64,000 bases of DNA from a candidate division WWE3 bacterium (GTDB taxonomy: Bacteria > Patescibacteriota > WWE3 > UBA101185 > UBA10185). The stretch lies in assembly GCA_012798115.1 (NCBI GenBank), contig JAAZNV010000007.1, forward strand, positions 25,586 through 89,585, written 5' to 3'. Shown here piece after piece: positions 1 to 64,000 of this stretch; position 1 is the stretch's first letter, and every line of letters begins with the position of its first letter. The translations under genes and the position numbers were made by a program. The notes beneath the pieces are model-generated. The model did not search any database. It was not told where the DNA came from and worked only from the letters and a program-made list of their open reading frames with translations.

Positions 1-784
1 ACGAACTAACCTCATTGAGATAATCTTTAATGGACTTAAAGTAGTTCTCTGGCAGTCCGATTCTTAGCGTTTTGCCACTTTGTACGTCCTCTTGGGTTCT
101 TGTGTCGTGTGATTTCCTCCAGGCTTCAAATCTTACATCTTCCCAACCTGTGTCCTTACCGTCTAAAAATCTAGCATTGCCGGCTAAGGATGTAGATATG
201 GGACTAATCATGAATAATCTGTTTAGCTTGTCTAGAGCATCGGTTATACCATTACACTCTAGAGAGAATTGAAAGGCATTTAATAAACCGACCACTGCAG
301 CATCGCCAACAAATGCTCCGTTTATAAAGTTCATATTATGACGAGTACGATTCTCATTATGAAAATTAGGCACAATCATGTACTTCTCGGTTTTTGTTCT
401 TTCAACTTTTCTTGTATTTGCCCATGGAATTGTGCCTCCTCTCCCGAGTTTAAATCCATACTTTCCAGCCTCATTTATTAATTGTGATTCCAGTTCCCTT
501 AGTTGTTTGTGCCAACTATCAAACCCCCCTTGGTGTAGGTTTACAGGCTTTGGGTGAACTTCTATACACGAAGCTCCGAGTTCTGAACCAAAGTCCTTTC
601 CGAGTTTTTCAATAATCTTCTTTTTCTCCTCATCTTTAGCAAGTATCTTTTCCCCACAAACTTCTTTGTAAATGTAAAGTTCTTGCTCTGCTCCCGCCAT
701 ACTAACTTTGTGACACGTGTTACCCCTAGGGATTCTACTAAGTTGATCTTCTGCAGCCTTTTTAAACGCACTTAACATACTCAT
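1..784 (-). CDS. hypothetical protein, N-terminal 261 aa (C-terminus beyond window edge)
   Basis: Reading frame open from ATG at 782-784 (RBS AAAGGAGAG 6 nt upstream) to position 2 with no stop, checked codon by codon; not in ORF track because no in-window stop; no family recognised. Confidence 0.5.
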   Translation of the reverse strand, partial: MSMLSAFKKAAEDQLSRIPRGNTCHKVSMAGAEQELYIYKEVCGEKILAKDEEKKKIIEKLGKDFGSELGASCIEVHPKPVNLHQGGFDSWHKQLRELESQLINEAGKYGFKLGRGGTIPWANTRKVERTKTEKYMIVPNFHNENRTRHNMNFINGAFVGDAAVVGLLNAFQFSLECNGITDALDKLNRLFMISPISTSLAGNARFLDGKDTGWEDVRFEAWRKSHDTRTQEDVQSGKTLRIGLPENYFKSIKDYLNEVSS

Positions 785-838
785 TTTACTCTCCTTTATC
801 TTTATGTTTTTAAGGTTCTTCTAGCTAATTTATCCTTC

Positions 839-1777
839 TTAGTCCTTCTCCTTTATCATTTTTCCTATTGTAAAAATCCTATCCCCAGTAGACACAAACT
901 GATTGTTCTTCAAAACCATTAGCACACCGCTTTCATGAGCTGTCACCCTACTCTTTTTGAAGGTGTTAATATCTATGATACTTCCTATGACATCGCCTTT
1001 TTTGACCTTTTCCATTAAAGATTTCTTGGATATAAAAATCCCAGAGATATCTGAATCTATTTCACTGTGTTCTACAAAAATAGGTGTTCTCTTGTTTCTT
1101 TCCAACTTCATATTTGTAATTTTGGCCTCGTTTAGCACTCTTATGGTTCCATCTACTGCTCTACGAATTTGTTCTGGGGTAATCTCATAATGTTGCGGGA
1201 GTTCTATCGCAATATTTGGTACTCCTTCAAATGAGATTTTTGGGCCCAATGCTGTAACAAATTTAAGTTCGTTCTTACTCTGTACATTCATTTGCCATAC
1301 AATGTCTGGGTTGAAAATTTTAACAAAGTTGAGAGTTCTGTTCCTTGTTTTTCTGCTCCCGCAGTTCATAAAAATACTAGTAATTACTGTAGGATCGGAA
1401 AAGGTATGAAAATCCAAAACAACATCCATTTTTTTTGCAATATCAAATATCGCGGATGCAATTCTATCCGTGAGTTCTTTGTTTCTATCCCCAGGGAATT
1501 TTCTGTTTAGATCATAGCCATCAATGGGAGTAACTCTAGATCCCAAAGCGTGTGCTAGAGGGTTTGCGGAGGGGATAATCCAAAGTTCACCTGATATCTC
1601 TTTAATTTGTTCCAAAACTTTGTTAATAATCAATAGACCTGTATATTCATCGCCATGCATTCCGCATAAAATTAATGCCTTTGAACCTCTTGTTCTGCCT
1701 AAAATTTTAACTAAGGGAATATTTATCTCTATGGCTCCGGACTGACCTATTTTTATCCTACTAAATTTTTTTTGCAT
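839..1777 (-). CDS. succinylglutamate desuccinylase/aspartoacylase (AstE/AspA, M14-like zinc deacylase) family protein
   Basis: 312 aa; ILCGMHGDEYTG zinc-ligand block and overall AstE/AspA-like layout; RBS AGGAG 8 nt before ATG. Confidence 0.55.
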   Translation of the reverse strand: MQKKFSRIKIGQSGAIEINIPLVKILGRTRGSKALILCGMHGDEYTGLLIINKVLEQIKEISGELWIIPSANPLAHALGSRVTPIDGYDLNRKFPGDRNKELTDRIASAIFDIAKKMDVVLDFHTFSDPTVITSIFMNCGSRKTRNRTLNFVKIFNPDIVWQMNVQSKNELKFVTALGPKISFEGVPNIAIELPQHYEITPEQIRRAVDGTIRVLNEAKITNMKLERNKRTPIFVEHSEIDSDISGIFISKKSLMEKVKKGDVIGSIIDINTFKKSRVTAHESGVLMVLKNNQFVSTGDRIFTIGKMIKEKD

Positions 1778-1792
1778 TTTGTAATCTCCTAT

Positions 1793-2082
1793 AACAAAAA
1801 TGTCCTCAAGCTCTTATCAGATTTAAATCTGATAACAACCTAAGGACGTTCTTAATAAGCGTGGTACCACCTTAGTTTATCCAATCGTCACCGATTGAAT
1901 CTCTTTAACTGCTCCGCTTGTGCGACACAGCCTATCGCTTTTACGGGCGAACCCGTTCCTAATTTTCTTAGGACAGCTCCGGAAGTGTAATTCGCTTTTC
2001 ACTATACGCTAGGTTTTCAGCGACCACCTGGTTTCTAATGTCACTAGTCTAAAGCTACTTATTCTTCCATCAAAGCTTTATA
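1793..2082 (-). promoter_or_regulatory. T-box riboswitch leader (tRNA-sensing transcription attenuator) controlling the 839..1777 operon
   Basis: Minus-strand RNA contains CUAAGG-UGGUACC-ACG...CGU-CCUUAG (helix A1 / 7-nt UGGNACC bulge / helix A2) matching T-box consensus AGGGUGGNACCGCG at 13/15; alternative terminator GUCCUUAGGUU...AGCUUGAGGAC followed by AUUUUUGUU; preceding hairpin CAAUCG-GUGA-CGAUUG (stem III-like) and a UUCG tetraloop hairpin; segment ~47% GC in ~31% GC context. Confidence 0.6.
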
Positions 2083-2088
2083 GGGAGC

Positions 2089-2117
2089 AATATATACAAT
2101 TTTAGTAGGATTGTCAA
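2089..2117 (-). promoter_or_regulatory. sigma70-type promoter for the T-box leader (TTGACA-17-TATATT)
   Basis: Perfect -35 TTGACA (2112-2117), 17-nt spacer, -10 TATATT (2089-2094) on minus strand. Confidence 0.5.
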
Positions 2118-2185
2118 CAAGGGTGCAATTAGTTAAGTAGCTTAATATTTATTGTTCTATAACTTTTTATACATAAACAAAAAAC

Positions 2186-2222
2186 CAGAAGAAACGTGCT
2201 GTGAACAATCTCTTCTGGTTGT
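2186..2222 (-). terminator. Rho-independent terminator of 2228..3295 gene
   Basis: 8-bp stem CCAGAAGA/TCTTCTGG followed by U-run on minus strand directly after stop. Confidence 0.6.
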
Positions 2223-2227
2223 TAGTA

Positions 2228-3295
2228 CTAAACTGATTCTTTCCTGTCATTGTTGTTGAATATTTTATAAAGTACCAAACTCAGACCTATTAACACAAGG
2301 GAAAAAATCATACTCGCATTGACAGGTATCTTCATTAAAGGTAGTAGTATGATCTGGGAAGTGGGAATTGCTGAGGTTCCAATTAACCAAAGCGGATCAC
2401 TGCTTTTGCCATGCTTGTTGGCATTGATTGTGCTAAGTCTAGTTCCTTTAACAAAAGCCCAGAATCCTACACCGTTACTGATGGCACCTACTATTATAAG
2501 GTACCAAATGACTTTTAGATCTGGAAGGATTAAGGATGACCTTGCTAAAACCAGTGGGGTGACTAGAACAGCAGTTACAACCTCGATCACAAAAGTCAAG
2601 ACCCAGTCATCATAGTTTACATTTCCTGTTAGATAGCAGAACAAAGCTTGTGTGAAAGCAGCTATCAAACCGTATGTAATCACTAGATTATGTACTGCAT
2701 CTGTAGATTTGGTGCCAACAACATATACCACAACCGAAACTACGGCCAAAAGTACTGGTAAGATAAACTTAAAGCTTTTCCTATTAAGGTATACACTTTT
2801 TCTCCCCAGTAATACAGCTGAGATTACCATGAAAAATATTGGCCATGTGTAGTTTAATATGGTGGTAAAGGCCGCACCAATCAGTTTAATAGATTGGAAG
2901 TAAGTTACTGAGTATATGAATGGCCAAATGAGACCAAGACCAATCATTTTAAGATAATCTTTCCAATCATATTTTCTGAATTTGGACCAGCCTCCTTGGA
3001 TAGTTATTAGTATTGTGATTGCAATTACTGCTATCCAGTTAACATAGAACGTGGTTATATCTCCGTCCAAGTTTCCCAATTGCGCCAACCCAGGCACAAT
3101 CCCCCACGTTACTATTACTACAATCAATAACCATGCATAACCAGGCTCCTTGCTAGAAGATTTCTTCGTATTCACTTTACACCTCTTTTGAATTAGGATT
3201 TTGTTGTTTAGCTTGATTTGCCCTAGAAAATCATTTAACTCCCAACAGCACCTCCTTTTATCTTCTTTTATTACCATGTTTGATTTCTTAATCAA
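2228..3295 (-). CDS. multi-pass membrane protein, probable DMT/EamA-family transporter
   Basis: 355 aa, ~10 predicted hydrophobic helices after a charged N-terminal tail. Confidence 0.4.
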   Translation of the reverse strand: MIKKSNMVIKEDKRRCCWELNDFLGQIKLNNKILIQKRCKVNTKKSSSKEPGYAWLLIVVIVTWGIVPGLAQLGNLDGDITTFYVNWIAVIAITILITIQGGWSKFRKYDWKDYLKMIGLGLIWPFIYSVTYFQSIKLIGAAFTTILNYTWPIFFMVISAVLLGRKSVYLNRKSFKFILPVLLAVVSVVVYVVGTKSTDAVHNLVITYGLIAAFTQALFCYLTGNVNYDDWVLTFVIEVVTAVLVTPLVLARSSLILPDLKVIWYLIIVGAISNGVGFWAFVKGTRLSTINANKHGKSSDPLWLIGTSAIPTSQIILLPLMKIPVNASMIFSLVLIGLSLVLYKIFNNNDRKESV

Positions 3296-3557
3296 TTTTT
3301 ACCTTGTTTTGTTGCACATCTCCTTGCTTGAGTAGTAGTGGTTGAATAGTGTATTTCGATCATTTTCTGCCTTTATTTACTTAAGTTATATTCTGTTATC
3401 AAAGGGCTACTACTCTTTACTTTCAAGCAATTATATATAGGTTGTATAAAAAGTCAAATACAAACGTCAATTAAAAATACTTAATTTGCATGATTGAAAT
3501 TATTTTTATGTATAATAACTTTAATAAAAAGTGAGAAGATCTCGTTCACTCTATAAG

Positions 3558-4226
3558 ATGATAAATGTTAACGATTATAAAATTAAGATCATTGATTTAA
3601 ACACTCTAAAGCGTCGTGGAGTAATAAAAAAAGTTATAGGAACGCTCCCCAGGGAGGGTTTGACGGTAGGTTTAGATGTATGGGCAAGAAAGTCTCCAAA
3701 GGAATCATTTCTAGGACTTATTGGTATATGTAAAACGCTTACAGATAAGCCACTAAAAGTATTTGTAGATGATTTATGTGCAAGAATGGATACAGGAAGA
3801 ACTGTTGCAGAGCAGAAATACTATAATAATCTCTATAAGAAGTTTTTTATAAACCAAGGCTGCGAAGTTTATTTTAGCAGCGATGTTCTTAGTGAAAAGC
3901 AAATGGCCAGACGTATCTATAATTTTAGTACTAGATTAACGTTTAATGATTTCGTTCAATGCCTTCCGCTTGAAAAACGTGTGAACATTGAAAAGTTGTC
4001 GATTAAAGAGTGCGGTCACTTGATACTTCAACTTATGTTCTTGGATTGTATAAAGGACATTTGTGATGTGGCGATGTTCGGAGCTTTCAGTGAAGCAGTG
4101 GTGTATATGCACAGGCAAACATCAAATAATCCACTAAGTTGTGTTATTGTTCCTAAAGTGCCTAACAATTTGACAGACATAAAAGAACTCTTAGCTTCTT
4201 TAGAAAACAAGTTTACCCGAAAATAA
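3558..4226 (+). CDS. hypothetical protein (orphan)
   Basis: ORF 3531..4226 in track starts at GTG; first ATG at 3558 (MINVNDYK); TTGCAT-19-TATAAT promoter-like element at 3486-3516; no recognisable family. Confidence 0.4.
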   Translation: MINVNDYKIKIIDLNTLKRRGVIKKVIGTLPREGLTVGLDVWARKSPKESFLGLIGICKTLTDKPLKVFVDDLCARMDTGRTVAEQKYYNNLYKKFFINQGCEVYFSSDVLSEKQMARRIYNFSTRLTFNDFVQCLPLEKRVNIEKLSIKECGHLILQLMFLDCIKDICDVAMFGAFSEAVVYMHRQTSNNPLSCVIVPKVPNNLTDIKELLASLENKFTRK

Positions 4227-5013
4227 TTTTTGTAGCCGTTGGCTCATGTATATAGAAGTATCTAAGCAATTTTCTTTGATTGTTAGTAATCTCTCTCTTG
4301 TCTATATTAGAGTATATATAGGTTTTACACTTGCGTATAAACCTTAGACGCTGTTTGGAAAGTTTTAGCCCATCGTATACAAAACCGCCAAGTAGCATTA
4401 CACTGTGGTAATCTGTTAAAACGAAGTCATTATTGTGTCCAATGTGGCATCTCCAAATTAGCTTGTAACCTAGATTTAGCTTGTGTTCGACTATTGGAAA
4501 TATGTAAAGTTTCTTGTAGCCAGAAAAGTCATCATATTCCTTAACTTTGGATAAAGATTTATATCTAAACTCGTTGATTAATATTGGCGTTAAGCAAAGT
4601 GATTTTGTAAATGTTGATAGAAACATAATTTTAATGGAAAACTTATACTTGAAGAAGAGTGTGTCTGTTTGTACACAGCTAGCATCGTAAGATTCGCACA
4701 CGTTATTGTAGGCTTCCTTTAATTTGATAAATGGGGTGTCTCCAATATTTATATGTTTTTCCTTATCGTCAACAATAATGAAAAAATCCACATCACTAGC
4801 ATTCACTTTCTCTCGAAAACTTTGGTAGTTATTTGCACGTAGACAAAGAGCTAGGGAACCACCTAGTAATAAGCTGTAAGAATTACACCCAAAATTTTCA
4901 TCACAAATGTTTTTTATGTAGTTAATTTCCTTGACTAATCTAACCGAGTAAGTCTTAAGGTTTTTCAAGTTCAAATTTTTATCTGTCTCTATTATCCTGT
5001 CCAAGAAAAACAT
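4213..5013 (-). CDS. nucleotidyltransferase-fold protein (Pol-beta superfamily; LinB/ANT-like size and GS...SDVDF motif)
   Basis: 266 aa; LLLGGSLAL...ASDVDFFIIVDD resembles hG[GS]...[DE]h[DE]h NTase core as in lincosamide/aminoglycoside nucleotidyltransferases. Confidence 0.35.
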   Translation of the reverse strand: MFFLDRIIETDKNLNLKNLKTYSVRLVKEINYIKNICDENFGCNSYSLLLGGSLALCLRANNYQSFREKVNASDVDFFIIVDDKEKHINIGDTPFIKLKEAYNNVCESYDASCVQTDTLFFKYKFSIKIMFLSTFTKSLCLTPILINEFRYKSLSKVKEYDDFSGYKKLYIFPIVEHKLNLGYKLIWRCHIGHNNDFVLTDYHSVMLLGGFVYDGLKLSKQRLRFIRKCKTYIYSNIDKREITNNQRKLLRYFYIHEPTATKIIFG

Positions 5014-5023
5014 TCGTGTGGCA

Positions 5024-5051
5024 ATTATATTACCTACATTATTGATGTCAA
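5024..5051 (-). promoter_or_regulatory. consensus sigma70 promoter (TTGACA-16-TATAAT) giving a near-leaderless mRNA for 4213..5013
   Basis: -35 at 5046-5051, -10 at 5024-5029, only 10 nt between -10 and ATG, no SD. Confidence 0.45.
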
Positions 5052-5122
5052 AATAATTGGGTTAACTAATATTAATCCCATGTAATATACCTTTAACAAG
5101 GTTACCCCTTAAGGTAAGCAGG

Positions 5123-5158
5123 AACAAATAGACCCAGAAAGTTTCTAATTTCTGGGTC
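5123..5158 (-). terminator. Rho-independent terminator of tyrS
   Basis: 10-bp perfect stem GACCCAGAAA/TTTCTGGGTC followed by UAUUUGUU on minus strand downstream of tyrS stop. Confidence 0.6.
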
Positions 5159-5188
5159 CAAACGTTAAAAATAAATATCTAGAATCTT

Positions 5189-6427
5189 TTACTTTCTGTT
5201 TATCCTTAGAAAGTTGGATTTTCCGAACTTTATCAAACAGCTTTGATTTATCTCCTCTTTTGGATCTGTCACTTTTCCTTCATTTACCTTCACCGCTCCT
5301 CCCTTAACCCTTCGGCTAACTTCACTTTTTGATGGAAGGCTACCAGATTCTACTAAGATTTCATCCAAAGGCATTTTCTTTACGATATCAAACTCAGGGA
5401 TTGAACTCAGATCTTCATTTTTATTGCCCATAAATACACTTTTTGATTGTTTTTGAGCTTTTTTGGCTTCCTCTTCTCCGTGCACAACTTTAGTGACTTC
5501 ATACGCCAACGTTTTTTGAGCTTCTCTTGGATCCCCGCTCATTATTTCATTGATCTGTTCCATTGGAAGAAACGTATAGATTCCGAAGAGAGTTCTTACC
5601 ATTCTGTCATCTATCTTTTCTATATACTGGTAGAAATCAAATGGAGATGTTTTGTTGGGATCTAACCACAAAGGTCCTTTTTCAGTTTTTCCCATCTTTT
5701 CGCCACTTGGAGTGGTAAGAAGAGAGAAAGTAACTGCTTGTGCACATGCTTTGTTTCCATAGTGAGCTTTAATTAGATTAACGCCTTGGATTATGTTTCC
5801 CCATTGATCACTCCCACCAACTTGGATTTTGCAACCATATTTGTCATAAAGTATGAGAAAGTCCCAAGATTGTACAGTGGTATATAGAAATTCTAATAGA
5901 GATAAGCCTTCTCCAACTTTAAGTCTGCGATCAAAGGTTTCCATCTTTACCATCTCGTTAACAGAGAAGTAACGTGCCACATCCATCATGTAGTCGTCAA
6001 GAAAACTCATTTTCGTTATCCAATCGGCATTATTCACCATAATAGCCTTTTTCGGATCGTCAAATGATAGCAATCCCATTCTCTGAACTTGGCGTTTTAT
6101 GCACCTTCCATTTTCCTCAACCTTTTCTTCAGTTAGAAGTACTCTGGAAGATTTCTTTCCGCTTGGATCTCCTATCCTCCCAGTAGCACCACCCAAAAGG
6201 AAGATCACTCTGTTTTTGGCTTCCTGCATATGATGAAGTGCCATAACACCCATAAAGTGTCCTAAGTGTAGACTGTCAGCGGAAGGATCAAAACCATCAT
6301 ATATTGTGGTCCCTTCTCCTAACAGCTTCCTAACGGCATCCTCATCAGAAACTTGGTACTTCTCTTGACTTCCATCAGTAGTTCTTGCTATAAAGCCCCG
6401 TTGTTTTAATAGGTCATATACGTTCAT
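5189..6427 (-). CDS. tyrS: tyrosyl-tRNA synthetase (type 1, E. coli/Bacillus TyrS-like)
   Basis: HIGH motif (SLHLGH), GGATGRIGDPS, QVGGSDQWGNI, KMSKS variant KMGKT, C-terminal S4 domain. Confidence 0.9.
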   Translation of the reverse strand: MNVYDLLKQRGFIARTTDGSQEKYQVSDEDAVRKLLGEGTTIYDGFDPSADSLHLGHFMGVMALHHMQEAKNRVIFLLGGATGRIGDPSGKKSSRVLLTEEKVEENGRCIKRQVQRMGLLSFDDPKKAIMVNNADWITKMSFLDDYMMDVARYFSVNEMVKMETFDRRLKVGEGLSLLEFLYTTVQSWDFLILYDKYGCKIQVGGSDQWGNIIQGVNLIKAHYGNKACAQAVTFSLLTTPSGEKMGKTEKGPLWLDPNKTSPFDFYQYIEKIDDRMVRTLFGIYTFLPMEQINEIMSGDPREAQKTLAYEVTKVVHGEEEAKKAQKQSKSVFMGNKNEDLSSIPEFDIVKKMPLDEILVESGSLPSKSEVSRRVKGGAVKVNEGKVTDPKEEINQSCLIKFGKSNFLRINRK

Positions 6428-6498
6428 TTTTACTCCTTTCTACCATTTTACTATTTTGTTATAAAAGTTCTAGTACTTATTTTTCTTCGTTTTGTTGA

Positions 6499-6527
6499 AT
6501 ACTATATAAATTTAATTGTCTTGTCAA
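6499..6527 (-). promoter_or_regulatory. sigma70-type promoter of tyrS (TTGACA-17-TAGTAT)
   Basis: -35 6522-6527, -10 6499-6504 on minus strand, ~70 nt 5'UTR with GGAG RBS. Confidence 0.4.
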
Positions 6528-6775
6528 ATTAACTAAACGTTATACTTTACATGCACTACAGGTTGTCAGGTAAGCACACTAAACAGGCCTTATCAATTAC
6601 ACACTAATACTATCGTGTAAGATCGTAAGTCACCTGGGTTTATTTGCTAGAACTTTTCTTTACTGTAGGTGTAATGCTTTGTATACTAACGTTAAGAAGA
6701 AAAAAAACAACGTATTTCTTTATAAGGATGGAAACTGCTAGTGAGAGTACTTGTGGTTGTAGGCGGTTATGTTTT

Positions 6776-7066
6776 ATGAGTAATCTCTTTAGGAAGAAAA
6801 AAGAAAATTTTAAATGTGAAAACTGTGGACATGAAGTAAAAGGAAATGGATATACTAACCACTGCCCTATTTGCTTATATAGCAAACACGTAGATATATT
6901 TCCTGGGGATAGATTAGAAAAGTGTAAAGGTTTAATGAAGCCAATTAGTGTTGATAAAAAAGATGGAGAGTATGTTCTTATACACAAATGTATAAAATGT
7001 GGTGTGGAAAAAAGAAATAAAGTATCTAAAGAAGATAACTTTGAAGAAATAATAAAATTAAGTTAG
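6776..7066 (+). CDS. RNHCP-domain zinc-ribbon protein
   Basis: CENCGHEV...GYTNHCPICLYSKHVD...CIKCG matches RNHCP domain; start taken at internal Met (ORF track begins at 6644). Confidence 0.5.
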   Translation: MSNLFRKKKENFKCENCGHEVKGNGYTNHCPICLYSKHVDIFPGDRLEKCKGLMKPISVDKKDGEYVLIHKCIKCGVEKRNKVSKEDNFEEIIKLS

Positions 7067-7076
7067 GATCTTAATA

Positions 7077-7688
7077 TTATTCTTGTATGCTGATATCAGA
7101 TAAAAAGCCTTTAATTTCTTCATCTGAGACGTATTTGTTTTCTAAGTAATCAATTGTCTCAGAATAATCTATGTCTTGGTAGTATGAAAGTTGCTCTCTG
7201 AATAGTTTTTCATTAAACTCTTGACCAAATATTTCCTTTGCTCTTGTTGTAATGTCAGAAAATTTATTTTCTTTAAAAACAAAGAATAAATCAACGTAGT
7301 CCTTCCATTTTGCTCTTTTTCCTAAGGCAAAAGCTTTCATTGCGGAAAGAGTACTTAGATTTGGTAGTTTAATTATATTTTCAAATGTCTCAGAGTAGTC
7401 TATTTCAAACGGATATGTGAGAAAAGTAAGTTTCACATTATTTACAACAATAGTTAATTCCTCTGTATTTTCTACTAGTGTGTTTTGGATTTGGTATGAT
7501 TGCCTAATTTTGTTTCTAACTTTATCGTGATCAAAGCTCTTGTCTATGAAAAGGTCATAATCTATAGATCTTCTATGCCCAATTTGTAATGCAATAGCAG
7601 TGCCTCCCACTAAACCAAACTCACTAGAAAATGTTTGTAGTAAGGGCAAAAGTTTAATTTGTTCCTCATTTAAAACTTCTTTATGCAT
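7077..7688 (-). CDS. nucleotidyltransferase, AbiEii/AbiGii-toxin-like (DUF1814) family
   Basis: FGLVGGTAIALQIGHRRSIDYDLFI matches the GGTAL...R.S.DiD NTase signature of AbiEii-type toxins. Confidence 0.55.
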   Translation of the reverse strand: MHKEVLNEEQIKLLPLLQTFSSEFGLVGGTAIALQIGHRRSIDYDLFIDKSFDHDKVRNKIRQSYQIQNTLVENTEELTIVVNNVKLTFLTYPFEIDYSETFENIIKLPNLSTLSAMKAFALGKRAKWKDYVDLFFVFKENKFSDITTRAKEIFGQEFNEKLFREQLSYYQDIDYSETIDYLENKYVSDEEIKGFLSDISIQE

Positions 7689-7971
7689 TCTTGTTTAAGT
7701 ATAAAGTAAAATAATTTATTGTTTGAGGTTTTAAGTTTGTTCTCTTTTTACTTGAAATTTCCTTAAATAGTTTATTTATTTCCTTTATGCCAAGTAGTTT
7801 TTTAATATATTGAAAGTCTTCCCAGTTGCCGTAGTTAAATATACTTTCAGCAATAACCTGATATGACAAATTATCATAGTTTGATGTACCCCATGCCAAA
7901 TATGGCCTGGATTTAATATAGCTTCTTGCCTCATTAAGTAAAGGATCAATCATACCCATATTATAGCTCAT
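7681..7971 (-). CDS. small hypothetical protein, putative cognate partner (antitoxin-like) of the AbiEii-like NTase
   Basis: 96 aa, overlaps downstream NTase gene by 8 nt (translational coupling). Confidence 0.35.
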   Translation of the reverse strand: MSYNMGMIDPLLNEARSYIKSRPYLAWGTSNYDNLSYQVIAESIFNYGNWEDFQYIKKLLGIKEINKLFKEISSKKRTNLKPQTINYFTLYLNKNA

Positions 7972-8013
7972 TACTTGTTGTATTTATAATACAGTGTTAT
8001 AAATTAATATAGT

Positions 8014-8409
8014 ATGCAAGAAGAAAATAAAAAAATAAAAAATAATATATTAATAATAGAAGATGAACATGATATTAGATCTATATACGTAGAAGTATTA
8101 AATTCTGCTGGATACAATGTAGATGAAGCTGGAGATGGTGAATCAGGAATGAATAAGATTAAAAATACAGATTGGAATCTTCTTCTTTTAGATATAATGC
8201 TTCCTGGAAGAGATGGTTTGAAGATTCTTAAAGACTTAAAAGAAAATCCTCAGTTTAAAAAAGGTCCTGTTATTGCTTTAACTAATTTGAATAGTGAAAA
8301 TATTATTCAGGAAGCTTTTAGTTCTGGAGCAGATGGTTATTTAATAAAATCAGAAGTTACACCAGATAAGGTTATAGAAGAAGTTGGAAAAGTATTAGGT
8401 AAAGAATAG
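8014..8409 (+). CDS. stand-alone response-regulator receiver (CheY-like) domain protein
   Basis: IEDE...LLLLDIMLPGRDGL...ALT...GADGYLIK receiver motifs (phospho-acceptor Asp in LLDIML). Confidence 0.75.
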   Translation: MQEENKKIKNNILIIEDEHDIRSIYVEVLNSAGYNVDEAGDGESGMNKIKNTDWNLLLLDIMLPGRDGLKILKDLKENPQFKKGPVIALTNLNSENIIQEAFSSGADGYLIKSEVTPDKVIEEVGKVLGKE

Positions 8410-8490
8410 TTCTCTACTCTGCATTAATAATGCTCTAATGTAAATCCCTGGAATATGTGTTGATTTATTTTTGTCTTTTGTGTTACCATT

Positions 8491-8545
8491 TTCTCTCGCG
8501 CGAGAAAAGAACCGAGACTTTAAACTTTTGGTTTATTGTCTCGGT
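8491..8545 (-). terminator. putative terminator downstream of lipoprotein gene (hairpins ACCGAGAC/GTCTCGGT and TTTTCTC/GAGAAAA)
   Basis: 8-bp inverted repeat immediately after stop codon, U-rich tract follows on minus strand. Confidence 0.3.
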
Positions 8546-8547
8546 CT

Positions 8548-9243
8548 TTACGGTTGAAGCTCTCTAAGTGTCAGCAAATTGCTGTTATAGAGCTTCTGTA
8601 CTTGTTCGTTGGATAGTGGAACAATGTTCGTTATCCACCAACCCCTCAGTTCCTTTGGAAGCTCGATTGTTTCATTAAGAAGGACCGTTTCCTCACGGGT
8701 ATCCACTACTTCTTCACTGAATACACTCAACTTCCTCTTGGCATCGTTACTAAGGTAAGCACTATCAAGAATGGCTACAGCATATCTCCCTTCTCTGTTG
8801 GGTGTATGGCCACTTTCAGCGATTATCATGTACATTCCTGATTGCTCCTGAGGTTTGCCTAGTGGAAAGTCCTCTGTGTTGAATTGTACGTAGAAGCATA
8901 AGGAACCATCAGTACTGTAGGTGACATACCAATGGTTCATACTACCCTCAAAACATTCTACTACACGTAAATCTAATCCAAGCGTCTTTGTTACTGCATA
9001 GAACACACGTGCATTGTCAGTTAGATTTTCTTCTTGTACAGAGGCCACTACTGGAACGACAGGAGAAGGTTGTGCAACTGGTGTGCTAGTACTAGTAGGT
9101 TGCACCGTTGGTGTTGGTGAAATTGTTGCAGTGGAAGTAGCAGTTGCAACCAACGCTTGTTCAGTCTTAGCATCTGCCGTTTTGCTGCTACATGCTGAAG
9201 CAACTGTCGCCAACAACACAAGCAAAACCAATAGCCGTTTCAT
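8548..9243 (-). CDS. lipoprotein with Thr/Pro/Ser-rich linker
   Basis: MKRLLVLLVLLATVASAC lipobox; start moved to internal Met preceding signal peptide. Confidence 0.6.
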   Translation of the reverse strand: MKRLLVLLVLLATVASACSSKTADAKTEQALVATATSTATISPTPTVQPTSTSTPVAQPSPVVPVVASVQEENLTDNARVFYAVTKTLGLDLRVVECFEGSMNHWYVTYSTDGSLCFYVQFNTEDFPLGKPQEQSGMYMIIAESGHTPNREGRYAVAILDSAYLSNDAKRKLSVFSEEVVDTREETVLLNETIELPKELRGWWITNIVPLSNEQVQKLYNSNLLTLRELQP

Positions 9244-9367
9244 TCTATCTCCTTTCCTTGTATTTTTCCTGTAATCATTATAACACTTCTCTTCTTCCAT
9301 TTCAACTACTATAAGCCCCAGTGTTTTTAAAGGTAAGTGTAATTGAAATGTGATAACATAAATCTAT

Positions 9368-10021
9368 ATGGCTCTGCCTATTTCCAATAGGAAATTAAAA
9401 ATCAAGTATTTAGCAATTCCAATGGGCATTATCTTTTGTTTGTTTACAGTGTATTGGTTTTTCCCTGTGTTAGTTGGTACATGGAGCTTTATAACTGGAT
9501 ACTTTAATAGGTCTAAAGATACTATTAGTATAGTAAATGATACAACTACTGAAATTGAAAGTATATATTCCAATATAAAGATGGAAGACTTCACACCAAG
9601 TGAGGACACTTTATCATCTCCTGAAATATGGAATCCTAGTTTAGTTGACTTTTATTCTTTTATTGATTCCTACTTTAGATCCATTAATAGGGATGGTTTT
9701 TGGGGCAATTGGAACTACAACAACTCCTATGTCTTTGGAGACGTGCTATCTTTTGATAAGGAAAATAACACTGTCAAAGTCTTTATTTCTCTACCTGATA
9801 ATCAACCTTTCTCTAAAAAGGTACAAGATATTCTTGTTAAATGTACTAAAGAAACATCTTCAATTATTTCTAGCAATAACTTAATAGCAAAAGAACAAAA
9901 CGTTGATTTATTTGATGTTATGATCCCTGGAAAGGATTCAATATATTTTTATTGTTTAGACAAAGATTGTAGTTCTATGGGAGCATCTTGTATTCTTGTA
10001 AGATATGAAGAAGTTAAGTGA
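9368..10021 (+). CDS. membrane-anchored hypothetical protein (first gene of pilus-associated block)
   Basis: N-terminal TM segment, extracytoplasmic Asn/Ser/Thr-rich body; overlaps next gene by 17 nt. Confidence 0.4.
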
Positions 10022-12197
10022 TTTAAGCTTAAATAAAAAATTGTTAAGAGTTGTTATTGCTTTAGTTTCTTTGTTTGTCTTTTGTTTGTTTTTAAAAACT
10101 AAAGCTGCTTGTGATTGCAAAGGTCCTGCTTACTCTGATTCTGAGTGGTGGCAGTGTAGTTCTAATATGTGTTGTAAAGGTCAAGGTTGTCCATCTTGGG
10201 TGTGTAGGTATGAAACTACATGTGTTTGGTCTGGAATAGAATATGATACTTGCTGGGATTATGTTTGTACTTGTTCTAGGTACAGAGTGATTGGTGGGGT
10301 AAGGGAGTGTGTTTCTCAAACATGTAAATGGAAATCTCGTAATTGCAATGCTCATTCAGTTTGTTATAAAACAGAAACTACACCTGTATATTGCAACGGT
10401 TCTTGTTATATATGCCCTACGGATTGCAATAAGATAGATGGAGGATGGTCATCATGGAGTACCTGTTCTGCAGTATGTGGAGGAGGAACTCAAACAAGAA
10501 CATGTACTAATCCTTCCCCATCATGTGGAGGATCATCATGTTCTGGAGCATCATCTCAAGCTTGTAATACTCAAGCATGTGATGTTCTACCCATTGGTGC
10601 TCATGATTCTTCAAATTGCAGTTGTTCCGGTCAAGTTACAGCAAGTGGATGGGCTTGTGATCAAAACAACTGGTCATCTGATCTACAAGTAGATTTCTAT
10701 AGAGATGGAACATCATCAACAGGAATATCCATTGGATCAGCTACAGCAGGTACTTCAAGACCAGACTTAGGAAGTGGCTGTGGTGGAGATATAAACCATG
10801 GATTTAAATTTACTTCATCTCCTCAACCTACCGGTCCCCATACAATTTATGCTTATGCTATAGATGTACCACTTGGTACTAGTAAACTGCTTAGTAACTC
10901 TCCAAAGTCAATTACTTGTGGATTAACATACACACTAAAGATAAACATTAAAGATGCAGAAAGTGGATGTTCTTCTCTTGGATCAGGAATTGAAGGAGCT
11001 AAAGTTTATGTATATAAATCAATTGGAGGAATAGCAGGAGATCCGCTAACAGGATCTCCAGCTACATCTGACTCAAATGGAGTTGCAACATTTGAAAATG
11101 TTTCAGTTTCAGATAAAAGCTTTATCATTTCAGTATCTAAATCAACAGGAGGATCAAATCCAATATATTACCAACTAACCTGTCCAACACTATCACTATA
11201 CAAGATAACTTTAAATCCTTCTCCTACTGCTTGTTCTACTCAAACTATCAATCTTGGAATAAAACAAATTAAGAAAGATCCATGGTTAACAGTAATAGAT
11301 GGAGATATCTTTTCATCAAATGTATCTGTTGTTGTTCCTCAAGGAGAAGGATCAGGTGATTTTTCCTTATCTCTTGTAAACTCCAGAGAAGAAGGATCAT
11401 CAGGTATAGGAGGATATATATTTACCAAGGGATATATATCAACAAATGATAACTCTTTGTATGAGCCTAGTCTTGGAGGAAAGATCTTTGATATATCCCA
11501 AAGATCAAGCTTAAATCATGATGATATATCTTTAATGAACCTATCAAAAAGAAACTTTTCTCCACCTTTACATGATATGGTTGTAGAAACATCAAACATA
11601 TCATCATTTGAAGCAGGAAAAGTATACAAGATATCAGTTTTGGATTTTAACAATAAAATCTCATCTTCTCCAGTTGTCTATACAATATCTTCATCATCTG
11701 AAGAAGAGTTATCTTCAAAAGGAGTATCAACTGCAATACTATACATAACAAGTGATAATAATGATACTGATATAGTCTTTAAAAACTCATATACATCATC
11801 AAATAACAACTCAAGGTTAATAATAGTTACAGATTTAAATGTTGTAGTATCATCAAATGTTGGATTTTCTAACATATCAACATACACCATAAACTCTTTA
11901 CCATTAATTCAAGCTGCAATAATATCATCAAAAGATATATCTTTTGAATCCAAAGGCACTTCTCCTGCATCAGATATTCCTATCATGGTAACAGGACCTT
12001 TGATTACCTCATCAAATATATTACGAGGAAGAAACATTGGATCATTAAATGGGTATTATCCTTCCTTAGCAGTATCTTTTTATCCTAAGTATCTTTATGA
12101 TATTGCAGTTATAGAAAGATACATGTCAAAAACATATGATATAAGATCATATACAGGTATTTCTTCTTATGATCTTCAATTTGATTATCAACCTTAG
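10005..12197 (+). CDS. large secreted Cys-rich protein with thrombospondin type-1 repeat, CarbopepD_reg-like beta-sandwich and Ser/Thr-rich stalk; putative pilus-associated adhesin
   Basis: N-terminal TM/signal; 40+ Cys in first 200 aa; [45 protein letters not shown] = canonical TSP1 (WSxWSxCSxTCGxGxQxRxR.C) motif; C-terminal ~400 aa S/T/N low complexity. Confidence 0.6.
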
Positions 12198-12301
12198 GTC
12201 TGTATGAATATATAGTAGTGTATACATAGTATGAACAGTTGTAGTTTGATATAGATCAAAACAAAGTTTAATATTAAATTAAATCAAACAAATTAAACAC
12301 A

Positions 12302-13159
12302 ATGAAAATTGAGAACATAAGAACAAAACAAAAAGGACAAACCTTACTATTTGTTATAGTAGCTGTAACAATAGCAATGGCAGTAGGGGTATCAGTATCA
12401 ACTAGAACGCTAGATTTAACAAGAAGAGTATCAAGAACAGACACATCCGCACGAGTACTAGCAGCATCAGAAGGTGGCATAGAAAGACTTTTAACTCAAT
12501 CAGAAGCTTTCTTAGACAGCTTAGAAACTACAAATCCTGACTGTGCACAAGCAGGTGGAGAACCTTATACAGATGGGAAGTGTATCATTTCATTTTCTTC
12601 TTCTCCTGAAGATAAGATTACCTCAGTAGCCATAATCGATGCAGAAAAATTTAAATTAAATGGACCTGATTATTACTGGTTTGATTTAGATCCAGGGTAC
12701 ATAAAGGAAGTAAATCTAGAAGGATACACAAGTAGTAAAATTGAAGTATGTTGGGATAACAAAGATGCTGCATTGTATTTCTTTTCTTATAACAAATCAT
12801 CTAAAATAAAAAAGGGTGGTTTTTACTCTGAAGAATTTCCAAATAAAGAAGTTGTATCTGGATTGGTACAAAAGACTAAAACTAGAACTGAACACGATGC
12901 TTGTGGAGACATTGACTTAGTATCTAATCCTTATGGATTAAGATTAAAAACGTTCTTTGCTTCTGCAAAAATTTATGTTTATCCTACTGGAGGAGCAACA
13001 GGCAGTTTTCCTTATCAAGGTTATAAACTAATGTCAAAAGGAGAACTTTCTATTGAAAATGATGTTACTGACTCAAAAACAGTAAATGTTTATAGATCTC
13101 ATCTTTATGCACCTTCTGTTTTTGATTACGCTTTATATACAAGTGGAAACTTAGATTAG
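12302..13159 (+). CDS. PilX_N-like minor pilin / pilus assembly protein
   Basis: KGQTLLFVIVAVTIAMAVGVSVSTRTLDL N-terminus (prepilin-like without Glu5) typical of PilX_N; paralog of 17138..17965. Confidence 0.5.
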   Translation: MKIENIRTKQKGQTLLFVIVAVTIAMAVGVSVSTRTLDLTRRVSRTDTSARVLAASEGGIERLLTQSEAFLDSLETTNPDCAQAGGEPYTDGKCIISFSSSPEDKITSVAIIDAEKFKLNGPDYYWFDLDPGYIKEVNLEGYTSSKIEVCWDNKDAALYFFSYNKSSKIKKGGFYSEEFPNKEVVSGLVQKTKTRTEHDACGDIDLVSNPYGLRLKTFFASAKIYVYPTGGATGSFPYQGYKLMSKGELSIENDVTDSKTVNVYRSHLYAPSVFDYALYTSGNLD

Positions 13160-13206
13160 CTAAATGCTTACCTACCCTGCTCTTTTATTAATGAGAATTG
13201 TTTTTC

Positions 13207-13235
13207 TTGACTTTAAGTGATTGCCAAATCATACT
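13207..13235 (+). promoter_or_regulatory. candidate promoter of pilin operon (TTGACT-17-CATACT)
   Basis: sequence match only. Confidence 0.25.
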
Positions 13236-13316
13236 TGTAGTACGGCAACAAAGTAACTTAGCTGCCATAATTTAGAAATTATAAAAGTTATATTGTTGTA
13301 AGGAGGTGACCTGTAG

Positions 13317-13898
13317 ATGAAAAAGTTAAATAAAAATAATGGTTCGGAAACAGGTTTTACGCTTATTGAACTTCTTATAGTCATAGTCATCATTGGTATA
13401 TTAGCAGGAGTACTTATTGCAGTTGTTAATCCATATAGACAACAAAACAGAGCTAGAAATGCAACGATAAAAGCATCTTTAACCAAGGTTGCTTTTGGCA
13501 TAAACACAGCAAGAGCTTCTCTTGGTAGACTTCCATCCAGTAGTGAACTAGCAGTAGAGCTTGACAATGTTACTCCTAATGCAGATTGCACTGGTGCTGA
13601 TGAATTAGATTGTAGGTTTACTTTAAGTGGGACAAGTTTACCTAGTACTTGTGATGCAGGTTTAATTGCAGGAGATACAGAAACAGGATCAAAATGCAGT
13701 ATGGCAATTTCTACGACCAATGCAGGTAGTTTAGTAAACGGAGCCTTTAGAATTACTGCTAAACAATTTAAGATTAATCCAGCAGATGTTGGTGCAGTAT
13801 TTGTTTTTGATTCAACAAGAGGCTTATGGTCTTGCCCGTCTGATGTTAATTATTCAACAGTTGATTTAGCATCTAGCTGCACAGAAGTAACGGAATAA
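13317..13898 (+). CDS. type IV pilin (probable major pilin, PilA-like)
   Basis: ETGFTLIELLIVIVIIGILAGV class III signal (G-1, E+5); C-terminal Cys pair; RBS AAGGAGGTGA. Confidence 0.8.
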   Translation: MKKLNKNNGSETGFTLIELLIVIVIIGILAGVLIAVVNPYRQQNRARNATIKASLTKVAFGINTARASLGRLPSSSELAVELDNVTPNADCTGADELDCRFTLSGTSLPSTCDAGLIAGDTETGSKCSMAISTTNAGSLVNGAFRITAKQFKINPADVGAVFVFDSTRGLWSCPSDVNYSTVDLASSCTEVTE

Positions 13899-13904
13899 CA
13901 ACTT

Positions 13905-14360
13905 ATGAATAAAAAGAATGGATTCACATTGATAGAAATGATGATAGTTGTGGTTGTAATTTCTATACTTAGTGGTGTTGTTGTGTCTGTATTAAACCAA
14001 GGAAAACAAAGGGATAGAGCTAAAGACTCAGTAAGTCTTGCAAATTTAGAAAAGGTAGTTTCAGCCATTGAATCTTACTTTTATTCGGAAGGAACCTATC
14101 CAACAATTGAAAGTACTGATAATGGAAATCCGTTAAACAACAGTTCGAACATAGTTCTTGATCAATACGTACAAATATGGCCAGAAGGATTTGTCTACAT
14201 TTATGATAATTCATCAAATCAATTTGCTGTTTATGTAAAAAGAATCTCTAATGATAATTACTATAAATTTTCTTCAACAAGTGGTGAAATACAAGAGTGT
14301 TATGGCAGCACGCTTGAGATTCAAGAAAGAGTTTCTGCTTGTGATGTAGTTACTAATTAA
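13905..14360 (+). CDS. type IV pilin-like protein
   Basis: KNGFTLIEMMIVVVVISILSG prepilin N-terminus. Confidence 0.75.
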   Translation: MNKKNGFTLIEMMIVVVVISILSGVVVSVLNQGKQRDRAKDSVSLANLEKVVSAIESYFYSEGTYPTIESTDNGNPLNNSSNIVLDQYVQIWPEGFVYIYDNSSNQFAVYVKRISNDNYYKFSSTSGEIQECYGSTLEIQERVSACDVVTN

Positions 14361-14383
14361 TATTTATAACATATAATTAAAAT

Positions 14384-14953
14384 ATGAAACACTTCATGAG
14401 GGCAAATAAACAAATTAAAAAACAAAAAGGTTTTACGCTAATAGAATTGATGTTGGTTGTGCTAATAATTGGGATTCTAAGTGGAGTTACTTTAAGTGTA
14501 ATAAATATAAAAGGCATTCAGTCAAAGTCCAGAGATGCAAGAAGAGTTGGAGATTTGAAGAAAATGCAAACTGCTCTTGAGCTTTATTACTCAGATTACC
14601 GTGGTTATCCTATGAAAAGCACGTGGGAGAACGTTAATGATTCCTTATCAGTTTTATCTTTGGCTATTGTTCCAAGTTATATAAGCAAAATGCCTCTTGA
14701 TCCGTTGGAAGGAAAAGCTACTCCTGATAGCAACTGTTATGGGGGTGTTTCTGCACATGGTTACTATTATATCACTCCGGATTGCGTTGGAACTGGTTGC
14801 CTTGCAGGAAGATATATATTAGGGGCTGTTGTGGAAATTGAAACTAGTGCATCTGACAACCTTTGTTCCCAACTTACAAATTGTCTTCAAGGATATATCT
14901 CAAATTGCAATTGTGGGGGAAATTACTGTTATGCCGTTGAAAATCCACTCTAA
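14384..14953 (+). CDS. type IV pilin-like protein (Cys-rich C-terminus)
   Basis: KQKGFTLIELMLVVLIIGILSG prepilin N-terminus. Confidence 0.75.
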   Translation: MKHFMRANKQIKKQKGFTLIELMLVVLIIGILSGVTLSVINIKGIQSKSRDARRVGDLKKMQTALELYYSDYRGYPMKSTWENVNDSLSVLSLAIVPSYISKMPLDPLEGKATPDSNCYGGVSAHGYYYITPDCVGTGCLAGRYILGAVVEIETSASDNLCSQLTNCLQGYISNCNCGGNYCYAVENPL

Positions 14954-15461
14954 GTTAGCAAATAAACCTTTATGTTCACCCCCTACTTCTGCAGGATTTA
15001 CAATTATTGAGGTTGTAATTGTTACTGGTTTAATAATATTACTAGCTTCTCTTTTAATTATTAATGTTGACCCCGTTGGAAGCAAAAAGAAGTCAAGAGA
15101 TGAAAAGAGAATGTCAGATGTTTCAACTATAGATAGAGCTATAAGCGAGTTTGTAGCAGATAAAAAAAGATACCCAGATCAATCTAACATATTAAGACAA
15201 AGTACTATTCTTCCTGCAGGATCTTCCCAGCTTACTAGCTCAAAATCAGGATGGATTCAAGAAGACTTATCTTCTTACTCCTCTCTTCTTCCAATAGATC
15301 CTTTAAATGATGATTTATACCATTATTACTATATTCACAATCTTAATAGTTATGAAGTAAATGCAAAGTTAGAAATACTCACTACTGAAATGATAAATGA
15401 TGGTGGTAACGATGATTCTTTTTACGAAATTGGTAACAACTTAAACTTAATTTCACCATAA
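14931..15461 (+). CDS. type IV pilin-like / pseudopilin
   Basis: SAGFTIIEVVIVTGLIILLASL; start set at internal ATG 14931 (track ORF starts 14829 inside previous gene). Confidence 0.6.
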   Translation: MPLKIHSKLANKPLCSPPTSAGFTIIEVVIVTGLIILLASLLIINVDPVGSKKKSRDEKRMSDVSTIDRAISEFVADKKRYPDQSNILRQSTILPAGSSQLTSSKSGWIQEDLSSYSSLLPIDPLNDDLYHYYYIHNLNSYEVNAKLEILTTEMINDGGNDDSFYEIGNNLNLISP

Positions 15462-15484
15462 TTTTTGTGATAATATAAACTCAT

Positions 15485-16018
15485 ATGACTCTGCCCACAA
15501 AAAACTCAGCATTTACTCTAATTGAACTTCTTCTTGTTGTTACAATCATATCTATCATTTCAGTAGGGGTGATTCCTGCATTTACTTCCTATATTAGAAA
15601 TCAAAACTTGAAACAAGCTCAAGAGCAAATAAAGAGTGATTTAAGAAGTACTCAAAACAAAGCATTAACTGGTTCCTTATCAGATCAGTTTATTGGCAGT
15701 GCCTTAATGAAATTCTGGGGAATAAAATTTACCAATAATAGTTCAACTTATGATTTTTTTATATCTTCTGTTGATGATTCTTGTCCTATAAACTATGTTC
15801 AAGGACAGTATCAAGGAAATGGAAAATTATCTAATAATTTAAGAATACAAAATTTTAATGAAGGTCAATCTGGTTGTTTATTCTTTAATGTTCAAGATGG
15901 GGGTATTTCTTCGCCAGGGTTTGGGAGTGCTGGTTCTGTAGTTGTTGGATATTCTGTTTCAGAAGTCAAAAACGTTTTTTTCAACAGTTCAGGTTTGATT
16001 TATTCAACTAATGATTAA
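15485..16018 (+). CDS. type IV pilin-like / pseudopilin (Ala at -1)
   Basis: KNSAFTLIELLLVVTIISIISVGV. Confidence 0.65.
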   Translation: MTLPTKNSAFTLIELLLVVTIISIISVGVIPAFTSYIRNQNLKQAQEQIKSDLRSTQNKALTGSLSDQFIGSALMKFWGIKFTNNSSTYDFFISSVDDSCPINYVQGQYQGNGKLSNNLRIQNFNEGQSGCLFFNVQDGGISSPGFGSAGSVVVGYSVSEVKNVFFNSSGLIYSTND

Positions 16019-16052
16019 ATTAAATGACTAAGATAAAGTAGATTAAATAATT

Positions 16053-16556
16053 ATGATGAGCATAAGAAAAAAAGAAAAAAGAAAAGAAAGGAACCAAGAT
16101 GGAATTGCTTTAGTAGAAGTTATTGCATCTATTGGAATAGCTGTTGTAGTCATTACATCTCTTGTTTCTTTGTCTATATCTACCTTAAGGACATCGTTGA
16201 AGAGTAAACTCTTGCTAGAAGGATCAAAAATAGCAAATAGAGAATTAGAATTAGTAAGGGCATATAGAGACAACAGCATTTCATGGGAGCAGTTTATATC
16301 TGATATAAGATTATGTGATACTGGTTGTTCTATGTTTACTGATGGTTCAGGTATAACTCCTCAAGCAACAGTTGAAAACGCTGACACAACAGAAGCTTTG
16401 GCTAGATCCTTTACAGCAACTACTCCTGAAGGCTTCCAACTTACGCCTGGCGTCGACAATATAGCTAGAATTTCTGTTTCTGTAACATGGACTGTAGGGG
16501 GAGAAATAAAAGGAACATACCTTTATACTGATTTAACCAACTGGAGATCTGAATAA
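16053..16556 (+). CDS. PilV/GspI-like minor pilin
   Basis: QDGIALVEVIASIGIAVVVITSLVSL (G-1, E+5). Confidence 0.6.
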   Translation: MMSIRKKEKRKERNQDGIALVEVIASIGIAVVVITSLVSLSISTLRTSLKSKLLLEGSKIANRELELVRAYRDNSISWEQFISDIRLCDTGCSMFTDGSGITPQATVENADTTEALARSFTATTPEGFQLTPGVDNIARISVSVTWTVGGEIKGTYLYTDLTNWRSE

Positions 16557-17098
16557 TGACAAAAAAAAGTGGTTATGAAAGTCAAAAGGGCTTTACACTT
16601 ATAGAACTTCTTCTGGTAATTGCTCTCTTAGCAATATCAATTGGGGTTACTAACGATATTCTTATATCTTTAATTAGAAGTAATAATAAAACTCAAGTAA
16701 TGAATGAAATTGAGCAACAATCTAACTTTGTATCCTTAAAGGTCGAGAAAGAGCTGAGGAATGCTAGAGCAATAAACAACCCTGTTTCTGGAAGTAGCGG
16801 GACAATTCTTAGCTTTTCAACAAGAAATGGAGACACTATTGAGTATGAAGTCTTGTCTGGAGTAATTTATAGAAAACTAAACTCTGGTAATGCAATAGCT
16901 GTAACGTCAAGCGCTAGCCCTGGGGGTGTTATTGTATCTTGCAGTAATGGGGTAGATTCTTGTTTTTCTACATTTGGAGTTAATCCTCAAATAGTGAGTA
17001 TAAATATGGATTTCACTCAAGCTCAACCTAGTGCAGGTAGATCTTATACTGGAAAAGTTGGAATAAAAAGTACGATTGTTGTTAGAAACACTTACTAA
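16556..17098 (+). CDS. type IV pilin-like protein
   Basis: QKGFTLIELLLVIALLAISIGV. Confidence 0.75.
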   Translation: MTKKSGYESQKGFTLIELLLVIALLAISIGVTNDILISLIRSNNKTQVMNEIEQQSNFVSLKVEKELRNARAINNPVSGSSGTILSFSTRNGDTIEYEVLSGVIYRKLNSGNAIAVTSSASPGGVIVSCSNGVDSCFSTFGVNPQIVSINMDFTQAQPSAGRSYTGKVGIKSTIVVRNTY

Positions 17099-17137
17099 TA
17101 TGTTAGTTGAATAAATTGCTTTGGTTTTAGCAAAGAC

Positions 17138-17965
17138 ATGAATGATAAGAAAGAAATGTATGAGAAAAGAAAAGAAAAGGGTCAAACGCTTGTAGCAATA
17201 CTTGTTCTTATGGTTTTAGCTCTTACTGTTGGTGTTGTAGTTTCTAATAGGTTTATCAAAAGCTTAAAGGATATATCTCAATCTGATAATTCTTCTAAAG
17301 CACTTGCTGTTGCAGAAGCTGCTGTTGAAAGAATACTTCTTTTGCCCAATGAAACTCTTGAAGGGTATATTAATTTTGGTAATTGTAGCTCTGATTGTGT
17401 ACTGGAGATAACAGGAGTTCTTGGCCAAAAAGTAAGAGCAGATGTTTCTTTAAGTTTTATTGGTGCAAGTAACGAACCTTTTCAGCTGAAAGGAAAAGAA
17501 GGAGAAGTATCTCAAGTATCTTTAAGTGGATATACATCCGGAAGTACTTTAAGTGTTTGCTGGGATGATGATGCTTCTATATACGCTTCATATATTTATG
17601 AACAAAGTGGTGTAATTAAATCAAATGTTTATGCTTATAATGCAATAGGGTATAGTGGTTTTGACAATGGTTTTACTGAAGCAACCTCATCTCAAGGACA
17701 TCAAAATTGTTTTAATGTTATTGCATCAAATACTCCTAAACTTTTGAGAATAAAGCCGTTTCTGTCAGATCCAGTTATTTATGTTATTCCTTCTGGTGGA
17801 CAAAATCTTCCAAGCCAAGGTGTATTAATTACATCTACAGGAAGAGCAGGAAGTGCTATTAAAACAGTAAAAGTGTTGAAATCTATGTCTTCTGCTCCTG
17901 AATATTTTGATTTTGTAATTTATCAGAAGTCTTATACAGACCCATTGTCTAATAGGACTAACTAA
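17138..17965 (+). CDS. PilX_N-like minor pilin / pilus assembly protein (paralog of 12302..13159)
   Basis: KGQTLVAILVLMVLALTVGVVVS; shared blocks ARVLAASEGG/ALAVAEAAVE and VCWDNKDA/VCWDDDAS with first paralog. Confidence 0.5.
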   Translation: MNDKKEMYEKRKEKGQTLVAILVLMVLALTVGVVVSNRFIKSLKDISQSDNSSKALAVAEAAVERILLLPNETLEGYINFGNCSSDCVLEITGVLGQKVRADVSLSFIGASNEPFQLKGKEGEVSQVSLSGYTSGSTLSVCWDDDASIYASYIYEQSGVIKSNVYAYNAIGYSGFDNGFTEATSSQGHQNCFNVIASNTPKLLRIKPFLSDPVIYVIPSGGQNLPSQGVLITSTGRAGSAIKTVKVLKSMSSAPEYFDFVIYQKSYTDPLSNRTN

Positions 17966-17979
17966 TGTAACATTTCATT

Positions 17980-19011
17980 ATGCCCGTGATAGGTTTAAAT
18001 ATTGGAAAGAGGAGTTTTAGAGCAGTAGAGCTTGAAAGTAGAAAAGACAAGCTTGTATTGAATACTTTTGGCACCTTTATCAATCCTAAGATTACAACAG
18101 ATCCTAGTTCTTCGGAAGATGTAAAAATAGTTTCATCTGCTCTTGAACAGTTTGTTTCGGAAACAGGGTTTAGTACATCAGACGTTGTTCTTAGCATAGA
18201 TGAAACTCATGTATTCATGAGGATTATTAAACTTCCTATTATGAGTGATAAAGAATTAAAAAGTTCTATTAAATATGAAGCTGAGCAATATATTCCTCTG
18301 CCCCTTGACCAGGTTAATCTTTCTTACCAAAAGATTGATCAAGATATCACTGAAAAGGGAAAAATGAGTGTTCAAATTGTTGCAGCCAGAAAGGATATTG
18401 TAAATAAATACGTAGATATACTTAGAAAGGCTAAACTCGTTCCAAGAGCCATAGAACCTGAAACAATAGCCTTAGGAAGAGCTCTTGGTGATTCTCTTAA
18501 TGCTCCGTCTGGCACAATGATTTTAGAAATGGGATATGGAAGTACCTTAATTATTGTTTGTTATGGCGGCTTTGTTAGATTTACAAGAGCTATTCCAATT
18601 GGGGGTGATGTAATTACCAAAACTTTAATGCAAAGTCTTAGTTTAGATCATGAACAAGCTGAAGAGTATAAAAAGGCCTATGGTCTTGATGATTTTCAAG
18701 GAGAAGGAAAAGTTGCTCAGGTAGTAAAACCAATAATTGATAATTTAATACTTGAAGTTCAAAGAGCAGCTGTTTTCTTCACAAATCATAATCCATCTGC
18801 TAACATAAAAAGAGTTATCTTAAGCGGAGGTACTGCCCTGATGCCTAATCTTTTATCTTATGTTGCTAATAAACTTGATTTAGAAGTAATACTTGCTAAT
18901 CCTTTGAATAATATTGAGATATCTCCTAAGATAGAAAAACAAAAACAACTTCTTATTGATGAAGCTCCAAGTTATGCTTCTGCAATTGGTTTAGCTTTAA
19001 GGAGGGTTTAA
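17980..19011 (+). CDS. pilM: type IV pilus assembly ATPase-fold protein PilM
   Basis: 343 aa actin-like fold, IGLNIG...AVEL N-terminus, position immediately upstream of pilN/pilO. Confidence 0.75.
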   Translation: MPVIGLNIGKRSFRAVELESRKDKLVLNTFGTFINPKITTDPSSSEDVKIVSSALEQFVSETGFSTSDVVLSIDETHVFMRIIKLPIMSDKELKSSIKYEAEQYIPLPLDQVNLSYQKIDQDITEKGKMSVQIVAARKDIVNKYVDILRKAKLVPRAIEPETIALGRALGDSLNAPSGTMILEMGYGSTLIIVCYGGFVRFTRAIPIGGDVITKTLMQSLSLDHEQAEEYKKAYGLDDFQGEGKVAQVVKPIIDNLILEVQRAAVFFTNHNPSANIKRVILSGGTALMPNLLSYVANKLDLEVILANPLNNIEISPKIEKQKQLLIDEAPSYASAIGLALRRV

Positions 19012-19593
19012 ATGGTTAGTAGCGATATTAATCTTATTCCACAAGAAGAAATAATTGTTCAAAAGAAAACAAAAGCTGTGAAAGCAAGCACTTACGTTGC
19101 TCTAGGCGCCCTTGTATTGTCAGCACTTGTATCTTTGTACCTTTTCTTGGCTGCTAAGAGCATAAAAACCCAAATTGCTCAAATAGATGTAGATATAAAC
19201 TCACTAAGAAGCCAAATTTCTAATCTCAGCCAAGTGGAAATATCTGCTAGAAACTTGGATAAGAAATTTAATATTCTACAAACACTTTTTAAAGAAAGAC
19301 CAAGATACTCCCTTCTTTTAGAAGAAATAAAAAACAGAAATCCAGAAGGGCTTTTAGTTGAAAGCATGGATGTTAAATCCGGTCAAGCTACCTTATCTGG
19401 TGTTGCTGGAGATTATATTGCTATTGCTAGCTTTATTAATAATTTAGTGGATAAGAATTTTGAGGGTGGCAATCCTCCTCTTAAGGATGTATTCACTTCA
19501 GTCACATTAAATTCCGTTAATCTTGAAAAATCCACCAACCAAGTAAAGTTTTTTATTGTAGTTAATTTTGATGAAGGTAAACTTAAGCAATGA
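19012..19593 (+). CDS. pilN: type IV pilus assembly protein PilN
   Basis: N-terminal INLIP(QE) motif (PilM-binding INLLP), single TM, coiled-coil periplasmic domain. Confidence 0.65.
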   Translation: MVSSDINLIPQEEIIVQKKTKAVKASTYVALGALVLSALVSLYLFLAAKSIKTQIAQIDVDINSLRSQISNLSQVEISARNLDKKFNILQTLFKERPRYSLLLEEIKNRNPEGLLVESMDVKSGQATLSGVAGDYIAIASFINNLVDKNFEGGNPPLKDVFTSVTLNSVNLEKSTNQVKFFIVVNFDEGKLKQ

Positions 19594-20411
19594 ACCCCGA
19601 AGAAAAGAAAGAAGAAAAAAGTACGAAAGGACTTAATATAGATACAGAAAAGATTAAAAAAACACTTCTTAACTTTGTTGTTCCTTTGGTAGCTTCTGTA
19701 ATTACTTTATTTCTTTTTGTTCTTGTAATATACCCATCTTTGAAAAAGCTGCCTGATCTTAAGTTGGAGCTATCTAGAAAAGTTAATATGAAGCAAACTT
19801 TGAATACAAAGCTTCAGAGATTAAACAGGTTAGTAGATTTTAAAGTTGTTGTTGATGAAGATTCAGCTTTAGTAAATAGAGTTCTTGTTTCGGAAGAAGA
19901 AGTTCCAAGACTTTTAGATCAAGTAAATCAAATAGCTACAAACTCAGGTATGTCCGTAACAAGACTTAGTTACTCATATGGAAGCATTGGAGCATCCGAT
20001 AAAACACAAAAGATTCCTTACAGCGTTGTATCTGTTTCTCTAGGAGCAGATGCTAATTATGATCAGATTATTTTGCTTATGCAGTCAATTGAAAAGGCTG
20101 CAAGGTTCGTATCGGTTCCAAATTTTAGATATTCTGCTGGAACTTCATCCACAGGAGATAGAAAGTTAACTTCAAGTTTTTCAATTGATTCTCCTTATCT
20201 TTTTGTTCAATCAAGTGCTGTAACTGATGAACCCATTGATCTTGATATATCAAGTCAAAAGTTCATTGATTTTATTAACAATATAAAAGAACTTACATAT
20301 TATGAGTTTGTTAATCCAAATATTGAAGTAGTGAAAGAAGAAGTAGAAGAAACTAAAGAAGAAACAACTACTATTGAGACACAAGAAAGTAGTAGTGAAC
20401 CATCAAATTAA
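19590..20411 (+). CDS. pilO: type IV pilus assembly protein PilO-like with acidic C-terminal tail
   Basis: single TM after charged N-terminus, coiled coil, position after pilN, 4-nt overlap. Confidence 0.55.
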   Translation: MNPEEKKEEKSTKGLNIDTEKIKKTLLNFVVPLVASVITLFLFVLVIYPSLKKLPDLKLELSRKVNMKQTLNTKLQRLNRLVDFKVVVDEDSALVNRVLVSEEEVPRLLDQVNQIATNSGMSVTRLSYSYGSIGASDKTQKIPYSVVSVSLGADANYDQIILLMQSIEKAARFVSVPNFRYSAGTSSTGDRKLTSSFSIDSPYLFVQSSAVTDEPIDLDISSQKFIDFINNIKELTYYEFVNPNIEVVKEEVEETKEETTTIETQESSSEPSN

Positions 20412-20417
20412 GTAAGC

Positions 20418-21119
20418 TTACTTTTTCTTAGATTGCTCTTTTCTCCACTTTTTTATTTCTTTATGATTTCCACTTAACAAAACATTTGGGACTTGCAACC
20501 CTTCAAAGTTTTCTGGTTTTGTATATTGGGGGTACTCAACTTGATTGTTATTTCCTAGGGAAAATGATTCTATCTTGGAAGCTTCTTCTTTTTCTAAAAC
20601 TCCAGGTAGTATTCTAGTTACGCTTTCCATGATTGCGAGTGCAGGAATCTCTCCTCCGCTTAAAATATAATTTCCAATGGATATGACATCAGTAGATATA
20701 TAGTCTTCCACTCTAGCATCTATCCCTTCATATCTACCACATATTAGTGTAACTTGTGTACATTTTGATAGTTCTCTAACTTTTTCTTGGTTGTATATAC
20801 TTCCTCTTGGGGAAAGAACAACTATCCTATGTCCTTTCGGCAGGTTCTTTTTGGTAGGATCTTGTATGTATTTTTTCATTACATCCTCCTTATATATTGT
20901 TGTTAATGCCTTGAATATTGGTTCTATCATGAGAACCATTCCCACTCCGCCACCATATGTTTTATCATCAACAGAACCATATTTATTCACGGAAAAATCT
21001 CTTAAATTGATTAATTTATATTCAGCAATTTTTTCTTCAAATGCTTTTTTAAATGGAAGGTTCTTTAAACTTTCTTCGAAAATTTGAGGAAAGAGTGTAA
21101 TTACGTTAAACTTTATCAT
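20418..21119 (-). CDS. trmD: tRNA (guanine37-N1)-methyltransferase TrmD
   Basis: TLFPQIFE, YGGGVGMVL, SPRG, LICGRYEGIDARV motifs. Confidence 0.9.
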   Translation of the reverse strand: MIKFNVITLFPQIFEESLKNLPFKKAFEEKIAEYKLINLRDFSVNKYGSVDDKTYGGGVGMVLMIEPIFKALTTIYKEDVMKKYIQDPTKKNLPKGHRIVVLSPRGSIYNQEKVRELSKCTQVTLICGRYEGIDARVEDYISTDVISIGNYILSGGEIPALAIMESVTRILPGVLEKEEASKIESFSLGNNNQVEYPQYTKPENFEGLQVPNVLLSGNHKEIKKWRKEQSKKK

Positions 21120-21352
21120 TTAACTTCTTCAAGAATTACTTGAATTCTAATGTTATCTTTAATAGCTTTAGCTTTGGCTAAGTTTCTTAGTGCTTTTATT
21201 GTTTTACCTTCTTTACCAATTACTACACCCATATCTTCTTCGGAAACATGAATGGAATATGTGTAAAAATCATCATCTTTTATTTCCGTTACTGCAACCT
21301 CATTAGGTTTAGATGTTATTTCCTTGATTAAGTATTCTAAGAATTCTTTCAT
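21116..21352 (-). CDS. KH-domain RNA-binding protein (YlqC/UPF0109 family)
   Basis: 78 aa, VIGKEGKTIKALR KH GXXG loop; located between rpsP and trmD. Confidence 0.8.
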   Translation of the reverse strand: MKEFLEYLIKEITSKPNEVAVTEIKDDDFYTYSIHVSEEDMGVVIGKEGKTIKALRNLAKAKAIKDNIRIQVILEEVK

Positions 21353-21361
21353 GTGATTATT

Positions 21362-21757
21362 TTACTTGTTTTCTTCCTTCTTTTCTTCTTTTTGTTCGTT
21401 TGCTTCTTCTTTTGACTGGTCTTCAGCTTTCTCTTCCTTTGTTGTGTTGTCTTTCGTTGCATTTCGTGCTTCTTGATCTTCTTTAGAAGCTTTTACTTTC
21501 TTTGGTTCGTACTTTTTATACTCATACTTCCCTTCAACTAGCTTTTTAACTGCTTCAGTTATTAAAGCTCCTGTTTTTGACCACTTTTCAAACTTTTCTT
21601 TGTTATAAACAAATTCTTGAGGAGAAGTTGTTGGGTTATAACTTCCAATAATATCAACAAATCTCCCGTTTCTTTTGTCACGAGTATTACTCACAACTAT
21701 CTTGTAAGTTGGCAAATTTTTTCTACCTGTTCTTGCTAATCTAATTGTTACTGACAT
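21362..21757 (-). CDS. rpsP: 30S ribosomal protein S16 with Lys/Glu-rich C-terminal extension
   Basis: MSVTIRLARTGRKNLPTYKIVV...RNGRFVDIIGSYNP. Confidence 0.9.
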   Translation of the reverse strand: MSVTIRLARTGRKNLPTYKIVVSNTRDKRNGRFVDIIGSYNPTTSPQEFVYNKEKFEKWSKTGALITEAVKKLVEGKYEYKKYEPKKVKASKEDQEARNATKDNTTKEEKAEDQSKEEANEQKEEKKEENK

Positions 21758-21820
21758 AACTGGTTGATTCTATCAGAAGGTGTTTTAATTGTCTATTCCT
21801 TGTTTTAAGTAAGTACGTAA

Positions 21821-22519
21821 TTACTTTAAAGTATGAATCTTATTTAAAGCTTTTTCTGCAGCATCTTGCTCAGCCTTCTGCTTGCTTTTACCTTCTCCTT
21901 CTCCCCATAGCTCCTTATCAAGATAAACTCCTACTTTAAAGGTTTTTTCATGATCAGGACCCCAAGAATCCAGAATTTTATACAATGGTGTAATACCATA
22001 TCTATCTTGAGCTGATTCTTGAAATAAAGACTTAGCATCTTTATACTCTTCTTTGCTTATCACATCTCCCATCTTATATAAAAGCTCTCTTTCTACAAAT
22101 TCTTTGCACACATCTAATCCTTTTTCTGTATATAAAGCTCCTAGAACAGCCTCAAATGTGTTAGCTAATATATATTCTCTATCTCTTCCTCCTGTTGCTT
22201 CTTCACCATTTGATAGTAACAGCATATTTCCATAGCCTAGTCTTCTTGCTTCTGATGCAATGGAAGGTGTGCAAACAACGGAAGATCTAAAGTTAGTAAG
22301 CTCTCCTTCTGGTGATTCTTTATAATGATTATATAAATACTCAGAAGACAAAAGTTGTAACACAGCGTCTCCAAGGAATTCTAGTCTTTCATTAGATTCA
22401 TTTTTGTACTCTGGGTGTTCATTTAAGTACGATCTATGAGTAAATGCTGTTTTAAACAAATCTTCATTGTTAAGATCTACTTTTAGTATTTCTTTTACTT
22501 TATTAAAATCAAATGCCAT
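21821..22519 (-). CDS. rnc: ribonuclease III
   Basis: ERLEFLGDAVL signature, dsRBD C-terminus. Confidence 0.9.
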   Translation of the reverse strand: MAFDFNKVKEILKVDLNNEDLFKTAFTHRSYLNEHPEYKNESNERLEFLGDAVLQLLSSEYLYNHYKESPEGELTNFRSSVVCTPSIASEARRLGYGNMLLLSNGEEATGGRDREYILANTFEAVLGALYTEKGLDVCKEFVERELLYKMGDVISKEEYKDAKSLFQESAQDRYGITPLYKILDSWGPDHEKTFKVGVYLDKELWGEGEGKSKQKAEQDAAEKALNKIHTLK

Positions 22520-22598
22520 TTCTTTCTGGGATAAAATCGAAGGATTCTTAATAAAAAGAATACCTCGATTTTTTCTCAGCCTAAATTACTACAGTATA

Positions 22599-22832
22599 TT
22601 ACTGTATGTGCTCTTCTAAAGCATCTACTAAATCTTGTACGGTTATAAAGTTATCAGAGTCTTCAATAAGGTCGACATGAAATATTTCTTCTAGCTCTTC
22701 TAGTATTTCTATTAGCTCCATTTCCCCAATGTTTAGGTCATCTTCAAAATATGACTCAGCATTTATTTCAGACGGCTCCAACCCTGTCTTTTCTGCAATT
22801 ACTTTTTTAACTTTAGGATAATAATCACTCAT
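22599..22832 (-). CDS. acyl carrier protein-like protein lacking the phosphopantetheine-attachment Ser (Glu at that position)
   Basis: 77 aa four-helix ACP pattern; FEDDLNIGEMELIEILEELEEIF aligns to [21 protein letters not shown] with Ser->Glu; acpP-rnc synteny as in Firmicutes. Confidence 0.6.
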   Translation of the reverse strand: MSDYYPKVKKVIAEKTGLEPSEINAESYFEDDLNIGEMELIEILEELEEIFHVDLIEDSDNFITVQDLVDALEEHIQ

Positions 22833-22833
22833 T

Positions 22834-23298
22834 TTATTTTTCCTTTTCTTCTTTTAAAATATTTTCCATTTCCTTAGGCAAGTATTTTTCTACCACTGCT
22901 CCTAACACTCCATTTATGAACTTGTGAGATGTATCGTTCCCAAACTCCTTTGCAATTTCTACAGCTTCATCTATTGCTACCTTTGCTGGTGTTTTCTTAC
23001 CAAATAGTATCTCAAATATAGCAATTCTTAGTATTACTAAATCAATTTTGGCTATTTTGTCAATAGGCCACTCTGGAGCACATTCTTCTATTATCTTATC
23101 TATTTCTATAGAATGTTTCTTGACTCCTTCTACTATTATTTTAGTAAGTTCATCATCATATTCTATCCCTTCAGATTCTAGTATCTCTGTTGATGTTGAA
23201 ACACACTTATCAGTATCTGTTTCTGTAAAAAGCCATGAAAATATAGAAGATAAAGCAAGTTTGCGAGATGTATGCCTAGGATCTGTATCTGATTTCAT
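22834..23298 (-). CDS. nusB: transcription antitermination factor NusB
   Basis: KVAIDEAVEIAKEFGNDTSHKFINGVLGAV matches NusB C-terminal signature. Confidence 0.8.
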   Translation of the reverse strand: MKSDTDPRHTSRKLALSSIFSWLFTETDTDKCVSTSTEILESEGIEYDDELTKIIVEGVKKHSIEIDKIIEECAPEWPIDKIAKIDLVILRIAIFEILFGKKTPAKVAIDEAVEIAKEFGNDTSHKFINGVLGAVVEKYLPKEMENILKEEKEK

Positions 23299-23306
23299 TT
23301 TCTTGT

Positions 23307-23447
23307 TTAAATTTCAATAAATTCCTCAACATGAGGTCTTTTATAACCAGTTTTTATCTTCACTGCTCTTACAGCAGCTCTTTTGTAGTGAGAGTTTCTT
23401 TTTCTTCTTACTCTTCCTTTTGATGATCTTCTTTTTGGTACTGCCAT
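23307..23447 (-). CDS. rpmF: 50S ribosomal protein L32
   Basis: Manually translated 47-codon ORF MAVPKRRSSKGRVRRKRNSHYKRAAVRAVKIKTGYKRPHVEEFIEI; not in ORF track (below length cutoff). Confidence 0.8.
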   Translation of the reverse strand: MAVPKRRSSKGRVRRKRNSHYKRAAVRAVKIKTGYKRPHVEEFIEI

Positions 23448-23530
23448 ATATTTTAATAATAATTATTTCCTAATATTTTACCAACTATTTGAACGGAGTG
23501 AAATATACATATGAATAACTGAGAAGTCAA

Positions 23531-23563
23531 CAAAAAACCGTCAAGGGGTGATAATCTTGACGG
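23531..23563 (-). terminator. Rho-independent terminator after rpmB
   Basis: 8-bp stem CCGTCAAG/CTTGACGG followed by UUUUUUG on minus strand. Confidence 0.55.
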
Positions 23564-23575
23564 TTTATTTGTGAT

Positions 23576-23824
23576 TTACCTGAAGGCTGCTTGAATCTCA
23601 GGGATCACTTGATTTGTGTAAATTTTCCGCACCTCAGCATCATCATGGCTTCTTTTCATGACGTTTGCAATGATGCCAATGATAGGAGCTGTTCTCATAA
23701 TTGACACCTTTCCGTTACCTTCTAAGTGAAAGTGTGGAACAACAGCTCTTCTTGATACACCATTTTCACTTACTTCAGCAACGAGGCTTCCCCTTTGATC
23801 TTTGGAAATATTCACACTACACAT
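23576..23824 (-). CDS. rpmB: 50S ribosomal protein L28
   Basis: MCSVNISKDQRGSLVAEVSENGVSRRAVVPHFHLEGNGKVSIMRTAPIIG...; start at internal Met of track ORF 23576..23956. Confidence 0.75.
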   Translation of the reverse strand: MCSVNISKDQRGSLVAEVSENGVSRRAVVPHFHLEGNGKVSIMRTAPIIGIIANVMKRSHDDAEVRKIYTNQVIPEIQAAFR

Positions 23825-23903
23825 GCTTGCTCTCCTTTTATTAGTATTGGTTCGTTGTTTATACCACAAATTAAGTTTGTTTGGCAAGCGTTTTAGCGCT
23901 GTG

Positions 23904-24455
23904 TTATAAGGTAAGAAGGGTAAAATAACTCTTTCCAAACTTTCTTTCATCTGCAACTTTTAGATTAGTGCTTATTGTTAGATTCTTTAAATTAAGATTA
24001 TCTCCATGAAAAAAGACAACTATTCCATCTTTGTTTAATATATTTTCTAAGTTGCTTACTAGATACTTGTGTGTTGTGTCTTTGTAGAAAGGATCAATAA
24101 ATACAACGTCGTAATTTCTTGGTGCGTTTACTAAAAACTTAAGAACATCTTTTCTTATAACTTCTGCCCTTTCAATGAATCCACAATTAACTAAATTTTC
24201 TTCTATTACTTGAGTACTTTTAGGGTTGCTATCTACAAAATCGCACCAGTCTGCTCCTCTACTTAATGCTTCAATACCAAGGTTTCCACTCCCGGCATAT
24301 AAATCAAGGCATGTTGCATTATTAATCTTTCCTCCAAGAATGGAAAATAAAGAAGATTTTGCTATTTCTTGCACTGCTCTAAAATCCTCAATGTCAGGGG
24401 ATTTAAGCCTTTTGTTTTTTGCAATTCCTGTGGTTACCCTAATTTCTTTTTTCAT
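23904..24455 (-). CDS. rsmD: 16S rRNA (guanine966-N2)-methyltransferase RsmD-like
   Basis: 183 aa; DLYAGSGNLGIEALSRGA and VVFIDPFY methyltransferase motifs. Confidence 0.75.
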   Translation of the reverse strand: MKKEIRVTTGIAKNKRLKSPDIEDFRAVQEIAKSSLFSILGGKINNATCLDLYAGSGNLGIEALSRGADWCDFVDSNPKSTQVIEENLVNCGFIERAEVIRKDVLKFLVNAPRNYDVVFIDPFYKDTTHKYLVSNLENILNKDGIVVFFHGDNLNLKNLTISTNLKVADERKFGKSYFTLLTL

Positions 24456-24456
24456 A

Positions 24457-26487
24457 CTAATTTGAGGTTATATACTTACCTTTTCTTTGTGTCAATTTAT
24501 TTTCAAGTTTAGGGTATTTTTTAAGCTTTTGGTAATATTTTTGAGCTTCAGTTTTTGCTTCTTGAAGCATATTTAAATCATTCAAGTTTGCAATCCTTAA
24601 CTTTTTAAAACCATGTTGAGATGCTCCAAAGATGTCTCCTTGTCCTCTCATTTTTAAGTCTATTTCTGCAAGCTCTATACCATTATTTAGTTCCTCAAGG
24701 TATTTAAGTCTTTTATATGAGTTTCTGGAGTTATTGCTCATAAAAGCAAAACAAAAGCCTTCTTTGTCTGATCTTCCTACCCTTCCTCTTAATTGGTGAA
24801 GGCTAGCAAGACCATATCTGTCAGCGCTTTCAATAACAATTACTGTAGCATTGGGAACATCCACTCCTACTTCAATTACAGGAGTTGATATTAATACTTT
24901 AATTTTGCTGTTTTTAAAATCATTGATAGCTTTTTCTTTTTCCTTTGACTTCATCTTTCCATGTAAAAGGCCTACAGATACTCCTTTAAATATGTTATTC
25001 CTTAAGAATTCATATTCAGCTTGAGCTGCCTTGACATTTGCAAGGCTAGAACTTTCTGATTCTTCTATTAATGGACAGACAATAAATGTTTGTTCTCCCC
25101 TATCTTTAATCCATCTATAAGCTTGTTCTCTCATTTTCTCTGGAATAACCTTTGTATTTATTTTTCTTTGTTCAAATGGAAAGTCTTTTAAGACAGATAT
25201 AGCTAAATCTCCATAAAGAGTTAAAGCTAATGTTCTTGGTATTGGAGTTGCTGTCATGGTAAGAAGATGTGGTCTAATACTTCCGTTTACTAGTTCTGTT
25301 ATTTTTCCTCTTTGTTCAACTCCAAATCTATGTTGTTCATCGATGATAATCAATCCGATGTCGTTATATGCATCTTTTGGAAAAAGAAGAGCATGTGTTC
25401 CAACTAATACATCCCATTCTCCACCTTTCCCTTTCTTACTTCCTGTTTCGATTTCTACCTTTACATTTGTTCCTTTTAAGATCTTATTGAATGTATCAAA
25501 ATGTTGATTAGCTAATATCTCAGTAGGAGCCATATACAATGTTTTTAAACCATTTAGGTAACAAACATAAGAAGCAAGTATTGCAAGAATTGTTTTTCCT
25601 GTACCAACATCTCCTTCTAGAAGTCTGTTCATGGGCATTGGTTTTTGAATATCATCTAGTATCTCTTCAAGAGCTTCACTTTGAGATTTAGTAAGCTTAA
25701 ATGGTAAGGAGTTAATTAACTTATTTAATTCTTCATAATACCCTTTTAATTTATGCCCTTTTGATTTTTCTAGCCATTCACTTTTTCTTTTTTCCACATT
25801 TAACAATTCAATAAAAAGTTCCTCAAATTCAAACCTTTTGTAGTTTTCTTTAGCTTGTTCTTCACTATCTGGAAAGTGTACTCTTTCTAATGCTTCTTTT
25901 ACTTCCTTAAAATTCTTTTCCTTCAATAGCTCTTTGGGTAGAAACTCTTCAATATTGGTTTCTGAGTTAAAAAGAAACTTTATTTTAGTTCTTAACCACT
26001 TGGAAGATACTCCTGATGTTTCTGGGTATATAGGAACAAGCCTTCCTGTGTTTATATTTTCTATTCTTTGTTTTTCCTCATCATATACAGCTTCTATTTC
26101 TGGACTAATGAAACATAATTTCTTATCAAATATTGTTACTTTTCCACTTATTAAGTAATTTTTACCAACGTTTAATGTATCTTTTATATAATGTTGGTTA
26201 AACCAAATGAGATTTAGTTCTCCTGTGTAATCCAATATTATTGCTTTTGTTATTCTTTTTCTTCCTCTTGTGTATATATTTTCTATTGACCCTAGTATTG
26301 CTTTTACTGAAATTATGTCCCCTTCCTTTAGATCTTTAATGTTTTTGAACTTAGAATAATCATTGTATCTAAAAGGTAAGTGGTATAAGAGGTCCTCTAT
26401 GGTGTATATGTCAAGATTTTCTAACAGTTTCTTATACTTTGGACCTATTTTAGGTACTGCTGAAATTGGAGATTCTACATTAATCAT
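24457..26487 (-). CDS. recG: ATP-dependent DNA helicase RecG
   Basis: 676 aa; wedge domain, Walker A GDVGTGKT, DEQH box, helicase C motifs. Confidence 0.85.
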   Translation of the reverse strand: MINVESPISAVPKIGPKYKKLLENLDIYTIEDLLYHLPFRYNDYSKFKNIKDLKEGDIISVKAILGSIENIYTRGRKRITKAIILDYTGELNLIWFNQHYIKDTLNVGKNYLISGKVTIFDKKLCFISPEIEAVYDEEKQRIENINTGRLVPIYPETSGVSSKWLRTKIKFLFNSETNIEEFLPKELLKEKNFKEVKEALERVHFPDSEEQAKENYKRFEFEELFIELLNVEKRKSEWLEKSKGHKLKGYYEELNKLINSLPFKLTKSQSEALEEILDDIQKPMPMNRLLEGDVGTGKTILAILASYVCYLNGLKTLYMAPTEILANQHFDTFNKILKGTNVKVEIETGSKKGKGGEWDVLVGTHALLFPKDAYNDIGLIIIDEQHRFGVEQRGKITELVNGSIRPHLLTMTATPIPRTLALTLYGDLAISVLKDFPFEQRKINTKVIPEKMREQAYRWIKDRGEQTFIVCPLIEESESSSLANVKAAQAEYEFLRNNIFKGVSVGLLHGKMKSKEKEKAINDFKNSKIKVLISTPVIEVGVDVPNATVIVIESADRYGLASLHQLRGRVGRSDKEGFCFAFMSNNSRNSYKRLKYLEELNNGIELAEIDLKMRGQGDIFGASQHGFKKLRIANLNDLNMLQEAKTEAQKYYQKLKKYPKLENKLTQRKGKYITSN

Positions 26488-26593
26488 GTTATTATTCTAC
26501 CAATTTTGGGGTTTTCTTATAACCAAAAGGTAGTTTGAGAACTAAATACCTTGATGTACCAAGGCAGGTCAAAACAAATCAAAAGGAGGGTAT

Positions 26594-26953
26594 GTGCTTT
26601 TAGGAACTGTTTTAGGAGGTTCTGCGCTTTATGACCAGAGGTTTGCTCGTTATTGTGATGAGTTGGCTGAAATGTCAGTTTATGCTAATGATAAAAAGTA
26701 CTGGAAAGACTTAAAAGGTCTCGTTAACTCTCTTCTTTTTAGATCCCTTGAACATATAAAAGAAGCATTTAAAGAGTTTAATGAAAGTACTTCTGGTCAA
26801 GAGTCTATTGAGCCCAAGGAAAAAGAAAACTTCTTTTACCACAGTGCTTTAAATTGCTATGTAGTAAGATTGCCGGACTACTCAATGAATAAGAAGTTTA
26901 TTGAATTTTGTTTGGATGGAAATGCTGAAAAAAGAACAACGTGGTTAGTATAA
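26594..26953 (+). CDS. hypothetical protein
   Basis: 119 aa ORF, no family recognised. Confidence 0.35.
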   Translation: MLLGTVLGGSALYDQRFARYCDELAEMSVYANDKKYWKDLKGLVNSLLFRSLEHIKEAFKEFNESTSGQESIEPKEKENFFYHSALNCYVVRLPDYSMNKKFIEFCLDGNAEKRTTWLV

Positions 26954-26965
26954 GAGGAGGATTAA

Positions 26966-27256
26966 ATGGCAAAGAGTGCTAGTATCACTTTTATTGCAGA
27001 AAGTGAAAGTAAAGTGTTAAATCTCTTGAAAAAGCACTTTACCAATTCATGTAGGGTTGAAAAAATTGTCAAAGGAGGAGAGATAAAAAATGGTGGAAAA
27101 AAAGGTGTATTTACCTTTTTTTCACCTCCAGAAGAAGCAGAAGATCTTATATCCTTTCTTGATAATGAAGATAGTCATGGAAAAACTATTAATATCACAA
27201 ATTATGATGACTCTGCTTCCAAAAGCTCCATTTGGTACGAGGTAGTGGTTCTATAG
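26966..27256 (+). CDS. hypothetical protein
   Basis: 96 aa ORF with strong RBS GAGGAGG; followed by terminator. Confidence 0.4.
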   Translation: MAKSASITFIAESESKVLNLLKKHFTNSCRVEKIVKGGEIKNGGKKGVFTFFSPPEEAEDLISFLDNEDSHGKTINITNYDDSASKSSIWYEVVVL

Positions 27257-27263
27257 CATCAAC

Positions 27264-27304
27264 AGACCGCATTCTTAATAAGAAACTGCGGTCTTTTGTT
27301 TTTA
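27264..27304 (+). terminator. Rho-independent terminator
   Basis: 8-bp stem AGACCGCA/TGCGGTCT followed by TTTTGTTTTT. Confidence 0.6.
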
Positions 27305-27459
27305 ATTATATTGATTATATGATTATAAAAGATAAGGTAGTATTGAAGTTAAGATTAAAATGACTGTTGCAAATATTATTACTGCTTTAACTATATTATC
27401 TTTTTTAAACACTCTCCTTACTGATTTTCTTAAGGATTTTTTCTTTTCTTTTAGAGTCA

Positions 27460-28680
27460 TTACTCAACCTCAAAAAACTTTCTTTTTCCAAATTTAACAA
27501 TTGTTCCTTTAGTAAAGTCTATTAGGATATATGGATCTGTTATCTTGTTTCCATTTACTTCTACCCCGCCTTGTTCAATTACTCTTTTTATTTCGCTTGA
27601 TGATAAGTCTGGATTGTAGACTTTCATAAAGTTAATAAGAGATGCAGGTGTATCAAGTTTAAGTTTGAGAATGTCAACTTTTATAGTGGCATCTTGTGAT
27701 ATATCTTTCTTTTGAATTGTTCTTTCAAAAAATTCCTCAGCTTTTCTTGCTTCCTTTTCACCTTTTATCATTTTTGTAATTTCAAAAGCCATAAGCTTCT
27801 TGTACTTCATTGGATTATCGTCTGCCTTTATTCTTTCTTGTATGTTCCATATTTCTTCAAGAGAAACATCAGTTAAAAGTCTTAAGCCTTTTAATATTAA
27901 TTCATCTGGATAAGACATTGCTTTTCCATATATATCTTCAGCTTTGTCACTTAAATTTATTCCGTTTCCTTTTGTCTTGCTCATGGTAGCAGTATCTGGA
28001 GCTTCCATAAGTTCATGTCCTCTAACAAATTTTTCTTTATTTCTCATTACTCTTGCTAGGTTTCTACCCATTAACATATTAAATATTTGGTCATTTCCTC
28101 CAATTTCAAGATCAACATTCATAAAAACAGAATCATAGCCTTGCATCAATGGATATATAAACTCTTGAAGTCCAACAGGAGTATTGCTTTTTAATTTTCT
28201 TTGGTACAAATCTCTTTCAAGCATTTGTTGTACTGTAGTTTTAGACATAAGTTCAATGATTTCTTTAAGATTAAGTTTAGATAACCATTCTGAATTTCTT
28301 TTGAATTGTGCTGGATTTTCTCCTTCAAAATCAATTAACTGTGCTGCTTGTTTCTTCCACCCATCCATATTTTTTAATATTTCTTCTTCACTCATTATCT
28401 TCCTGTCCTTTCCAATCTCTGGATCCCCGCAAATAGCTGTAAAATCACCAACTAAAAATATTACCTCATGTCCTAGTTGTTGAAGTATTCTCAATCCTCT
28501 TATTCCCATTGCATGTCCTATGTGGAGGTATGGACCAGATGGATCAAAGCCTTGGTAAGCTCTAATTCTTTCACCTGACATTAACTTTTCTCTTAGTGCA
28601 TCTACTGATGGAACTATGGTTTCAACACCCCTAGTTAAGAATTTTTCTATCAACCTTTCGTCTTTTAGAACTTTAGGCAT
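27460..28680 (-). CDS. tyrosyl-tRNA synthetase paralog (type 2, Thermus/TyrZ-like) with C-terminal S4 domain
   Basis: HIGH (YLHIGH), VGDFTAICGDP, KMSKS variant TMSKTKG, C-terminal S4 (SSSEIKRVIEQGGVEVNGNKITDPY); S4 domain argues against TrpRS. Confidence 0.7.
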   Translation of the reverse strand: MPKVLKDERLIEKFLTRGVETIVPSVDALREKLMSGERIRAYQGFDPSGPYLHIGHAMGIRGLRILQQLGHEVIFLVGDFTAICGDPEIGKDRKIMSEEEILKNMDGWKKQAAQLIDFEGENPAQFKRNSEWLSKLNLKEIIELMSKTTVQQMLERDLYQRKLKSNTPVGLQEFIYPLMQGYDSVFMNVDLEIGGNDQIFNMLMGRNLARVMRNKEKFVRGHELMEAPDTATMSKTKGNGINLSDKAEDIYGKAMSYPDELILKGLRLLTDVSLEEIWNIQERIKADDNPMKYKKLMAFEITKMIKGEKEARKAEEFFERTIQKKDISQDATIKVDILKLKLDTPASLINFMKVYNPDLSSSEIKRVIEQGGVEVNGNKITDPYILIDFTKGTIVKFGKRKFFEVE

Positions 28681-28720
28681 GATATGAGTATATCAAGATA
28701 AATAAATGTTTAATAGATAC

Positions 28721-28757
28721 AAAAATGTCCCTACGATTATGATTTAAATCGAGGGAC
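28721..28757 (-). terminator. Rho-independent terminator of 28765..29085 gene
   Basis: stem GTCCCT/AGGGAC followed by AUUUUUGU on minus strand. Confidence 0.5.
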
Positions 28758-28764
28758 ACAAGTT

Positions 28765-29085
28765 TTAATTCTTTTTAAGAAGAATGTATTCGTTCTTCTT
28801 TAATCCTTCTTTTAATACTTGAGACACAGTAAAGATTCCACAGCTTTCATAAAAACCTTTAAGCTTCTTAGACTTCTTTTTTAAGATGACTTCTTGATTG
28901 ACTTCCAGTCTTGAAGTCATAAATACTTGAACTTTTTTCTTACTAAAAAATGATGCACAACCTGACCATATTGTGTGTCCATTCAAATCTTCAATTTTTG
29001 CTTCTATTTTCACAGAAGGAGTGTTTGGCATATCTGATCTATATGGTTGTTCGCTCTTTTTGAATCTTCGTGCTCTGTTACTCAT
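28765..29085 (-). CDS. small hypothetical protein (weak PilZ-like pattern)
   Basis: 106 aa; RARRF...DLNGHTIWSGCASFF loosely resembles RxxxR / DxSxxG PilZ motifs. Confidence 0.3.
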   Translation of the reverse strand: MSNRARRFKKSEQPYRSDMPNTPSVKIEAKIEDLNGHTIWSGCASFFSKKKVQVFMTSRLEVNQEVILKKKSKKLKGFYESCGIFTVSQVLKEGLKKNEYILLKKN

Positions 29086-29191
29086 TTATTCTCTCCTTTA
29101 ATAAGTAATTTGTCATAGCATTGTACTATAAGGTGGTGCATTAATCAAGTTGTTAGTAAAGCATAATGTGTCAGTTTGATATAATAAGTTA

Positions 29192-31921
29192 ATGTCAAAA
29201 TTTTCTAATCAAGGATATACTTCCTTTCAAAGGTTAAAGAAAGATAGGTCTGTATTTGGAGTAGCAAAGAAAATTTTTCTTTTTATCAAGTCTGTAATAG
29301 TTAAAATAGCGTCAAAAATAGTGTCTATTCTGCCTGAGCCTAAAACAATGTCCCCTATTCAAAGGAAAAAGAGGTTGTATAGGTTAACATACGCCTCCTC
29401 AGTTGTTTTAACTGTCATAGTTGCTGGTTTGCTTATGTTAATAGTTGTCTTTGCGATCTTCTCTAGAGACCTTCCTAACCCAAACCAGCTTCTTGAAAGA
29501 AGTTTTGAGTTATCAACAAGATTTTATGATAAAAATGGAGAGCTTTTATATGAAGTGTATGGTGATAAAAACAGAACATTAGTAAAGCTTGAAAATGTGT
29601 CCTCTTATGTTGTCCAAGCTACATTATCTGCAGAAGATTCTGAGTTTTATCTTCATAAAGGTTACTCAATAAGAGGAATAATGAGAGCATTAAAAAACAC
29701 ATTCTTTGGAGGTAGCCTTCAAGGAGGTTCTACTTTAACTCAACAAGCAATTAAAAATACTCTTTTAACTCAAGAAAGAACAGTAGTTAGAAAGATAAAA
29801 GAATTAATTTTATCTCTTCAACTAGAAGGAAGATACACTAAAGATGAAATACTTCAAATGTATCTAAATGAAAGCCCTTATGGAGGTTTAAATTATGGAA
29901 TTTATTCTGCTTCCAAAGCTTACTTTAACAAAGAACCAAAAGATTTAACTATGGCTGAATCAGCTTATCTTGCTGGTCTTACTCAAAGTCCTACTTATTA
30001 CTCTCAGTTTGGATCAAGTCCAGAAGCTGGGATAGAAAGAAAAAACTATGTTTTATACTTGATGAAAGAAAGAGGATGGGTTGAAAAAGATGGAAAAAGA
30101 CATTACATAACAGAAGAACAATATGAACAAGCTAAAAGTGAAAACTTAAAGTTTGATACTGCAAGAGTTCCAATTGAAGCTCCTCATTTTGTTTATTATG
30201 TTAGGCAGTATCTTACTAATATTTTAGGTCAAGAAGCAGTTGAAATGGGAGGTTTGAAAGTGAAAACAACTCTTGATTTAAACGTGCAAAGATTAGCTCA
30301 AGAAATTGTTACTGATGAGCTTGATGCATCAGAAAATTTAAATGTTTATAACGGGGGGATGATTGTCCTTGATCCAAAAACCGGAGGAATACTAGCCATG
30401 GTTGGGTCAAAAGGCTACAATCTTGATCCTGAACCAGAAAACTGTATTTCTGGGGGAACTGGAGAAAATAGTTGTAAGTTTGATCCTTACGTTAATGTTA
30501 CTCTTGTTAGTAGACAACCAGGATCTGCAATAAAGCCTATAACTTATGCTACTATGCTTTCTCAAGGTTACACTGCTGCTTATCCGCTTCTTGATGTTCC
30601 AACAAAGTTTGAAGGATCTGCTCCTGATGAGCCTTATGTTCCAGAAAACTATGATGGGAAGTTCAGAGGAATTGTTTCCTTAAGAAAGGCATTAGGAAAT
30701 TCTTTAAACATTCCAGCTGTTAAGGCATTAAAGATAGTAGGAATTGGAAATATGATAGATCAAGCAGAAAAGATGGGAATAACTACATTTAAAGATAGAT
30801 CAAGATATGGTCTTGCATTAACTTTAGGAGGGGGGGAGACGAAACTTTTAGAGTTAACAGGAGCGTTTAGTGTATTTGCTGCAGAAGGAATTTATAGGGA
30901 ACCTACTCCTATCATTGAGGTTACCGATCAACAAGGAAATGTTGTTTATAAACCATCGCAAGTGGAAAAGAGAGCCTTAAGTGAAGAAGTTGCATTTTTA
31001 ATATCAGATATTTTATCTGATGATGGTGCAAGGTCCGATGTGTTTGGGGCAGGAAGCCTTTTAAATATTCCTGGAAAGCAGGTGGCAGTAAAAACAGGAA
31101 CCACGGATGATAAAAGGGATAACTATGCAATAGGTTATACCCCATCTGTTGTTGCTGGAGTGTGGGTTGGAAATAGCAATAACGAAAAGATGAATCCATA
31201 TATTGCATCCGGTATCTCTGGAGCATCTCCAATTTGGAATAAATTCATGACAGAGTATTTAAAAGACAAGAAAAATGAAAAATTTGAAACTCCAAAAACC
31301 GTTAAGAAAATAGAAGTGGATAAAATCACTGGTGGTCTTCCCTATAAAGACAATGAAAAAAGGTCTGAGTGGTTTGCAGAAAATACAGAACCAACTGCAG
31401 TGTCTGATTGGTACCAAAGGATTCAAATATGCAAAATTGATGGAAGGATAGCTAATGAAGGTTGTAAAGATGCAGATAAGACAGAAACAAAAGATTTTAT
31501 TAGAGTTAAAGCAGAGTATCCTTATTGGCAGAGTGCTGTGGATTCTTGGATTAAAGATAATTACAACAATGATAAAAAGTACTTTCCTCCTCTTATGACA
31601 TCCAAACTTGAATTTGATGGAGATGAAGTTAAAAATAAAAGTGATGTAAATGTAGAAATTGTTGGTGTTGATGATGAGGATTCTGTTTATCTTAACTTTA
31701 GGTTAAACGCTGAAGTTTCTTGTTATTATGACGTAGAAAAAGTTACTTTTTATATGGACGGAGAAAAGATTGGAGAAGATAGTAAATCTCCATATGGCTA
31801 TAACCTTGAGCTTAAATCAAGCGATATTGGGACTCATACATTTAAAGTTACTGCTAGAGATGAAAAGGATAATAAAGGAGAATATGAAGTAAAGCTGAAT
31901 GTTGTTGGTTATGCTAATTAA
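29192..31921 (+). CDS. class A penicillin-binding protein (transglycosylase/transpeptidase) with C-terminal beta-sandwich extension
   Basis: GT51 motifs EDSEFYLHKG, GGSTLTQQ, RKIKE; transpeptidase SAIKP, SLN, KTGT; true start may be internal Met near 29348. Confidence 0.85.
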   Translation: MSKFSNQGYTSFQRLKKDRSVFGVAKKIFLFIKSVIVKIASKIVSILPEPKTMSPIQRKKRLYRLTYASSVVLTVIVAGLLMLIVVFAIFSRDLPNPNQLLERSFELSTRFYDKNGELLYEVYGDKNRTLVKLENVSSYVVQATLSAEDSEFYLHKGYSIRGIMRALKNTFFGGSLQGGSTLTQQAIKNTLLTQERTVVRKIKELILSLQLEGRYTKDEILQMYLNESPYGGLNYGIYSASKAYFNKEPKDLTMAESAYLAGLTQSPTYYSQFGSSPEAGIERKNYVLYLMKERGWVEKDGKRHYITEEQYEQAKSENLKFDTARVPIEAPHFVYYVRQYLTNILGQEAVEMGGLKVKTTLDLNVQRLAQEIVTDELDASENLNVYNGGMIVLDPKTGGILAMVGSKGYNLDPEPENCISGGTGENSCKFDPYVNVTLVSRQPGSAIKPITYATMLSQGYTAAYPLLDVPTKFEGSAPDEPYVPENYDGKFRGIVSLRKALGNSLNIPAVKALKIVGIGNMIDQAEKMGITTFKDRSRYGLALTLGGGETKLLELTGAFSVFAAEGIYREPTPIIEVTDQQGNVVYKPSQVEKRALSEEVAFLISDILSDDGARSDVFGAGSLLNIPGKQVAVKTGTTDDKRDNYAIGYTPSVVAGVWVGNSNNEKMNPYIASGISGASPIWNKFMTEYLKDKKNEKFETPKTVKKIEVDKITGGLPYKDNEKRSEWFAENTEPTAVSDWYQRIQICKIDGRIANEGCKDADKTETKDFIRVKAEYPYWQSAVDSWIKDNYNNDKKYFPPLMTSKLEFDGDEVKNKSDVNVEIVGVDDEDSVYLNFRLNAEVSCYYDVEKVTFYMDGEKIGEDSKSPYGYNLELKSSDIGTHTFKVTARDEKDNKGEYEVKLNVVGYAN

Positions 31922-31971
31922 AGCTTTTTCTTGGCACTTTTTCCTATAACTGATATATTTGTATATAGTCT

Positions 31972-33009
31972 ATGAACGATTCCCTAAATTTAGAAAATAT
32001 TAAGAAAGAACTAGAAGAAAAGCTTAGAAAAGTTTCAAGTGAACAAGATTTGCTTAATATTCAAATTGAATACTTTGGCAAGAAAGGAATATTAAGACAA
32101 CTATTCTCAAAAGTGTTGGAAGTTCCTGTTGAACAAAGAAAAGATCTTGGTGAAAAGATAAATAATTTAAAAAAAGAAGCAGAAAGAGTAACCTCTGAAA
32201 GAAGAGCTAAGATAACGGGTGTAGAAGCAGTTGAAAATACAGATTTATATGACTCTTTACCTGGCAGAAAACCTGAAATTGGACACATACATATTATTTC
32301 TCAAGCAATAAATGAAATTGTTGATATATTTAAGCCTCTTGGTTTTACAAGAGTAAGGTATCCAGAGGTTGAATGGGAATACTATGCCTTTGAAGCTTTA
32401 AATATGCCACTTACTCATCCTGCAAGAGATGAGTGGGAAACATTCTTTATTAATGCTGCTCCTGATAAAAAATATGGAAGAATGGTAGTTACTCCTCATA
32501 CTTCAAGTGGGCAAGTAAGAGAGATGTTGAAAGGAAATCTTCCAATAAGAATGTTAAATATTTCAAGATGCGGAAGAAGGCAAATTGATATCAGTCATGT
32601 TCCAAGCTTTTATCAATTTGAAGGTCTTGTTGTTGATAAGGAAATAAGCACAACTCATTTAAAAGGAGTTCTTGATTACTTTGCTTCTAACTTCTTTGGA
32701 GAAGATAGAAAAACAAGACTTAGGCCATATCACTTTAGATTTACAGAACCAAGTTTTGAGGTAGATATAGATTGTGGAATATGTCATGGAAAAGGTTGTA
32801 AACTTTGCAAGGAAGGGTGGCTTGAACTTGGTGGTGCAGGTATGGTTCATCCAAATGTGCTTAAAGCTGGAGGAATTGATTCTAAAGAATATACAGGTTT
32901 TGCATTTGGGTGGGGCGTGGAGAGAACGTATATGATGAAATCAGGGACAAAGATTGACGACATTAGGTACTTGTTTGGAAATGATTTGAGATTTCTGGAG
33001 CAATTTTAA
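31972..33009 (+). CDS. pheS: phenylalanyl-tRNA synthetase alpha subunit
   Basis: class II motifs; HPARD, FRFTEPSFEVD, GAGMVHPNVL. Confidence 0.9.
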   Translation: MNDSLNLENIKKELEEKLRKVSSEQDLLNIQIEYFGKKGILRQLFSKVLEVPVEQRKDLGEKINNLKKEAERVTSERRAKITGVEAVENTDLYDSLPGRKPEIGHIHIISQAINEIVDIFKPLGFTRVRYPEVEWEYYAFEALNMPLTHPARDEWETFFINAAPDKKYGRMVVTPHTSSGQVREMLKGNLPIRMLNISRCGRRQIDISHVPSFYQFEGLVVDKEISTTHLKGVLDYFASNFFGEDRKTRLRPYHFRFTEPSFEVDIDCGICHGKGCKLCKEGWLELGGAGMVHPNVLKAGGIDSKEYTGFAFGWGVERTYMMKSGTKIDDIRYLFGNDLRFLEQF

Positions 33010-33010
33010 T

Positions 33011-34876
33011 ATGAATGTATTAATACCCTACTCTTGGATAAAAGATTATATTAAAACAAATGCTAAAGCAGAAAATGTTGCAAAAGCACTGTCTTTACAT
33101 GCTTTTAGCGTTGAAAAGATAAATAAAATAAAAGGAGATGATGTGTTTGAAGTGGAAGTTACTCCAAACCGTGGGGATGCACTGTCTGTTTTAGGAGTAG
33201 CTAGAGAATTAAAGGCTGTTCTTCCAAGAAGTGGCTTTAAGTGTGAATGGATGCAAAAGGATGTTAAAATTCCTCAGTTTGAGGATAAAGATAAGCTTGA
33301 TGTTATTATTAAGGATAAAAGTCTTGTTCCTAGGTTTTGTGCTGTTGTTCTTGAAAATGTTAAAGTTGGCAAATCCCCTAAAGTTATTGAAGAAAGATTA
33401 GAAAAAGTAGGAATTAGAGCACTTGGAAATGTTATTGATGTTACAAACTATATGATGATGGACAAAGGGCAACCAATGCATGCTTTTGATTATGATAAGA
33501 TTCTAGGGCATAAAATGATTGTTAGAGAATCTAAACATGATGAAGTGATAACAACATTAGATGGTGTAGAAAGAAAGCTTCCAAGTGGGGTTATTGTTAT
33601 TGAAGATGGAGAAGGAAGACTTATTGATTTGTGTGGAATCATGGGTGCAAAAAACAGCGAAGTTGATGAAAATACCAATAAGGTGCTTCTTTTTGTTCAA
33701 GTATATGACCCAGTAAGGATAAGAAGAGCATCTATGAGTTTAGGGCATAGAACTGATGCAGCTTTAAGGTTTGAAAAAGGCATTGATTATGAAGGAGTTT
33801 TATCTTCTTTATTTGAAGCTTCTGAGATGATTTGTGGATTATCTGGTTCCAATGTTTCTTCTAACTTAATTGATATTGTTAATGAAGAAAGAAAACTAAA
33901 GAGTGTTGCTGTTGACTATGAGAAGATAAATAGAATAGCAGGAGTGGAGATTAGCAAGGAAGTTGTTAATCAAACTTTAAGTGATTTAGGTTTTGAAAGT
34001 AAGGGTGAGTCTGTGGTTGTTCCATCATGGAGGTATGATGATGTAAGTATCACAGAAGACTTAGCAGAAGAAGTCATTAGACTTTATGGTTATTATAATC
34101 TGCCAGGAAAGCTTTTAACTGGAGAAGTTCCACTTGTTCATAAGGATTTAAGCTTTCATTGGGAAGATGTAGCAAGATTATTCTTAAAACATGATGGATT
34201 TTTTGAGTGTTATTCATACTCTGCTACATCTAAAAAAAATGTGTCTAAAGATGCCTTAGAAATAATAAACCCTTTAAATGAGGATCTTTTATTCTTAAAG
34301 ACTTCTCTTCTTCCCCAGCTCTTGGAAGTTATTGATGGCAATAAGGGGTACTCAGATAAAATCAAGCTATTTGAACTTGCTAGTGTTTATCATTCAAAAG
34401 AGGGAGATCTTCCAAACCAACCTTTAATGCTTGGTTTGGTTACTAAAGGCATAAATAAGGTTGACCTGAAAGGCATAGTGGAAGCTTTATTTGATGAAAT
34501 GGGTGTTAGTAGTTATCCTTCTTTTAATGTTATTAATCATGGTGGAGGAAGGCTTGGAGTGGAAATCAATTTTGAGGAGTTAATTAAATTGTCCTCTAAA
34601 GTTAAGACCTATACCCCACTTACTAGTTTTAATTCAATAAAAGAAGATTTAACATTTGAAGTTCCAGAAGGTATTACTTATCAGCAAGTAGAAAGAATTA
34701 TTTTATGTTCTAGCGAAAGAATTAGTAAGCTTGAATTTAAGGATATATATAAGAATGCACTTACCTTTTCCATTGAATATTTAGATAAAGAAAAGCAAAT
34801 TTCATCGGAAGATACTCAAGAAATTAGAAAAAATATATTTAAAAGCTTAGAGAATATTGGTGTTAGATTAAGATAA
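33011..34876 (+). CDS. pheT: phenylalanyl-tRNA synthetase beta subunit (short form)
   Basis: 621 aa, B3/B4 and B5 domain patterns, immediately downstream of pheS. Confidence 0.8.
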   Translation: MNVLIPYSWIKDYIKTNAKAENVAKALSLHAFSVEKINKIKGDDVFEVEVTPNRGDALSVLGVARELKAVLPRSGFKCEWMQKDVKIPQFEDKDKLDVIIKDKSLVPRFCAVVLENVKVGKSPKVIEERLEKVGIRALGNVIDVTNYMMMDKGQPMHAFDYDKILGHKMIVRESKHDEVITTLDGVERKLPSGVIVIEDGEGRLIDLCGIMGAKNSEVDENTNKVLLFVQVYDPVRIRRASMSLGHRTDAALRFEKGIDYEGVLSSLFEASEMICGLSGSNVSSNLIDIVNEERKLKSVAVDYEKINRIAGVEISKEVVNQTLSDLGFESKGESVVVPSWRYDDVSITEDLAEEVIRLYGYYNLPGKLLTGEVPLVHKDLSFHWEDVARLFLKHDGFFECYSYSATSKKNVSKDALEIINPLNEDLLFLKTSLLPQLLEVIDGNKGYSDKIKLFELASVYHSKEGDLPNQPLMLGLVTKGINKVDLKGIVEALFDEMGVSSYPSFNVINHGGGRLGVEINFEELIKLSSKVKTYTPLTSFNSIKEDLTFEVPEGITYQQVERIILCSSERISKLEFKDIYKNALTFSIEYLDKEKQISSEDTQEIRKNIFKSLENIGVRLR

Positions 34877-34878
34877 TT

Positions 34879-36171
34879 ATGCATAGTTTGAAGGACTTTG
34901 GTGTAACCAAACAAGTAAAGTATCTGGAAAACGGCTCAAAGCTTGTTTTGTTGTATAAGAAAAACACTCCTGTTTCTGCTTTTGTGGTGTTTCTTGCAGG
35001 TTCAAGAAATGATCCAAAAGGAAAAGAAGGTCTTGCTCATTTTGTAGAACATATTGTCTCTAAAAAGACTAAGAAATTTAAAAATGAAACTGAGTCTGGT
35101 TTGTATTTAGAAAAACTTGGAGCATATATTAATGCTTTTACGTGGATAGATATGTTGGGTTTTTGGATTAGTATTGGTTTAAATAAGGATTTTCCTGATG
35201 CAGTTACTTATCTTAAAGAACTAATAAAAGAATCCACGTTTGACGAAAAAGATGTCAACACGGAAAGAGGAGTTATCCTAAGGGAAATAGGAGATTATAA
35301 GGCTGATCCTAGTAGGTTCGTTTATGATATTACTTCAAGTTTGCTGCTTCAAAATACAGATGCTGGTAGATTTGTTGTTGGTACAAAGGAATCTGTTAAC
35401 AATATTAGTATAAAAGACCTCAAGGGCTTCTATAAGAATATGCTAAGACCTGATAAGATGGTTGTTGTCTTATGTGGGGATATAAAGGTTGATGGTGCTG
35501 TTGAAGAGTTTAATAAAAAGTTTTCGTTGAAGTATGAAAAGAAGCCTGAAATTGATTTAAAAGAAGATTTACCGGTTATTAGAAAAAAATTTATTGCGGT
35601 GGAAAAGTACAAGGGCATAGAACAAATTAACTTGGGTTTTGGTTTTAGAACTTGTTCTTTCTCAAATGAAGACACTATTACACTTGATGTTATAAGATCA
35701 ATACTTGCTGATGGTTTTTCATCATCTTTGTTTAAAGAACTAAGAACTAAGTATGGGTTAGTATACTCAGTTTATATGGATAATGCCTTCTTTTCCGATG
35801 CTGGATATAGTGTAGTATTTGCTTCTACCACTAAATCTAATTTGAATAAAGTGCTAGATATCATCACCTTAGAGTTTAGTAGGTTATATAACGGAAATGT
35901 TTCTCTTGAAGAAGTTAAGTTAGCAAAAGATAAGATAATTAAATCAAAATATAGACAAATGCAATCATCTGATTCTTGGGTTAATACTCAATTCATGGAA
36001 GAATTGTTTAACCCTAGAAATCCTTCTGACCTTGCTTCTTGGATGAATAAAGTAAGCAAAGTTACTAAACTTGATGTTGTTGAAGTAAGTAGAAAGTATT
36101 TTGGTAAGGGTAAATGGTATTTAGGTTTGTGTGGTGATATCGAAGAAAAAGATATCAAAGTTAATTATTAA
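34879..36171 (+). CDS. M16 (pitrilysin/insulinase) family zinc peptidase
   Basis: inverted zinc motif HFVEHIV (HxxEH) in GSRNDPKGKEGLAHFVEHIV. Confidence 0.75.
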   Translation: MHSLKDFGVTKQVKYLENGSKLVLLYKKNTPVSAFVVFLAGSRNDPKGKEGLAHFVEHIVSKKTKKFKNETESGLYLEKLGAYINAFTWIDMLGFWISIGLNKDFPDAVTYLKELIKESTFDEKDVNTERGVILREIGDYKADPSRFVYDITSSLLLQNTDAGRFVVGTKESVNNISIKDLKGFYKNMLRPDKMVVVLCGDIKVDGAVEEFNKKFSLKYEKKPEIDLKEDLPVIRKKFIAVEKYKGIEQINLGFGFRTCSFSNEDTITLDVIRSILADGFSSSLFKELRTKYGLVYSVYMDNAFFSDAGYSVVFASTTKSNLNKVLDIITLEFSRLYNGNVSLEEVKLAKDKIIKSKYRQMQSSDSWVNTQFMEELFNPRNPSDLASWMNKVSKVTKLDVVEVSRKYFGKGKWYLGLCGDIEEKDIKVNY

Positions 36172-36172
36172 G

Positions 36173-38017
36173 TTATTCTGTATATCCTTCTGCTTGTAAC
36201 CTAAACCCTTCTGCATACTTTCCATTTAACTTCATTAGCTCTTCGTGAGATCCCTCTTCAACTATTTGTCCTTCGTCTAAGACTACAATCCTATCAGCGT
36301 TTCTAACAGTAGAAAACCTATGTGAAATTATTATTACGGTTTTTCCTTCAAAGAAATCATAGATTTTGCTAAATATATTATATTCAGAGACAGCATCAAT
36401 TGAGGCTGTTGGCTCATCAAATATTACAAGGGGACTGTTTCTATAGAAAAATCTTGCAATAGCAATCTTCTGCCATTGTCCAGTGCTAGGTCTTATACCC
36501 CCTTTATATCTTTCGCTTAATATTTGGTCGAATTTATTTGGAAACTCTTGTATAAATTCCATAGCATCTGCAGTTTGGGCTGCAGTTCTCATAGCAATCT
36601 CATCTATTTCATTATCTGGTCTACCTATGCATATATTTTCTTTCACGCTGAGGTAGTCGTATCTATTAAACTCCTGGAACAATGTTCCGATATTTTGATA
36701 TAAGAAAGCAGAGTTGATGTTGTTAATGTTTACATTGTTGAATAAAAGTTCGCCTTTTGTAACTGGATAAAATCTAGCAATGAGTTTCACTAATGTAGTT
36801 TTCCCCGCACCATTATGCCCTACTATTGCTATCTCTTCGCCTGATTTAATTTTTAAGTTAAGATCCTTTATCACGAACTTGTTAGTATTCGGATACTTAA
36901 AGCTTACGTTTTTGAATTCTATTTCTGGTCCTGCTTGTAACTGTGGTATATTAATTGTTCCTTCTTTGAAAGTTGATTCCATCGTAAATAGAACGTAAGT
37001 ATCTTTTATTTGTAGGGCAAACTCGGATAAGTCATTAAAATCATAAGCCGTTCTTGAGAGTGCTGAATCAAATGTTTGTATCATTCCCATAAAAAAGGAA
37101 ACTTTTCCTATTGTTAATTGTCCTATTAAGAATTTACTAAAGAGTCTTGCATAACCAAATATAATAGCAGCATCCTTTGATATACCTATTATACTCATTA
37201 TAGAATCAGAAGTGTCGTTTATTTTTAAACTAATGTTGTTATACCACTCCCTAAATGTCTTAAACTTCAAATCTAAAAAACTAAATGCACCCGTAGAAAC
37301 TATTTCTTGTAAATCTGGGGGAGACGTTAAGTCAGCAGCAGCATTTCCAGATATTCTCATTTTATCAGTTGTTTCATACCAGAGTTTATAAGATTTTCTT
37401 CTATAAGATCTGTCAATTAAGAGGTGAGGGATGGTAATTAAAATTACAATAATTGCTACTTCGGGAATTATTGACATTAAGATAAATAAAGTACTAATTA
37501 CTTTAACAAAATCTCCAACTAAATCTATACTATCAAAGACATACGGTATAATACTTTCCAAGGAGTCGCTTGCTCTGTGTATTTTGTTGTTTACCTCTGG
37601 TTGTTCGATAGTTTGTATTCCTAAAGACTTTATTTTAGTGTAAAGTTGTCTTCTAATAAAAATTCTACTGTTTACTCTCATATGTCTATGTGATCTGTTT
37701 GATAAAACACCAATAATTGAAGAATATATAAAATATCCAAATAATAACCCAAGATATGGATACAAATCTTTAATTGATGCTCCTTCTTTTTGAACTGTGT
37801 TAATTAATATGTCTAGAGATCTAGCAAAGATTAATGTATAAAAAACATCATTAAATCTTCTGAGTATCGATAACAATAGATAAAGTACAGAGTGAAAAGG
37901 AGAACTTTTGTATAAAAGACCAAATCCCCATTTTGATATCTTTAAGGCTTCAAAGAAACTTACCTTGGTATATTCATTTGATTGATTATTAGAAGAACTG
38001 GCTTCACTTTCTGGCAT
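36173..38017 (-). CDS. ABC transporter, fused permease/ATP-binding exporter
   Basis: 6 N-terminal TM helices; Walker A GHNGAGKTT, signature STGQWQ, Walker B IFDEPT. Confidence 0.85.
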   Translation of the reverse strand: MPESEASSSNNQSNEYTKVSFFEALKISKWGFGLLYKSSPFHSVLYLLLSILRRFNDVFYTLIFARSLDILINTVQKEGASIKDLYPYLGLLFGYFIYSSIIGVLSNRSHRHMRVNSRIFIRRQLYTKIKSLGIQTIEQPEVNNKIHRASDSLESIIPYVFDSIDLVGDFVKVISTLFILMSIIPEVAIIVILITIPHLLIDRSYRRKSYKLWYETTDKMRISGNAAADLTSPPDLQEIVSTGAFSFLDLKFKTFREWYNNISLKINDTSDSIMSIIGISKDAAIIFGYARLFSKFLIGQLTIGKVSFFMGMIQTFDSALSRTAYDFNDLSEFALQIKDTYVLFTMESTFKEGTINIPQLQAGPEIEFKNVSFKYPNTNKFVIKDLNLKIKSGEEIAIVGHNGAGKTTLVKLIARFYPVTKGELLFNNVNINNINSAFLYQNIGTLFQEFNRYDYLSVKENICIGRPDNEIDEIAMRTAAQTADAMEFIQEFPNKFDQILSERYKGGIRPSTGQWQKIAIARFFYRNSPLVIFDEPTASIDAVSEYNIFSKIYDFFEGKTVIIISHRFSTVRNADRIVVLDEGQIVEEGSHEELMKLNGKYAEGFRLQAEGYTE

Positions 38018-38073
38018 AATATATAAATATTACTTCTAAAATTGTGGAAATTAAACAATATCTAAATGGCTAC

Positions 38074-38430
38074 TTAAAGAAATTTCTTAACCTTTTCTAC
38101 CACTTCTTTAAATCCTTTTGGGTCGTTTATAGCCATTTCAGCTAGCATTTTTCTATTGAGATCTATCTTTGCTTTCTTTAATCCTGCCATAAATCTACTG
38201 TACATAATATCATGTTTTGATAACGCAGCATTTATCCTTACTATCCAAAGTTTTTTCATATCTCTTTTCTTGTTCTTCCTGCCTTCAAAAGCATGTTCTC
38301 CAGCTCTAAGAACTGCCTCATGAGCTCTTTTTTGGAGTTTGCTTCTTGTTCCTCTATAACCTTTTGCTAAGTTTAATATCTTTTTATGTCTTCTGCGGGT
38401 TCTAACACCGCTACCTTTTGATCTTGGCAT
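38074..38430 (-). CDS. rplT: 50S ribosomal protein L20
   Basis: MPRSKGSGVRTRRRHKKILNLAKGYRG. Confidence 0.9.
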   Translation of the reverse strand: MPRSKGSGVRTRRRHKKILNLAKGYRGTRSKLQKRAHEAVLRAGEHAFEGRKNKKRDMKKLWIVRINAALSKHDIMYSRFMAGLKKAKIDLNRKMLAEMAINDPKGFKEVVEKVKKFL

Positions 38431-38431
38431 A

Positions 38432-38644
38432 TTAAATTCCTCTAGAATGCTTTGCTAGTAGCTTTCTAAACTTTCTCTGGTGTCCAGAATTAGTTTGTTC
38501 TCTAAGTTTTGATTTTCTAGCCTTTCTATCAACGGTAGTTTTTACTTTTAAGTGTCCCATACCAACAAGTTTTTTCATTAGCTTACCTTTTTTTGTTACT
38601 TTTATTCTTTTTAATAATGTTTTTCTTGTTTTAAGTTTTGGCAT
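38432..38644 (-). CDS. rpmI: 50S ribosomal protein L35
   Basis: MPKLKTRKTLLKRIKVTKKGKLM; start at internal Met of track ORF. Confidence 0.85.
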   Translation of the reverse strand: MPKLKTRKTLLKRIKVTKKGKLMKKLVGMGHLKVKTTVDRKARKSKLREQTNSGHQRKFRKLLAKHSRGI

Positions 38645-38645
38645 C

Positions 38646-39152
38646 TTACTTTCCTGTAAACATAACCCAAACAATGTTTCCCATTTTCTTAGGCTCACTT
38701 TCTAATTTTGCTACATCAGATAATTCTTTTTCAACCTTTTTTATTTGGTTAATAGCAACCTCAGGAAACATTGCTTCTCTACCCTTCATAACTACAGTAA
38801 TTTTAACTTTATTTCCTTCTTGTATAAACCCCCTAGCTCTTGTAACAAATCTATTTATATCCCCTTCTCCTGTAGTTGGCCCCATTCTAAACTCCTTGAT
38901 CTCAGTCTTTCTACTTTTAGCTTTAGCAGCACTTTCCTTTTTTCTTTCTTCGTACAAGAACTTGCTAAATTCTACCATTTTTGCTACTGGAGGATTAGCG
39001 TTTGGTACTACCAAAACCAAATCAAGCTCTTTTTCCCTTGCTAACTTTAAAGCTTCTCCTATCGGCAACACACCTATGTTTTCACCTTTTTCAGAAATAA
39101 CTCTAATTTTATCGTTTTTTATTTGCTCGTTTTTGATGTACCAGTTTGGTAT
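38646..39152 (-). CDS. infC: translation initiation factor IF-3, apparent AUA start codon
   Basis: Frame upstream of track ORF encodes IF3 N-domain (IPNWYIKNEQIKNDKIRVISEKGENIGVLPIGEALKLAREKELDLVLV); only in-frame candidate at RBS distance is ATA 8 nt after GAGGAGG (39161-39167); no in-frame ATG/GTG/TTG. Confidence 0.7.
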   Translation of the reverse strand: MPNWYIKNEQIKNDKIRVISEKGENIGVLPIGEALKLAREKELDLVLVVPNANPPVAKMVEFSKFLYEERKKESAAKAKSRKTEIKEFRMGPTTGEGDINRFVTRARGFIQEGNKVKITVVMKGREAMFPEVAINQIKKVEKELSDVAKLESEPKKMGNIVWVMFTGK

Positions 39153-39180
39153 ACGAAATTCCTCCTCAAACCTTGATAAC

Positions 39181-40980
39181 TTACCATAAATTAAGGGACT
39201 TGGTCAAATACATTTCTTCAACCTTAAGAACAACCTCTTCCAGTGGTTTAGAACCAAGATTTTCTTCGGTTCTAAGTCTAACACTAACTTCATTCTTTTC
39301 AACTTCTTTATCCCCGACAATAAGCATATAAGGGATCTTTTTCACTTGAGCATCTCTTATCTTAGATTGCATAGTTTCTGCCTTGTCATTTACTTCTACT
39401 CTTATATGTTTAGCCTTTAAGGCTTCCTTTACTCTTTGTGCATATTTTTCATGTTTATCACCAATAGGAATAATTTCTACTTGTATTGGACATAACCACA
39501 CAGGAAGATTTCCAGAAAAATGCTCCATCAAAAAACCAATAAATCTTTCATTAGATCCAAGAGGAGCTCTGTGTTGAACAATAACTGGTTTTTCTTTTCC
39601 ATCTTTATCTATGTAAGTAAGACCAAATCTTTCTGGGCTATACAAATCTATTTGATTTGTTGATATTCCGTACTCCGTACCTATTGCAGACTTAATTTTA
39701 AAGTCCATTTTTGGCCCATAATGAGCTGCTCCTTCGTTTACTACAGTATATTTGATTCCAGACTTATCCAATGCTTCCCTTGTTATTTTCTCAGCTTTCT
39801 GCCACATTTCTTCATTTCCATGGTATTTATTCATCTTTGTTGGATCCCTGAGGTTTAGTTCAATGTGATAATTATTCAGTCCTAGCATGTCGTAGTAATA
39901 TTTATGAAGATTAACTATCTCAACAAATACATCAATAGCTTGCTCTTTTGAACAATAAACATGAGCATCATTTTGACAAAATATTCTTGGTCGAAGTATT
40001 CCGTTTATTGCTCCTCTGTTTTCATATCTTGCTACAGTTCCGTATTCAGCAATCTTAAGTGGGAGCTCCTTGTATGTTCTAGGTTTTGATTTAAATACCA
40101 TATGATGAAAAGGACAATTCATTGGTTTTATGAAATATTCATCTTCCTGCTCACCAGGAACTGTTACTTTATACATTTCATCCTCAAAGTAAGGAACATG
40201 GCCAGATAACTCAAATATTTTCCTTTTAGCCATAAAAGGACTGGATACTCTAACATAACCCCATTTTTCTTCTGTTTCCTTACCCCATCTTTCAAGTTCT
40301 TCTCTAATTATCATTCCATTTGGAAGCCATATTGGAAGTCCAGGTCCAACCTCTTCAAATAGCGCAAATACTTCAAGGTTCTTATTTATATTCCTATGAT
40401 CTCTTTTCTTTTGTTCTTCAAGGATATTTAAATACTCATCAAGACCTTCTTTGGAATCAAAGGCTGTAGCATATATTCTTGTTAGCATCTTGTTTTGTTC
40501 TGATCCTCTCCAATATGCACCAGCCACACTTAATAGCTTAAATGCTTTTACATCACTTGTTCTTGCTACATGGTTTCCTGCACATAAGTCTATGTCGTAG
40601 TATTTACTTCCTTTTTCCCCTATTTCACATACGGTTGCCTTCTCTTTGTTTTTTTCTAAATCTTCTATCATTTCCCATTTATATGGATTGTCTTGAAATA
40701 TTTCTTTTAGTTCTTTGTATGATGCTTCTCTAACTACAATTGCTAAGTTAGCATCAACAATGTCTTGCATTTTTTGTTCTATACTTAAGAAATCTTCTTC
40801 TGTTATCTTTCCGTTGTAGTCAAAATCTCCATAAAACCCACTTTCAATAGGAGGCCCCATTACTTTTTTTGCTCCTTGAAATAAATCTTCTACTGCCATG
40901 TGCATTATATGTTCAGCACTATGTCTTAAAGCAAATAATGGGTCATTTTTTATTTTTTCTATTACTTTTTGTTTTTTCAT
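39181..40980 (-). CDS. thrS: threonyl-tRNA synthetase (lacking N-terminal TGS domain)
   Basis: editing-domain HxxxH (HSAEHIMHMAV), class II motifs, C-terminal anticodon-binding domain. Confidence 0.9.
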   Translation of the reverse strand: MKKQKVIEKIKNDPLFALRHSAEHIMHMAVEDLFQGAKKVMGPPIESGFYGDFDYNGKITEEDFLSIEQKMQDIVDANLAIVVREASYKELKEIFQDNPYKWEMIEDLEKNKEKATVCEIGEKGSKYYDIDLCAGNHVARTSDVKAFKLLSVAGAYWRGSEQNKMLTRIYATAFDSKEGLDEYLNILEEQKKRDHRNINKNLEVFALFEEVGPGLPIWLPNGMIIREELERWGKETEEKWGYVRVSSPFMAKRKIFELSGHVPYFEDEMYKVTVPGEQEDEYFIKPMNCPFHHMVFKSKPRTYKELPLKIAEYGTVARYENRGAINGILRPRIFCQNDAHVYCSKEQAIDVFVEIVNLHKYYYDMLGLNNYHIELNLRDPTKMNKYHGNEEMWQKAEKITREALDKSGIKYTVVNEGAAHYGPKMDFKIKSAIGTEYGISTNQIDLYSPERFGLTYIDKDGKEKPVIVQHRAPLGSNERFIGFLMEHFSGNLPVWLCPIQVEIIPIGDKHEKYAQRVKEALKAKHIRVEVNDKAETMQSKIRDAQVKKIPYMLIVGDKEVEKNEVSVRLRTEENLGSKPLEEVVLKVEEMYLTKSLNLW

Positions 40981-41133
40981 ATTTACCTACCTTCAATTAT
41001 AACTGAAATTTATTTATGTAAAAGGAAATTAAGGATATAAGGATAGACTAAAGTATGTCCCCCGAAGGGGTTGTAATTGTAGCTCTAAAAATAGATTTAA
41101 GTATAAGTCCCATCTGTTTCTTTTTACTTCAAT

Positions 41134-41850
41134 ATGAAGTTACTGTCAATGGGATATAATCACATTATGATCTTAAATGTATACAAGGAAAAAGGCTGGA
41201 CTAGTTTTGATGTTGTAGCTAAGGTAAGGGGGTTGCTTGGTAAAAAAAGGAAAGTGGGACATACTGGAACCTTAGATCCTTTGGCAGAAGGTGTATTGAT
41301 TGTTCTTACAGATGAAGATACAAGAAGACAAAATGAGTTTATGAATTTAAGAAAAGAATACAAAGCTGTTATAGCTTTTGGGTTAGCCACCCCGTCTTAT
41401 GACTTAGAATTTTTACCAGTCGTTAGTGATGAACAATTAAGTTTGGATGAGGTTTTAAGGTTGTTGAAGGATACGTTACCAAAATATATTGGAGAGCTAA
41501 ATCAAGTGGTTCCTAGTTACTCTGCTGTAAAAGTTAACGGAAAAAGATTGTACAAGGAAGCAAGAAAAGGAAATATTAATAAAAAAGATCTTCCCGTTAA
41601 GAGAGTTAGTATTTATGATCTACATATCTTAAATAGTAGTAATGAGAAAATTAAAACTAATGAAGGTATTGTAAATTTTCCTGCGGTAACAATAAAGATA
41701 GTGTGTTCTTCTGGGACATATGTTAGGTCACTCGCTAATGATTTAGGAGAAGAATTAAAAGTTAAAGCTGTGTTGGTTAGCTTAATTAGAACAAAAGTTG
41801 GTAATTTTAATGTTTCTGATTCCAAAAAAATCACCGAGTTAAAAATATAG
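41134..41850 (+). CDS. truB: tRNA pseudouridine55 synthase TruB
   Basis: GHTGTLDPLAEGVLIV catalytic-Asp motif. Confidence 0.85.
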   Translation: MKLLSMGYNHIMILNVYKEKGWTSFDVVAKVRGLLGKKRKVGHTGTLDPLAEGVLIVLTDEDTRRQNEFMNLRKEYKAVIAFGLATPSYDLEFLPVVSDEQLSLDEVLRLLKDTLPKYIGELNQVVPSYSAVKVNGKRLYKEARKGNINKKDLPVKRVSIYDLHILNSSNEKIKTNEGIVNFPAVTIKIVCSSGTYVRSLANDLGEELKVKAVLVSLIRTKVGNFNVSDSKKITELKI

Positions 41851-41879
41851 CTCGGTGAATTAACTTACTTAATACTTAT

Positions 41880-42257
41880 TCATTTGTGTTCTGCGTTCAT
41901 TGCTTCTTCTTTTGTAGCATGAATAGTTCCATCTGGATGATTTGCTGGGCTGTATATTGTATAAAGTTTTAAGTCTTCTGTTTCTGATGTGTTTATTACA
42001 TTATGTTCTGTTCCTGCTGGGACAACTATTGCAAAGCCCTCTGAGAAGTTATACTCAACCCCATTCATAACCACTTTTCCTTGTCCTTTATCAATTCTAA
42101 AGAATTGATCTACACTTGGGTGCACTTCCATACCAATATCTTCCATTGGTTTTAGGCTCATAACAACAAGTTGACTATGTTCATTTGTTGCTAAGACCTT
42201 TCTAAAATTTGTATTTTCTAATGTTATCTTTTCTATGTTGTCTACAAATAATGACAT
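41880..42257 (-). CDS. cupin-domain protein
   Basis: 125 aa, two-His cupin motifs (EVHPSVDQFF ... VVPAGTEHNV). Confidence 0.6.
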   Translation of the reverse strand: MSLFVDNIEKITLENTNFRKVLATNEHSQLVVMSLKPMEDIGMEVHPSVDQFFRIDKGQGKVVMNGVEYNFSEGFAIVVPAGTEHNVINTSETEDLKLYTIYSPANHPDGTIHATKEEAMNAEHK

Positions 42258-42307
42258 ACAATTCCTTTCTTAATTAAATAATTACGTAACTAATATTAAT
42301 TAAATTA

Positions 42308-42856
42308 TTATTCCTTGCAACAATCAACTGCTTTCTTAATTATTTGTCCTAACTTATCAAATACACTGCCCCCTGCTTTAATTTTGGGGTTTTGTTCTTC
42401 TGATACATATTGCACATCGTTGTTCTCTTCTACTTTAATATCACTTGTTTTTACTAGATCTAAGTTTAATCCCCAAAACAAATTATAAAGCTCATATGAT
42501 TTTTTAAATAACTCTTTTGCTTCTTCTTTGTCTCCTTTTCCTAAAGATTTAGTGCCCACTTCCATAAGTCTCATTGAAGCTGAAAGTAAGTGTTTGCTAA
42601 TACACCAAACTTCTCCATCTGGGTTTTTAATGATCTTTTTTAGCAGTTCCTTTCTCATTTCTCTAACTTTATTTAATATATCAAGATATTGTGAGTCATT
42701 TGTTTTACCTGCAGTAAAAAACAAGTGTTCTTCTATTGAGATTAAGTTCATTATGGCTATAGATAAGTCTTCTCCAGATGATAAATCTAGCTTTTCTCCT
42801 TTTTCCAGCTTTTTAATATTATTTATTAGTTTTTGAATTTCTTCTTGTTCGTTCAT
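42308..42856 (-). CDS. hypothetical protein
   Basis: 182 aa, no family recognised. Confidence 0.35.
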   Translation of the reverse strand: MNEQEEIQKLINNIKKLEKGEKLDLSSGEDLSIAIMNLISIEEHLFFTAGKTNDSQYLDILNKVREMRKELLKKIIKNPDGEVWCISKHLLSASMRLMEVGTKSLGKGDKEEAKELFKKSYELYNLFWGLNLDLVKTSDIKVEENNDVQYVSEEQNPKIKAGGSVFDKLGQIIKKAVDCCKE

Positions 42857-42868
42857 ACTTAAAGTTTA

Positions 42869-43372
42869 TCAGGTTAGTAAGTAAAAGGTAAAACTTGCTA
42901 AGGTTAAAAAAAGTACAGGTAAAATTACCTTTTGATAATAAATATATACTTCTCCATGATTAGTTTTTCTTAAACTTTTATCCAAGTAGATAGATATAAT
43001 AAAGGTGATTAATCCAGCAACTATTCCTAAAACAATCTTATCCACCCCCCAAAGTGTGTTTGTTGGGTTACCTATTATTTTTTTAATATACATAGGAATT
43101 ATTGTTAGTAACAAGAAAGACACTGTTGATAAAGCTTCTGGATATGGTATTTTCCATTTCTTCTTTTGAATTATGTCTGCAAACCAAAATGCTGAAGCAA
43201 TAACTAACCCCCCAATCCAAACTCCTGTTATTGTGTCATCAATTCCTAGGTATCTGCTTACTCCAAGTCCTGCCCCTACTGCAACAATACATATTGGACA
43301 AACTGCAAAGGATTTAATTGTTGTTAAAGTAATCGTTGAAAAGAATATTATTAATGATAATAGTAAATTCAT
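42869..43372 (-). CDS. integral membrane protein with CPIC motif
   Basis: 167 aa, 4-5 TM helices, VCPICIV near first helix; adjacent to thioredoxin-like gene. Confidence 0.35.
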   Translation of the reverse strand: MNLLLSLIIFFSTITLTTIKSFAVCPICIVAVGAGLGVSRYLGIDDTITGVWIGGLVIASAFWFADIIQKKKWKIPYPEALSTVSFLLLTIIPMYIKKIIGNPTNTLWGVDKIVLGIVAGLITFIISIYLDKSLRKTNHGEVYIYYQKVILPVLFLTLASFTFYLLT

Positions 43373-43373
43373 A

Positions 43374-43799
43374 TTATTGAGTTGGTGTTGAGGATGACTC
43401 TATTACCTCTAAACCTGCTTTTTCAGATAACAACCTTTTAATGTCAGGTTCTCCTATTAAACATTTTCCTTCAAAGTAAACAAAAGGAACACCTATATCT
43501 GATGATTTAATATTACACTTCTCTGCCACTTTAGAAAGAACTATGGAATTTGATTGGTTGTTATAAACTTCTTTTTTAACGATGATAATCTTTTCTTCTA
43601 TCTTATTATTGTCAATAAAATCTTCAAGGTCTTTACATCTAGGACATGTATTTCCATAGAAGTACACAACGTTTTTGGATGAAAGTACTTCGTCAAGGGA
43701 TTTGGTTAGCCCTTTTGTTCTATTGCTTTCAAGAACGATAATTCCAAGAAGGATTCCAATAGTTAAAAGTATAAATAATGTTATTGTTTTTTTGTTCAT
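43374..43799 (-). CDS. membrane-anchored thioredoxin/glutaredoxin-like protein (CPRC)
   Basis: N-terminal TM, YFYGNTCPRCKDLE active-site motif. Confidence 0.55.
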   Translation of the reverse strand: MNKKTITLFILLTIGILLGIIVLESNRTKGLTKSLDEVLSSKNVVYFYGNTCPRCKDLEDFIDNNKIEEKIIIVKKEVYNNQSNSIVLSKVAEKCNIKSSDIGVPFVYFEGKCLIGEPDIKRLLSEKAGLEVIESSSTPTQ

Positions 43800-43851
43800 A
43801 GTTGTAACTATAAATATTTACCCTATTTCTTGGAATAAATCAACATGAGTT

Positions 43852-43928
43852 TGGTGGGCGGTACAGGAATCGAACCTATGACCTCCACAATGTCAATGTG
43901 GCGCTCTAACCAACTGAGCTAACCGCCC
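43852..43928 (-). tRNA. tRNA-Val (anticodon GAC)
   Basis: Cloverleaf GGGCGGT...ACCGCCC acceptor, anticodon loop TTGACAT, T-loop GGTTCGATTCC, encoded CCA. Confidence 0.9.
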
Positions 43929-43958
43929 TTAAGATAAGCCCTTAAGATAAAAGTTAGA

Positions 43959-44561
43959 TTACTTCTTCTTTGGGTCCATTACCTTGTCTATTATCCCATA
44001 CTTGATGGATTCATTTGCATCCATCCAATAATCTCTGTCTATATCAGTCTTAACCTTATCTAGTTTCTGTCCAGTTTCTTTTGCAATGGTTTCTGCATAT
44101 TGATCTCTAAGCTTTAACATATGCTTTGCTGTTATTTCAACATCGCTTGCTTGACCTTCTATTCCTCCAATTACTTGGTGGATCATAGTATGAGATCCAG
44201 GAAGAGCATACCTTTTACCTTTTGTTCCAGCAGATAATATTAAAGCCCCTGCAGATGCAGCAAGTCCTACATTTATCGTTACTACATTATTCTTAATGTG
44301 CTTAATAGTATCGTACATGGCTACTCCTGCATATACTTCCCCTCCAGGTGAGTTAATATAAACACTAATATCCTTGTCTGGATTTTGGCTCTCTAAAAAA
44401 AGCATTTGAGCAATAAATGTATTTGCTACCCCCATATCAATAGGTCCAGTAACAAAAACGATAAAATCTTTTAACAACCTGGAATAAATATCATAAGATC
44501 TTTCCATTCCGTTTTGGTCTTTTTCTATAACTATTGGCACTAAGGTGTTATTTATGCTCAT
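43959..44561 (-). CDS. clpP: ATP-dependent Clp protease proteolytic subunit
   Basis: catalytic GLAASAG (Ser), MIHQ (His), DRD (Asp); start at MSINN Met. Confidence 0.9.
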   Translation of the reverse strand: MSINNTLVPIVIEKDQNGMERSYDIYSRLLKDFIVFVTGPIDMGVANTFIAQMLFLESQNPDKDISVYINSPGGEVYAGVAMYDTIKHIKNNVVTINVGLAASAGALILSAGTKGKRYALPGSHTMIHQVIGGIEGQASDVEITAKHMLKLRDQYAETIAKETGQKLDKVKTDIDRDYWMDANESIKYGIIDKVMDPKKK

Positions 44562-45450
44562 GGTGTTTTTCTCCTTCAGTTTCTTCAATTAACTTATTTA
44601 TAAGCTTATTCTTTTGAATAATAGTTTTAATGTAAAGCTTTTGCATAGGGTCATTCAAACTTTCACCAATATTATTATCCCCTACTGCATTTATCATATC
44701 ATCAATTTCTTTATCAGTAACCTCAATACTTTCTTCCTTGATTAAATGAGATAATACAAATTCTGCTTTAATGTTCCTTTTTGACATTTCATCATAGTCT
44801 TTTCTTAACGATTCAGCAGTTTTGTTTTGAGCTTTAAGATAGTTTTCTACAGACAAATTTATGGATCTTAATTGGTCCATGAGTCTTGCCATTACCCTGT
44901 CTGTTTCTTCTTCAATTAACATATCTGCTATTTCAACATCACTTTCTTTAAGAAGCACATCTATTACTTCATTTGCTCCCATATGAACATGAGATTCTTC
45001 TATTTTTTCGCCTTTTTTAAGCTTTTCTAACTTCTCTTTATCATTCTTTTCTGTTTTATCTTTGTAATAGTCTTTTAATGCTTTTTTATAATCTTTTATC
45101 TTTACTTCTGGCCTTACAGCAAAAACAGCTGAAAACTCAAAGTCTTTTTCTAAATCAAATTCTTTTATTTCCACCTTAGGATTTGATACTGGCATTAGCA
45201 AATTTTCTTTTAATGCTTGTGGGTAGTATGTTTGAAGTAAATCGTTTATTGCATCTCCATAAAGACTTGATACCCCAAGTTTGTCTTTTACCATTTCTTT
45301 AGGTGCTGCTCCTTTTCTAAAGCCTTCTATCTCAGTGTTTTTAACTGCTTCAGTGAGGATTTTTTCATATGATTCCTTTACTTTTTCTTTTTCTAAAGTA
45401 ACTGTTAATTTTATAGTAGATTTTGGTTGTTTTTCTATTTGTGTTTTCAT
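44548..45450 (-). CDS. tig: trigger factor lacking the central FKBP/PPIase domain
   Basis: N-domain signature EGFRKGAAPKEMV; N-domain followed directly by C-terminal arm domain; 300 aa vs ~430 typical. Confidence 0.65.
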   Translation of the reverse strand: MKTQIEKQPKSTIKLTVTLEKEKVKESYEKILTEAVKNTEIEGFRKGAAPKEMVKDKLGVSSLYGDAINDLLQTYYPQALKENLLMPVSNPKVEIKEFDLEKDFEFSAVFAVRPEVKIKDYKKALKDYYKDKTEKNDKEKLEKLKKGEKIEESHVHMGANEVIDVLLKESDVEIADMLIEEETDRVMARLMDQLRSINLSVENYLKAQNKTAESLRKDYDEMSKRNIKAEFVLSHLIKEESIEVTDKEIDDMINAVGDNNIGESLNDPMQKLYIKTIIQKNKLINKLIEETEGEKHHEHK

Positions 45451-45457
45451 AGCTTAG

Positions 45458-46564
45458 TTATTTTATCACACCTGATCCTATACAAAGATCACCTAAGTAA
45501 AAAACAGCAAACTGACCTGGTGTTACTGAAGTTTGTAGTGATTTAAAAAGTAGATTATAACTTCCATCTTTCTTATAAATCAAAGTAGCTTTAGAAGCTT
45601 TAGCTTGATATCTAATTTTTACATTAACATCTAACTTTTTTTTGTATAACTTATTATTTGAGAGACAAACATTAATTAATTCAACTTTCTTGGTTTGTAA
45701 GTCGCTTAAATTTTTTGAAACAACCAAAACATTCCTTTTAATATCTTTAAAAGCTACAAAATAAGGACCTCCTGAAAGACCAATACCTTTTCTTTGACCT
45801 ATTGTGTAATGCTGAAGACCTATATGAGCTCCTAATATCTTTCCCTTTGTATCTATAATATTTCCTTTCTTTCCTCCTACTTCCTTTTCTAAAAAGTTAC
45901 TCATTGAATCCTCAGATACAAAGCAAAAATCTTGTGATTGAGCTAGTTTCAAGTAAAAATCTAAGTTTTCTTCTTCAGCTATTCTATAAACTTCTTCCTT
46001 GGTAAAGTCTTCAAGAGGAAACATTATTCTTTCTAAATATTCTTGAGGTAATAAGCTTAAGTAGTAGGTCTGATCCTTCTTTTTATCCTTTGGCAGTGAA
46101 ATAAAATAACTTTTATACTTTTTACTAAACACTGTTTTTGCATAGTGCCCTGTTGCTACATATTTTATTCCTTGAGAATTTGCATAGTTTATTAGTTCTT
46201 TGAACTTTGTTTCTTTATTACATATCATACAAGGGTTAGGAGTTTGGGATCTTCTTAAAGTATCTATAAAGTAGCTAATAACTGTGTCTTGAAATTGTTT
46301 TGAAATATCTAAGGTTACATGTTTACAGCCATATTTCTTGCAAATCTTTTTAGCAGTTAAGATTGATTCAGTACTACAGCATATATTTTCCTTTTGTTTG
46401 TTGGATTTATCTTGCCATACACAGTATTTAAGAGAAACTCCAATAGGATTCCAACCATTTTTCTTTAAGAGGATAAGAGCTATTGATGAATCTACTCCTC
46501 CAGACATACCAACCACAATCTTCTTTCCGTTTCCTTTGGTTATTCCTTTTGGTTTTCCATCCAT
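45458..46564 (-). CDS. mnmA: tRNA-specific 2-thiouridylase MnmA
   Basis: PP-loop VGMSGGVDSS, catalytic Cys pair, C-terminal beta-barrel. Confidence 0.85.
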   Translation of the reverse strand: MDGKPKGITKGNGKKIVVGMSGGVDSSIALILLKKNGWNPIGVSLKYCVWQDKSNKQKENICCSTESILTAKKICKKYGCKHVTLDISKQFQDTVISYFIDTLRRSQTPNPCMICNKETKFKELINYANSQGIKYVATGHYAKTVFSKKYKSYFISLPKDKKKDQTYYLSLLPQEYLERIMFPLEDFTKEEVYRIAEEENLDFYLKLAQSQDFCFVSEDSMSNFLEKEVGGKKGNIIDTKGKILGAHIGLQHYTIGQRKGIGLSGGPYFVAFKDIKRNVLVVSKNLSDLQTKKVELINVCLSNNKLYKKKLDVNVKIRYQAKASKATLIYKKDGSYNLLFKSLQTSVTPGQFAVFYLGDLCIGSGVIK

Positions 46565-47022
46565 TCTTCATACCTTTCTTCAAGCTCTTCGTTGTGTCTA
46601 ACAATAGATTCGTGTTTCTTTTCTAAATCCTTTGGTGTTGGTTTGTTTGATTTCTTAAGGTAATCGTATATAGCTTCAGCTAAAGCTTCTGTTGCAAGTA
46701 CAGAACAATGTATTTTTATAGGAGGAAGACCATCTAGGGATTCAATGATTTCATCATTCGTGACTTTTAAAGCTTCCTCTATTGTTTTGCCTTTTACCAT
46801 TTCTGTGATTGCACTACTTGTTGCAATGGCTGCTACACATCCAAACGTTTGAAACTTAACGTTGGTAATCACTTCTTTTCCTTTGATGTTTTCTACTTTG
46901 ATGTATAAATACATCATATCTCCACAAGCAAGGTTTCCTACTTTACCTATGCCATCAGCATTTTTTATTTTGCCTAGGTTTCTTGGTTTATGAAAATATT
47001 TTAATACTTTATCTGTGTACAT
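46540..47022 (-). CDS. iscU: Fe-S cluster/sulfur scaffold protein IscU/NifU-like
   Basis: GNLACGDMMYL, FQTFGCVAAIA, HC motifs (three conserved Cys). Confidence 0.8.
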   Translation of the reverse strand: MYTDKVLKYFHKPRNLGKIKNADGIGKVGNLACGDMMYLYIKVENIKGKEVITNVKFQTFGCVAAIATSSAITEMVKGKTIEEALKVTNDEIIESLDGLPPIKIHCSVLATEALAEAIYDYLKKSNKPTPKDLEKKHESIVRHNEELEERYEEWMENQKE

Positions 47023-47038
47023 AATTAGCTTATATTAT

Positions 47039-48223
47039 CTAGCAATTTTTTAAATTCATAGGACTAATTACTCTCAACTTTTTTACTGCTTTAGGAAGTA
47101 TTTCTAATAAGTACTCAATGTCTTTGTCTTTAGTAAACCTTCCTAAACTTATTCTTATTGTTCCTTGAGCTTCTTTTTTTTCTATTCCACATGCAAGAAG
47201 AACGTGAGAAGACTCGAGTTTTGGGGATGAGCATGCAGATGCTGTTGATACTTCTATTCCTTTGTCATCCAGCTCCATCATTAATGCTTCCCCTTCTATA
47301 AAGTCAAACCTTAAATTAATGTTATTTGATAATCTTTTGACAGGGTGTCCATTTAAGTATGATTGTGGTATTTTCTTAAGTATTGTTTTTATTACCTTAT
47401 TTCTAAGTTTGATCAGTCTTTTATCTTCTGTTTTCATTTCTTTAATACAAATATCAAGAGCTTTAGCAAATCCAACAATGGCTGGGACGTTTACTGTTGA
47501 AGATCTTTTTCCTCTTTCATGTCCTCCACCATGAATTAGTGGTTCTATATTTACTCCATTTCTAACATATAAAAGAGCTGCTCCTTTGGGTCCATATATT
47601 TTATGAGAAGATGCTGTAAGTAAATCTACGTTTAGTTTTTCTACGTCAAGGTTCATTTTTCCAAAGCTTTGTGAAGCGTCTGTATGAAGTAATATGCCTC
47701 TTTCTTTGCATAATCTGCCAATTTCTTCTATTGGCTCTATTGTTCCAATTTCATTGTTTGAATGCATTACTGATACAAGAATAGTGTCTTTATTCATTAA
47801 CTTTTTTAATTCGTTAATATTTACTACCCCATCCTTATTAACAGATATGTACTTTATTTCAAAACCTTGAGATTCTAGCCATTTTGCACTGTTTAATACG
47901 CAATCATGCTCTATAGAAGATACTATTATTCTTTTTCCCTTAGCTTTATTTGCAAAGGCTATTCCTTTTAAGGCCCAGTTGTTACTTTCTGTGGCAGAAG
48001 ATGTGAAGTAAATTTCATTTGGTGAGCATTTTAAGTACTTAGACATTATATTTCTAGATTTTTCTAGTGCTTTATTTGCTTCTACACCCATAGAATGAAT
48101 AGAAGATGAGTTTCCATAATTTTTGTTAAAGTATGGTAGCATGCATGTAATTACAGCCTTATCTACGGGAGTTGTAGCTGCATAGTCTAAATATATTCTT
48201 TTAGAAGTCTTTTTTGTTTTCAT
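47039..48223 (-). CDS. iscS: cysteine desulfurase (IscS/NifS family)
   Basis: PLP Lys in SSHKIYGPKGAALLYV, catalytic Cys in SACSS. Confidence 0.85.
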   Translation of the reverse strand: MKTKKTSKRIYLDYAATTPVDKAVITCMLPYFNKNYGNSSSIHSMGVEANKALEKSRNIMSKYLKCSPNEIYFTSSATESNNWALKGIAFANKAKGKRIIVSSIEHDCVLNSAKWLESQGFEIKYISVNKDGVVNINELKKLMNKDTILVSVMHSNNEIGTIEPIEEIGRLCKERGILLHTDASQSFGKMNLDVEKLNVDLLTASSHKIYGPKGAALLYVRNGVNIEPLIHGGGHERGKRSSTVNVPAIVGFAKALDICIKEMKTEDKRLIKLRNKVIKTILKKIPQSYLNGHPVKRLSNNINLRFDFIEGEALMMELDDKGIEVSTASACSSPKLESSHVLLACGIEKKEAQGTIRISLGRFTKDKDIEYLLEILPKAVKKLRVISPMNLKNC

Positions 48224-48277
48224 ATCGAGGATATTGTATCACAGTATGAAGCTTTTGAGATTTATTAGCTGCCTTGA

Positions 48278-49576
48278 TTAGGTTAGAAGATCTTTTATTT
48301 CTTTTGTTTTTATATTACCTACTGCGTAGAGGTACATATTATCTTTTGTGAGGTACTTTTGAGCAACTTTGTTTATTGTTTTTGTATCTATATTACTAAC
48401 ATCATTTAAGAAGTCGTTAAAGTAATAATTATCGCTTTTTATTAATAATTGCCTATAAAAATGACCCCCGACCCATGATTGTGCGGTTTGCGTTGAAATA
48501 ATGCTTGAGTTGATTATTTTATTTTTGATAACAAAAAGGTCCTCATCCTTTACTCCATTTTGAAGCAGATCATTAAGTGTTTCTGTTATTATGTTTATTA
48601 CTTGATTTAGATTTTCCTTCTTTGTTGTTGCTTCAATAGACAGGTAACCTGAATCTGAAAAGTAGTTGCTTTTTGCAAGAACTGAATACAGCAAGTTGTT
48701 TTGGTATCTAAGCGTATTTTTTAATAGGGATGCTCTTCCCTCGCCTAGATACGTAGTCAATAATTTGAGAGCTAGTACATCTTTTGACCCTAAATTGCAT
48801 GTTGGGAACGCAAGGGAGCAGTGTACTAGTTTTTGACCTGGAACTTCGGTTGATCCATATCTTACTGTTTGGTAGCTACTGACTTTGTAAGAGTTACTTA
48901 TGTACTCTTTGCACGGAACGCTGCTGTCAAAAGATCTTATAAGTTCTTCAATATCACAATCTCCACAGGAGATTATAGTTGTGTTGTTGGGTGTAACCTC
49001 CTTAAGATGCTTATCAATATCCCTTTTACTTATAGATTCGACAGACTTCTTATATCCTGATACGTTTCTGGCGAGTGGATTATCTCCATAAATTAAAGAT
49101 CTTATTCCATTGGCTAGCAGTCTTTTTTTATTATCCATTCTTTCTGATATTTCATCCTGAACTACCTTTTTCTCACGTTCTATTTTTTCTTCTGATAGCG
49201 TAGGTTTTTCAAGTATTTGATGTGTAATTTCTCCTACTAGTGGTATATGTTCTTTTTTTGCAATTAGAAAATTGAAACATGTGTATTCGGTTGCAGTAGT
49301 TGCAGAGTAGGAACCACCAATATTATATATTGCTAATGACAGCTCTCTTTTGCTAGGAAATTTTTCTGTTCCACTTAATACTATGTGCTCTACAAAATGA
49401 GCTAATCCCTCTTTTCCTTCTGGATCAAATCTAGAGCCACTTCTTGAGCACACTTTAATAGAAATTGGGGAGTTACTTCTTTTGAAATGAACAAACTTTA
49501 TCATACCCTTTTCATTCCTATTTTGAAGTGTGACTTGAAAGTCTTGTAGTGTTATAAGTTTTTTCATTGCTATCAC
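48278..49576 (-). CDS. M16 family zinc peptidase (paralog of 34879..36171)
   Basis: GSRFDPEGKEGLAHFVEHIV with HxxEH. Confidence 0.75.
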   Translation of the reverse strand: MIAMKKLITLQDFQVTLQNRNEKGMIKFVHFKRSNSPISIKVCSRSGSRFDPEGKEGLAHFVEHIVLSGTEKFPSKRELSLAIYNIGGSYSATTATEYTCFNFLIAKKEHIPLVGEITHQILEKPTLSEEKIEREKKVVQDEISERMDNKKRLLANGIRSLIYGDNPLARNVSGYKKSVESISKRDIDKHLKEVTPNNTTIISCGDCDIEELIRSFDSSVPCKEYISNSYKVSSYQTVRYGSTEVPGQKLVHCSLAFPTCNLGSKDVLALKLLTTYLGEGRASLLKNTLRYQNNLLYSVLAKSNYFSDSGYLSIEATTKKENLNQVINIITETLNDLLQNGVKDEDLFVIKNKIINSSIISTQTAQSWVGGHFYRQLLIKSDNYYFNDFLNDVSNIDTKTINKVAQKYLTKDNMYLYAVGNIKTKEIKDLLT

Positions 49577-49695
49577 AAGTATATTACTAAATCGGTATCA
49601 ATATAAGTTAATTATTTCTGTAAAAAGCAAAGTGCGTTTGTCAAAGAGATACTCACTATTTGCTAAAATGTATGGATATCTTTTTAGGGTGCAAA

Positions 49696-51882
49696 CTATT
49701 TGATATTGTACCAACCATAAGGAAATCTGCTTAATGAAACAGGTGTACTGTTATCTCCGTCTTTGCAGTGGTTTATTGGTCTTATCATTATATTCTGCCA
49801 GCTTTGGACATTTGCTAGAAACTCATGTCCATCATTTGATGTTTTGGATATCTTCCAAGGATAATTTCCTGTTCCATCATCTATTTTAATATCCACTTTG
49901 TCTGCTTCATATTGTGTCCAAGTTAAATTAATTCCACTTACTCCGTTTTCTATAGCAGAAGTCAAAAGTATCCATGTTGTTTCTGGTGGTTTGATCCAAT
50001 GACATCTTGAGTCTTCGTGAATCTCTTCACTTGAGCTGTCTTGTCCATACACTTGAATTCTGTTGTTAACTGGGTCCATAACATAAAGTCTTCCTTCAGC
50101 ATCCATTGCCATATGATAAGGTCCATGGTTAAATTCTTCATTATCACTACCAAATGTTCCAAAATACCCATCAGTAGGACCTCTTGACCCCATTTCTGCT
50201 AAATAAGTTCCACTGCTACTAAACTTTTGAATTCTAAAATTGTCTCTGTCTGATACGTATATGTACCCGTTGCTATCAGCTATTATCCCTAGAGGATTAT
50301 TTAATTCCCCTGCATCACTTCCACTTGAACCAAAATGAGAAACATACTCTCCTTCTAAGCTGAACTTTTGAACTCTATTGTTTAAACTATCGGTAACAAA
50401 AACGTTTCCGCTTGTATCTACAAAGACATCCATTGGTTTATTTAATTCTCCGTCGTTAGAACCGCTAGTTCCCCAGCTTCTAATAAATGTTCCTTCTTTG
50501 TCAAAAACTTGTACCCTATCATTATTTGTATCTGCTATGTAGATAATGTTATCAAAATCTATATGAATTCCGTTTGGCGTATCAAACTGTTCTTCTTCAG
50601 CACCATAAGTACCCCATTGTTTTATGAAAGTGCCGTTTGAACTAAACTTTTGAATTCTATTGTTTGCTCTATCAACTACATAAACGTTACCATCATTATC
50701 TGTATCAACATCAGCTGGCTCATCAAACTCTCCCTCACCAGATCCATAAGATCCCCATTTAGCTACATAATCACCATTGCTTTCCACTTTTTCAATTCTA
50801 TTATTGTTTGTATCTGCTACGTAGATGTATAAACTTCCATCTTTAGTCACCCCTACACCTGCTGGATAATTGAAACGACCATCTTCATCACTTGCTCCAT
50901 ACCCCTTACTTGCAAATTCATAATTAAATCCATTAAAAGCTTCAAAACGGTTATTTATACTGTCTATAACTATTATGTCTGCTCCACTCCAAGCTAATCC
51001 TCTTGGTTCATTGAAAAGACCATTACCGTCTCCAAAGCTACCAAAGTTATTAACATAATTACCTGTGGAAGATTCAAACTCTACTATCCTATTATTTCCT
51101 AAGTCGGAGACAAATAGTTGTCCCTCATCATTTACCTTTATACTATCTGGATCACTTAACGATCCTACTTCCCCGCCAAGATTACCTTCTCCTATTGTTT
51201 GAAGATGTGTTCCATCACTATCAAACTTTTGAATTCTATTATTACCACTATCAACAATGTAAATATTTCCAGAAGAATCTATATCAATTCCTCGTGGAAG
51301 ATTAAGTTCACTTTCCCCACTTCCTTGTGTTCCAAATTGGTCTTGATAACTACCATCTGAATCAAACTTTAGAACCCTGCTGTTATTTGTATCTACTACC
51401 CAAACGTTATCGTTCTCGTCTATTGCAATTCCTGTAGGGCCATTAAAATTAGTGTTTCCTGATCCAAGAGAACCCCATTTTGTAATAAAAGTTTCTCCAT
51501 TTGAAGAAAACTTTTGAACCCTGTTGTTTCCTGTGTCCGTGACATACACTTCACCTGCACTGTTAATTGCAATGTCTGTTGGGGAATCAAAAGCTCCATC
51601 TCCTGTTCCTAATCCTCCCCATGCTGATTCTACTACCCCGTCAAGTATCATCTGAATGGAGTTATTTCCTGTATCTACTACATAAATATGTCCATCAGAA
51701 CTAACTTCAATGCCTTTTGGTAGATAAAAGTTTTGGAGGATTTCTGGAATAGTGCGTAAAAAAGGCAATGGGTCATTTGCACTTGCAAGGGCTTTGTTTT
51801 GAAGGAAAGGTAAAAACAACAAAGAAACTACCAAGAGCTTAGAAAGATCAGAAACAATGTTTTTTCCTTTTTGGCTAAGCAT
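49696..51882 (-). CDS. secreted NHL-repeat (beta-propeller) protein with C-terminal FN3-like domain
   Basis: signal peptide; >10 repeats of D..GN.YV.D..NNRIQKF; C-terminal INLTWTQ block. Confidence 0.7.
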   Translation of the reverse strand: MLSQKGKNIVSDLSKLLVVSLLFLPFLQNKALASANDPLPFLRTIPEILQNFYLPKGIEVSSDGHIYVVDTGNNSIQMILDGVVESAWGGLGTGDGAFDSPTDIAINSAGEVYVTDTGNNRVQKFSSNGETFITKWGSLGSGNTNFNGPTGIAIDENDNVWVVDTNNSRVLKFDSDGSYQDQFGTQGSGESELNLPRGIDIDSSGNIYIVDSGNNRIQKFDSDGTHLQTIGEGNLGGEVGSLSDPDSIKVNDEGQLFVSDLGNNRIVEFESSTGNYVNNFGSFGDGNGLFNEPRGLAWSGADIIVIDSINNRFEAFNGFNYEFASKGYGASDEDGRFNYPAGVGVTKDGSLYIYVADTNNNRIEKVESNGDYVAKWGSYGSGEGEFDEPADVDTDNDGNVYVVDRANNRIQKFSSNGTFIKQWGTYGAEEEQFDTPNGIHIDFDNIIYIADTNNDRVQVFDKEGTFIRSWGTSGSNDGELNKPMDVFVDTSGNVFVTDSLNNRVQKFSLEGEYVSHFGSSGSDAGELNNPLGIIADSNGYIYVSDRDNFRIQKFSSSGTYLAEMGSRGPTDGYFGTFGSDNEEFNHGPYHMAMDAEGRLYVMDPVNNRIQVYGQDSSSEEIHEDSRCHWIKPPETTWILLTSAIENGVSGINLTWTQYEADKVDIKIDDGTGNYPWKISKTSNDGHEFLANVQSWQNIMIRPINHCKDGDNSTPVSLSRFPYGWYNIK

Positions 51883-52159
51883 TTGTAAACTAATTAACTA
51901 GCATATTAATGATATTCCAGCTTTAAGAAGTATGTCAATGTCCTGGGTTTTTAACAGTGAAAAGATATGATGGAGCACTCCAGTTATGAAGTACTCTATT
52001 CTCTAAGACATTGCTACAGTACAAAAGTAGTAATCCCTGCAGTTCGATGTTCATTTACTTCTTGAATGTTTGTTGTTTTCTTGGTGGCTTGAGATTTAAT
52101 AATCCTTGTTGTATTATTCGGGTATTCTAATACGGATCAACGTATAAAAAGGAGAGAAA

Positions 52160-52753
52160 ATGAAAAGGAAGGCAATAATGGGTTTGTCACTGCTGGTAGC
52201 TTTTATAATGTCGTGTACAACGCCCAAATCTGTTGTGGAGCTGGCTGTTCCAACGCCAATTCCGACACCACCTGTAGATCTTCCTATATGGCAGGAAGGT
52301 GTGTACATAAAGGATGATAGCGAAGTTGCACAAACTGATGCATTTGAGATTCATTTGATAACTATTTATGAAGATTTACCATTTTACGATGGTACTGTTC
52401 CTTTTGAGTTTGAAGCTTGGGAATTACCTTTGAATCCACCCTATAACCCGCTAAAGATGTTGTACATATTTGATAACTTTATAACATTCTTTTCCTACGA
52501 TGATCCAACTTCTGGTATCGCAAGTAGAGCTAGGACTTATGATAAAGCGAACGGGTTGTTGGCCGAGGCACAGCTTGAAGAAATCTTAGGAGACGGAACA
52601 GTTGTAATTTTGGAAGTGCACTACAACAAGGATGGTGAGATAATTTTTTGGTGTAGGAGCAGGATAGCCCCCATTTTAGGGTTTAAAGAGGAAGAGTTTG
52701 ATTCTCACGGTGTGAAAGAACAGGATTACTATTTTGTTTGGCCAGCTTACTAA
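52160..52753 (+). CDS. lipoprotein, hypothetical
   Basis: LLVAFIMSC lipobox. Confidence 0.5.
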   Translation: MKRKAIMGLSLLVAFIMSCTTPKSVVELAVPTPIPTPPVDLPIWQEGVYIKDDSEVAQTDAFEIHLITIYEDLPFYDGTVPFEFEAWELPLNPPYNPLKMLYIFDNFITFFSYDDPTSGIASRARTYDKANGLLAEAQLEEILGDGTVVILEVHYNKDGEIIFWCRSRIAPILGFKEEEFDSHGVKEQDYYFVWPAY

Positions 52754-52838
52754 AAGAGATAAACGCAAAAGGCTTAAGGGCATCCAACTACTAATGTTGT
52801 ATGCCCTTTAATTTAGTCCGTCTAAATGATTTCCTATC

Positions 52839-53306
52839 TTAGGTAGAAGGATGCTGATCTTCTGAACGGAAATCAATTATGGTCTTGGCAAACTCAACAA
52901 TGTCATCTATTACGACGTTTACTTTACCTGCTACGACTTGCCACCTTTTGTTACGAAAAACCCAGAACTTACTTACCTTCAAGTCATCGGCAAGAAGTGC
53001 TTCTCGTTCTTCTTGTACTGCTTCTTCAAAAGGTTTTTCGTTTTGAAGGATAAACCCCGCCATTTGAATGGCTATCCTTCTAGTGCATGTAATGTTTTCC
53101 CTACCACTGCGTAATTTACACTGATTGACGTTTGGACAGATAACCCTAGGTCTTGATAGAAAGTCTTCGGGGGTTTGCATTGTTTTATCGGTAAAGTCAA
53201 TATCGCAGGGACTCCCTTCATTAATCAATCTTATTGCTCTCATGCTACTCTCCTTATCTTTAGATATGTGTGAATTTTGCACTATTGTATCATAATCTAC
53301 AAACAC
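52839..53306 (-). CDS. hypothetical protein
   Basis: 155 aa ORF in GC-richer segment; no family recognised. Confidence 0.35.
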   Translation of the reverse strand: MFVDYDTIVQNSHISKDKESSMRAIRLINEGSPCDIDFTDKTMQTPEDFLSRPRVICPNVNQCKLRSGRENITCTRRIAIQMAGFILQNEKPFEEAVQEEREALLADDLKVSKFWVFRNKRWQVVAGKVNVVIDDIVEFAKTIIDFRSEDQHPST

Positions 53307-53559
53307 ACTTGTTTTAGTGGTAGGCCTTTTGCTGCTGTTTGGGTGCAGTGTTTGTCAATGATAAAAGTTGCTATGTGGCTGTTTTCTCTAGGATACGTAT
53401 GGTGGAGCACTCTGGTCGTTAAGTATTCTACTCTTTAGGGTAGAAATGAGACAAATGAGACAGTATGGCTCTGAACTGTCGATGTTAGAATAATAATAGT
53501 GCAGGTTGACGTTGGGTGGTATACTCCATTCAAAATAAATCGTGTGAAAGGAGTAGATC

Positions 53560-54198
53560 ATGTATATTGTTTTTGAGGGTATCATTGGTGCAGGTAAAAC
53601 CACTCAGTGTTTTAGATTGTCTCATTGGTTAGAGGATAAATTCCCAAAACTCCATGTGTTATGTACCCGCGAACCGGGTGGGGATGAGATAGCGGAGTCA
53701 ATCAGAGGGACTGTCCAAGGAACTCCATTTAAAGAACAGATGGATGCAACGTGTGAAGCTTATCTATATGCTGCTGCCAGGGCACAGAGTCTAAGGACGG
53801 TTGTTAAACCTCGTTTGGATTCCGGTTGGATTATCATTGCGGATAGAAGTTTTATTACTTCCCTGGTTTACCAGGGATATAATCGGGGAGTTGGAATTGA
53901 CACGATTCTAGACATAAACAAAGTTGCGGTTAGTGGTATACTTCCGGATCTGGTTTTGTTCCTTGACGCCAATGTACCAACTGCCTTGGGTCGTGCTCAC
54001 GACAAAGCGGGAGACAAATGGGAGAATCTTGGTGAGGATTTCTTTGTGAAGGCCAGAGAAGGATATATAAAAGTTTCTCATCTTTCCAACCTTTTTGGTA
54101 AGTGGGTAGGAATAGATGGAAATGGCACTGAGGATGAGGTATTCCAAAGAATCTTACAGGAAGTTACGCCTTTCATACATTCCAACGAGGGTGAGTAG
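53560..54198 (+). CDS. tmk: thymidylate kinase
   Basis: P-loop FEGIIGAGKTT, DRS/LID region; RBS AAAGGAG. Confidence 0.85.
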   Translation: MYIVFEGIIGAGKTTQCFRLSHWLEDKFPKLHVLCTREPGGDEIAESIRGTVQGTPFKEQMDATCEAYLYAAARAQSLRTVVKPRLDSGWIIIADRSFITSLVYQGYNRGVGIDTILDINKVAVSGILPDLVLFLDANVPTALGRAHDKAGDKWENLGEDFFVKAREGYIKVSHLSNLFGKWVGIDGNGTEDEVFQRILQEVTPFIHSNEGE

Positions 54199-54218
54199 TA
54201 TAAGTAAAACATTTGAAA

Positions 54219-54258
54219 ACCCCGAACTTTTCTATAGAGGAGTCTCGGGGTATTTTGT
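54219..54258 (+). terminator. putative Rho-independent terminator after tmk
   Basis: stem ACCCCGA/TCGGGGT followed by ATTTTGTT. Confidence 0.4.
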
Positions 54259-54291
54259 TCCTCATAACCATAAGTTTACGAGGTGAAATCT

Positions 54292-55002
54292 ATGTTAGTT
54301 TTCGATCCTAATGTAAGATGTAGTTCACTAATTAAAACAGGTGACTACATAGAGTCCTATCTTAAAGATACGGTTAATGTAAAGAGGTATATGGATTCAA
54401 GATACCCTGAAGGTATGGTTAGTGATAGGTTGTGTGATCATATTGTGAGATTAAGATTAATGGCTTTACATCTTCCCATGCCTTCTGAAGATAGAAAGCA
54501 AATCGATCGCATGATTATTGTGCATGATTTGCCGGAAATTGTTGTTGGTGATGTAACAGCAATAATAAAAAAAGAAAGGAGTTTAAGTACAGATGATGAA
54601 GTAGCTGTTGCAGAAAAAATGCTAAACGAGAGGGACTTTGCGTTATATAGCCAGTTTTCTCAAGCTGAAGACTATCTACTGGGCAACTCATTAGTAGCCT
54701 CGTGCGATAATGCTATTATTGCCAAAGTGTTAGATTCTCTTGAGGGTAGTATGTATTTTCACTACGCAATATCCAAATGGGCTAAAGCAGGTCAAATGCA
54801 ACTCCCACCAGGTTGCTCTATGGAATACTTCTTTGGAGTTGTCTTGGATGGATTTAAATGCAAGACGACAATCAAGCAAGAAACTGGAAACTTAGTTAAT
54901 GAACTGCTACTTTCTGCCTATAAGTACATTGAAAATCTGTGGGTTGGTTACGAACAAATAACCCCCGATGTGATTAAGAAAAGATTAAGTATGTATAAAT
55001 AA
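54292..55002 (+). CDS. HD-domain phosphohydrolase (YfbR-like 5'-deoxynucleotidase family)
   Basis: H...HDLPEIVVGDV HD motif; start at ATG 54292 after GAGGTGA RBS. Confidence 0.55.
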   Translation: MLVFDPNVRCSSLIKTGDYIESYLKDTVNVKRYMDSRYPEGMVSDRLCDHIVRLRLMALHLPMPSEDRKQIDRMIIVHDLPEIVVGDVTAIIKKERSLSTDDEVAVAEKMLNERDFALYSQFSQAEDYLLGNSLVASCDNAIIAKVLDSLEGSMYFHYAISKWAKAGQMQLPPGCSMEYFFGVVLDGFKCKTTIKQETGNLVNELLLSAYKYIENLWVGYEQITPDVIKKRLSMYK

Positions 55003-55016
55003 GGAGAGTGAACGAA

Positions 55017-55802
55017 ATGAAAATAATTCAACCTAAGGTATTTTTGATCGCCGAGCCGCATATTATGCGAGGTGAACTAGGCGAGTTTTTGAAACTTGTA
55101 GGTGCTCCGGAATGGCATACAGATGCTTCCTCAGACGCTGAGGAACTTTCGGAACTAATGGGTCGTGTGTGTTACCGAAGCTTTGCTCCCGGATTGAACC
55201 CGAATGTTACAAAAATTCGTGAGGGTAATGCACCTTATCTTGCAAACATAATTGAGCAGGAACACGGTTCAATTTTTGAACACTCACAACTTAGTTTCGT
55301 CTTTGCAAATATTTCAAGAGTGTTTACACACGAACTTGTTCGGCACCGTGTAGGTGTTGGAATCTCACAGGAAAGCCTGCGATATGTTCGTCTTGATAGT
55401 CTATCAGCGAGTATTCCAACGATAATCCAGGAAACTCCGGAAGCAATGACGATCTTCACAAGGACTTTTGAGTATCTTGAAAAACAACAGCGTGAACTTT
55501 CACAGGTCTTTAAGCTGGATAACCCGGAAACATCTTTTCACCAAAAGAAAAGAGCCACTTCGGCTATGCGAAGAATTGCGCCCATTGGTCTTGCTACATG
55601 CATTGGTTGGAGCGCCAACTTTCGAACTCTGCGTTGGGTATTGGAAAACAGAACACAACCAGCAGCCGAAGAAGAAATGCGCATAGTGTTTGGACAAGTT
55701 GGGGAGATTGTCACCAAGAGATACCCTAGCATCTTCTCTGATTTTACAGTTGAAAAAGTTGAAGGATTTGATTGGTATAAACCAGCTCACAGAAAAATTT
55801 AG
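55017..55802 (+). CDS. thyX: flavin-dependent thymidylate synthase ThyX
   Basis: ThyX motif RHRVGVGISQESLRY (RHRxxSxxxxSxRY); start at ATG 55017 after AAGGAGAG. Confidence 0.85.
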   Translation: MKIIQPKVFLIAEPHIMRGELGEFLKLVGAPEWHTDASSDAEELSELMGRVCYRSFAPGLNPNVTKIREGNAPYLANIIEQEHGSIFEHSQLSFVFANISRVFTHELVRHRVGVGISQESLRYVRLDSLSASIPTIIQETPEAMTIFTRTFEYLEKQQRELSQVFKLDNPETSFHQKKRATSAMRRIAPIGLATCIGWSANFRTLRWVLENRTQPAAEEEMRIVFGQVGEIVTKRYPSIFSDFTVEKVEGFDWYKPAHRKI

Positions 55803-55807
55803 TTATA

Positions 55808-55846
55808 ATGCCCGGATATTAAATAAAATCCGGGCATTTCTTTTTG
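55808..55846 (+). terminator. Rho-independent terminator after thyX
   Basis: 10-bp stem ATGCCCGGAT/ATCCGGGCAT followed by TTTCTTTTT. Confidence 0.7.
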
Positions 55847-55970
55847 ATAATTATCTAGCACAAACTTTATGGAGACGTTATTGGTACGATTAACAACCTC
55901 TATACTTACCTACTCTACAAGTTACTGGGTTGCGCAGTTGGGGTTAAGTTGGAACTGTTATAAACTCTAG

Positions 55971-56516
55971 CTATACCAGCAAATAATTCCACCCAGGTTT
56001 CCATGACTTTGTTTTTCTCCAATCTTGATTGAATGCTTCCTCCCAAGTTTTTCCTTTAAGAATAACCTCGAGTGCTAATTGAGGTGCCCTGTGTGCTACT
56101 ATTGCCACATTTTTTCCATCGTACTTTTTCTCTAACTCATTAAGGAATATCTCCATCCTCAATTTAACATCCTCGTAGCTTTCACCATTGGGAAATCTTT
56201 CTGTAATACATTTTTCCTGAATAGGTTCTACAATTCTGGAGGGCATTCCGTTGTAATCTCCGTAATTACATTCTCTCAACAACCACTCTTTAATAATTGG
56301 TACTCGATCTTTAAATGTTATTTCCGCTGATTTTACTGCTCTTTTGAGGTCAGAACAAAAGACTACATCAAACTTCTTGTCTTTTATTTGCTTCCTCAAA
56401 TCTATCGATTGTCTTACCCCTTTTTGTGATAACTCCGCATCCGACCACCCAGAGGAAACGTCATTTAGATTATCATTAGTAGTTCCATGTACAAAATATG
56501 TAATGTTTACTGACAT
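55971..56516 (-). CDS. histidine phosphatase (phosphoglycerate mutase-like) family protein, atypical VHG in place of RHG
   Basis: YFVHGTTNDN N-terminal motif and C-terminal VAHRAP; catalytic His present, conserved Arg replaced by Val. Confidence 0.55.
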   Translation of the reverse strand: MSVNITYFVHGTTNDNLNDVSSGWSDAELSQKGVRQSIDLRKQIKDKKFDVVFCSDLKRAVKSAEITFKDRVPIIKEWLLRECNYGDYNGMPSRIVEPIQEKCITERFPNGESYEDVKLRMEIFLNELEKKYDGKNVAIVAHRAPQLALEVILKGKTWEEAFNQDWRKTKSWKPGWNYLLV

Positions 56517-56606
56517 AGAGTAATTATACCTTGGTTCTAGATTGGTTGAAAAAGTACACAGGTTGAGAACTATTTTACACTCTAAGTTATTTAGAGAAAA
56601 TCCAAC

Positions 56607-57107
56607 TCACTTCCAAAGTGACTTAGAGCCTCTTTTAGGTGAATTTAGCCACTCTGCGTACATTATATCGTAGAACCAGTCATCAACGAATTTAACCTCT
56701 TCTTCTGCTAATGCTTTCCAATCTTGTTCTGGGTTCTTTTTCTCAGCCGTGTATACTGCAAGCTCCTTGAGTTTTTGCAACCTTTCCCCTTCCTGAAGGT
56801 TATATTTAATTGACGCCGTTACCCTGCCTATATTTTTTAGCTCCATCCATCTGTGCTGGTATGCTAGCTTAAGGGCATGCGCCTTCCCACCGGCAAAGGC
56901 TTTTTCTAAATTATCTCTTGTAATAAGTCCTGCAGCATAATCTAGAGTCATTTGTGATTTTCCAAGCTCCTCTAAAGACAGACATGCTAGAAAAAAAGCT
57001 CTCGCGAATCGTTCGTTTTCAGCTAATAATTTAGCCTCTAAAAGCAGATCTAGGGCGTTATTACGTGCCCTATTTGCTATACTCTCATAGTTTAGTTTAG
57101 TGCTCAT
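56607..57107 (-). CDS. AbiV-like abortive-infection family protein (HEPN-like)
   Basis: ARAFFLACLSLEELGKSQ resembles AbiV family core (FLA..A.EE.GK); start moved to internal Met after implausible hydrophobic leader. Confidence 0.4.
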   Translation of the reverse strand: MSTKLNYESIANRARNNALDLLLEAKLLAENERFARAFFLACLSLEELGKSQMTLDYAAGLITRDNLEKAFAGGKAHALKLAYQHRWMELKNIGRVTASIKYNLQEGERLQKLKELAVYTAEKKNPEQDWKALAEEEVKFVDDWFYDIMYAEWLNSPKRGSKSLWK

Positions 57108-57538
57108 GTAGTCATTATAATCTCTAAGATATAAAATGAGATAAACAAGACAGTAAAAGATTAAAATTAATGTAGTCACGGTGGTTAAATTTATTTTTGC
57201 AAATTAATAATAGTGGTAATATTTGCCTATGGAATCCACCGCTAGTACTATGCTTACGGATGCTATAATATCTGGAGCTATTCAAGCGGTTTACTTTGTA
57301 GCAACAAAACTTTGGTATCTATGGGTATCTGCTATCATTATTATATTCTTCGATATTAAATACTCAACTCAGCCGCGTAAACGTAAAATTGTACGATTAA
57401 TAGTATTGGCCCTTCTGTTCGTTTATTGCTTTATCATTATCTATGTTCCATATATCCAGCGCCACTATTTTGTTAAATGAAGTTTCATCAAGCTGTCAAA
57501 GGATATTTGAGGCACAGAGGTCACTTAGGTGCCCTGTA

Positions 57539-57621
57539 TGGTGGGCGAGAGAGGACTCGAACCTCCACCCTTTCGGATACGGTCCTAAGCCGTACGCGTA
57601 TGCCAATTCCGCCACTCGCCC
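57539..57621 (-). tRNA. tRNA-Leu (anticodon TAG), class II with long variable arm
   Basis: acceptor GGGCGAG/CTCGCCC, anticodon loop CTTAGGA, T-loop GGTTCGAGTCC, encoded CCA. Confidence 0.85.
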
Positions 57622-57672
57622 TAGGTTATTTGATTATATTAAAAAGAGGCTCATATTACGAGCCTCTTCTTG

Positions 57673-58239
57673 TTAACTAGCAAATTGAACTTCAGATCCT
57701 GCTTGCCTGAAGCTATCAATCTTATTAATAAAGAAAGTAACTCCATTTCTCCAGTTAATATAGTTTGGAGGTGTATAAATAGGAGCTATCTTCTCAGGAG
57801 TATCAAGTCCTTTCTCAAGGTAGTTTTCTTTTATACCTTTTGCTACTGTCTCAATAGCTTCATCATAAGATTTAAAGTAAATTGCATTATTTCCATATAT
57901 ACCCCATCCAAATGGATTATATGAACCTTCAATTAATTTCTTTCCGCAAGAAGACTCCATACAAGAAATAGCAGGTAATAGTTTATAATCAAGGCTATAC
58001 TTATCTGCTACGTCAACAAATGTTTCAGCATTGGCTTTTAATGGAGATTTAAATTCATCAAAAAACTTCTCCAAAGCTTCTATTCTATCTTTTCTACTTC
58101 TTTCTATTTGTCTATCTAGAACTTCTATAGAAACCTCATTTTGCTTGCTTTTAGCAGCAACATTGGATGTTGCAGTTGCAAGATAAACAAGGATAAATGG
58201 TAGTATATTAACTTGTAGTATTAGACCTTTCTTAGTCAT
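57673..58239 (-). CDS. secreted GH73-like (FlgJ/AcmA-type N-acetylglucosaminidase) peptidoglycan hydrolase
   Basis: signal/anchor; AISCMESSCGKK (cf. GH73 AxAALESGWGKS), YNPFGWGIYG (cf. NNLFGIK), FKSYDEAIETV, YTPPNY (cf. YATDPNY). Confidence 0.5.
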   Translation of the reverse strand: MTKKGLILQVNILPFILVYLATATSNVAAKSKQNEVSIEVLDRQIERSRKDRIEALEKFFDEFKSPLKANAETFVDVADKYSLDYKLLPAISCMESSCGKKLIEGSYNPFGWGIYGNNAIYFKSYDEAIETVAKGIKENYLEKGLDTPEKIAPIYTPPNYINWRNGVTFFINKIDSFRQAGSEVQFAS

Positions 58240-58310
58240 ACAAGGGTAAATACTAACATAAAATTAATGTTTTATCAACTGCTATAGGATGAGAGAAGAA
58301 TGAGGTTTGA

Positions 58311-59171
58311 TTAAATTACAGTAAGGTAAACACCTGCAATTATCAAAATTGAAGCAACAATCTTTTTTAAAGGATCTTTCTTTTCATTCATAAAAATATA
58401 GGAAAGCAGTACATTTAGAAATATTCCTACTGCTTGAAGAGGTACTATGGTGGTAATTTTACCTAATTGAAAAGATCTTAAAGAAAAAATAATTAAAAGT
58501 CCCCAACTTAAGCTCATTAACCAACAGTATTTTTTGTTGCTAAGTTTATACTCAGTCAAAAGTTCTGAGGGTTTAATTCTTTCAGCAGCTAGAATAAACA
58601 TTGAAGGAACTATTAAAGTAATAGCTATATAGATAGGAAGGTTAAACTGAGGTGATATTCCAATATCTATAGATACTGCAATTGCATAGGCTATAGTTGA
58701 TAGTATTCCCATTACAATATACTTGTTTATTTCAAATTTATTTCCTTTGTACAAGACAATGAAGTTACTAAGAAGTATTAAAACTCCTCCAACCATTTTT
58801 AATGGTGAAATAGACTCATGAAAAACAAGAAGCCCTATTATTATTAGAAAGACGCTTGAAAGTTCCCCAATTATAGATATCAACGATACTTCAATATGTT
58901 TTCTTGAGGTGGTTTGAAGTCTATCGTTTATTGCATAGAAAATGCAAGACACCAAGAGTAGTATTACCGTTCTTAGACTAATTGAAAAATTGTATTTAAA
59001 CAAAGGAGATATAAGTAACAATATAAGCCCAGCCATCATCTGTAGCATTGCCGTAACAGCCCCATCATTTTTTGCATTCCTTACAGCTAGTTTATAAAAA
59101 GGAGCAAATATAACTACACATAGCAAATAAGCAACTACATTAAATTGCCAAGTGTTTACCAGATTAAACAT
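58311..59171 (-). CDS. EamA/DMT-family transporter
   Basis: 286 aa, 10 TM helices in 5+5 arrangement. Confidence 0.55.
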   Translation of the reverse strand: MFNLVNTWQFNVVAYLLCVVIFAPFYKLAVRNAKNDGAVTAMLQMMAGLILLLISPLFKYNFSISLRTVILLLVSCIFYAINDRLQTTSRKHIEVSLISIIGELSSVFLIIIGLLVFHESISPLKMVGGVLILLSNFIVLYKGNKFEINKYIVMGILSTIAYAIAVSIDIGISPQFNLPIYIAITLIVPSMFILAAERIKPSELLTEYKLSNKKYCWLMSLSWGLLIIFSLRSFQLGKITTIVPLQAVGIFLNVLLSYIFMNEKKDPLKKIVASILIIAGVYLTVI

Positions 59172-59178
59172 AGTTTAT

Positions 59179-59976
59179 TTAATTGCTTTCTGGACTTTTG
59201 TAATTTTTTATAATATCTGCAAAATGATTTACTCCTTCACACCATGATCCATCAGATGGTGGTGTATATGTCTTCATTATCTCACATGTGTTTGTTATAC
59301 CTTTTGAAAAAAACTTAGTTGAAAGATACTTTGATACAGTTTCTATGCCTCTTGCCCAGTTGTCAAATGAAAATGTTATATCTCCATACACTGCCCACCC
59401 CCATGCATTATATGTTTCCATCCCATTTACCTTGGGAGTGTTTTTTCCACAGCTTGATTCTTGAAAAGCAATGGAAGCTACTAACCACCATGGTATATTG
59501 TTTTTATCTGCTTCATACACAAATACATCTCCCATTCCTTCAAGAGGACAATTAAACATTTTAAACACTTCATTTATCTTTTGAGCTCTTGAATCTTTTG
59601 AATAAATTGTTGTTGTTGATTGTGAAAGAACAAGAGGTCTAGATGAATAAATAGCATATTTTGTTGTGTCTTGTGGCTTAGCCTTTTGAGGAGTAACCAT
59701 TAAGGTTATTAAGAAAGAAAATATAAAAACTACAGAAACAGAAGCCCATACTGTAGTTACATTTTTGCTTATTGTATTAGGTTTTATTCTTGACTTAACT
59801 TTTGAGATTAAACTTTCTTTAGTTAGAGTGATTACACTTGTAGATTGTATTTCAATAAGTGAGGTTAAAGTATCTTTTTTACGATTAGTCTTTTCCAACC
59901 ATTCTTTTTTAGGTTCTTTTAGTTTTAGCTTCTTGCCATTTTTATAGAAACATTTTCTAGAAATACTTGATTCCAT
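59179..59976 (-). CDS. membrane-anchored GH73-like peptidoglycan hydrolase (paralog of 57673..58239)
   Basis: ASIAFQESSCGKN, YNAWGWAVYG, FDNWARGIETV, YTPPSD blocks shared with paralog. Confidence 0.5.
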   Translation of the reverse strand: MESSISRKCFYKNGKKLKLKEPKKEWLEKTNRKKDTLTSLIEIQSTSVITLTKESLISKVKSRIKPNTISKNVTTVWASVSVVFIFSFLITLMVTPQKAKPQDTTKYAIYSSRPLVLSQSTTTIYSKDSRAQKINEVFKMFNCPLEGMGDVFVYEADKNNIPWWLVASIAFQESSCGKNTPKVNGMETYNAWGWAVYGDITFSFDNWARGIETVSKYLSTKFFSKGITNTCEIMKTYTPPSDGSWCEGVNHFADIIKNYKSPESN

Positions 59977-60291
59977 ATTGTTAGGTTACATTACCATATG
60001 TATTAAAAATTATTCAAGATGACAAATGTACACACTGCGAATGAATAAATTAACCGCCTTTGGTAAAGAAAGGCAGCTACTTGTTTTTACTTGTACATAT
60101 GCATATTTATACCAATTTCTTTTATCTTTTGACACAATGTATCAGATAAGTTTAAAAGTTACAAAGGTTTAAAGCAGAAATACGTTAACTGATTGGTCTA
60201 AATATTTTTTATTAACCTGCGTTAGCAGATGGTATTTATAGTTCCCAGCACCTACTGCGTTTTTAGCAACTGGTACACCACCTACAAGACT

Positions 60292-61377
60292 TTATCCTGT
60301 TATATTAAGCAATTGTGGAAAGGAGTATACATTTGGTCTGATTCCTGACCCTTTTTCTTCTAGATTTATAACAATACTGGTTAACTTTCTTAAAATATCT
60401 TTTGCAGTACTATCATTAATTTTAGTTTGTCTAATGAACTGAGATGTATTGAAATATGGATAAGAGAATATAAAGTCTAGAACTTTAATGTTATATTTTG
60501 AATTAGTTAGCCGGGCAATCTCTTCTTTTTTCTGGTTGTATAGTAAGTGGATACCTTTGGCTTTCTCAATATTAATTTGTGATTGTTCAATTACTGCACG
60601 TAAAAAGTAAGCAATCCAGCTATTCCAATCTCCTTTTTGAGAAATGTTAAGTAATTTTAGATAATATTCATCTCTGTTCCTTTCAAAGAAGGAACTAAGA
60701 TAAAACATTGGAGTTGAGAGTACCTTCTTGTAGTATAAGAACAATGGCATTATTATTCTTCCCACTCTACCATTGCCATCCCAAAACGGATGAATAATTT
60801 CAAATTGAGCATGGATAATTGCTAGTTGAACCAATGGATCTTTTTCCTCTATGTGTATATATGACTCAAAATTAGAAAAATACTTAGGTACTTCCTTCGC
60901 TTCAGGAGGAATAAATTTAGCCTCTTGAATTGTGGTACCTGCTTTGCCTATATAAACTCGCCCAGATCTAAACTCACCTAATATACCTGTGTTGGACCTC
61001 ACATCGGATAGTAGTATTTTATGAATTTCTTTTATAAGTCGAGCACTTAATGGTATTTCATCTAGTTTAGATGTTGCATACATTAAAGCCTTACGGTAGT
61101 TTAGTACTTCTTTTATATCTTCCCTCTTCTCTTCGAACTTCTTAGGATTTGCTTCATACTCCAATACCTCTTCTAAGGATGCTTGTGTTCCTTCAATCTT
61201 TGACGAAACAACAGCCTCTTGAGTAGTTAACGGAGATAACAACACTTTGGGGTTTGGGATTCCCTGGAGTAGTCCATCAAACTCTGCTATTCTAGCTCTA
61301 GCATTTCCAATAAGAGGTATAAATTCTACCCAATTCAAATCTTTAAGCGGAAGATTTTCTGGCATGAAAGCTTGCAT
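60292..61377 (-). CDS. Fic-family protein (class II, N-terminal SxxxEG inhibitory motif) with C-terminal wHTH-like region
   Basis: Fic motif HPFWDGNGRVGR; N-terminal VSSKIEGT inhibitory-helix motif. Confidence 0.85.
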   Translation of the reverse strand: MQAFMPENLPLKDLNWVEFIPLIGNARARIAEFDGLLQGIPNPKVLLSPLTTQEAVVSSKIEGTQASLEEVLEYEANPKKFEEKREDIKEVLNYRKALMYATSKLDEIPLSARLIKEIHKILLSDVRSNTGILGEFRSGRVYIGKAGTTIQEAKFIPPEAKEVPKYFSNFESYIHIEEKDPLVQLAIIHAQFEIIHPFWDGNGRVGRIIMPLFLYYKKVLSTPMFYLSSFFERNRDEYYLKLLNISQKGDWNSWIAYFLRAVIEQSQINIEKAKGIHLLYNQKKEEIARLTNSKYNIKVLDFIFSYPYFNTSQFIRQTKINDSTAKDILRKLTSIVINLEEKGSGIRPNVYSFPQLLNITG

Positions 61378-61464
61378 ATGCCAATTGTATCATTTTCGGA
61401 TTTGACAAGGATATAAACCTCTTGGTCGAATCTGGAAAGCGATTGGCATATCATCCTTACCGTG

Positions 61465-62112
61465 CTACTTTGTTAGTTGCATTTTGTTTAAGAATTCGTT
61501 GAAATCATGCTTTGGCAAGACTTTCTCTACTTGATCTAAAAACCCTGATAAGTCACTGTTTAGGTAATACTCTAAGAAAGTGTCTATTCCTAATGTGTCT
61601 ACCACTTTTGCTAGTTCTGCTGTTTCAGTACTATATGCTGTCATTATTGAATAAACAGAGCTTTTGCTCTCCAAAGTACTTACAATGTTTCTAACAATAG
61701 CAGAAACCTTAGGTTTTATTTCCTTGGAGTTTACAGGCCCTATATCTTTTAAGAATGGGGTAGCAATTTCTGTTAAGAGTGTAGCAGCTACTTCATCGAT
61801 GTTTTTAGGTATAACATTAATATATAAATCTAAATCCTTTTCTTTTTCTTCCTTAATACTAAAACCATGAGCTAAGTACTCCTTTTCTTCTCCCATTTCG
61901 TCTAGCATTCTAATCGTCCTTCCTTTGGTAATAGCATGCATGATCTCATGGGTAAGAAAACCACCAGACTTAATATTTACTTGGTTTTCTATAACATTTG
62001 TTTCCTTGTTTGTTATTCCCTCGTTGCTATACTCAAGTACTATTGTTGAGGGCTGTTCTTGTTTGTTTAAGATTGTTACTGCTGCTATATTTGATTCAAT
62101 AGGGTTAACCAC
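61465..62112 (-). CDS. hypothetical protein with HExxH zinc-metallopeptidase motif
   Basis: GGFLTHEIMHAITKG; 215 aa; directly upstream of Fic gene in same orientation. Confidence 0.4.
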   Translation of the reverse strand: MVNPIESNIAAVTILNKQEQPSTIVLEYSNEGITNKETNVIENQVNIKSGGFLTHEIMHAITKGRTIRMLDEMGEEKEYLAHGFSIKEEKEKDLDLYINVIPKNIDEVAATLLTEIATPFLKDIGPVNSKEIKPKVSAIVRNIVSTLESKSSVYSIMTAYSTETAELAKVVDTLGIDTFLEYYLNSDLSGFLDQVEKVLPKHDFNEFLNKMQLTK

Positions 62113-62123
62113 CCCATGGTGTT

Positions 62124-62660
62124 TTAGATATCAGGGAAGCTACTGCCATCTAGAACAAGAACTTTTATGTTCTTCTGGTTAGGTGAAAGTTTAATATCAA
62201 ATATATTTTCTATTGTGTTAATCTTCTTGTCACTTTCTTCTTGTACTTTTTCTATTGCTAATGTTAAGTTGTTCTTACATCTTTCATAGATGTTCCAGGC
62301 ATAGAGCGGATCTATGCTAATCTTCTTGGTCTCTTCTTTTATTATTGTGTTATAGATATGCCTATTGTTCATCCTATCAAATGTGATTATCTCGTCTGAA
62401 AGTATATAAGAAAACAAGTCTTTATCCTCAAAGCCACATCTTGATATTCTAAGTAGTTTATCCGTGCAAGTAGCTATATTTGGCCATAGTAAAGATTCTT
62501 CTTTATCTTTCTTAAAATCTTCAAATCTTTCACTAAATTTCTTATAATCTGCTCTAGATTCCTTCTTTATTACTTCAGTATTCCTTCCAATAGGAAAGCT
62601 GTCAAAGCTATAAAGATCATTAGAAATTGGTAATTTTTCTGAGTTGCTTATTCCTTTCAC
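62124..62660 (-). CDS. hypothetical protein
   Basis: 178 aa, first gene after tRNA-Pro, 11-nt gap to HExxH gene. Confidence 0.35.
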   Translation of the reverse strand: MKGISNSEKLPISNDLYSFDSFPIGRNTEVIKKESRADYKKFSERFEDFKKDKEESLLWPNIATCTDKLLRISRCGFEDKDLFSYILSDEIITFDRMNNRHIYNTIIKEETKKISIDPLYAWNIYERCKNNLTLAIEKVQEESDKKINTIENIFDIKLSPNQKNIKVLVLDGSSFPDI

Positions 62661-62724
62661 AATAACAATTATAGGTGTGTATCTTTTTACTACAATAAGT
62701 AGATTGTTTAAGAGATGATGTTTA

Positions 62725-62801
62725 TGGTCGGGGTGACAGGACTTGAACCTGCGACCTCACGGTCCCAAACCGTGCGCTCTAGCCAACTGAGCTACACCCC
62801 G
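62725..62801 (-). tRNA. tRNA-Pro (anticodon TGG)
   Basis: acceptor CGGGGTG/CACCCCG, anticodon loop TTTGGGA, T-loop GGTTCAAGTCC, encoded CCA. Confidence 0.9.
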
Positions 62802-62829
62802 TATTTTAGTATTCTACTATAAAAACAAC

Positions 62830-63516
62830 TTAAAAGAAGTTGATCCACTCATTTAAGATAATATCAAATGGATTTGACTCATATTCATCTCTAACATTAT
62901 GCATAAGATCAATGACATGTACTTTTACTGTATAAGTGCATAATTGATCTTTAGAACAAATTGGAGTTATGCTGTCCTTCTTGCTAATATTTCTGGAAAA
63001 CTCTGAAATTACAAAAACATCATTATCAATGAAGTAAGCTCTATCAAAATAACAATTTGCTCTTACTGAACAATCAAGAATTCTTGCATCAATAATCTTA
63101 TCTTCTTTTAGCCCATATAATCTTACTTGATTTGAAAGGATGTCTTCCCTATCTATGTTTCTATAATCTACAAAAATTTTTTCGCTTGGAGAAAATGCTA
63201 CTTTTTTAATATCTTTATGAGCATTAATAACACTTTCAAATTCTTCTTTTTTTCCTATCTCGTCAATAGAACTTACTGTCATCCATGTAGTATTATAGAT
63301 TTCGTTAGATTCTTTTAGTTTAAATTCATCTGCTTCTATATTTAATCCCTTGTTCTTTAAATTAGTAATCCATCTTTGAAACATCCTGTCATTTTCAACA
63401 TCAGTAGGAAGTTTTGATTTATCAACTGCTTTTTCTTGCTTTATATTAGAAAAAACTCCAATTGCTATGGATGTGAATATTAAAACTATAATTAAAACAT
63501 CAATATGTTTCTTCAT
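62830..63516 (-). CDS. membrane-anchored hypothetical protein
   Basis: track ORF starts at TTG; first Met gives MKKHIDVLIIVLIFTSIAIGV signal-anchor. Confidence 0.4.
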   Translation of the reverse strand: MKKHIDVLIIVLIFTSIAIGVFSNIKQEKAVDKSKLPTDVENDRMFQRWITNLKNKGLNIEADEFKLKESNEIYNTTWMTVSSIDEIGKKEEFESVINAHKDIKKVAFSPSEKIFVDYRNIDREDILSNQVRLYGLKEDKIIDARILDCSVRANCYFDRAYFIDNDVFVISEFSRNISKKDSITPICSKDQLCTYTVKVHVIDLMHNVRDEYESNPFDIILNEWINFF

Positions 63517-63581
63517 ACAGTAATAATACCTCATTGATAGTAAGTGTTTAAATTCCAAGTTATAATTTAGGTACAATATCA

Positions 63582-64000
63582 ATGAATAGAATGCTTGAAC
63601 ACATAGAAAGAAAACTACCTTTAGCAGAGCTTGTGTCCTTGCTTTTGTTTCTTGTTTTTGTTCCCTTAATACAAAAAGTAAATTTTATGCAAAATGATGA
63701 TTGGAATAGAACCACCAGCGTAATTAGGTTCTTACATGGAGATTTTTCTTTAATTCAAAAAACAGCAACTACTTTTTACACTCAAGGAATTTTAGGGTGT
63801 TTGTTTTCACTTGTCTTTGGATGGAAGAAGCTTCCTTTTTTAACCTTATTATTTTCCGTCTTAAATTTTTACTTATTAATGAAGATACTGCTGAATCATT
63901 CTAATCTAAGTAAAATAAAATCTTGTATCTTGTCTCTTCTTTTATTTTTTACTCCTCTTCATATGTATTCATCAATTGGATTTATGACAGAAAACTATAC
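63582..64000 (+). CDS. integral membrane protein, partial (runs off window)
   Basis: ATG 63582, frame open to window end; hydrophobic segments LVSLLLFLVFVPL, GILGCLFSLVFGW, LLFSVLNFYLLMKILL. Confidence 0.4.
   Translation, partial: MNRMLEHIERKLPLAELVSLLLFLVFVPLIQKVNFMQNDDWNRTTSVIRFLHGDFSLIQKTATTFYTQGILGCLFSLVFGWKKLPFLTLLFSVLNFYLLMKILLNHSNLSKIKSCILSLLLFFTPLHMYSSIGFMTENY

Follow-up and report, generated by a model that had tools for sequence, protein, structure and literature searches.

Organization of the locus

The window analyzed here, a 64-kb stretch of DNA from a candidate division WWE3 (Patescibacteria) genome, carries a minus-strand operon of two genes, the first encoding a zinc deacylase of the AstE/AspA fold and the second an ATP-dependent carboxylate-amine ligase of the GCS2/YbdK fold (Table 1). 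The ligase gene is present at full length on an identical contig (L001), at positions 9408-10607. The 450-nt gap between two minus-strand genes pointed out in an earlier note on this DNA extends from 1778 to 2227, and the gene on its far side encodes an EamA/DMT-family transporter, which is located between tyrS and the T-box in nine related loci. In this genome, two ORFs with no PADLOC match interrupt the tyrS-eamA arrangement, and the first tyrS gene (tyrS-1) lies 3.4 kb upstream from the T-box described below. A second tyrosyl-tRNA synthetase (TyrRS) paralogue, tyrS-2, is 28% identical to the first. The earlier note held that tyrS had no T-box of its own; this was borne out for tyrS-1 (positions 3200-7200 gave no RF00230 match with E ≤ 1), but the window contains two tyrS genes rather than one. 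A T-box before tyrS-2 was rejected: the Rfam scan of the whole window found none there, and the space of only about 85 nt between this gene and the upstream ORF is taken up by a -10 box and a terminator. On a 99%-identical contig from the same species (L005), two tRNA-Tyr(GUA) genes lie directly 3' of the operon, outside the window. Both genes come with a plausible extended -10 element of their own (TGgTACAAT and TGcTATACT), and co-transcription of these tRNA genes with the T-box operon is therefore not assumed in the species of the window.

Table 1. Coordinates of the T-box leader, its structural elements and the neighboring genes in the window.
Feature	Position	Strand	Basis or remark
GCS2/YbdK-type ligase (gene 2), first 261 of 399 aa	1..784	-	Pfam PF04107; runs off window start
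AstE/AspA-family zinc deacylase (gene 1), 312 aa	839..1777	-	Pfam PF24827
Shine-Dalgarno AGGAGA	1785..1790	-	7 nt 5' of ATG at 1777; read from sequence
U-tract AUUUUUGUU	1801-1793	-	directly 3' of terminator hairpin
Intrinsic terminator hairpin GUCCUUAGG...CUUGAGGAC	1847-1802	-	overlaps antiterminator 3' half
Antiterminator	1840..1875	-	A1 CUAAGG 1875-1870/CCUUAG 1845-1840
Helix A2 of antiterminator, ACG/CGU	1862-1860/1848-1846	-	11-nt loop between strands
T-box bulge UGGUACC, 7 nt	1869-1863	-	within antiterminator
Stem III AUUCAAUCGGUGACGAUUGGAU	1879..1900	-	Rfam alignment and minimum-free-energy fold
Stem II GUCCUAAG...UUAGGAAC and stem IIA/B element ACGGGUUCGCCCGU	1943..1974	-	Rfam alignment; both in minimum-free-energy fold
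Stem I	1976..2076	-	Rfam alignment and covariation (alignment A3)
Specifier UAC (tyrosine) 1989-1987 and 3' purine A 1986	1986..1989	-	directly above helix GGAAG/CUUCC
S-turn elements of specifier loop, AGUA and GAA	2059-2056 and 1993-1991	-	Rfam alignment
AG bulge AGAAA, in stem I	2036-2032	-	Rfam alignment
Stem I distal loop GGUCGCUGAAA		-	Rfam alignment
K-turn region UGA, within stem I	2071-2069	-	Rfam alignment
T-box leader	1839..2082	-	RF00230, full length
-10 hexamer TATATT	2089..2094	-	17-nt spacer; predicted transcription start near 2082
-35 hexamer TTGACA	2112..2117	-	promoter match
EamA/DMT-family transporter	2228..3295	-	outside T-box control; weakly like aromatic amino acid exporter YddG
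tyrS-1, bacterial TyrRS	5189..6427	-	TIGR00234, 331.5 bits
tyrS-2, second TyrRS paralogue	27460..28680	-	TIGR00234, 324.4 bits; upstream of recG

A full-length T-box leader with its own promoter

The Rfam scan yielded a full-length match to RF00230 (model positions 1-219 of 219) at 2082-1839 on the minus strand, with an E-value of 4.9e-24; this search had been set beforehand as the refuting test for the T-box proposed in the earlier note, and the score of 112.4 bits lies above the gathering score of 93. It was the only T-box in the 64 kb of the window. The TTGACA-17-TATATT promoter proposed for it is present at 2117-2089 on the same strand and matches the sigma-70 promoter at 11 of 12 positions; the end of its -10 hexamer is separated by 7 nt from the first RF00230 position, and the TTGACA hexamer is unchanged across four orthologous loci (alignment A2). 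Full-length RF00230 matches (58-109 bits) were also obtained 5' of orthologues with protein identities down to 35-39%, and a 36-bit match was obtained for L011, the leader of which is cut at the contig end. The score, E-value and full coverage of the RF00230 match in the window are far beyond chance. Its sequence marks the segment from 2117 to 1793 on the minus strand as a T-box of the canonical class I (transcriptional) type, specific for tRNA-Tyr and equipped with its own near-consensus promoter.

Stem I and the tyrosine specifier

Covariation, which had been left for checking, supports stem I: in alignment A3, its four helices have 92.9% of their cells paired (slid controls, 32-48%), and both sides have changed in 14 of the 20 pairs, a result matched by none of 500 shuffles. 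The AGAAA bulge and the distal loop correspond, by sequence alignment only, to the AGAGA and GGUGNNA positions of RF00230, and the helix flanking them covaries. The specifier codon, which remained to be located by folding, is UAC at 1989-1987. It was placed by the TBDB rule for the specifier register and sits in the canonical register, occupying positions 2-4 when the loop is counted from its 3' end (PMC7778990). The pair closing the specifier loop changes from G-C to A-U, in a compensatory manner, among the orthologous leaders, and the register of UAC is fixed by this covariation in conjunction with the TBDB rule. All 13 leaders with a readable specifier region carry the motif GAAnUAC(A/G/C) at this register, the base after UAC being C rather than a purine in two of them (L012 and L045). 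As the specifier is UAC, the tRNA predicted to be sensed is tRNA-Tyr(GUA). The genes for this tRNA adjoining the operon, in L005 and eight related loci, all have A73, complementary to the U of UGGU, as had been predicted for the discriminator base from the sequence of the bulge.

The triplet read one base further on is ACA, ACC or ACG across the leaders, a threonine codon every time, and a T-box sensing tRNA-Thr, or both tRNA-Tyr and tRNA-Thr, through the overlapping ACA would also be compatible with the C found in place of the purine after UAC in L012 and L045. This specificity is nevertheless extremely unlikely. It leaves the invariant U ahead of AC unexplained. With the third base of ACN being A, G or C depending on the leader, a separate isoacceptor would have to be invoked for each species, and the covarying closing pair sets UAC, not ACN, in the canonical register (PMC7778990). 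Furthermore, the operon adjoins tyrS and tRNA-Tyr genes everywhere, and includes tyrS in L006 and L041, with thrS and tRNA-Thr genes absent nearby. The threonine frame was thus rejected on the basis of the invariant U, the register imposed by the closing pair and the tyrS/tRNA-Tyr neighborhood.

Antiterminator, terminator and predicted switch

Of the upstream hairpins in the earlier note, CGGG-UUCG-CCCG falls at stem IIA/B of the RF00230 alignment and the one with the GGUGA loop at stem III. Its antiterminator, CUAAGG-UGGUACC-ACG-(11-nt loop)-CGU-CCUUAG, is present at 1875-1840 on the minus strand; 93% of the corresponding cells are paired over eight leaders, and two of the A1 pairs covary. 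The overlapping alternative hairpin, the terminator, was likewise found where it had been described (1847-1802, followed by the U-tract at 1801-1793). This hairpin is part of the minimum-free-energy structure (fold z-score of -6.6) and has CGUCCUUAG in common with the antiterminator, and the two structures are hence mutually exclusive. The segment from the antiterminator to the U-tract folds at -34.7 kcal/mol with the terminator, versus -5.6 kcal/mol for the antiterminator alone. For the nine leaders folded, the terminator-containing folds (-17 to -57 kcal/mol) were far more stable than the antiterminators folded on their own (-5 to -10 kcal/mol, with the exception of the insert-bearing leader of L041, at -24.9 kcal/mol). 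A check of the homologous loci showed the antiterminator and terminator pairings to be kept, with an equivalent terminator and U-tract retained in all orthologues.

The steps of the switch are those of the established T-box mechanism, carried over to this leader from its sequence. Stem I would present the UAC codon to the GUA anticodon, and the distal platform would dock the tRNA elbow. An uncharged tRNA would pair through its free A73-C-C-A end with UGGU in the UGGUACC bulge, and this pairing would stabilize the weak antiterminator, allowing RNA polymerase to read through. With a charged tRNA, the much stronger terminator and its U-tract would form, and transcription would be expected to stop before the genes. 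This architecture is shared with the Bacillus subtilis tyrS and tyrZ leaders, which have a specifier loop with UAC and a purine, an AG bulge, a distal loop, stems II, IIA/B and III, an antiterminator with a UGGN bulge, a competing intrinsic terminator, and read-through in response to uncharged tRNA-Tyr, the last of these being a prediction for the leader studied here. The B. subtilis systems differ in their targets, as the genes controlled in the window form a deacylase-ligase pair, with no synthetase, biosynthetic enzyme or transporter, and both tyrS genes of the WWE3 window lack a T-box.

The regulated enzymes

The first regulated gene does encode an AstE/AspA-family zinc deacylase, as the earlier note had recognized: the protein matches PF24827 with 84.6 bits (threshold 25), and its fold and zinc-site residues are those of the family. 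The putative zinc ligands H41, E44 and H124, together with the conserved residues R81, N91, R92 and E192, are invariant among 17 homologues, and the HGDE, LNRxFPG and DxH motifs align to PDB entries 2qj8 and 3cdx and to DoeB. The predicted model (pLDDT 92.8) has TM scores of 0.84 to DoeB (6twm) and 0.79 to CphZ (8ein). DoeB/EutE, the N-acetyl-L-2,4-diaminobutyrate deacetylase, and the COG3608-like CphZ share with the deacylase a common fold, an HxxE...H zinc site and the LNRxFPG motif, and all of them are hydrolases of an amide on an amino acid with a free alpha-carboxylate. However, they are only 15-22% identical to the deacylase, the genomic context of which consists of TyrRS and tRNA-Tyr rather than ectoine or cyanophycin genes.

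The second gene product, previously listed as an unknown protein of 260+ aa, proved to be a 399-aa GCS2/YbdK-type carboxylate-amine ligase, on the basis of PF04107 and its fold. The partial protein matches PF04107 with 28.3 bits (threshold 21), and the full-length protein carries a precomputed PF04107 annotation. The best PDB match of the predicted model (pLDDT 96.7) is YbdK (1r8g, TM 0.66-0.74), the other top structural matches being YbdK 1tt4 and the plant glutamate-cysteine ligase (GCL) 2gwc. Identity to YbdK and the plant-type glutamate-cysteine ligase, which have the same fold, is 14-16%, and the invariant acidic and arginine residues are kept in the ligase family. Scores were below all NCBIfam equivalog cut-offs for the deacylase (DoeB, 70.5 versus 402.7; MpaA, 31 versus 157; aspartoacylase, 27.8 versus 180) and below those for the ligase (PRK13515, 22 versus 371; TIGR02050, 21.5 versus 176; plant GCL, 16.3 versus 463). 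As both enzymes lie so far below these cut-offs, a substrate cannot be transferred to them from known enzymes.

Linkage to tyrosyl-tRNA synthetase in related loci

Ligase loci were collected by a GTDB scan with a 12-sequence ligase alignment as the query. Among the GCS2 loci of GTDB species representatives, a TyrRS gene was found within 5 kb of GCS2 in 16 of 17, and a tRNA-Tyr gene in nine of 17; the link between GCS2 and TyrRS spans three different TyrRS types. In the window and nine related loci, the T-box stands over the deacylase and GCS2 genes only, with tyrS upstream and leaderless. The same T-box drives deacylase-tyrS in L006 and GCS2-tyrS in L041. The tRNA-Tyr gene may also be under T-box control in L012 and L045; we know of no description of a T-box controlling the gene for its own ligand tRNA.

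The T-box operons ending in tyrS (L006 and L041), and the presence of tyrS 3.4 kb upstream in the window, could be taken to mean that the T-box is a tyrS leader at heart, beneath which the deacylase and ligase have become passengers after an operon rearrangement. This origin is very unlikely, given the ten loci, including the window, in which the T-box covers only the deacylase and GCS2 and tyrS lies leaderless upstream, and given that GCS2 lies beside TyrRS in 16 of the 17 species. The linkage extends over the three TyrRS types, several gene orders and lineages without a T-box, and hitch-hiking provides no explanation for this.

The enzyme partners are exchanged between loci. The hydrolase is either an AstE/AspA deacylase or a C26-type amidase, and the acylating partner beside the deacylase is GCS2 or, in distant deacylase loci, a GNAT. 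These swaps preserve the logic of acylation and deacylation. In four loci (L037, L049, L053 and L058), genes for GCS2, an enolase-superfamily enzyme and a C26-type amidase follow one another in this order, near TyrRS; in NCBIfam, this enolase-superfamily protein scores best against o-succinylbenzoate synthase (low-GC type) and N-acetyl-D-Glu racemase. Seven loci have GCS2 and TyrRS with no nearby hydrolase, indicating that the deacylase is not part of the conserved core. No T-box was detected at E ≤ 0.1 in the loci combining GCS2 with an archaeal TyrRS, in the GCS2-enolase-amidase loci, or in L057 and L059, and the scan of more distant deacylase loci gave no match with E ≤ 1. The ORFs beside distant deacylases in L010, L014 and L020 were considered as divergent GCS2 proteins and rejected (hhalign probability ≤ 4%).

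Possible role in tyrosine supply

The tyrosine label of the leader and its neighborhood point to an undescribed tyrosine-handling pathway. Taken as a whole, the locus is highly likely to be explained best by a tRNA-Tyr T-box over a deacylase-ligase operon. The substrate of the operon is probably tyrosine or a tyrosine derivative. Amino acid salvage by deacylation, which the earlier note had proposed, can still only be inferred, and in its pure form it does not explain the pairing of an amide-forming with an amide-cleaving enzyme. One tentative possibility is an N-acylation/deacylation cycle on tyrosine, which might raise L-tyrosine for TyrRS when the charging of tRNA-Tyr drops. The ligase would join an acyl group, most likely through the side-chain carboxylate of glutamate, to the amine of a tyrosine species, and the deacylase would then free L-tyrosine; the acylated intermediate would permit a step closed to free tyrosine. 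A candidate for this step is the epimerization of D-Tyr to L-Tyr, suggested by the related loci placing an enolase-superfamily enzyme between the ligase and the hydrolase. Alternatively, the acylated form might serve to keep imported tyrosine from leaving the cell. Against such a cycle, the induction of a ligase and a hydrolase acting on one bond looks futile without an intervening step, and the WWE3-type operon has no epimerase gene, none being found in the 64-kb window either.

The "attach glutamate, then remove" logic of EgtA/EgtC and PuuA/PuuD likewise pairs a ligase with an amide hydrolase, but, unlike in these glutamate-ligase systems, cysteine, ergothioneine and polyamine genes are absent nearby, and the partners are TyrRS and tRNA-Tyr. 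In the N-succinyl-amino-acid racemase pathway, an acyltransferase, an enolase-superfamily racemase and an L-specific deacylase convert D- to L-amino acids. This three-step logic matches L037, L049, L053 and L058, and the deacylase-GNAT pairs. The systems nevertheless differ: acylation here would proceed via the ATP-dependent GCS2 rather than succinyl-CoA, the hydrolases belong to other families, and the operon of the window contains no racemase gene.

In a more specific version of the acylation cycle, the operon would be chiefly a D-tyrosine system, in which toxic D-Tyr is acylated, epimerized and deacylated to usable L-Tyr. We consider this unlikely, despite the four independent loci in which GCS2, an enolase-superfamily enzyme and an amidase lie near TyrRS, and the N-acetyl-D-Glu racemase match of the enolase-superfamily protein. 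The distant deacylase-GNAT pairs would also fit the acyltransferase-racemase-deacylase layout that Sakai and colleagues reportedly described in 2006 for the N-succinyl-amino-acid racemase route, and this genome has two TyrRS paralogues. TyrRS is known to be endangered by D-Tyr, and B. subtilis keeps a T-box-regulated TyrZ that discriminates against D-Tyr (PMC9437257). However, the epimerase gene is absent from the WWE3-type operon, from the clusters of close relatives and from the window, the T-box reads uncharged tRNA rather than D-Tyr, and the stereochemistry of a substrate is unreadable from sequence. No gene for an enolase-superfamily racemase, C26 amidase, GNAT, prephenate dehydratase or PLP decarboxylase was found in the window, which covers only 64 kb, and Dtd was not found in it with an E. 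coli query sequence.

Pairs of a ligase and an AstE/AspA-family hydrolase serve in amino acid storage or shuttling elsewhere: cyanophycin synthetase and the dipeptide hydrolase CphZ form one such pair, and NAT8L and aspartoacylase another. CphZ is a structural neighbor of the deacylase, the EamA transporter is a conserved neighbor of the operon, and seven GCS2-TyrRS loci have no hydrolase. A tyrosine conjugate might accordingly be made and turned over for a purpose other than TyrRS, such as a soluble form for storage or for shuttling to and from a host via the EamA transporter, or a C-terminal tyrosine tag on a peptide or protein. This is quite improbable, as being induced by uncharged tRNA-Tyr is a hallmark of genes that boost tyrosine availability, whereas conjugate synthesis would use up tyrosine in starvation, and the cluster has no conserved gene for a target protein or peptide. 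Returning to acylation and deacylation in the service of TyrRS, the ligase and its partners may constitute a tyrosine module that is widespread in reduced CPR genomes and reaches DPANN-type archaea, in which the ATP-dependent ligase would N-acylate tyrosine or D-tyrosine and one of two exchangeable hydrolases, the AstE/AspA deacylase or a C26 amidase, would free L-tyrosine, in some cases after an enolase-superfamily epimerase has acted. Such a salvage module, chirality-correcting or trap-and-release in nature, co-evolved with TyrRS and previously unrecognized, is a speculative proposal that we put forward with some doubt.

Lineage and regulon

The riboswitch mechanism is ordinary; it is the regulon and the lineage that are unusual. 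A T-box specifier is a direct label, readable from sequence, that ties the importance of the downstream genes to the uncharged state of one given tRNA. The tyrosine label falls here on two enzyme families without an assigned function, and the tight TyrRS neighborhood independently agrees with it. A testable hypothesis thereby becomes available for two "hypothetical" families that are common among CPR and DPANN genomes, concerning how ultra-small, probably auxotrophic cells obtain tyrosine or guard against D-tyrosine.

The WWE3 host lies outside the phyla listed in the T-box surveys consulted, which comprise Firmicutes, Actinobacteria, Chloroflexi, Deinococcus-Thermus and a few Deltaproteobacteria (PMC2494555; TBDB preprint). 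We found no report in the literature of T-boxes in Patescibacteria, CPR or Saccharibacteria, and nothing relevant on a T-box associated with an aspartoacylase or a ligase-deacylase pair. Canonical T-boxes can now be placed in Patescibacteria. Their presence there fits proposals grouping CPR with Chloroflexi and other Terrabacteria, in which T-boxes are thought to have originated.

Identification of the T-box leader

The leader is read on the minus strand, in a gap of 450 nt (1778-2227) separating two minus-strand ORFs. A scan of the entire window with Rfam 15 at gathering thresholds identified a single T-box, the only other matches being three tRNAs. The search with RF00230, the Rfam T-box model, advised in the earlier note, gave a full-length match (model 1-219 of 219) above the threshold (112.4 vs 93 bits, E 4.9e-24), and the promoter, leader, antiterminator, terminator and hairpins listed in that note were all found where it had placed them. 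The first leader position matched lies 7 nt beyond the end of the -10 hexamer. The 306-nt leader folded at -106.4 kcal/mol (z-score -6.6), with none of 100 shuffles as good. The terminator GUCCUUAGG...CUUGAGGAC, followed by AUUUUUGUU, is part of its minimum-free-energy structure. Every testable defining feature of RF00230 was present and, by these sequence features, the element is a canonical tyrosine T-box. Any Rfam-based annotation pipeline would detect it; its value lies in the genes that it labels.

Coordinates of the features of the window and of a 99%-identical contig (L005)
Feature	Position	Strand	Basis or remark
Promoter TTGACA-17-TATATT	2117-2089	-	consensus scan, 11/12 match
RF00230 match	2082-1839	-	Rfam scan
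Stem I base and K-turn region		-	Rfam alignment
S-turn halves AGUA, GAA	2059-2056, 1993-1991	-	Rfam alignment
AG bulge AGAAA, plus distal loop	2036-2032	-	Rfam alignment
Stem II, IIA/B element ACGGGUUCGCCCGU, stem III		-	Rfam alignment
Antiterminator CUAAGG-UGGUACC-ACG/CGU-CCUUAG	1875-1840	-	Rfam alignment
Gene 1 (deacylase), 312 aa	1777-839	-	PF24827 (AstE_AspA_cat), 84.6 bits
Gene 2 (ligase), cut by window start	784-1	-	GCS2-family
EamA-family transporter, weakly YddG-like	3295-2228	-	upstream of the T-box
tyrS-1	6427-5189	-	upstream of the T-box
tyrS-2	27460-28680	-	TIGR00234, 324 bits
recG	24457-26487	-	
L005 tRNA-Tyr(GUA), first	6279-6361		83 nt, CCA not encoded
L005 tRNA-Tyr(GUA), second	6490-6575		86 nt, with CCA

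The T-box surveys consulted (TBDB preprint, PMC2494555) list the phyla Firmicutes, Actinobacteria, Chloroflexi and Deinococcus-Thermus, together with a few Deltaproteobacteria. A full-text literature search, with subscription journals outside its coverage, retrieved no T-box linked to Patescibacteria, CPR or Saccharibacteria.

Conservation and covariation of the leader

Related loci (L numbers) were collected from metagenomes, exact-match contigs and GTDB species representatives. RF00230 matched at full length, directly upstream of the orthologous operon, in 11 listed loci: L047 and L048 (109 bits), L006, L007 and L008 (104), L009 (99), L012 (92), L010 (85; 84.6 before rounding), L038 (82), L045 (60) and L041 (58). 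A further match, in L011, was cut by the contig end, and the T-box motifs of L043 and L044 were detected by pattern search only. All these leaders carry GAAnUAC(A/G/C), and all have UGGUACC, bar one UGGUAUC and one UGGUAAC.

The earlier note had called for a stem I supported by covariation, with the competing pairings kept in homologous leaders, and this is what was observed. In a seven-sequence alignment, the four helices of stem I were 92.9% paired (vs 32-48% with slid partners), 14 of the 20 pairs were altered on both sides, and none of 500 shuffles matched the observed values. The antiterminator is nearly invariant (93% paired, two pairs covarying), which agrees with the structure but tells less. 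In all nine leaders folded, the segment from antiterminator to U-tract, terminator included, was much more stable (-17 to -57 kcal/mol) than the antiterminator alone (-5 to -10 kcal/mol, L041 with its insert being the exception at -24.9). Such a difference would be expected of a switch whose antiterminator needs uncharged tRNA for its stability.

Several leaders have particular features. Stem I of L010 (211-441) is only about 73 nt long, with a plain hairpin above the specifier loop, and lacks the AG bulge and the distal-loop platform, the normal docking site of the tRNA elbow. The L041 leader (4786-5000; same locus as L055) has about 95 nt inserted into its antiterminator loop, with UGGUACCACGG on one side and CCGUCCUUGAG on the other, and an unusually long terminator; the 3' end of its low-scoring Rfam match is misplaced. 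In L010, L038, L041 and L006, the AUG comes immediately after the U-tract of the terminator (GGGC/GGACGG-UUUUUUU-AUG), with no separate Shine-Dalgarno sequence, unlike the window leader, which has a separate AGGAGA. In these four leaders, the terminator's G-rich 3' strand may also serve as a ribosome-binding site, in which case control would be transcriptional and translational combined.

Tyrosine specificity

On its 3' side, the specifier loop has the sequence GAAU-UAC-A, directly followed by the helix GGAAG/CUUCC, which is GGAAA/UUUCC in orthologues; because this change is compensatory, it fixes the end of the loop. Applied to that end, the usual rule that the specifier occupies positions 2-4 counted from the loop 3' end (TBDB, PMC7778990) gives UAC (tyrosine) as the specifier, in agreement with the proposal that a specific uncharged tRNA is sensed. 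The overlapping ACA frame would specify threonine, and ACN is likewise conserved across all leaders, but the U before it is invariant, its third base is A, G or C, as expected of the "purine" slot, and the genomic surroundings are wholly tyrosine-related. The tyrosine reading also agrees with the discriminator base: the U of UGGU had been taken to predict A73, which is present in both tRNA-Tyr(GUA) genes located after the ligase gene on the 99%-identical contig.

The two genes of this pair have identical anticodon and variable arms and different acceptor and D arms, and each is preceded by a plausible extended -10 element. A pair right behind the ligase gene is conserved also in L043, L044 and L047. 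The reduced genome keeps two tRNA-Tyr isodecoders in addition to two TyrRS genes.

The regulated genes

Gene 1 had been described as a zinc deacylase of the succinylglutamate-desuccinylase/aspartoacylase family, an assignment borne out by its Pfam match and its predicted structure. Residues H41, E44, H124, R81, N91, R92 and E192 are invariant in 17 homologues, and the HGDE, LNRxFPG and DxH motifs align to solved family members. The AlphaFold model (pLDDT 92.8) was closest to the N-acetyl-diaminobutyrate deacetylase DoeB (TM 0.84), followed by uncharacterised family members and the cyanophycin dipeptide hydrolase CphZ and, farther away, by aspartoacylase and aminoacylase-3, including its N-acetyl-L-tyrosine complex (3nfz). 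Comparison with equivalog cut-offs identified gene 1 as an orthologue of no characterised member. Its relatives are few (22 matches in 5.8 billion proteins), with Patescibacteria-type sources throughout and one labelled Woesearchaeota.

Gene 2, previously noted as an unknown protein of 260+ aa, is an ORF cut at the window edge and is not unknown: it belongs to the GCS2 family and has 399 aa in full on the 100%-identical contig L001. An identical sequence from a candidate division WWE3 bacterium is on deposit, annotated as a hypothetical protein. The model of gene 2 (pLDDT 96.7) was closest to YbdK and plant glutamate-cysteine ligase (TM 0.66-0.74), and 47 homologues share an invariant set of glutamates and arginines. 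Gene 2, too, scored far under every equivalog cut-off. The operon thus combines one amide-forming enzyme, of GCS2 type, with one amide-cleaving enzyme, of AstE/AspA type. As targets of Tyr T-boxes, the surveys consulted give tyrS/tyrZ, genes for tyrosine biosynthesis and phenylalanine hydroxylase (PMC2494555), and do not include this pair.

Genomic linkage to tyrosyl-tRNA synthetase

L007-9, L038, L043, L044, L045, L047 and L048 share the order tyrS, eamA, T-box, deacylase, GCS2, tRNA-Tyr. L006 (T-box, deacylase, tyrS) and L041 (T-box, GCS2, tyrS) are textbook tyrS autoregulation layouts into which the deacylase or GCS2 gene is inserted. In the window, two convergent ORFs (3531-4226, +, 231 aa; 4213-5013, -, 266 aa) split the tyrS-eamA pair kept in orthologous loci; neither had a match in Pfam, NCBIfam or PADLOC. 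The 266-aa ORF has a GGS...DVDF motif, nucleotidyltransferase-like by eye, and L001 carries an AbiEii gene a few kb further along; the two ORFs may represent a small insertion of mobile or defence type.

We surveyed 17 GCS2 loci from GTDB species-representative genomes (Patescibacteria, Microgenomates, Levyibacteriota, MAGs labelled Saccharibacteria and Gammaproteobacteria, and one Nanobdellati archaeon). In 16 of them, TyrRS was encoded within 5 kb of GCS2, the exception being at a contig end, and a tRNA-Tyr gene was present in nine. Three TyrRS types were linked to GCS2: the tyrS-1, tyrS-2 and archaeal/eukaryal (NF006330, 366 bits) types. The partner genes vary in a patterned fashion: GCS2 paired with the AstE/AspA deacylase; GCS2 joined by an enolase-superfamily (MR_MLE_C) enzyme and by a class I amidotransferase/Peptidase_C26-like amidase, near TyrRS (L037 6001-9427, L049, L053, L058); GCS2 alone adjoining TyrRS (seven loci); PLP decarboxylase, TyrRS, deacylase and GCS2 (L024, L030, L042); and more distant deacylases (32-36% identity) followed by a GNAT acetyltransferase, with GCS2 absent from that slot (L018 3761-4492, L025 4912-5496, L027 1491-2072). 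T-boxes were confined to the first layout and the L041 type, the RF00230 search finding none in the remaining layouts at E ≤ 0.1.

A prephenate-dehydratase-family gene adjoins the cluster in L037 and L038. Archaeal-type TyrRS genes occur in L027 (directly after GNAT), L036, L039, L050-52, L054 and L056. The titles of the GTDB representative MAGs L051, L054, L055 and L056, which have a CPR-type GCS2-TyrRS cluster, read "uncultured Gammaproteobacteria bacterium", and those of several more read Saccharibacteria; the taxon labels of these automated assemblies look unreliable.

Two unrelated loci (L045 3593-4051, L012 1829-2258) have a tRNA-Tyr gene within the transcript that the T-box controls. 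The L045 tRNA-Tyr (3955-4040) begins 9 nt after the U-tract of the terminator and ends 10 nt ahead of the deacylase ATG, a spacing that leaves no room for a promoter. We know of no description of a T-box controlling the gene of its own ligand tRNA. The tRNA-Tyr(GUA) of L012 (2147-2221; 75 nt, 5-nt variable loop, C1:G72, A73, encoded CCA) is archaeal/eukaryal in style, unlike the long-arm bacterial class II form, yet immediately follows a T-box of bacterial type and its intrinsic terminator.

Possible function of the enzyme pair

The promoter, leader, specifier, T-box bulge and competing terminator, the tRNA-Tyr match in the same species and the two enzyme folds can be read directly off the sequence. 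From established T-box biology, uncharged tRNA-Tyr would stabilise the antiterminator, allowing the operon to be transcribed. Both enzymes probably act on tyrosine or a tyrosine derivative. Much more tentatively, they might form an acylate/deacylate cycle raising usable L-Tyr. The replacement of GCS2 by GNAT, and of the deacylase by an amidase, speaks for "acylate, then deacylate" as the conserved logic, and the enolase-superfamily enzyme inserted in four loci suggests that the acylated intermediate can be epimerised. These four loci resemble the N-succinyl-amino-acid racemase pathway, a known acylate-epimerise-deacylate route. However, the WWE3 operon has no epimerase, co-induction of ligase and hydrolase would otherwise be futile, and GCS2 is frequently found with no hydrolase nearby. 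In this specific form, such a cycle for L-Tyr supply is less likely than not.

The second TyrRS

D-Tyr is a known hazard for TyrRS. B. subtilis retains a T-box-regulated TyrZ that discriminates D-Tyr (PMC9437257). This small CPR genome likewise has two TyrRS paralogues, as B. subtilis has TyrS and TyrZ. tyrS-2, a bona fide TyrRS gene, is only 28% identical to tyrS-1 and has HIGH and TMSKT motifs, those of tyrS-1 being HLGH and KMGKT. No T-box precedes tyrS-2, which is separated from the upstream ORF by about 85 nt. Its TATACT box lies 8 nt ahead of the ATG, a spacing that points to a leaderless mRNA. In L041, TyrRS and recG are ordered as at the tyrS-2 locus, except that a T-box and GCS2 precede them.

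Follow-up and report, generated by a model that had tools for sequence, protein, structure and literature searches.

A short AbiEii-type nucleotidyltransferase and its small overlapping partner as a probable toxin-antitoxin module with a candidate new antitoxin family in a WWE3 bacterium

Introduction

Nucleotidyltransferase (NTase) toxins of the DUF1814 type are known with three unrelated antitoxin families, and the 'type IV' label stems from the older literature on AbiE. The four sequence motifs of AbiEii were defined by Dy et al. in 2014 (hG[G/S]-x(n)-DhD, with an Arg four residues before the first Asp; a KLxAaxxR-like motif; and +DxxD) and were found by mutagenesis to be needed for toxicity (PMC3985639). 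Characterised relatives target the CCA end of tRNA, the effect being a block of translation (PMC7450476, PMC10435456). Recent work recasts AbiE and MenAT as systems in which the antitoxin binds the toxin and induces its auto-phosphorylation (PMC11375011; bioRxiv 10.64898/2026.01.19.700257); MenA1, MenA3 and AbiEi, whose folds are mutually unrelated or only partly related, have all been reported to act in this way. AbiE has been described as one of the most abundant phage-defence families (PMC11375011), and the defence and toxin-antitoxin (TA) repertoire of candidate-phyla-radiation (CPR) bacteria is thought to be under-detected (PMC12259885).

Here we analyse a two-gene module in a 64,000-nucleotide stretch of contig JAAZNV010000007.1 from a candidate division WWE3 bacterium; this whole stretch is called the window below. 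The module encodes a short AbiEii-type NTase and, upstream of it, a small partner protein. What we regard as new is the candidate antitoxin family to which the partner belongs, and its strict, conserved tie to a subfamily of short NTases found mainly in CPR bacteria.

MenAT1 of Mycobacterium tuberculosis (MenT1/Rv0078A and MenA1/Rv0078B) resembles the module in having a short DUF1814 NTase of ~190-200 aa, with MenT1 as the best structural match to ours; a small antitoxin that is encoded upstream and has no DNA-binding domain; and a conserved Ser/Thr two residues before the first catalytic Asp. The partner is nevertheless unrelated to MenA1, as there is no PF18993 match: MenA1 has 68 aa and a largely extended, single-helix structure (PMC10435456), whereas the partner is predicted to form a compact five-helix structure, and identity between our NTase and MenT1 is only ~18% in the structural alignment. 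AbiE (Streptococcus agalactiae/Lactococcus), MenAT3 and MenAT4 share with the module the bicistronic arrangement with the antitoxin gene first, the same four NTase motifs (PMC3985639), and a candidate phospho-acceptor at the position of AbiEii T65 and MenT3 S78. They differ in that their COG5340/AbiEi antitoxin (a wHTH plus a C-terminal domain, ~200-300 aa) is absent here, the partner being probably 90 aa long, and in that our NTase is ~80-90 aa shorter than AbiEii, MenT3 and MenT4. JHP933 of Helicobacter pylori (PDB 4O8S/4OK0), the second-best structural match, is also a short DUF1814-type NTase from an accessory genome region, but its identity to our NTase is ~14-18%, and no partner-family gene was found for it. 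JHP933 is not known to act as a TA toxin. As a comparative-genomic inference, we consider it solid that the system would work like MenAT/AbiE, yet is neither AbiE (there is no AbiEi) nor MenAT1 (there is no MenA1).

Results and discussion

Layout of the two genes

Table 1. Coordinates of the module and adjoining features in the window
Feature	Position	Strand	Details
NTase (predicted toxin), short DUF1814/AbiEii/MenT-type	7077..7688	-	203 aa
Small partner (predicted antitoxin)	7681..7953	-	90 aa from M7 (probable start); predicted all-alpha five-helix; pI 9.46; DUF6922-related (sub-threshold)
Longer reading of the partner ORF	7681..7971	-	96 aa, open up to ATG at 7971
Gene overlap ATGCATAA	7681..7688	-	8 nt, read directly from the sequence
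Divergent AT-rich intergenic region	7954..8013	.	between partner and response-regulator gene (8014-8409, +)
RNHCP-domain gene	6644-7066	+	listed as 140 aa from TTG; stop 10 nt from NTase stop, genes convergent

The two ORFs lie where a first-pass annotation of this DNA had put them, and the motif string that it quoted, LVGGTAIALQIGHRRSIDYDLFI, corresponds to residues 26-48 of the 203-aa protein (Table 1). It had given the partner 96 aa. While this longer frame is present, all partner homologues begin at the equivalent of its codon 7 (MIDP...), which is why the true start is probably the third ATG, so that the protein would have 90 aa. The 8-nt gene overlap that it had claimed is exact: the partner ends AAG AAT GCA TAA (Ala-stop), and the NTase begins ATG CAT AAA GAA (Met-His-Lys). 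An overlap of exactly this length recurs in 52 of the 77 related loci described below; most of the others overlap by 4-56 nt, and a sizeable gap is seen in one locus only. This fits translational coupling of partner and NTase, as had been proposed, and we presume that the overlap is the site of it. On comparative grounds neither ORF is a chance reading frame, since homologues are numerous and the adjacency or overlap has been kept across 77 independent genomes. The G+C content of the module is 0.297, against 0.336 for the window. With a pI of 4.9 the NTase is acidic, whereas the partner is basic, the opposite of the charge pattern in many TA pairs; this counts against reading the pair as a TA system.

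The nucleotidyltransferase

Pfam model PF08843 (AbiEii, formerly DUF1814) matches residues 19-159 of the NTase at 37.9 bits, above its cut-off of 22.5 (E 2.4e-9). A candidate division WWE3 genome encodes the identical protein under the name 'nucleotidyl transferase AbiEii/AbiGii toxin family protein'. The PADLOC AbiEii models match weakly, NCBIfam returned only noise for NTase and partner alike, and PHROGs gave no match. A word-index search found 5,954 related proteins, the best 120 of which are all 172-209 aa long and mostly from CPR/Patescibacteria. All four motifs can be recognised, and they are nearly invariant in the family alignment. Motifs I/II read V27-G28-G29-x13-D43-Y-D45, with R39-x-S41-x-D43-x-D45 (G28 in 75 of 78 sequences, G29 and D45 in 77, R39 and D43 in all 78); motif III is K118-AFALGK-R125 (K118 in 77/78, R125 in 78/78); and motif IV is K129-D130-Y-V-D133, where K129, D130 and D133 are each found in 78/78. 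Because the four motifs are kept in 75-78 of the 78 family members, the NTase looks like an active enzyme under selection.

The AlphaFold (AF2) model of the NTase has a pLDDT of 94.4. Its top Foldseek match in the PDB is MenT1 (8an5_B, E 2.4e-6, TM 0.56/0.61), a link that comes from comparison of the predicted fold only, as searches of solved structures by sequence, with the single sequence and with a profile, gave nothing meaningful. MenT1 is followed by JHP933, MenT4 (6y56) and then by generic Pol-beta-type NTases and CCA-adding enzymes. As modelled, the NTase has the bi-lobed Pol-beta-type fold common to the solved MenT/JHP933 structures. The earlier assignment to AbiEii/DUF1814 is thus borne out by the profile match, the intact motifs and a predicted fold closest to MenT1, JHP933 and MenT4, and the NTase does not fall into a housekeeping family, an outcome that the first-pass annotation had named as speaking against it. 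By these features we regard the protein as a genuine DUF1814/AbiEii nucleotidyltransferase; the family is known, and existing annotation already assigns the protein to it.

The small partner

The partner is a bare domain. No AbiEi match was found in it with Pfam, and at E<=1 there is none to PF18993 (Rv0078B/MenA1) either, a model that does detect an Rv0078B-like gene in such data, in a gene pair beside the related locus L091. The predicted fold is a confident, compact, all-alpha arrangement of five helices for which no structural match was found among solved structures, while a single-sequence search of the PDB gave a borderline match to the winged-helix domain of RPC6 (E 1e-3). A profile built from the family matches 520 cluster representatives at E<=1e-3 among 1.84 billion. 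Two of the homologues carry other names, the 85-aa P0009 ('UDP-glucose 4-epimerase' at JGI) and P0198 ('uncharacterized protein YerC'), which are evidently mis-annotations of this small family.

The nearest Pfam family is DUF6922 (PF21956), but the window partner scores only 19.6-19.8 bits against a gathering threshold of 27 bits. At E<=0.01 the DUF6922 model matches 51 of 74 partner-family members, and a few relatives pass its cut-off (P0357 with 29.5 bits; precomputed PF21956 assignments on P0005, P0143 and others). The two families have a core of ~35-50 residues in common, around the motif region FW...L...VE.ILNYGD...L...LG. A canonical DUF6922 protein, the one canonical member that was compared (L091:3589-3855), was however not recovered by the partner-family HMM and aligned poorly with it in hhalign; tblastn of this protein on plasmids found nothing. 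We therefore describe the relation of the partner to DUF6922 as sub-threshold sequence similarity. No function or publication attached to DUF6922 was found. The canonical gene (88 aa) stands as an orphan immediately downstream of a related partner-NTase pair.

No DNA-binding domain is present in the window partner. Longer homologues, in contrast, carry one N-terminal to the partner domain: HTH_3 in P0369 and P0388, HTH_17 in P0250, RHH_1 in P0246, and a weak NikA-like RHH in P0357. These longer, HTH- or RHH-bearing proteins still precede the same NTase. The first-pass annotation had suggested that the partner may be a distinct antitoxin family, and it does look like a previously undescribed one, having no AbiEi or MenA1 Pfam match and no structural match and yet being strictly co-conserved with the NTase.

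Conservation of the pair

A scan with the NTase alignment, one genome per species, gave 564 relatives, and the best 80 loci were kept; 77 of these are testable, as the other three have the NTase at a contig edge. In all 77 testable loci the partner HMM matches the co-oriented ORF immediately before the NTase gene, and among them no NTase without a partner was seen; the small ORF is thus conserved with the NTase, where the earlier annotation had counted a lack of such conservation as evidence against its reading. By lineage label, 54 of the best 80 loci are from CPR bacteria, and the rest come from Omnitrophota, Nitrospirae, Deltaproteobacteria, Aminicenantes, Marinimicrobia, Bacteroidales and others. 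The reverse test gave a similar picture: an AbiEii NTase of 202-208 aa follows seven of the eight partner homologues that were looked up, the eighth being an orphan (P0225) within a cluster of other TA genes. Pairwise distances of NTases and partners are correlated (r=0.72; 0/999 Mantel permutations reached that value), and the two proteins co-evolve.

Strict co-occurrence, translational coupling and co-evolution would fit an obligate heterodimer equally well. The pair would then be a two-subunit enzyme and not a TA system, with a regulated, non-toxic NTase (for example in repair or tailing of RNA 3' ends) and the partner as its substrate-recruiting or specificity subunit; with its pI of 9.46, the partner could bind RNA. 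The behaviour of the module in its chromosomal slot bears on this.

An accessory module in a variable slot

The neighbouring response regulator was used as a probe for the same slot (window 7067-8013) in relatives. The order RNHCP gene, module, response regulator is also found in the close relatives L097 and L098, while in the more distant L100-L103 and L105, with a regulator that is 71-73% identical, the gap between RNHCP gene and regulator is ~75 nt versus 947 nt here; this empty-site evidence rests on tblastn coordinates, and a MAFFT alignment of the empty sites with the window scatters the short sequences. Among relatives the slot is thus seen in four states: empty, with the full module, with the partner only (L128), and in L104 with an unrelated 143-aa ORF (L104:1426-1857). 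Given the empty sites, the module is an insertion/deletion polymorphism, and accessory. In L128, the same slot of a close relative, an 82%-identical partner has been retained and ~555 nt of the NTase gene have been lost; two AACAAATA-like microhomologies apparently bounded the deletion, which leaves the partner in fusion with the final 17 codons of the NTase. P0287 is likewise a partner fused to an NTase, which here has no motifs I/II. The module therefore shows both presence/absence polymorphism and loss of the predicted toxin with the predicted antitoxin retained, and the reverse case is not seen in the 77 loci. As to the RNHCP gene beside the slot, its domain and homologues begin near an ATG at ~6779 (MSNLFRKKKENFKCENCG...), and the listed ORF is probably too long.

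Other TA genes lie near related loci: zeta toxin, MNT/HEPN, MenA1-like pairs and other AbiEii genes. Viral contigs held no NTase relatives, and the pair is absent from them; the plasmid collection gave no match for the partner and two weak matches only for the NTase. The small ORF upstream of one of these, on Campylobacter p16192, was considered and found to be unrelated to the partner family. Within the window, no mobile-element genes were found to flank the pair. These absences count against the TA reading, as do the weak PADLOC matches, the orphan P0225 and the sub-threshold DUF6922 score.

These features are hard to reconcile with the two-subunit enzyme described above, which we consider improbable. 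Close relatives have the same site without the module, the partner can survive deletion of the NTase, the spread over unrelated phyla is patchy, and the pair is co-located with other TA genes; moreover, homologues of the partner bear HTH or RHH domains at the N-terminus, as is usual for antitoxins, and the characterised DUF1814 relatives are all toxins (PMC7450476, PMC10435456, PMC3985639).

The promoter of the module must lie in the divergent intergenic region (Table 1), although a consensus scan found no promoter there; nor did it find a terminator after the NTase. A TATAAT is present at 7965-7960, just ahead of the probable partner start at 7953, hinting at a leaderless or very short-leader mRNA. 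The same region contains an imperfect palindrome at 7982-8004, ATTTATAATAC-A-GTGTTATAAAT, with 11-nt arms that are 91% complementary (inverted repeat I2). Together with the basic partner and its borderline RPC6 winged-helix match (E 1e-3), this palindrome would suit a classical 'type IV' arrangement, where the partner is a small DNA-binding repressor of the operon that neutralises transcriptionally or without contact to the NTase. The palindrome is poorly conserved in L098, an 83%-identical locus, and may thus be a chance occurrence in AT-rich DNA. A 90-aa partner with no DNA-binding domain acts more probably by direct contact, and we give the repressor little credence, less still than the two-subunit enzyme. 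For auto-regulation the window partner lacks a DNA-binding domain, which counts against the TA reading, and no obvious operator was found.

Proposed function

We believe that the pair is probably a translationally coupled TA module of the MenAT/AbiE type with a new antitoxin family. The general layout of such modules is found here: two small, adjacent, co-oriented genes, the antitoxin gene first, conserved as a pair. Several observations point to the small gene as the antitoxin. It occupies the upstream position, as in AbiE and MenAT; longer members of its family place a DNA-binding domain before the partner domain, which is the standard antitoxin layout; and decay is one-sided, with the NTase gene lost or truncated in L128 and P0287 and no lone NTase in 77 loci. 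With the DNA-binding domains placed in front of it, the partner domain itself would be what neutralises the toxin, and not what binds DNA. It should be noted that only some homologues have such a domain, and that the window partner is not one of them.

A reversed polarity, in the manner of MNT-HEPN, would make the small protein the toxin and the NTase an antitoxin that inactivates it by nucleotidylation. MntA-HepT is a precedent for an NTase antitoxin (PMC7641770), and MNT-HEPN pairs do occur beside related loci. We nonetheless find this assignment very hard to believe: the small gene persists as an orphan after NTase loss (L128, P0287, P0225), which would be intolerable for a toxin; it lies upstream, in the position typical of antitoxins, and gains DNA-binding domains; and the NTase is of the DUF1814 and not the MNT type.

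With the NTase as toxin, then, we suggest by analogy with MenT1, MenT3, MenT4 and AbiEii that it would arrest growth by extending the 3' CCA ends of tRNAs with further nucleotides, so that aminoacylation is blocked. The partner would be its cognate protein antitoxin, a stand-alone neutralising domain that most likely binds the NTase directly; direct binding is expected because the partner has no DNA-binding domain, is coupled to the NTase in fixed stoichiometry and co-evolves with it. Binding could occlude the active site of the NTase. It could also reposition the loop of Ser41, a residue that is invariant in the NTase family and sits two residues before the first catalytic Asp, so that the NTase phosphorylates itself in a type VII-like manner; we put this forward as a tentative possibility that may well prove wrong. 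Phospho-acceptors have been reported at the equivalent position in AbiEii (T65), MenT3 (S78) and MenT1 (T39) (PMC11375011; bioRxiv 10.64898/2026.01.19.700257), and the invariance of Ser41 is suggestive of auto-phosphorylation but does not prove it. With this pair one could cleanly test whether such enzymes are in general controlled by antitoxin-induced auto-phosphorylation of the motif-I Ser/Thr, whatever the fold of the antitoxin. If the Ser41 reading is true, the type VII model would cover a third antitoxin fold unrelated to the others, and CPR bacteria would prove to have a common defence/TA system, AbiE-like in kind, that annotation centred on AbiEi would not be expected to recognise.

As a TA system, the pair would add to the DUF1814 toxins a fourth antitoxin family that is conserved and well defined and has a predicted fold with no solved relative. 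A more specific picture is speculative, and somewhat less likely even than Ser41 auto-phosphorylation by itself: that the DUF6922-like partner represents a fourth antitoxin class for these toxins, with an unseen fold, in which a portable domain of ~85 aa, alone or behind interchangeable HTH or RHH domains, induces auto-phosphorylation at Ser41 of a MenT1-like tRNA nucleotidyltransferase. The module is concentrated in CPR bacteria, and such pairs would presumably escape detection rules that require AbiEi alongside AbiEii; the partner HMM built here would allow such systems to be annotated.

Further observations

Beside the related pair in L091, a 58-aa Rv0078B (MenA1)-like gene and, after it, a gene of 190 aa (L091:4209-4944) look like a MenAT1-like pair next to the new one. 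Distant AbiEii NTases of 227 and 231 aa adjoin partner-family genes in L084 (2071-2989) and L123 (566-1841), respectively, and have upstream partners of their own that differ (88 and 195 aa); these two loci show further diversity among the partners of AbiEii-type NTases.

Within the window, a 266-aa ORF ~2 kb from the module (4213-5013, minus strand) shows the signature of a Pol-beta-like NTase (LLLGGSLAL...NASDVDFFIIVDD). Pfam and PHROGs gave no match to it, and its similarity to the 'Nucleotidyltransferase' chains 6p8u/6p82 in the PDB is non-significant (E 0.9); the ORF could encode another nucleotidyltransferase, one that is unclassified. On the plus strand, at 10005-12197, lies the gene for a Cys-rich protein of 730 aa. 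It contains a thrombospondin type-1 repeat (PF00090, E 1.5e-5), an uncommon feature for a CPR bacterium; L100 and L102 have relatives in the same place that share the region.

What the first reader, a model, noticed from the sequence alone, without database searches (positions are those of the whole stretch)
12302..20411. Compact type IV pilus locus with seven prepilins, two PilX_N-like paralogs and pilMNO but no ATPases, platform or prepilin peptidase
Nine consecutive same-strand genes encode class III signal peptides (GFTLIE-type with G/A at -1 and Glu+5). Two others are PilX_N-like proteins lacking Glu5 (KGQTL...), at 12302 and 17138. pilM, pilN (INLIP motif) and pilO follow. pilB/pilT, pilC and pilD are not in the window, so the motor and peptidase must be encoded elsewhere. 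This unusually large pilin repertoire, bracketed by duplicated PilX-like genes, suggests a modular or heteropolymeric pilus or antigenic variation. The block ends convergently on trmD, replacing the usual rimM/rplS segment.
Basis: partly seen in the sequence, partly recalled or inferred. Interest (0 to 1): 0.55.

Follow-up and report, generated by a model that had tools for sequence, protein, structure and literature searches.

The report
Ordinary WWE3 type IV pilus locus
This is the pilin and alignment-protein half of the standard type IV pilus gene cluster of an uncultivated WWE3 (Patescibacteria) bacterium; its "missing" motor and peptidase genes lie just outside the window, and the one less ordinary part is a strain-variable, adhesin-like protein paired with an extra cap-pilin gene.

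Summary
Seven Glu5 prepilin genes, two paralogous pilin-like genes without Glu5 (X1 at 12302, X2 at 17138) and pilM-pilN-pilO sit on one strand and end convergently on trmD. No pilB, pilT, pilC or pilD is in the window.

The interpretation mostly fails. A contig from the same population, 99.2% identical over window 3-5570, continues leftwards with pilB, pilT, pilC, another pilin and pilD, 2.4-8.5 kb before the window start. In relatives these genes adjoin the pilin block, so an insertion of about 8 kb and the window edge created the "motor-less" look.

The pilin count is normal for the lineage: four GspG/major-like pilins, then an H-I-J-K-type minor-pilin block whose last member is X2. Six related loci have the same layout. 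Repeat searches found no silent cassettes or long near-identical repeats, so nothing supports antigenic variation of the pilins. The trmD junction is conserved in every relative whose contig reaches it.

One part is less ordinary. X1 always follows a large secreted protein, here 10005-12197. That protein has a strain-variable Cys-rich thrombospondin N-half, a conserved solenoid C-half resembling ComZ and ice-binding proteins, and a conserved strand-like C-terminal peptide. I read this pair as an alternative PilY1-like tip adhesin module, but that is inferred.

The parts
8014..8409 (+). Stand-alone response-regulator receiver (131 aa), a conserved upstream neighbour of the pilin block. Its partner GAF-HisKA kinase lies outside the window.
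   Evidence: Pfam Response_reg 4.2e-25. 91.5% identical to the L018 regulator. A regulator sits next to the pilin genes in L008, L018, L019, L020 and L026. A role in pilus regulation is inferred from this synteny only.
9368..10021 (+). p217: membrane-anchored protein of unknown function. It overlaps the start of the large protein by 17 nt and lies in the strain-variable cassette.
   Evidence: No Pfam hit. Weak homologs occupy the same position in L006 and L018. A co-occurring strain (L009) has an unrelated 217-aa protein here.
10005..12197 (+). Big: a 730-aa secreted, adhesin-like protein. It has a signal peptide, a Cys-rich region with one TSP1 repeat (aa 147-192), a CnaB/transthyretin-like sandwich, an ice-binding-protein/ComZ-like beta-solenoid and a conserved extreme C-terminal peptide ([15 protein letters not shown]).
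12302..13159 (+). X1: a Glu5-less pilin-like protein (285 aa), paralog of X2. It lacks the X2 C-terminal tail and is always paired with Big.
   Evidence: KQKG|QTLLF leader. 30% identical to X2, E 3e-27. 77 homologs, all with an invariant G-Q and a highly conserved hydrophobic helix. No Pfam or NCBIfam hit.
13317..13898 (+). A1: prepilin (193 aa), GspG/major-pilin-like. First gene after a 157-nt gap, with a strong AGGAGG ribosome-binding site. Fast-evolving.
   Evidence: N_methyl 1e-6. GspG 4.5e-10 and TIGR02532. RBS. Only the N-terminus is conserved against L008.
13905..14360 (+). A2: prepilin (151 aa), GspG/ComGC-like.
   Evidence: N_methyl 1.7e-9. GspG 4.7e-11, ComGC 2.8e-10.
14396..14953 (+). 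A3: prepilin (185-189 aa) with a Cys-rich C-terminal domain. Orthologs occur in all relatives.
   Evidence: N_methyl 1.5e-8. 57% identical to L006 and 36% to L008 over the full length.
14931..15461 (+). A4: prepilin (176 aa), T2SSG-like, paralog of the pilin encoded next to pilC outside the window.
   Evidence: Start revised. T2SSG 0.0009. GspG 5.1e-8. The L018 pilin161 is 29% identical over its full length.
15485..16018 (+). GspH/ComGD-position minor pilin (177 aa, Ala at -1).
   Evidence: N_methyl 1.2e-6. Best NCBIfam hits ComGD 1.8e-9 and GspH 3.7e-7. Orthologs in all relatives. The class assignment rests on gene order plus weak HMM hits.
16053..16556 (+). GspI/ComGE-position minor pilin (167 aa), non-canonical G|IALVE.
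   Evidence: Sequence. Only a weak HpsC pseudopilin hit, 1.2e-4. Conserved orthologs. The class is inferred from position.
16556..17098 (+). GspJ/ComGF-position minor pilin (180 aa).
   Evidence: N_methyl 3.4e-7. ComGF 7.3e-9 is the best NCBIfam hit. Start overlaps the previous gene by 1 nt.
17138..17965 (+). X2: Glu5-less cap pilin in the GspK/PilK/ComGG position (275 aa). It has a pilin helix, a beta-jelly-roll domain and an invariant C-terminal tail YQKSxxxPLSNR.
17980..19011 (+). pilM (343 aa).
   Evidence: PF11104 5.7e-59 over the full length.
19012..19593 (+). pilN (193 aa) with the N-terminal INLIP motif.
   Evidence: PF05137 6.2e-8. Sequence.
19590..20411 (+). pilO (273 aa) with an acidic C-terminal extension. 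Its stop lies 6 nt from the convergent trmD stop.
   Evidence: PF04350 7e-8.

Best explanation
The region is the filament-subunit and alignment-complex half of the single, lineage-typical type IVa-like pilus supercluster of a candidate division WWE3 (Patescibacteria) bacterium.

In relatives the ancestral order is contiguous: pilB-pilT-pilC-pilin-(RNHCP)-pilD-(histidine kinase)-(RNHCP)-response regulator-small membrane protein-Big-X1-three to five major-like pilins-H-I-J-X2-pilM-pilN-pilO, ending convergently on trmD. In this genome an unrelated block of about 8 kb (GCS2 to a second tyrS) plus an AbiE toxin module was inserted between the kinase and the RNHCP/regulator genes. The window starts inside that insertion, so the motor genes fall just outside it.

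Proposed mechanism (inferred from family knowledge):
- PilD processes the seven Glu5 prepilins.
- The H-, I-, J-position pilins and the Glu5-less X2 form the tip or priming complex on the PilC/PilMNO platform.
- PilB polymerises one or more of the GspG-like pilins (A1-A4, or the pilin next to pilC) beneath that complex.
- PilT retracts the fibre.
- There is no secretin, which fits the cell envelope reported for these bacteria.

The upstream pair Big + X1 is best read as an accessory, alternative tip module. X1 would be a second cap pilin. It would carry a large secreted protein whose variable Cys-rich N-half binds the target and whose conserved solenoid C-half and strand-like C-terminal peptide dock on the cap pilin, as PilC/PilY1 does on PilK.
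For: Shown:
- Pilin, PilM, PilN and PilO assignments.
- Tight spacing from A1 to pilO, from -23 to +39 nt.
- L021 overlaps window 3-5570 at 99.17% identity and carries PilB (T2SSE 3.7e-126 plus MshEN), PilT (T2SSE 1.9e-40), PilC (T2SSF 2.2e-61), a pilin and PilD (A24_N_bact 6.3e-24, Peptidase_A24 3.9e-7) at window coordinates -8529 to -2429.
- Contiguous superclusters in L018 and L026, and the same pilin-HIJ-X2-MNO-trmD order in L005-L008, L019, L020 and L025.
- The source is a WWE3 metagenome-assembled genome, proteins NMB91593-91604.
- Literature: WWE3 genomes encode a full type IV pilus set including pilT (PMC3812714). Candidate-phyla-radiation pili lack PilQ (10.1101/335083). Tip complexes are capped by a Glu5-less subunit (PMC10191384).

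For the Big + X1 module:
- Adjacency in 7 of 7 loci, with overlapping or closely spaced genes.
- A conserved Cys-free C-half and a conserved alternating-hydrophobic C-terminal peptide, disordered in the monomer model.
- X2 has a conserved C-terminal tail that X1 lacks. This parallels the cis versus trans strand supply described in PMC13533445.
- Precedent in Saccharibacteria: PilX1 with a jelly-roll domain and PilX2 as an adhesin, both without a canonical PilD signal (PMC12206443).
Against: - The motor genes were seen on a 99.2%-identical contig from a related sample, not on the window's own record, so a strain difference is conceivable.
- The H, I and J assignments rest on gene order and weak HMM hits. 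PDB sequence searches matched only the N-terminal helix.
- The solenoid fold is also found in ice-binding proteins and adhesins unrelated to pili.
- No multimer model or expression data links Big to X1, or X1 to the I-J pair.
- It is unknown whether PilD cleaves the KG|Q leaders.
- The major pilin is not identified.
Confidence: 0.85

Rival explanations
1. One reading: a self-contained, motor-less pilin island whose large, duplicated repertoire serves a heteropolymeric pilus or antigenic variation.
For: Nine pilin-type genes lie in 5.7 kb and two paralogs flank them. A1 and A2 diverge fastest between relatives.
Against: The motor genes lie 2.4-8.5 kb beyond the window edge and are contiguous with the block in relatives. 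Each pilin has a positional ortholog in relatives. No long or near-identical repeats, silent copies or invertible segments were found. The strain-level variation seen lies in Big and p217, not in the pilins.
Confidence: 0.05
2. The system is chiefly a competence (DNA-uptake) pseudopilus of the Com/T2SS type, not an adhesive or motile pilus. Big would then be a ComZ-like DNA receptor rather than a host adhesin.
For: The best NCBIfam hits are to GspG/ComGC, ComGD and ComGF. The Big solenoid resembles ComZ, which binds DNA (PMC6561018). Candidate-phyla-radiation genomes carry ComEC and DprA and depend on scavenged nucleotides (PMC3812714; 10.1101/335083).
Against: PilM, PilN, PilO and PilT are present, which are T4aP features absent from Com systems (table in PMC10191384). 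The Big N-half is made of Cys-rich TSP1-type modules and varies between strains, which suits a cell-surface ligand better than DNA. Function is not exclusive, because T4aP often do both.
Confidence: 0.25
3. Big and X1 have nothing to do with the pilus tip. Big would be an independent secreted or cell-wall adhesin, X1 a membrane-anchored protein, and their position next to the pilins would reflect co-regulation only.
For: Big has a Sec-type signal and no pilin segment. No interaction was tested. The complete WWE3 genome locus (L008) has a full pilin set without either gene.
Against: X1 is a full-length paralog of the cap-position pilin X2, with the same G-Q leader. Pairing holds in 7 of 7 loci across X1 identities of 34-66%, sometimes with overlapping reading frames. 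The extreme C-terminus of Big is conserved while its N-half is not, as in PilC/PilY1 (PMC13533445).
Confidence: 0.3

Closest known systems
Type IVa pilus machinery of monoderm-like bacteria and Patescibacteria (for example Nanosynbacter lyticus TM7x locus one; WWE3 RAAC2 genome)
   Same: It has PilB, PilT, PilC, PilD, PilM, PilN and PilO, several prepilins and no secretin. It has PilX-type minor pilins with a beta-jelly-roll C-domain and no canonical PilD signal (PMC12206443; PMC3812714; 10.1101/335083).
   Different: This genome has one machinery set rather than TM7x's two. The supercluster is split by an insertion. It has two X paralogs sharing a single H-I-J set. No experiment exists for WWE3.
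Core minor-pilin tip complex GspH-I-J-K / PilH-I-J-K / ComGD-E-F-G
   Same: Four consecutive genes follow the major-like pilins, and the last lacks Glu5 and is the largest. The best HMM hits to ComGD and ComGF fall on positions 1 and 3. The X2 model shows pilin-fold matches to GspI and GspK (PMC10191384).
   Different: Sequence similarity beyond the N-terminal helix is negligible. X2 carries a jelly-roll domain instead of GspK's alpha-helical insert. The I-position pilin starts with Ile, not Phe/Met.
PilC/PilY1 (and MshQ) tip adhesins docking on PilK by C-terminal beta-strand addition
   Same: Big is a large secreted non-pilin protein encoded beside a Glu5-less cap pilin. It has a variable N-half, a conserved C-half and a conserved extreme C-terminal peptide (PMC13533445).
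   Different: Big has no beta-propeller. Its conserved domain is an ice-binding-protein-type solenoid plus a CnaB-like sandwich. The gene lies upstream, not downstream, of the cap pilin. There is no sequence homology to PilY1, and docking is untested.
Thermus thermophilus ComZ and cyanobacterial PilX (solenoid-bearing tip pilins)
   Same: An ice-binding-protein-like beta-solenoid is associated with a GspK-like cap pilin at a type IV pilus tip (PMC6561018; 10.64898/2026.02.12.705559).
   Different: In ComZ and cyanobacterial PilX the solenoid is inserted into the pilin polypeptide. Here solenoid and pilin are separate gene products.

Membership tests
Type IV pilin (class III signal peptide) | Short basic leader ending in Gly (or Ala), then a hydrophobic ~20-aa segment with Glu at +5 | tested here: met
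   Seven ORFs show it. N_methyl/TIGR02532 is above cutoff for five. 14931 is sub-threshold and 16053 is met by sequence inspection only.
Type IV pilin (class III signal peptide) | Cleavage and N-methylation by the prepilin peptidase | not testable with these tools
   PilD is encoded on the adjoining contig. Processing was not assayed.
T4aP machinery | PilM-PilN-PilO alignment subcomplex | tested here: met
   PF11104 5.7e-59, PF05137 6.2e-8, PF04350 7e-8, all above the gathering scores.
T4aP machinery | Extension ATPase, retraction ATPase, platform protein and prepilin peptidase in the same genome | tested here: met
   They are absent from the window. They are present on L021, which is 99.17% identical over the 5.6-kb overlap with the window's left end. 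This is met for the population. The window's own record beyond position 1 was not readable.
T4aP machinery (diderm type) | PilQ secretin and PilP | tested here: not met
   There is no secretin domain in the window or in the loci with gene calls, L018-L021, L025 and L026. This is as reported for the candidate phyla radiation (10.1101/335083). It is therefore the monoderm-type variant.
Pfam PilX_N (PF14341) | Match to the PilX N-terminal model | tested here: not met
   X1 and X2 have no hit even at E 10. Three of 44 family members match, best E 0.0015. UniRef nevertheless names both proteins this way.
GspK/PilK/ComGG cap minor pilin | Pilin fold, no Glu5, last gene of a syntenic I-J-K block | tested here: met
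GspK/PilK/ComGG cap minor pilin | Forms a heterotrimer with the I and J pilins at the tip | not testable with these tools
   No multimer prediction or biochemistry was available.
PilC/PilY1 tip adhesin | C-terminal beta-propeller domain homologous to PilY1 | tested here: not met
PilC/PilY1 tip adhesin | Extreme C-terminal strand completes the PilK sheet | not testable with these tools
   A conserved, alternating-hydrophobic C-terminal peptide is present and disordered in the monomer model. Docking was not modelled.

The most novel reading that the evidence does not exclude
WWE3 bacteria build two alternative pilus tips on one shared I-J pair. A plain tip is capped by X2, whose own conserved C-terminal tail completes the cap. 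An adhesive tip is capped by X1, which is completed in trans by the conserved C-terminal peptide of Big. Big is a solenoid protein whose Cys-rich thrombospondin-type N-half is swapped as a cassette between co-existing strains (window 8549-10435), which would set host or surface specificity. This would be a split-gene version of the ComZ/cyanobacterial PilX design and a non-propeller analogue of PilY1.
Probability: 0.3. Interest if true: 0.6.

Novelty: new member of a known kind. Interest (0 to 1): 0.3.

Why it matters
The main value is a correction. The [quoted passage not shown] is an effect of the window edge plus a local insertion, and the layout is the conserved WWE3 pilus supercluster.

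Type IV pili are thought to be central to how Patescibacteria attach to hosts and take up DNA, and no WWE3 member is cultivated. The Big + X1 pair gives a concrete, testable candidate for the host-recognition element in this lineage. Its allelic cassette could be tracked in metagenomes to link strains to hosts.

Tried and rejected
- The promoter and terminator scan of 7700-20700 gave counts no higher than shuffled sequence, so it is uninformative.
- PDB sequence searches with the H, I and J pilins matched only the N-terminal helix, or nothing.
- Walking off the window ends by exact-protein look-up: the left-end gene gave only 560 nt more. The right-end ORF is not on record. The Fic gene showed no pil genes within about 7 kb to the right.
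- The Foldseek afdb50 library was unavailable.
- I considered a diversity-generating retroelement as the source of the Big variation. No reverse transcriptase was found among the ORFs scanned, and the variation is wholesale cassette replacement rather than point hypervariation.
- I looked for rplS and rimM elsewhere in the window and found none.

Full report
**What is in the sequence**

The window has a low G+C content of about 33%. Between 12302 and 20411 all long ORFs lie on the + strand.

Seven ORFs begin with a short basic leader, Gly or Ala at -1, a hydrophobic segment and Glu at +5. Their starts are 13317, 13905, 14384/14396, 14931, 15485, 16053 and 16556. Two ORFs, X1 at 12302 and X2 at 17138, have the same kind of leader (KG|QTL...) but no Glu5.

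Pfam N_methyl passes its gathering score for five of the seven. The 14931 protein is T2SSG-like just below threshold. The 16053 protein (G|IALVE) has only a weak pseudopilin hit. A six-frame motif scan of the whole window finds these nine sites and one spurious antisense match. The cluster is therefore not a chance pattern.

PilM (5.7e-59), PilN (with INLIP) and PilO follow. The block ends 6 nt from the stop of the convergent trmD, which follows the KH gene and rpsP. The fifth gene should start at ATG 14931, as gene callers on identical contigs also place it.

X1 and X2 are genuine paralogs, 30% identical end to end with E 3e-27. The label "PilX_N" is only weakly supported. Neither protein matches PF14341 even at E 10, and only 3 of 44 family members do. 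UniRef does use that name.

**Where it comes from**

The proteins are identical to NMB91593-NMB91604 of a metagenome-assembled "candidate division WWE3 bacterium" (locus tags GYA37_01955-02010, contig 129,739 bp). PilM is 58% identical to that of the complete WWE3 genome RIFOXYC1_FULL_40_10, and 80-93% identical to other Patescibacteria genomes.

**The "missing" motor**

No ATPase, platform or peptidase is in the window. This was shown by Pfam scans of 50 ORFs, including all of 200 aa or more, and by tblastn with a relative's proteins.

I then searched with the PilC of a relative and looked up the hit P0153. That returned contig L021, from the same ENA sample as a contig carrying this locus. 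L021 matches window 3-5570 at 99.17% identity and continues to the left. In window coordinates it carries:

| Gene | Length | Window coordinates |
|---|---|---|
| PilB | 587 aa | -8529 to -6766 |
| PilT | 354 aa | -6699 to -5635 |
| PilC | 400 aa | -5632 to -4430 |
| canonical pilin | 164 aa | -4400 to -3906 |
| RNHCP gene | 149 aa | between the pilin and PilD, minus strand |
| PilD | 294 aa | -3313 to -2429 |
| GAF histidine kinase | 470 aa | -2476 to -1064, minus strand |

All have strong Pfam support.

In relatives L018 and L026 the same genes run straight into kinase-RNHCP-response regulator-small protein-Big-X1-pilins-X2-pilMNO. In this lineage the block GCS2-AstE-EamA-two unknowns-second tyrS, together with an AbiE module, separates the kinase from RNHCP (6776-7063) and the regulator (8014-8409). 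The "compact, motor-less" appearance is therefore the window edge combined with an insertion of about 8 kb.

**Is the repertoire unusual?**

It is not. L005, L006, L007 and L008 share the order of major-like pilins, three minor pilins, X2 and pilM. All but L007, whose contig ends inside pilM, continue through pilN-pilO to the convergent trmD. There are positional orthologs for A3, A4, H, I, J and X2. L018, L019, L020, L025 and L026 have the same layout with 6-8 Glu5 pilins.

NCBIfam gives GspG/ComGC-type best hits for A1-A4. It gives ComGD/GspH for 15485 and ComGF for 16556. [quoted passage not shown]

Repeat searches show only 62-73%-identical N-terminal coding stretches among the pilin genes, and no cassettes. 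Nothing supports antigenic variation of the pilins.

The rpsP-KH-trmD arrangement converging on pilO recurs in all seven related loci that extend past pilO. It is a conserved junction, not a replacement.

**The less ordinary part**

Directly upstream of X1 lies a 730-aa secreted protein, which I call Big (10005-12197). It is annotated as thrombospondin type-1 domain-containing.

In all seven loci that have an X1 homolog, a large protein sits immediately upstream, with gaps ranging from a 29-nt overlap to 104 nt. The complete WWE3 genome locus has neither gene.

These large proteins share a Cys-free C-terminal domain of about 420 aa, 26-54% identical. Their Cys-rich N-halves differ in length and domain order.

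The extreme C-terminus of Big is conserved in all seven loci, with consensus [YF]TG.x[ST][YF]D[LV][QD][FW].Y and an alternating hydrophobic pattern. The X2 family has an invariant C-terminal tail, YQKSxxxPLSNR, that the X1 family lacks.

This matches the scheme of Ellison et al. (PMC13533445). In that scheme the PilK sheet is completed either in cis, or in trans by the last ~10 residues of a large adhesin. I therefore propose that Big + X1 is an alternative, adhesive tip module. This is inference only, because no multimer prediction could be run.

**Strain variation**

Contigs from co-occurring strains are 98-99.8% identical to the window on both sides but carry unrelated sequence across 8549-10435. 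That stretch covers the minus-strand ORF 8548-9300, p217 and the first ~143 residues of Big. The breakpoint falls in the TSP1 repeat. Several assemblies also break at 12017 or 12172. The variation therefore lies in the putative adhesin, not in the pilins.

**Verdict**

This is a conserved Patescibacteria type IV pilus locus and a new member of a known kind. It carries one hypothesis-generating accessory module.

Confidence in the main explanation is 0.85. I put the alternative-tip reading at about 0.3.

Noticed in passing
window 8549-10435: A strain-variable cassette. Contigs L009 and L016 are 98-99.8% identical to the window on both sides but carry unrelated sequence here. It covers the minus-strand ORF 8548-9300, p217 and the first ~143 aa of the thrombospondin-domain protein. 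The breakpoint lies inside the TSP1 repeat. Several assemblies also end at 12017 or 12172.
   Followed up: partly
window 1-7688 (and about 1.6 kb left of the window, seen in L021 15218-16417): A block GCS2-AstE/AspA-EamA-two unknown ORFs-second tyrS, plus an AbiEii toxin module (7077-7688), lies between the histidine kinase and the RNHCP/response-regulator genes. Those genes are adjacent in relatives L018 and L026. It looks like an insertion that split the pilus supercluster.
   Followed up: partly
window 5189-6427 and 27460-28680: Two full-length tyrosyl-tRNA synthetase genes (tRNA-synt_1b plus S4) in a genome of the small, reduced type. One lies in the putative inserted block.
   Followed up: no
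window 42869-43799 (- strand): A membrane-anchored thioredoxin-like protein with CPRC (141 aa) sits next to a polytopic membrane protein with CPIC (167 aa). Neither has a Pfam hit. They may be the MdbA/VKOR-type disulfide system reported as enriched in the candidate phyla radiation, which would be relevant to the Cys-rich pilin A3 and to Big.
   Followed up: no
window 54758-57499: A segment with higher G+C (about 0.40 against 0.33) carries an AbiV-type HEPN protein and a histidine phosphatase. It is absent from the otherwise 98-99% identical contigs L012 and L013, so it is probably a strain-specific defence islet. A Fic protein lies nearby at 60292-61377.
   Followed up: no
window 6776-7063; L021 11814-12263; L018 2835-3278 and 5639-5929: Small RNHCP-domain (PF12647) zinc-ribbon genes consistently flank pilD and the histidine kinase in the pilus superclusters of this lineage. 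Their function is unknown.
   Followed up: no
L018 11624-13294: In a relative (X2 84% identical), the position of pilin A2 is taken by a 556-aa prepilin with a Gly_rich_2 domain. This shows modular expansion of a pilin at the same locus.
   Followed up: no
window 49696-51882 (- strand): A 728-aa protein with six or more NHL repeats (beta-propeller), a likely surface protein. It is conserved in the related strains L012 and L013.
   Followed up: no

Follow-up and report, generated by a model that had tools for sequence, protein, structure and literature searches.

Three genes read from the same strand of a candidate division WWE3 bacterium contig raise the question of whether two peptidoglycan hydrolase paralogs and the transporter gene between them act together as a module for cell-wall degradation and uptake, as a sequence-only reading had proposed. 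The window that we analyzed is a stretch of 64,000 nucleotides (64 kb), and the three open reading frames and their common strand were recovered exactly as first described, with gene C (59179..59976, 265 aa), gene B (58311..59171, 286 aa) and gene A (57673..58239, 188 aa) all on the minus strand. The B start follows the C stop codon after a gap of 7 nt, and 71 nt separate B from A. Each of the three genes was found to be under purifying selection when compared to close relatives (dN/dS 0.10-0.14), and the comparison of B with its counterpart in the closest related locus, L005, gave a dN/dS of 0.097. A tRNA-Leu(UAG) gene identified by ARAGORN and Rfam (57539..57621, minus strand) lies directly downstream of A and was treated as a neighbor outside the C-A pair. 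A terminator-like hairpin was also read from the sequence 3' of A (57641..57668, minus strand; AAGAGGCTC, loop gtaatat, GAGCCTCTT, TTT), and it was absent from the list produced by a simple terminator scan.

Paralogy and GH73 assignment of genes A and C

We assessed the relationship between the two outer genes by direct and profile-based comparison. A and C share 32% identity over 139 aa (BLASTP; E=1e-24), and their family alignments matched each other with a probability of 99.8 (hhalign; E=2.7e-30). The proposed paralogy of the two proteins was thus borne out, and the shared blocks ESSCGK, YNxxGWxxYG and YTPP were all located. A is 100% identical to an NCBI entry named 'glucosaminidase domain-containing protein [candidate division WWE3 bacterium]'.

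An HMM search with the glucosaminidase model PF01832 had been suggested as a check on the GH73 assignment, and its outcome was mixed. The single-sequence scan returned 21 bits for A (E=5.6e-4), under the gathering score of 30.2 bits, and no match for C. At E<=0.01, the model matched 33 of 40 A-type sequences (best 1.7e-6) and 7 of 43 C-type sequences (best 2.6e-5), which is consistent with the assignment yet below the cut-off, and a precomputed PF01832 assignment was present for a few homologs. Because the single-sequence Pfam and NCBIfam matches were sub-threshold, family profiles and structure were relied on instead. The A-family profile matched the PDB entries 8yxk (E=4.2e-12) and LytB (E=1.9e-5), with a lower score for the LytB E585Q chain, while the C-family profile matched no solved structure among the PDB sequences; the link from C to GH73 therefore rests on its hhalign match to A and on fold searches. 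In the Foldseek search with the A model, the top 23 matches were all GH73 enzymes. The predicted fold is lysozyme-like alpha+beta and can be superposed on solved GH73 domains, and FlgJ, Auto, AtlA, AtlE, Acp and TM0633 share this fold and the position of the catalytic Glu with A and C at lower similarity. When a wider set of 149 representatives was scored against both domain profiles, 147 were nearer to A, in a set that had itself been retrieved with the A profile. The 'NrN' chains 9lq9/a/c were weakly similar in their C-terminal part (YTPxS..W..G; E=0.11), and no relevant literature turned up under their PDB codes. Sequence profiles, predicted fold and conserved catalytic Glu together support A and C as divergent yet recognizable GH73 wall hydrolases, one of which is already so named in NCBI. 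The outcome that had been named as refuting the assignment, a missing GH73 match together with an unrelated fold, did not occur.

Active-site motifs, cysteines and membrane topology

Both proteins carry the E-(S/T)-x-x-G motif where the core helix ends. In A, ESSCGK occupies residues 95-100 (57940..57957, minus strand), with E95 as the predicted catalytic general acid flanked by C93 and C98; in C it occupies residues 173-178 (59443..59460, minus strand), with E173 as the predicted general acid aligned to E95. This Glu aligns with the ...sihEtgnG segment of 8yxk and with Glu585 in the ...salEsnwGr segment of LytB. C93, E95, S96 and C98 are invariant among 120 homologs of A, as are E173, S174, C176, G177 and K178 among 43 sequences of the C family, and across the 149 representatives of the wider superfamily E95, S96, N108 and G111 are invariant. 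The second block is YNPFGWGIYG in A (residues 107-116; 57892..57921, minus strand), with N108 to G113 and G116 invariant in the A family, and YNAWGWAVYG in C (residues 189-198; 59383..59412, minus strand), the counterpart of the GH73 NNxFG motif, with N190, W192, G193 and Y197 invariant.

The third block corresponds to the GH73 YATD motif, in which the Tyr is retained (Y155 in A, Y237 in C) and the Asp is replaced, giving YTPP. In A this block spans residues 155-158 (57766..57777, minus strand), is invariant in the family and aligns with aPlYdsP...W of 8yxk; in C it spans residues 237-240 (59257..59268, minus strand), with Y237, T238 and P239 invariant. Y155 was retained in 144 and W163 in 147 of the 149 superfamily representatives. 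The Asp of YATD is only partly required in LytB and is dispensable in AtlWM (PMC4633669). In several other solved GH73 enzymes a beta-hairpin lobe contributes a further acidic residue, whereas the corresponding region here (~100-122) is short, and the sole conserved acidic residues are D126, E127 and E130.

The cysteine substitutions that had been pointed out are real, clade-specific and strictly paired. Positions 93 and 98 co-occur as Cys in 120/120 A orthologs and positions 65, 98, 149 and 164 in 120/120 C orthologs, while in other branches of the superfamily position 98 is F, with either other Cys pairs or none. Because they are clade-specific and strictly paired, these cysteines are probably structural disulfide staples around the active-site loop and not a sign of altered chemistry, as judged from Cys co-occurrence. 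The expected bonds would be C93-C98 in A and two pairs among C143, C176, C231 and C246 in C.

The description of both proteins as secreted or anchored is reasonable, given an N-terminal hydrophobic segment in A and a transmembrane (TM) segment after a basic tail in C. From hydropathy, A has a single hydrophobic segment at residues 5-23, followed by a GH73-like domain at ~50-180, and in its AF2 model the segment is helical and the domain has pLDDT >90. A may instead be cleaved and released, with 'SNVAA/K' as a putative signal-peptidase site, which would let it act away from the cell, on a host wall for instance. C has type-II membrane topology: a basic tail in the cytoplasm (residues 1-73; 19 K/R versus 7 D/E) leads into a TM helix, a juxtamembrane stretch that is conserved and then the GH73-like domain at ~128-262, the linker from membrane to domain being only ~30 residues long. 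The TM helix covers residues 76-94 (59695..59751, minus strand; Kyte-Doolittle maximum 2.41; helix 71-94 in the model), and W77, S79 and S81 in this region are conserved in part. Near its N-terminus, the tail carries a conserved cytoplasmic motif, F10-x-K-N-G14-K-x-L (59926..59949, minus strand), with F and G present in 39 of 42 relatives and no match to a known family. A Pfam DUF6161 match to the C tail (21 bits, below cut-off) and a DUF4969 match were rejected as spurious because they occurred in only 1 of 43 and 1 of 40 members, respectively.

We compared these features to those of characterized GH73 systems. The Ecd09610 glucosaminidase domain (GH73, PF01832; PDB 8yxk) comes from a Clostridioides difficile prophage endolysin, where it is a soluble domain of a multidomain enzyme with an NlpC/P60 endopeptidase; it is phage-encoded, has no membrane anchor and has no Cys flanking the Glu (ETGNGS), whereas A and C, with ESSCGK, are stand-alone, membrane-tethered, chromosomal and duplicated. 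LytB of Streptococcus pneumoniae (PDB 4q2w, 7pj3) is a GH73 N-acetylglucosaminidase that functions in daughter-cell separation, and it differs from A and C in its choline-binding repeats for targeting, its extra SH3b/WW modules, its secretion without a TM anchor, and its ESNWGR and YATD motifs in place of ESSCGK and YTPP. SagB of Staphylococcus aureus (PDB 6u0o) shares its architecture with A and C, namely one TM helix near the N-terminus and, after it, a GH73 domain outside the cytoplasm; hydropathy and models place the helix at residues 5-23 in A and 76-94 in C. SagB acts on nascent glycan strands at the membrane surface in complex with SpdC (bioRxiv 10.1101/2020.05.21.109470), and by analogy it offers the best functional model for the two WWE3 proteins. 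It is among the fold matches of both A and C but a weaker one (Foldseek E 0.04-0.12); it requires a polytopic CAAX-protease-like partner and, unlike A and C, it is not in a tandem paralog pair. No CAAX-protease-like (SpdC) gene recurred beside the C-A pair in the neighborhoods of related loci.

Conservation of the pair and insertion of the transporter gene

C and A form an adjacent pair that is conserved across bacteria of the WWE3 candidate phylum. Wherever upstream sequence was available, in 51 related loci, C precedes A on the same strand, nearly always directly adjoining it, and the pair keeps the same chromosomal neighborhood of housekeeping genes in relatives down to 42% identity. The wider family of small anchored GH73 proteins comprises ~3,200 clusters (50% identity, E<=1e-3) of metagenomic origin, mostly from bacteria labeled as Patescibacteria, and most members fall below the Pfam cut-off and are labeled hypothetical.

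The assignment of B as a 10-TM EamA/DMT transporter between A and C agrees with our results. B matches Pfam EamA (PF00892; E=3e-12) in two repeats, and its hydropathy profile has nine clear hydrophobic segments and one weaker one, which fits 10 TM helices; two EamA repeats and ~10 TM helices are features that B has in common with EamA/DMT transporters. It is identical to an NCBI 'DMT family transporter [candidate division WWE3 bacterium]', and its NCBIfam matches, to phn_DUF6 and to 2A78 carboxylate/amino acid/amine transporter models, were weak and far under the cut-offs. The sugar-transport family PF06800 is recorded for some B homologs, while B itself has no match to it.

An EamA gene between C and A was encountered only in the window and in L005, and the other 49 distinct relatives for which upstream sequence exists lack it there. 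In other lineages, unrelated genes occupy the C-A spacer. The nearest other B homologs, at ~55% identity, come from other Patescibacteria groups, and none of the three contexts examined had a GH73-like neighbor. B is therefore best read as a recent lineage-specific insertion into the C-A spacer, and its functional coupling to A and C in a wall-scavenging module is not supported. It is probably co-transcribed with C.

A retains its own promoter downstream of B. The promoter block (58250..58288, minus strand) reads CCTATAGCAG, TTGATA (-35), 17 nt, a TG-extended TAGTAT (-10), 10 nt and ATG, with no Shine-Dalgarno sequence between the -10 and the ATG; it is promoter-like by its match and is conserved in the alignment. 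The element CCTATAGC at this promoter was noted as a putative regulator site. CCTATAG occurs at the equivalent place in 28 of 54 related loci, and in the 64-kb window it was observed once, compared to 6.7 expected occurrences.

Roles considered for the pair

We favor, with a probability of about 0.6, the reading that A and C are anciently duplicated membrane-tethered GH73 peptidoglycan glycosidases that remodel the WWE3 cell's own wall. Their catalytic domains would point outward from the cytoplasmic membrane, and the enzymes would most likely be endo-beta-N-acetylglucosaminidases whose general acid is the invariant Glu in the loop E-S-S-C-G-K, equivalent to Glu585 of LytB. Catalysis is probably substrate-assisted, since there is no conserved second carboxylate at the YATD position. 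Most likely the pair would trim or free newly made glycan strands, split the septum, or do both. An own-wall role is suggested because the proteins are held at the membrane, because their genes are core in the class and keep their synteny across it, and because the genome provides for peptidoglycan synthesis of its own. The cytoplasmic tail of C could receive a spatial or temporal signal. Adjacency of the genes may hint at cooperation between A and C, and the separate promoter of A argues against strict co-expression of the two.

Several other roles were weighed against this own-wall reading. That A and C attack a host or environmental wall while B imports the released amino sugars or muropeptides into an episymbiont would fit the close packing of three same-strand genes (gaps of 7 nt and 71 nt), the purifying selection on all of them, the PF06800 signature in some B homologs and the reduced biosynthesis of Patescibacteria. 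The proposed module nevertheless dissolves on comparison of relatives, and we regard it as very unlikely: in 49 other distinct relatives no transporter separates A from the C gene upstream of it, the ~55% homologs of B sit in unrelated contexts without GH73 neighbors, unrelated genes fill the same spacer in other lineages, A keeps its promoter downstream of B, and B has no PF06800 match. To our knowledge, the known importers of muropeptides and amino sugars are AmpG (MFS), Opp/Mpp (ABC) and the PTS proteins MurP and NagE, not DMT proteins, and we know of no characterized DMT member that imports muropeptides. Without any role for the transporter, A and C could still be offensive enzymes, released or displayed at a contact site to thin the wall of a host bacterium. 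Several points suit such a role: among solved structures an endolysin domain is the nearest relative, a PHROG endolysin family was matched, A could be cleaved and released, and Patescibacteria are frequently epibionts (PMC12102498). It is unlikely all the same, given that C is clearly an integral type-II protein with its domain ~30 residues from the membrane, that the pair belongs to the core genes and keeps its synteny with housekeeping genes, and that no secretion-system genes adjoin it. The genome also encodes a PBP of its own (a class A PBP in the 64-kb window), so that hydrolases for its own wall are needed.

A role in making space for a trans-envelope machine (a type IV pilus, a competence system or a T4SS), modeled on FlgJ, CwlT and PrgK, was also considered. 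FlgJ is a GH73 enzyme among the fold matches, and a type IV pilus cluster is present in the window (PilM at 17980..19011), but this cluster is 40 kb from the pair and pilus or T4SS genes adjoin the pair in 0 of 54 related loci, making this role highly doubtful. A CwlT-type role in a T4SS was rejected, as no T4SS genes flank the pair, and a paper on Patescibacteria T4SS names peptidoglycan hydrolases in its reference list only. It is extremely improbable that A and C are prophage or mobile-element endolysin remnants instead of cellular genes. Among solved homologs the best match is to a domain of a prophage endolysin (PMC9405191), and Fic, AbiV and tRNA genes lie nearby; against this, the chromosomal neighborhood is constant in relatives down to 42% identity, a scan of IMG/VR viral contigs found no relatives of the pair, and the membrane-anchor architecture and purifying selection also speak against such an origin. 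The Fic gene and ORFs of no known function near the pair are insertions relative to the related locus L001, in which a gene of family fam4 abuts C.

A more elaborate version of the own-wall reading is speculative and improbable. C and A would form a two-component, membrane-tethered, WWE3-specific glucosaminidase machine in which C is positioned or switched through its cytoplasmic tail motifs (F-x-K-N-G-K-x-L, then I-T-S-L-F) and A is expressed from a leaderless promoter with a unique CTATAG-containing operator, the two jointly releasing or splitting peptidoglycan without the usual autolysin regulators. If true, this would be a minimal and previously undescribed coupling of cytoplasmic cell-cycle cues to wall cleavage.

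On its own, the finding matters little, and it illustrates that an apparent operon logic read from one genome can reflect a recent insertion. What is worth keeping is that small anchored GH73 enzymes form a large family with poor annotation. Within WWE3, this family is represented by a strictly conserved tandem whose two paralogs diverged anciently and of which one has a conserved cytoplasmic tail. The two are therefore candidates for core autolysins in a class that has not been cultivated and in which cell division is poorly understood.

Gene layout and surroundings

The GH73-like paralogs A and C, and the EamA/DMT transporter B encoded between them, were recovered with exactly the limits proposed in the sequence-only reading, all on the minus strand: C at 59179..59976 (265 aa), B at 58311..59171 (286 aa) and A at 57673..58239 (188 aa). 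The C stop codon lies 7 nt from the B start and the B stop codon 71 nt from the A start. A is followed by a hairpin with a T-run (57668..57641), after which comes tRNA-Leu(UAG) (57539..57621). The motifs listed in that reading were all found (ESSCGK, YNPFGWGIYG/YNAWGWAVYG and YTPP), and A and C, with 32% identity over 139 residues (E=1e-24) and a profile-profile probability of 99.8 (E=2.7e-30), are, as judged by these alignments, homologs well beyond chance. A possesses a single N-terminal hydrophobic segment (residues 5-23). In C, a basic tail of 73 residues (19 K/R vs 7 D/E) precedes a TM helix (76-94), an arrangement that should place the C domain outside the membrane. B belongs to the EamA/DMT family (PF00892, E=3e-12), with two repeats and approximately ten hydrophobic segments. 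NCBI proteins of candidate division WWE3 bacterium that are 100% identical to A and B are named 'glucosaminidase domain-containing protein' and 'DMT family transporter', respectively.

The window (GC 31-40%) encodes trigger factor and type IV pilus proteins, with a PilM-containing pilus gene block at 17980..19011 (+), and a 728-aa NHL-repeat beta-propeller protein (49696..51882, -). The region 52000..63600 looks variable, with GC up to 0.40 at 52-56 kb. It encodes thymidylate kinase (53560..54198), ThyX (55008..55802), an AbiV-type HEPN protein (56607..57179, -), a Fic/DOC protein (60292..61377, -), two ORFs without a family (61465..62112 and 62124..62660, -), a histidine phosphatase and an HD-domain protein. 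Because fam4, a 250-aa protein gene at 62830..63582, directly abuts C in the related locus L001, the Fic gene and the two ORFs without a family are read as insertions. It was also noted that a T-box leader (112 bits; 1839..2082, -) precedes an AstE/AspA-like deacylase gene (839..1777, -) and not an aminoacyl-tRNA synthetase gene, with a second EamA-family transporter immediately upstream (2228..3295, -). The genes of two class-I tRNA-synt_1b proteins, TyrRS-like and each with an S4 domain, are separated by 21 kb (5189..6427 and 27460..28680, both -); in a small genome, a synthetase gene appears to have been duplicated.

GH73 membership, catalytic residues and cysteines

As a single sequence, A scored 21 bits against PF01832 (cut-off 30.2) and C gave no score. 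A profile built from 40 A orthologs matched a GH73 glucosaminidase domain of known structure (8yxk; E=4.2e-12) that belongs to the C. difficile endolysin Ecd09610 and is lytic in experiment (PMC9405191). The profile also matched pneumococcal LytB (E=1.9e-5), with the LytB E585Q chain scoring lower. Of the family members, 33/40 of A type and 7/43 of C type matched PF01832. The Glu of ESSCGK aligned with the motif holding the catalytic Glu in Ecd09610 and in LytB, and it was invariant across the A-type (n=120), C-type (n=43) and wider representative (n=149) sequences. Since GH73 profiles match at the family level and the catalytic Glu is invariant, the GH73 interpretation first made from the sequence stands, and A and C are almost certainly GH73-type peptidoglycan glycosidases. 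In the block corresponding to YATD, both retain the Tyr and have the Asp replaced (YTPP). For LytB, Glu585 alone is essential and a substrate-assisted mechanism has been proposed (PMC4633669); by analogy, the simplest reading would be the same mechanism for A and C.

The Cys substitutions remarked on in the sequence-only reading are real, but the co-occurrence counts mark them as a feature of the clade and not of the family. When P0001-P0240 and P0361-P0509 were aligned to the A profile, C93 and C98 stood on either side of the Glu in 120/120 A orthologs, and four Cys (A-equivalent positions 65, 98, 149 and 164) were present in 120/120 C orthologs. Members of the wider superfamily usually have Phe at position 98, corresponding to the ESGWG aromatic; the Cys pairs of other branches differ, with (99,109), for example, seen in 31/149, and 51/149 carry no Cys. 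The strict co-occurrence in pairs within extracytoplasmic domains points to probable disulfide staples. The clade-specific sets comprised (93,98), (65,98,149,164), (99,109), (78,85), (94,166), a lone 156, or none, and it looks from the alignment as though staples round the active-site loop were invented independently and repeatedly.

An exhaustive profile search, clustered at 50% identity, returned 3,179 clusters at E<=1e-3, of which 1,292 remained at E<=1e-10 and 187 at E<=1e-30. Proteins of 165-240 aa made up most of the best 150 clusters, with the matched domain mostly preceded by an N-terminal stretch. E95, S96, N108 and G111 (A numbering) were invariant among the wider representatives (n=149), and Y155 and W163 nearly so. 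The C-terminal stretch YTPxS..W..G (A 140-174, C 222-259) showed a weak likeness to PDB 'NrN' chains 9lq9, 9lqa and 9lqc (E=0.11-0.5); no paper on these chains turned up in the literature searched.

The C-A pair across related genomes

One genome per GTDB species was scanned, yielding 50 loci, with two more places taken from metagenome assemblies, and A, B and C were searched against all recovered loci by tblastn. Each of the 51 loci having upstream sequence carried a C ortholog in the same orientation as the A ortholog and upstream of it, typically with a spacer of ~60-250 nt; the other three were cut at a contig end. This pairing was the sole constant feature; neighbours that recurred often without being fixed were tig-clpP, a few kb downstream (44-45.4 kb in the window), and, immediately upstream, a VIT1-like membrane protein. 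Because cross-paralog identity (28-40%) was below ortholog identity (42-89%) in every genome, the duplication is older than the divergence of all sampled genomes.

The window and its closest relative, L005 (identity A 89%, B 91%, C 89%), were the only loci with B between C and A; in L001 (A 82%), the spacer was 87 nt without a transporter. The best B homologs outside this lineage reached only ~55% identity (labelled Microgenomates, Gottesmanbacteria, Woesebacteria and Saccharimonadales), and no GH73-like gene was found in three of their genomic contexts. On this comparative evidence, B was inserted recently into the C-A spacer. Purifying selection acts on all three genes (dN/dS 0.10-0.14), and B may plausibly be co-expressed with C in this lineage. 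Unrelated ORFs were also observed in the spacer of a few lineages (L024 2193..2612, L052 967..1683 and L053 5370..6065), and the L035 A ortholog (4000..4926) has an N-terminal extension of 120 residues.

B is inserted upstream of a conserved A promoter element (58250..58288, -), and the spacer seems to tolerate insertions at that side. The element consists of CCTATAG(C/T)nn, a TTGnnn -35, 17 nt and a TG-extended -10 (TGnTAnnAT). Because the -10 lies only 6-10 nt from the ATG, without a Shine-Dalgarno sequence, the A mRNA would be leaderless or nearly so. CCTATAG, with its palindromic core CTATAG, may be an operator; it occurs once in the 64-kb window vs 6.7 expected, and at the same spot in 28/54 related loci (L001, L003, L005-L018, L020, L022, L025, L027, L028, L033, L034 and others). 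C has conserved features of its own that are absent from A: a cytoplasmic N-terminal motif F-x-K-N-G-K-x-L (59926..59949, -; F and G in 39/42 sequences), a second tail motif (I/V)(T/S)S(L/I)F ~25 residues later, and an extracellular juxtamembrane segment (59590..59690, -) with conserved P96..P101, Y-x-I-Y-S-S-K-P-L and D128-S-R130. These tail and juxtamembrane motifs gave no known-family match.

Proposed role of the pair

A class A PBP carrying a Big_7 Ig-like domain at its C terminus is encoded in the window (29192..31921, +), so the organism builds its own peptidoglycan. We favor own-wall housekeeping, at a probability of roughly 0.6. A and C are probably active, membrane-tethered enzymes at the outer face of the organism's own membrane, with a bond specificity that we infer to be endo-beta-N-acetylglucosaminidase. 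Their most likely task would be to trim nascent glycan strands or set them free, to split the peptidoglycan of the septum, or both. In function they are best compared with SagB, which acts as a complex with SpdC and combines one TM helix with a GH73 domain (bioRxiv 10.1101/2020.05.21.109470), and with LytB, the pneumococcal enzyme of daughter-cell separation. A and C may cooperate, and regulation may act through the C tail.

An attack of A and C on a host wall, with the transporter uninvolved, is unlikely. The sequence-only reading had tentatively joined hydrolases and transporter in a 'degrade and import' module for scavenging; the confinement of B to two of the compared loci, and three homolog contexts lacking a GH73-like gene, leave a dedicated module unsupported and that proposal quite improbable, and the proposed module is an artefact of looking at one genome. 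Slightly less probable still is that A and C serve as hydrolases in machine assembly. That they are a prophage remnant is very improbable; no relatives were found among IMG/VR viral contigs.

The GH73 enzymatic family is already known, and A is so named in NCBI. Modestly new are the finding that two ancient paralogs form a strictly conserved tandem in WWE3, the motifs in the C tail, the dedicated A promoter element, and how large this under-annotated branch of GH73 is.
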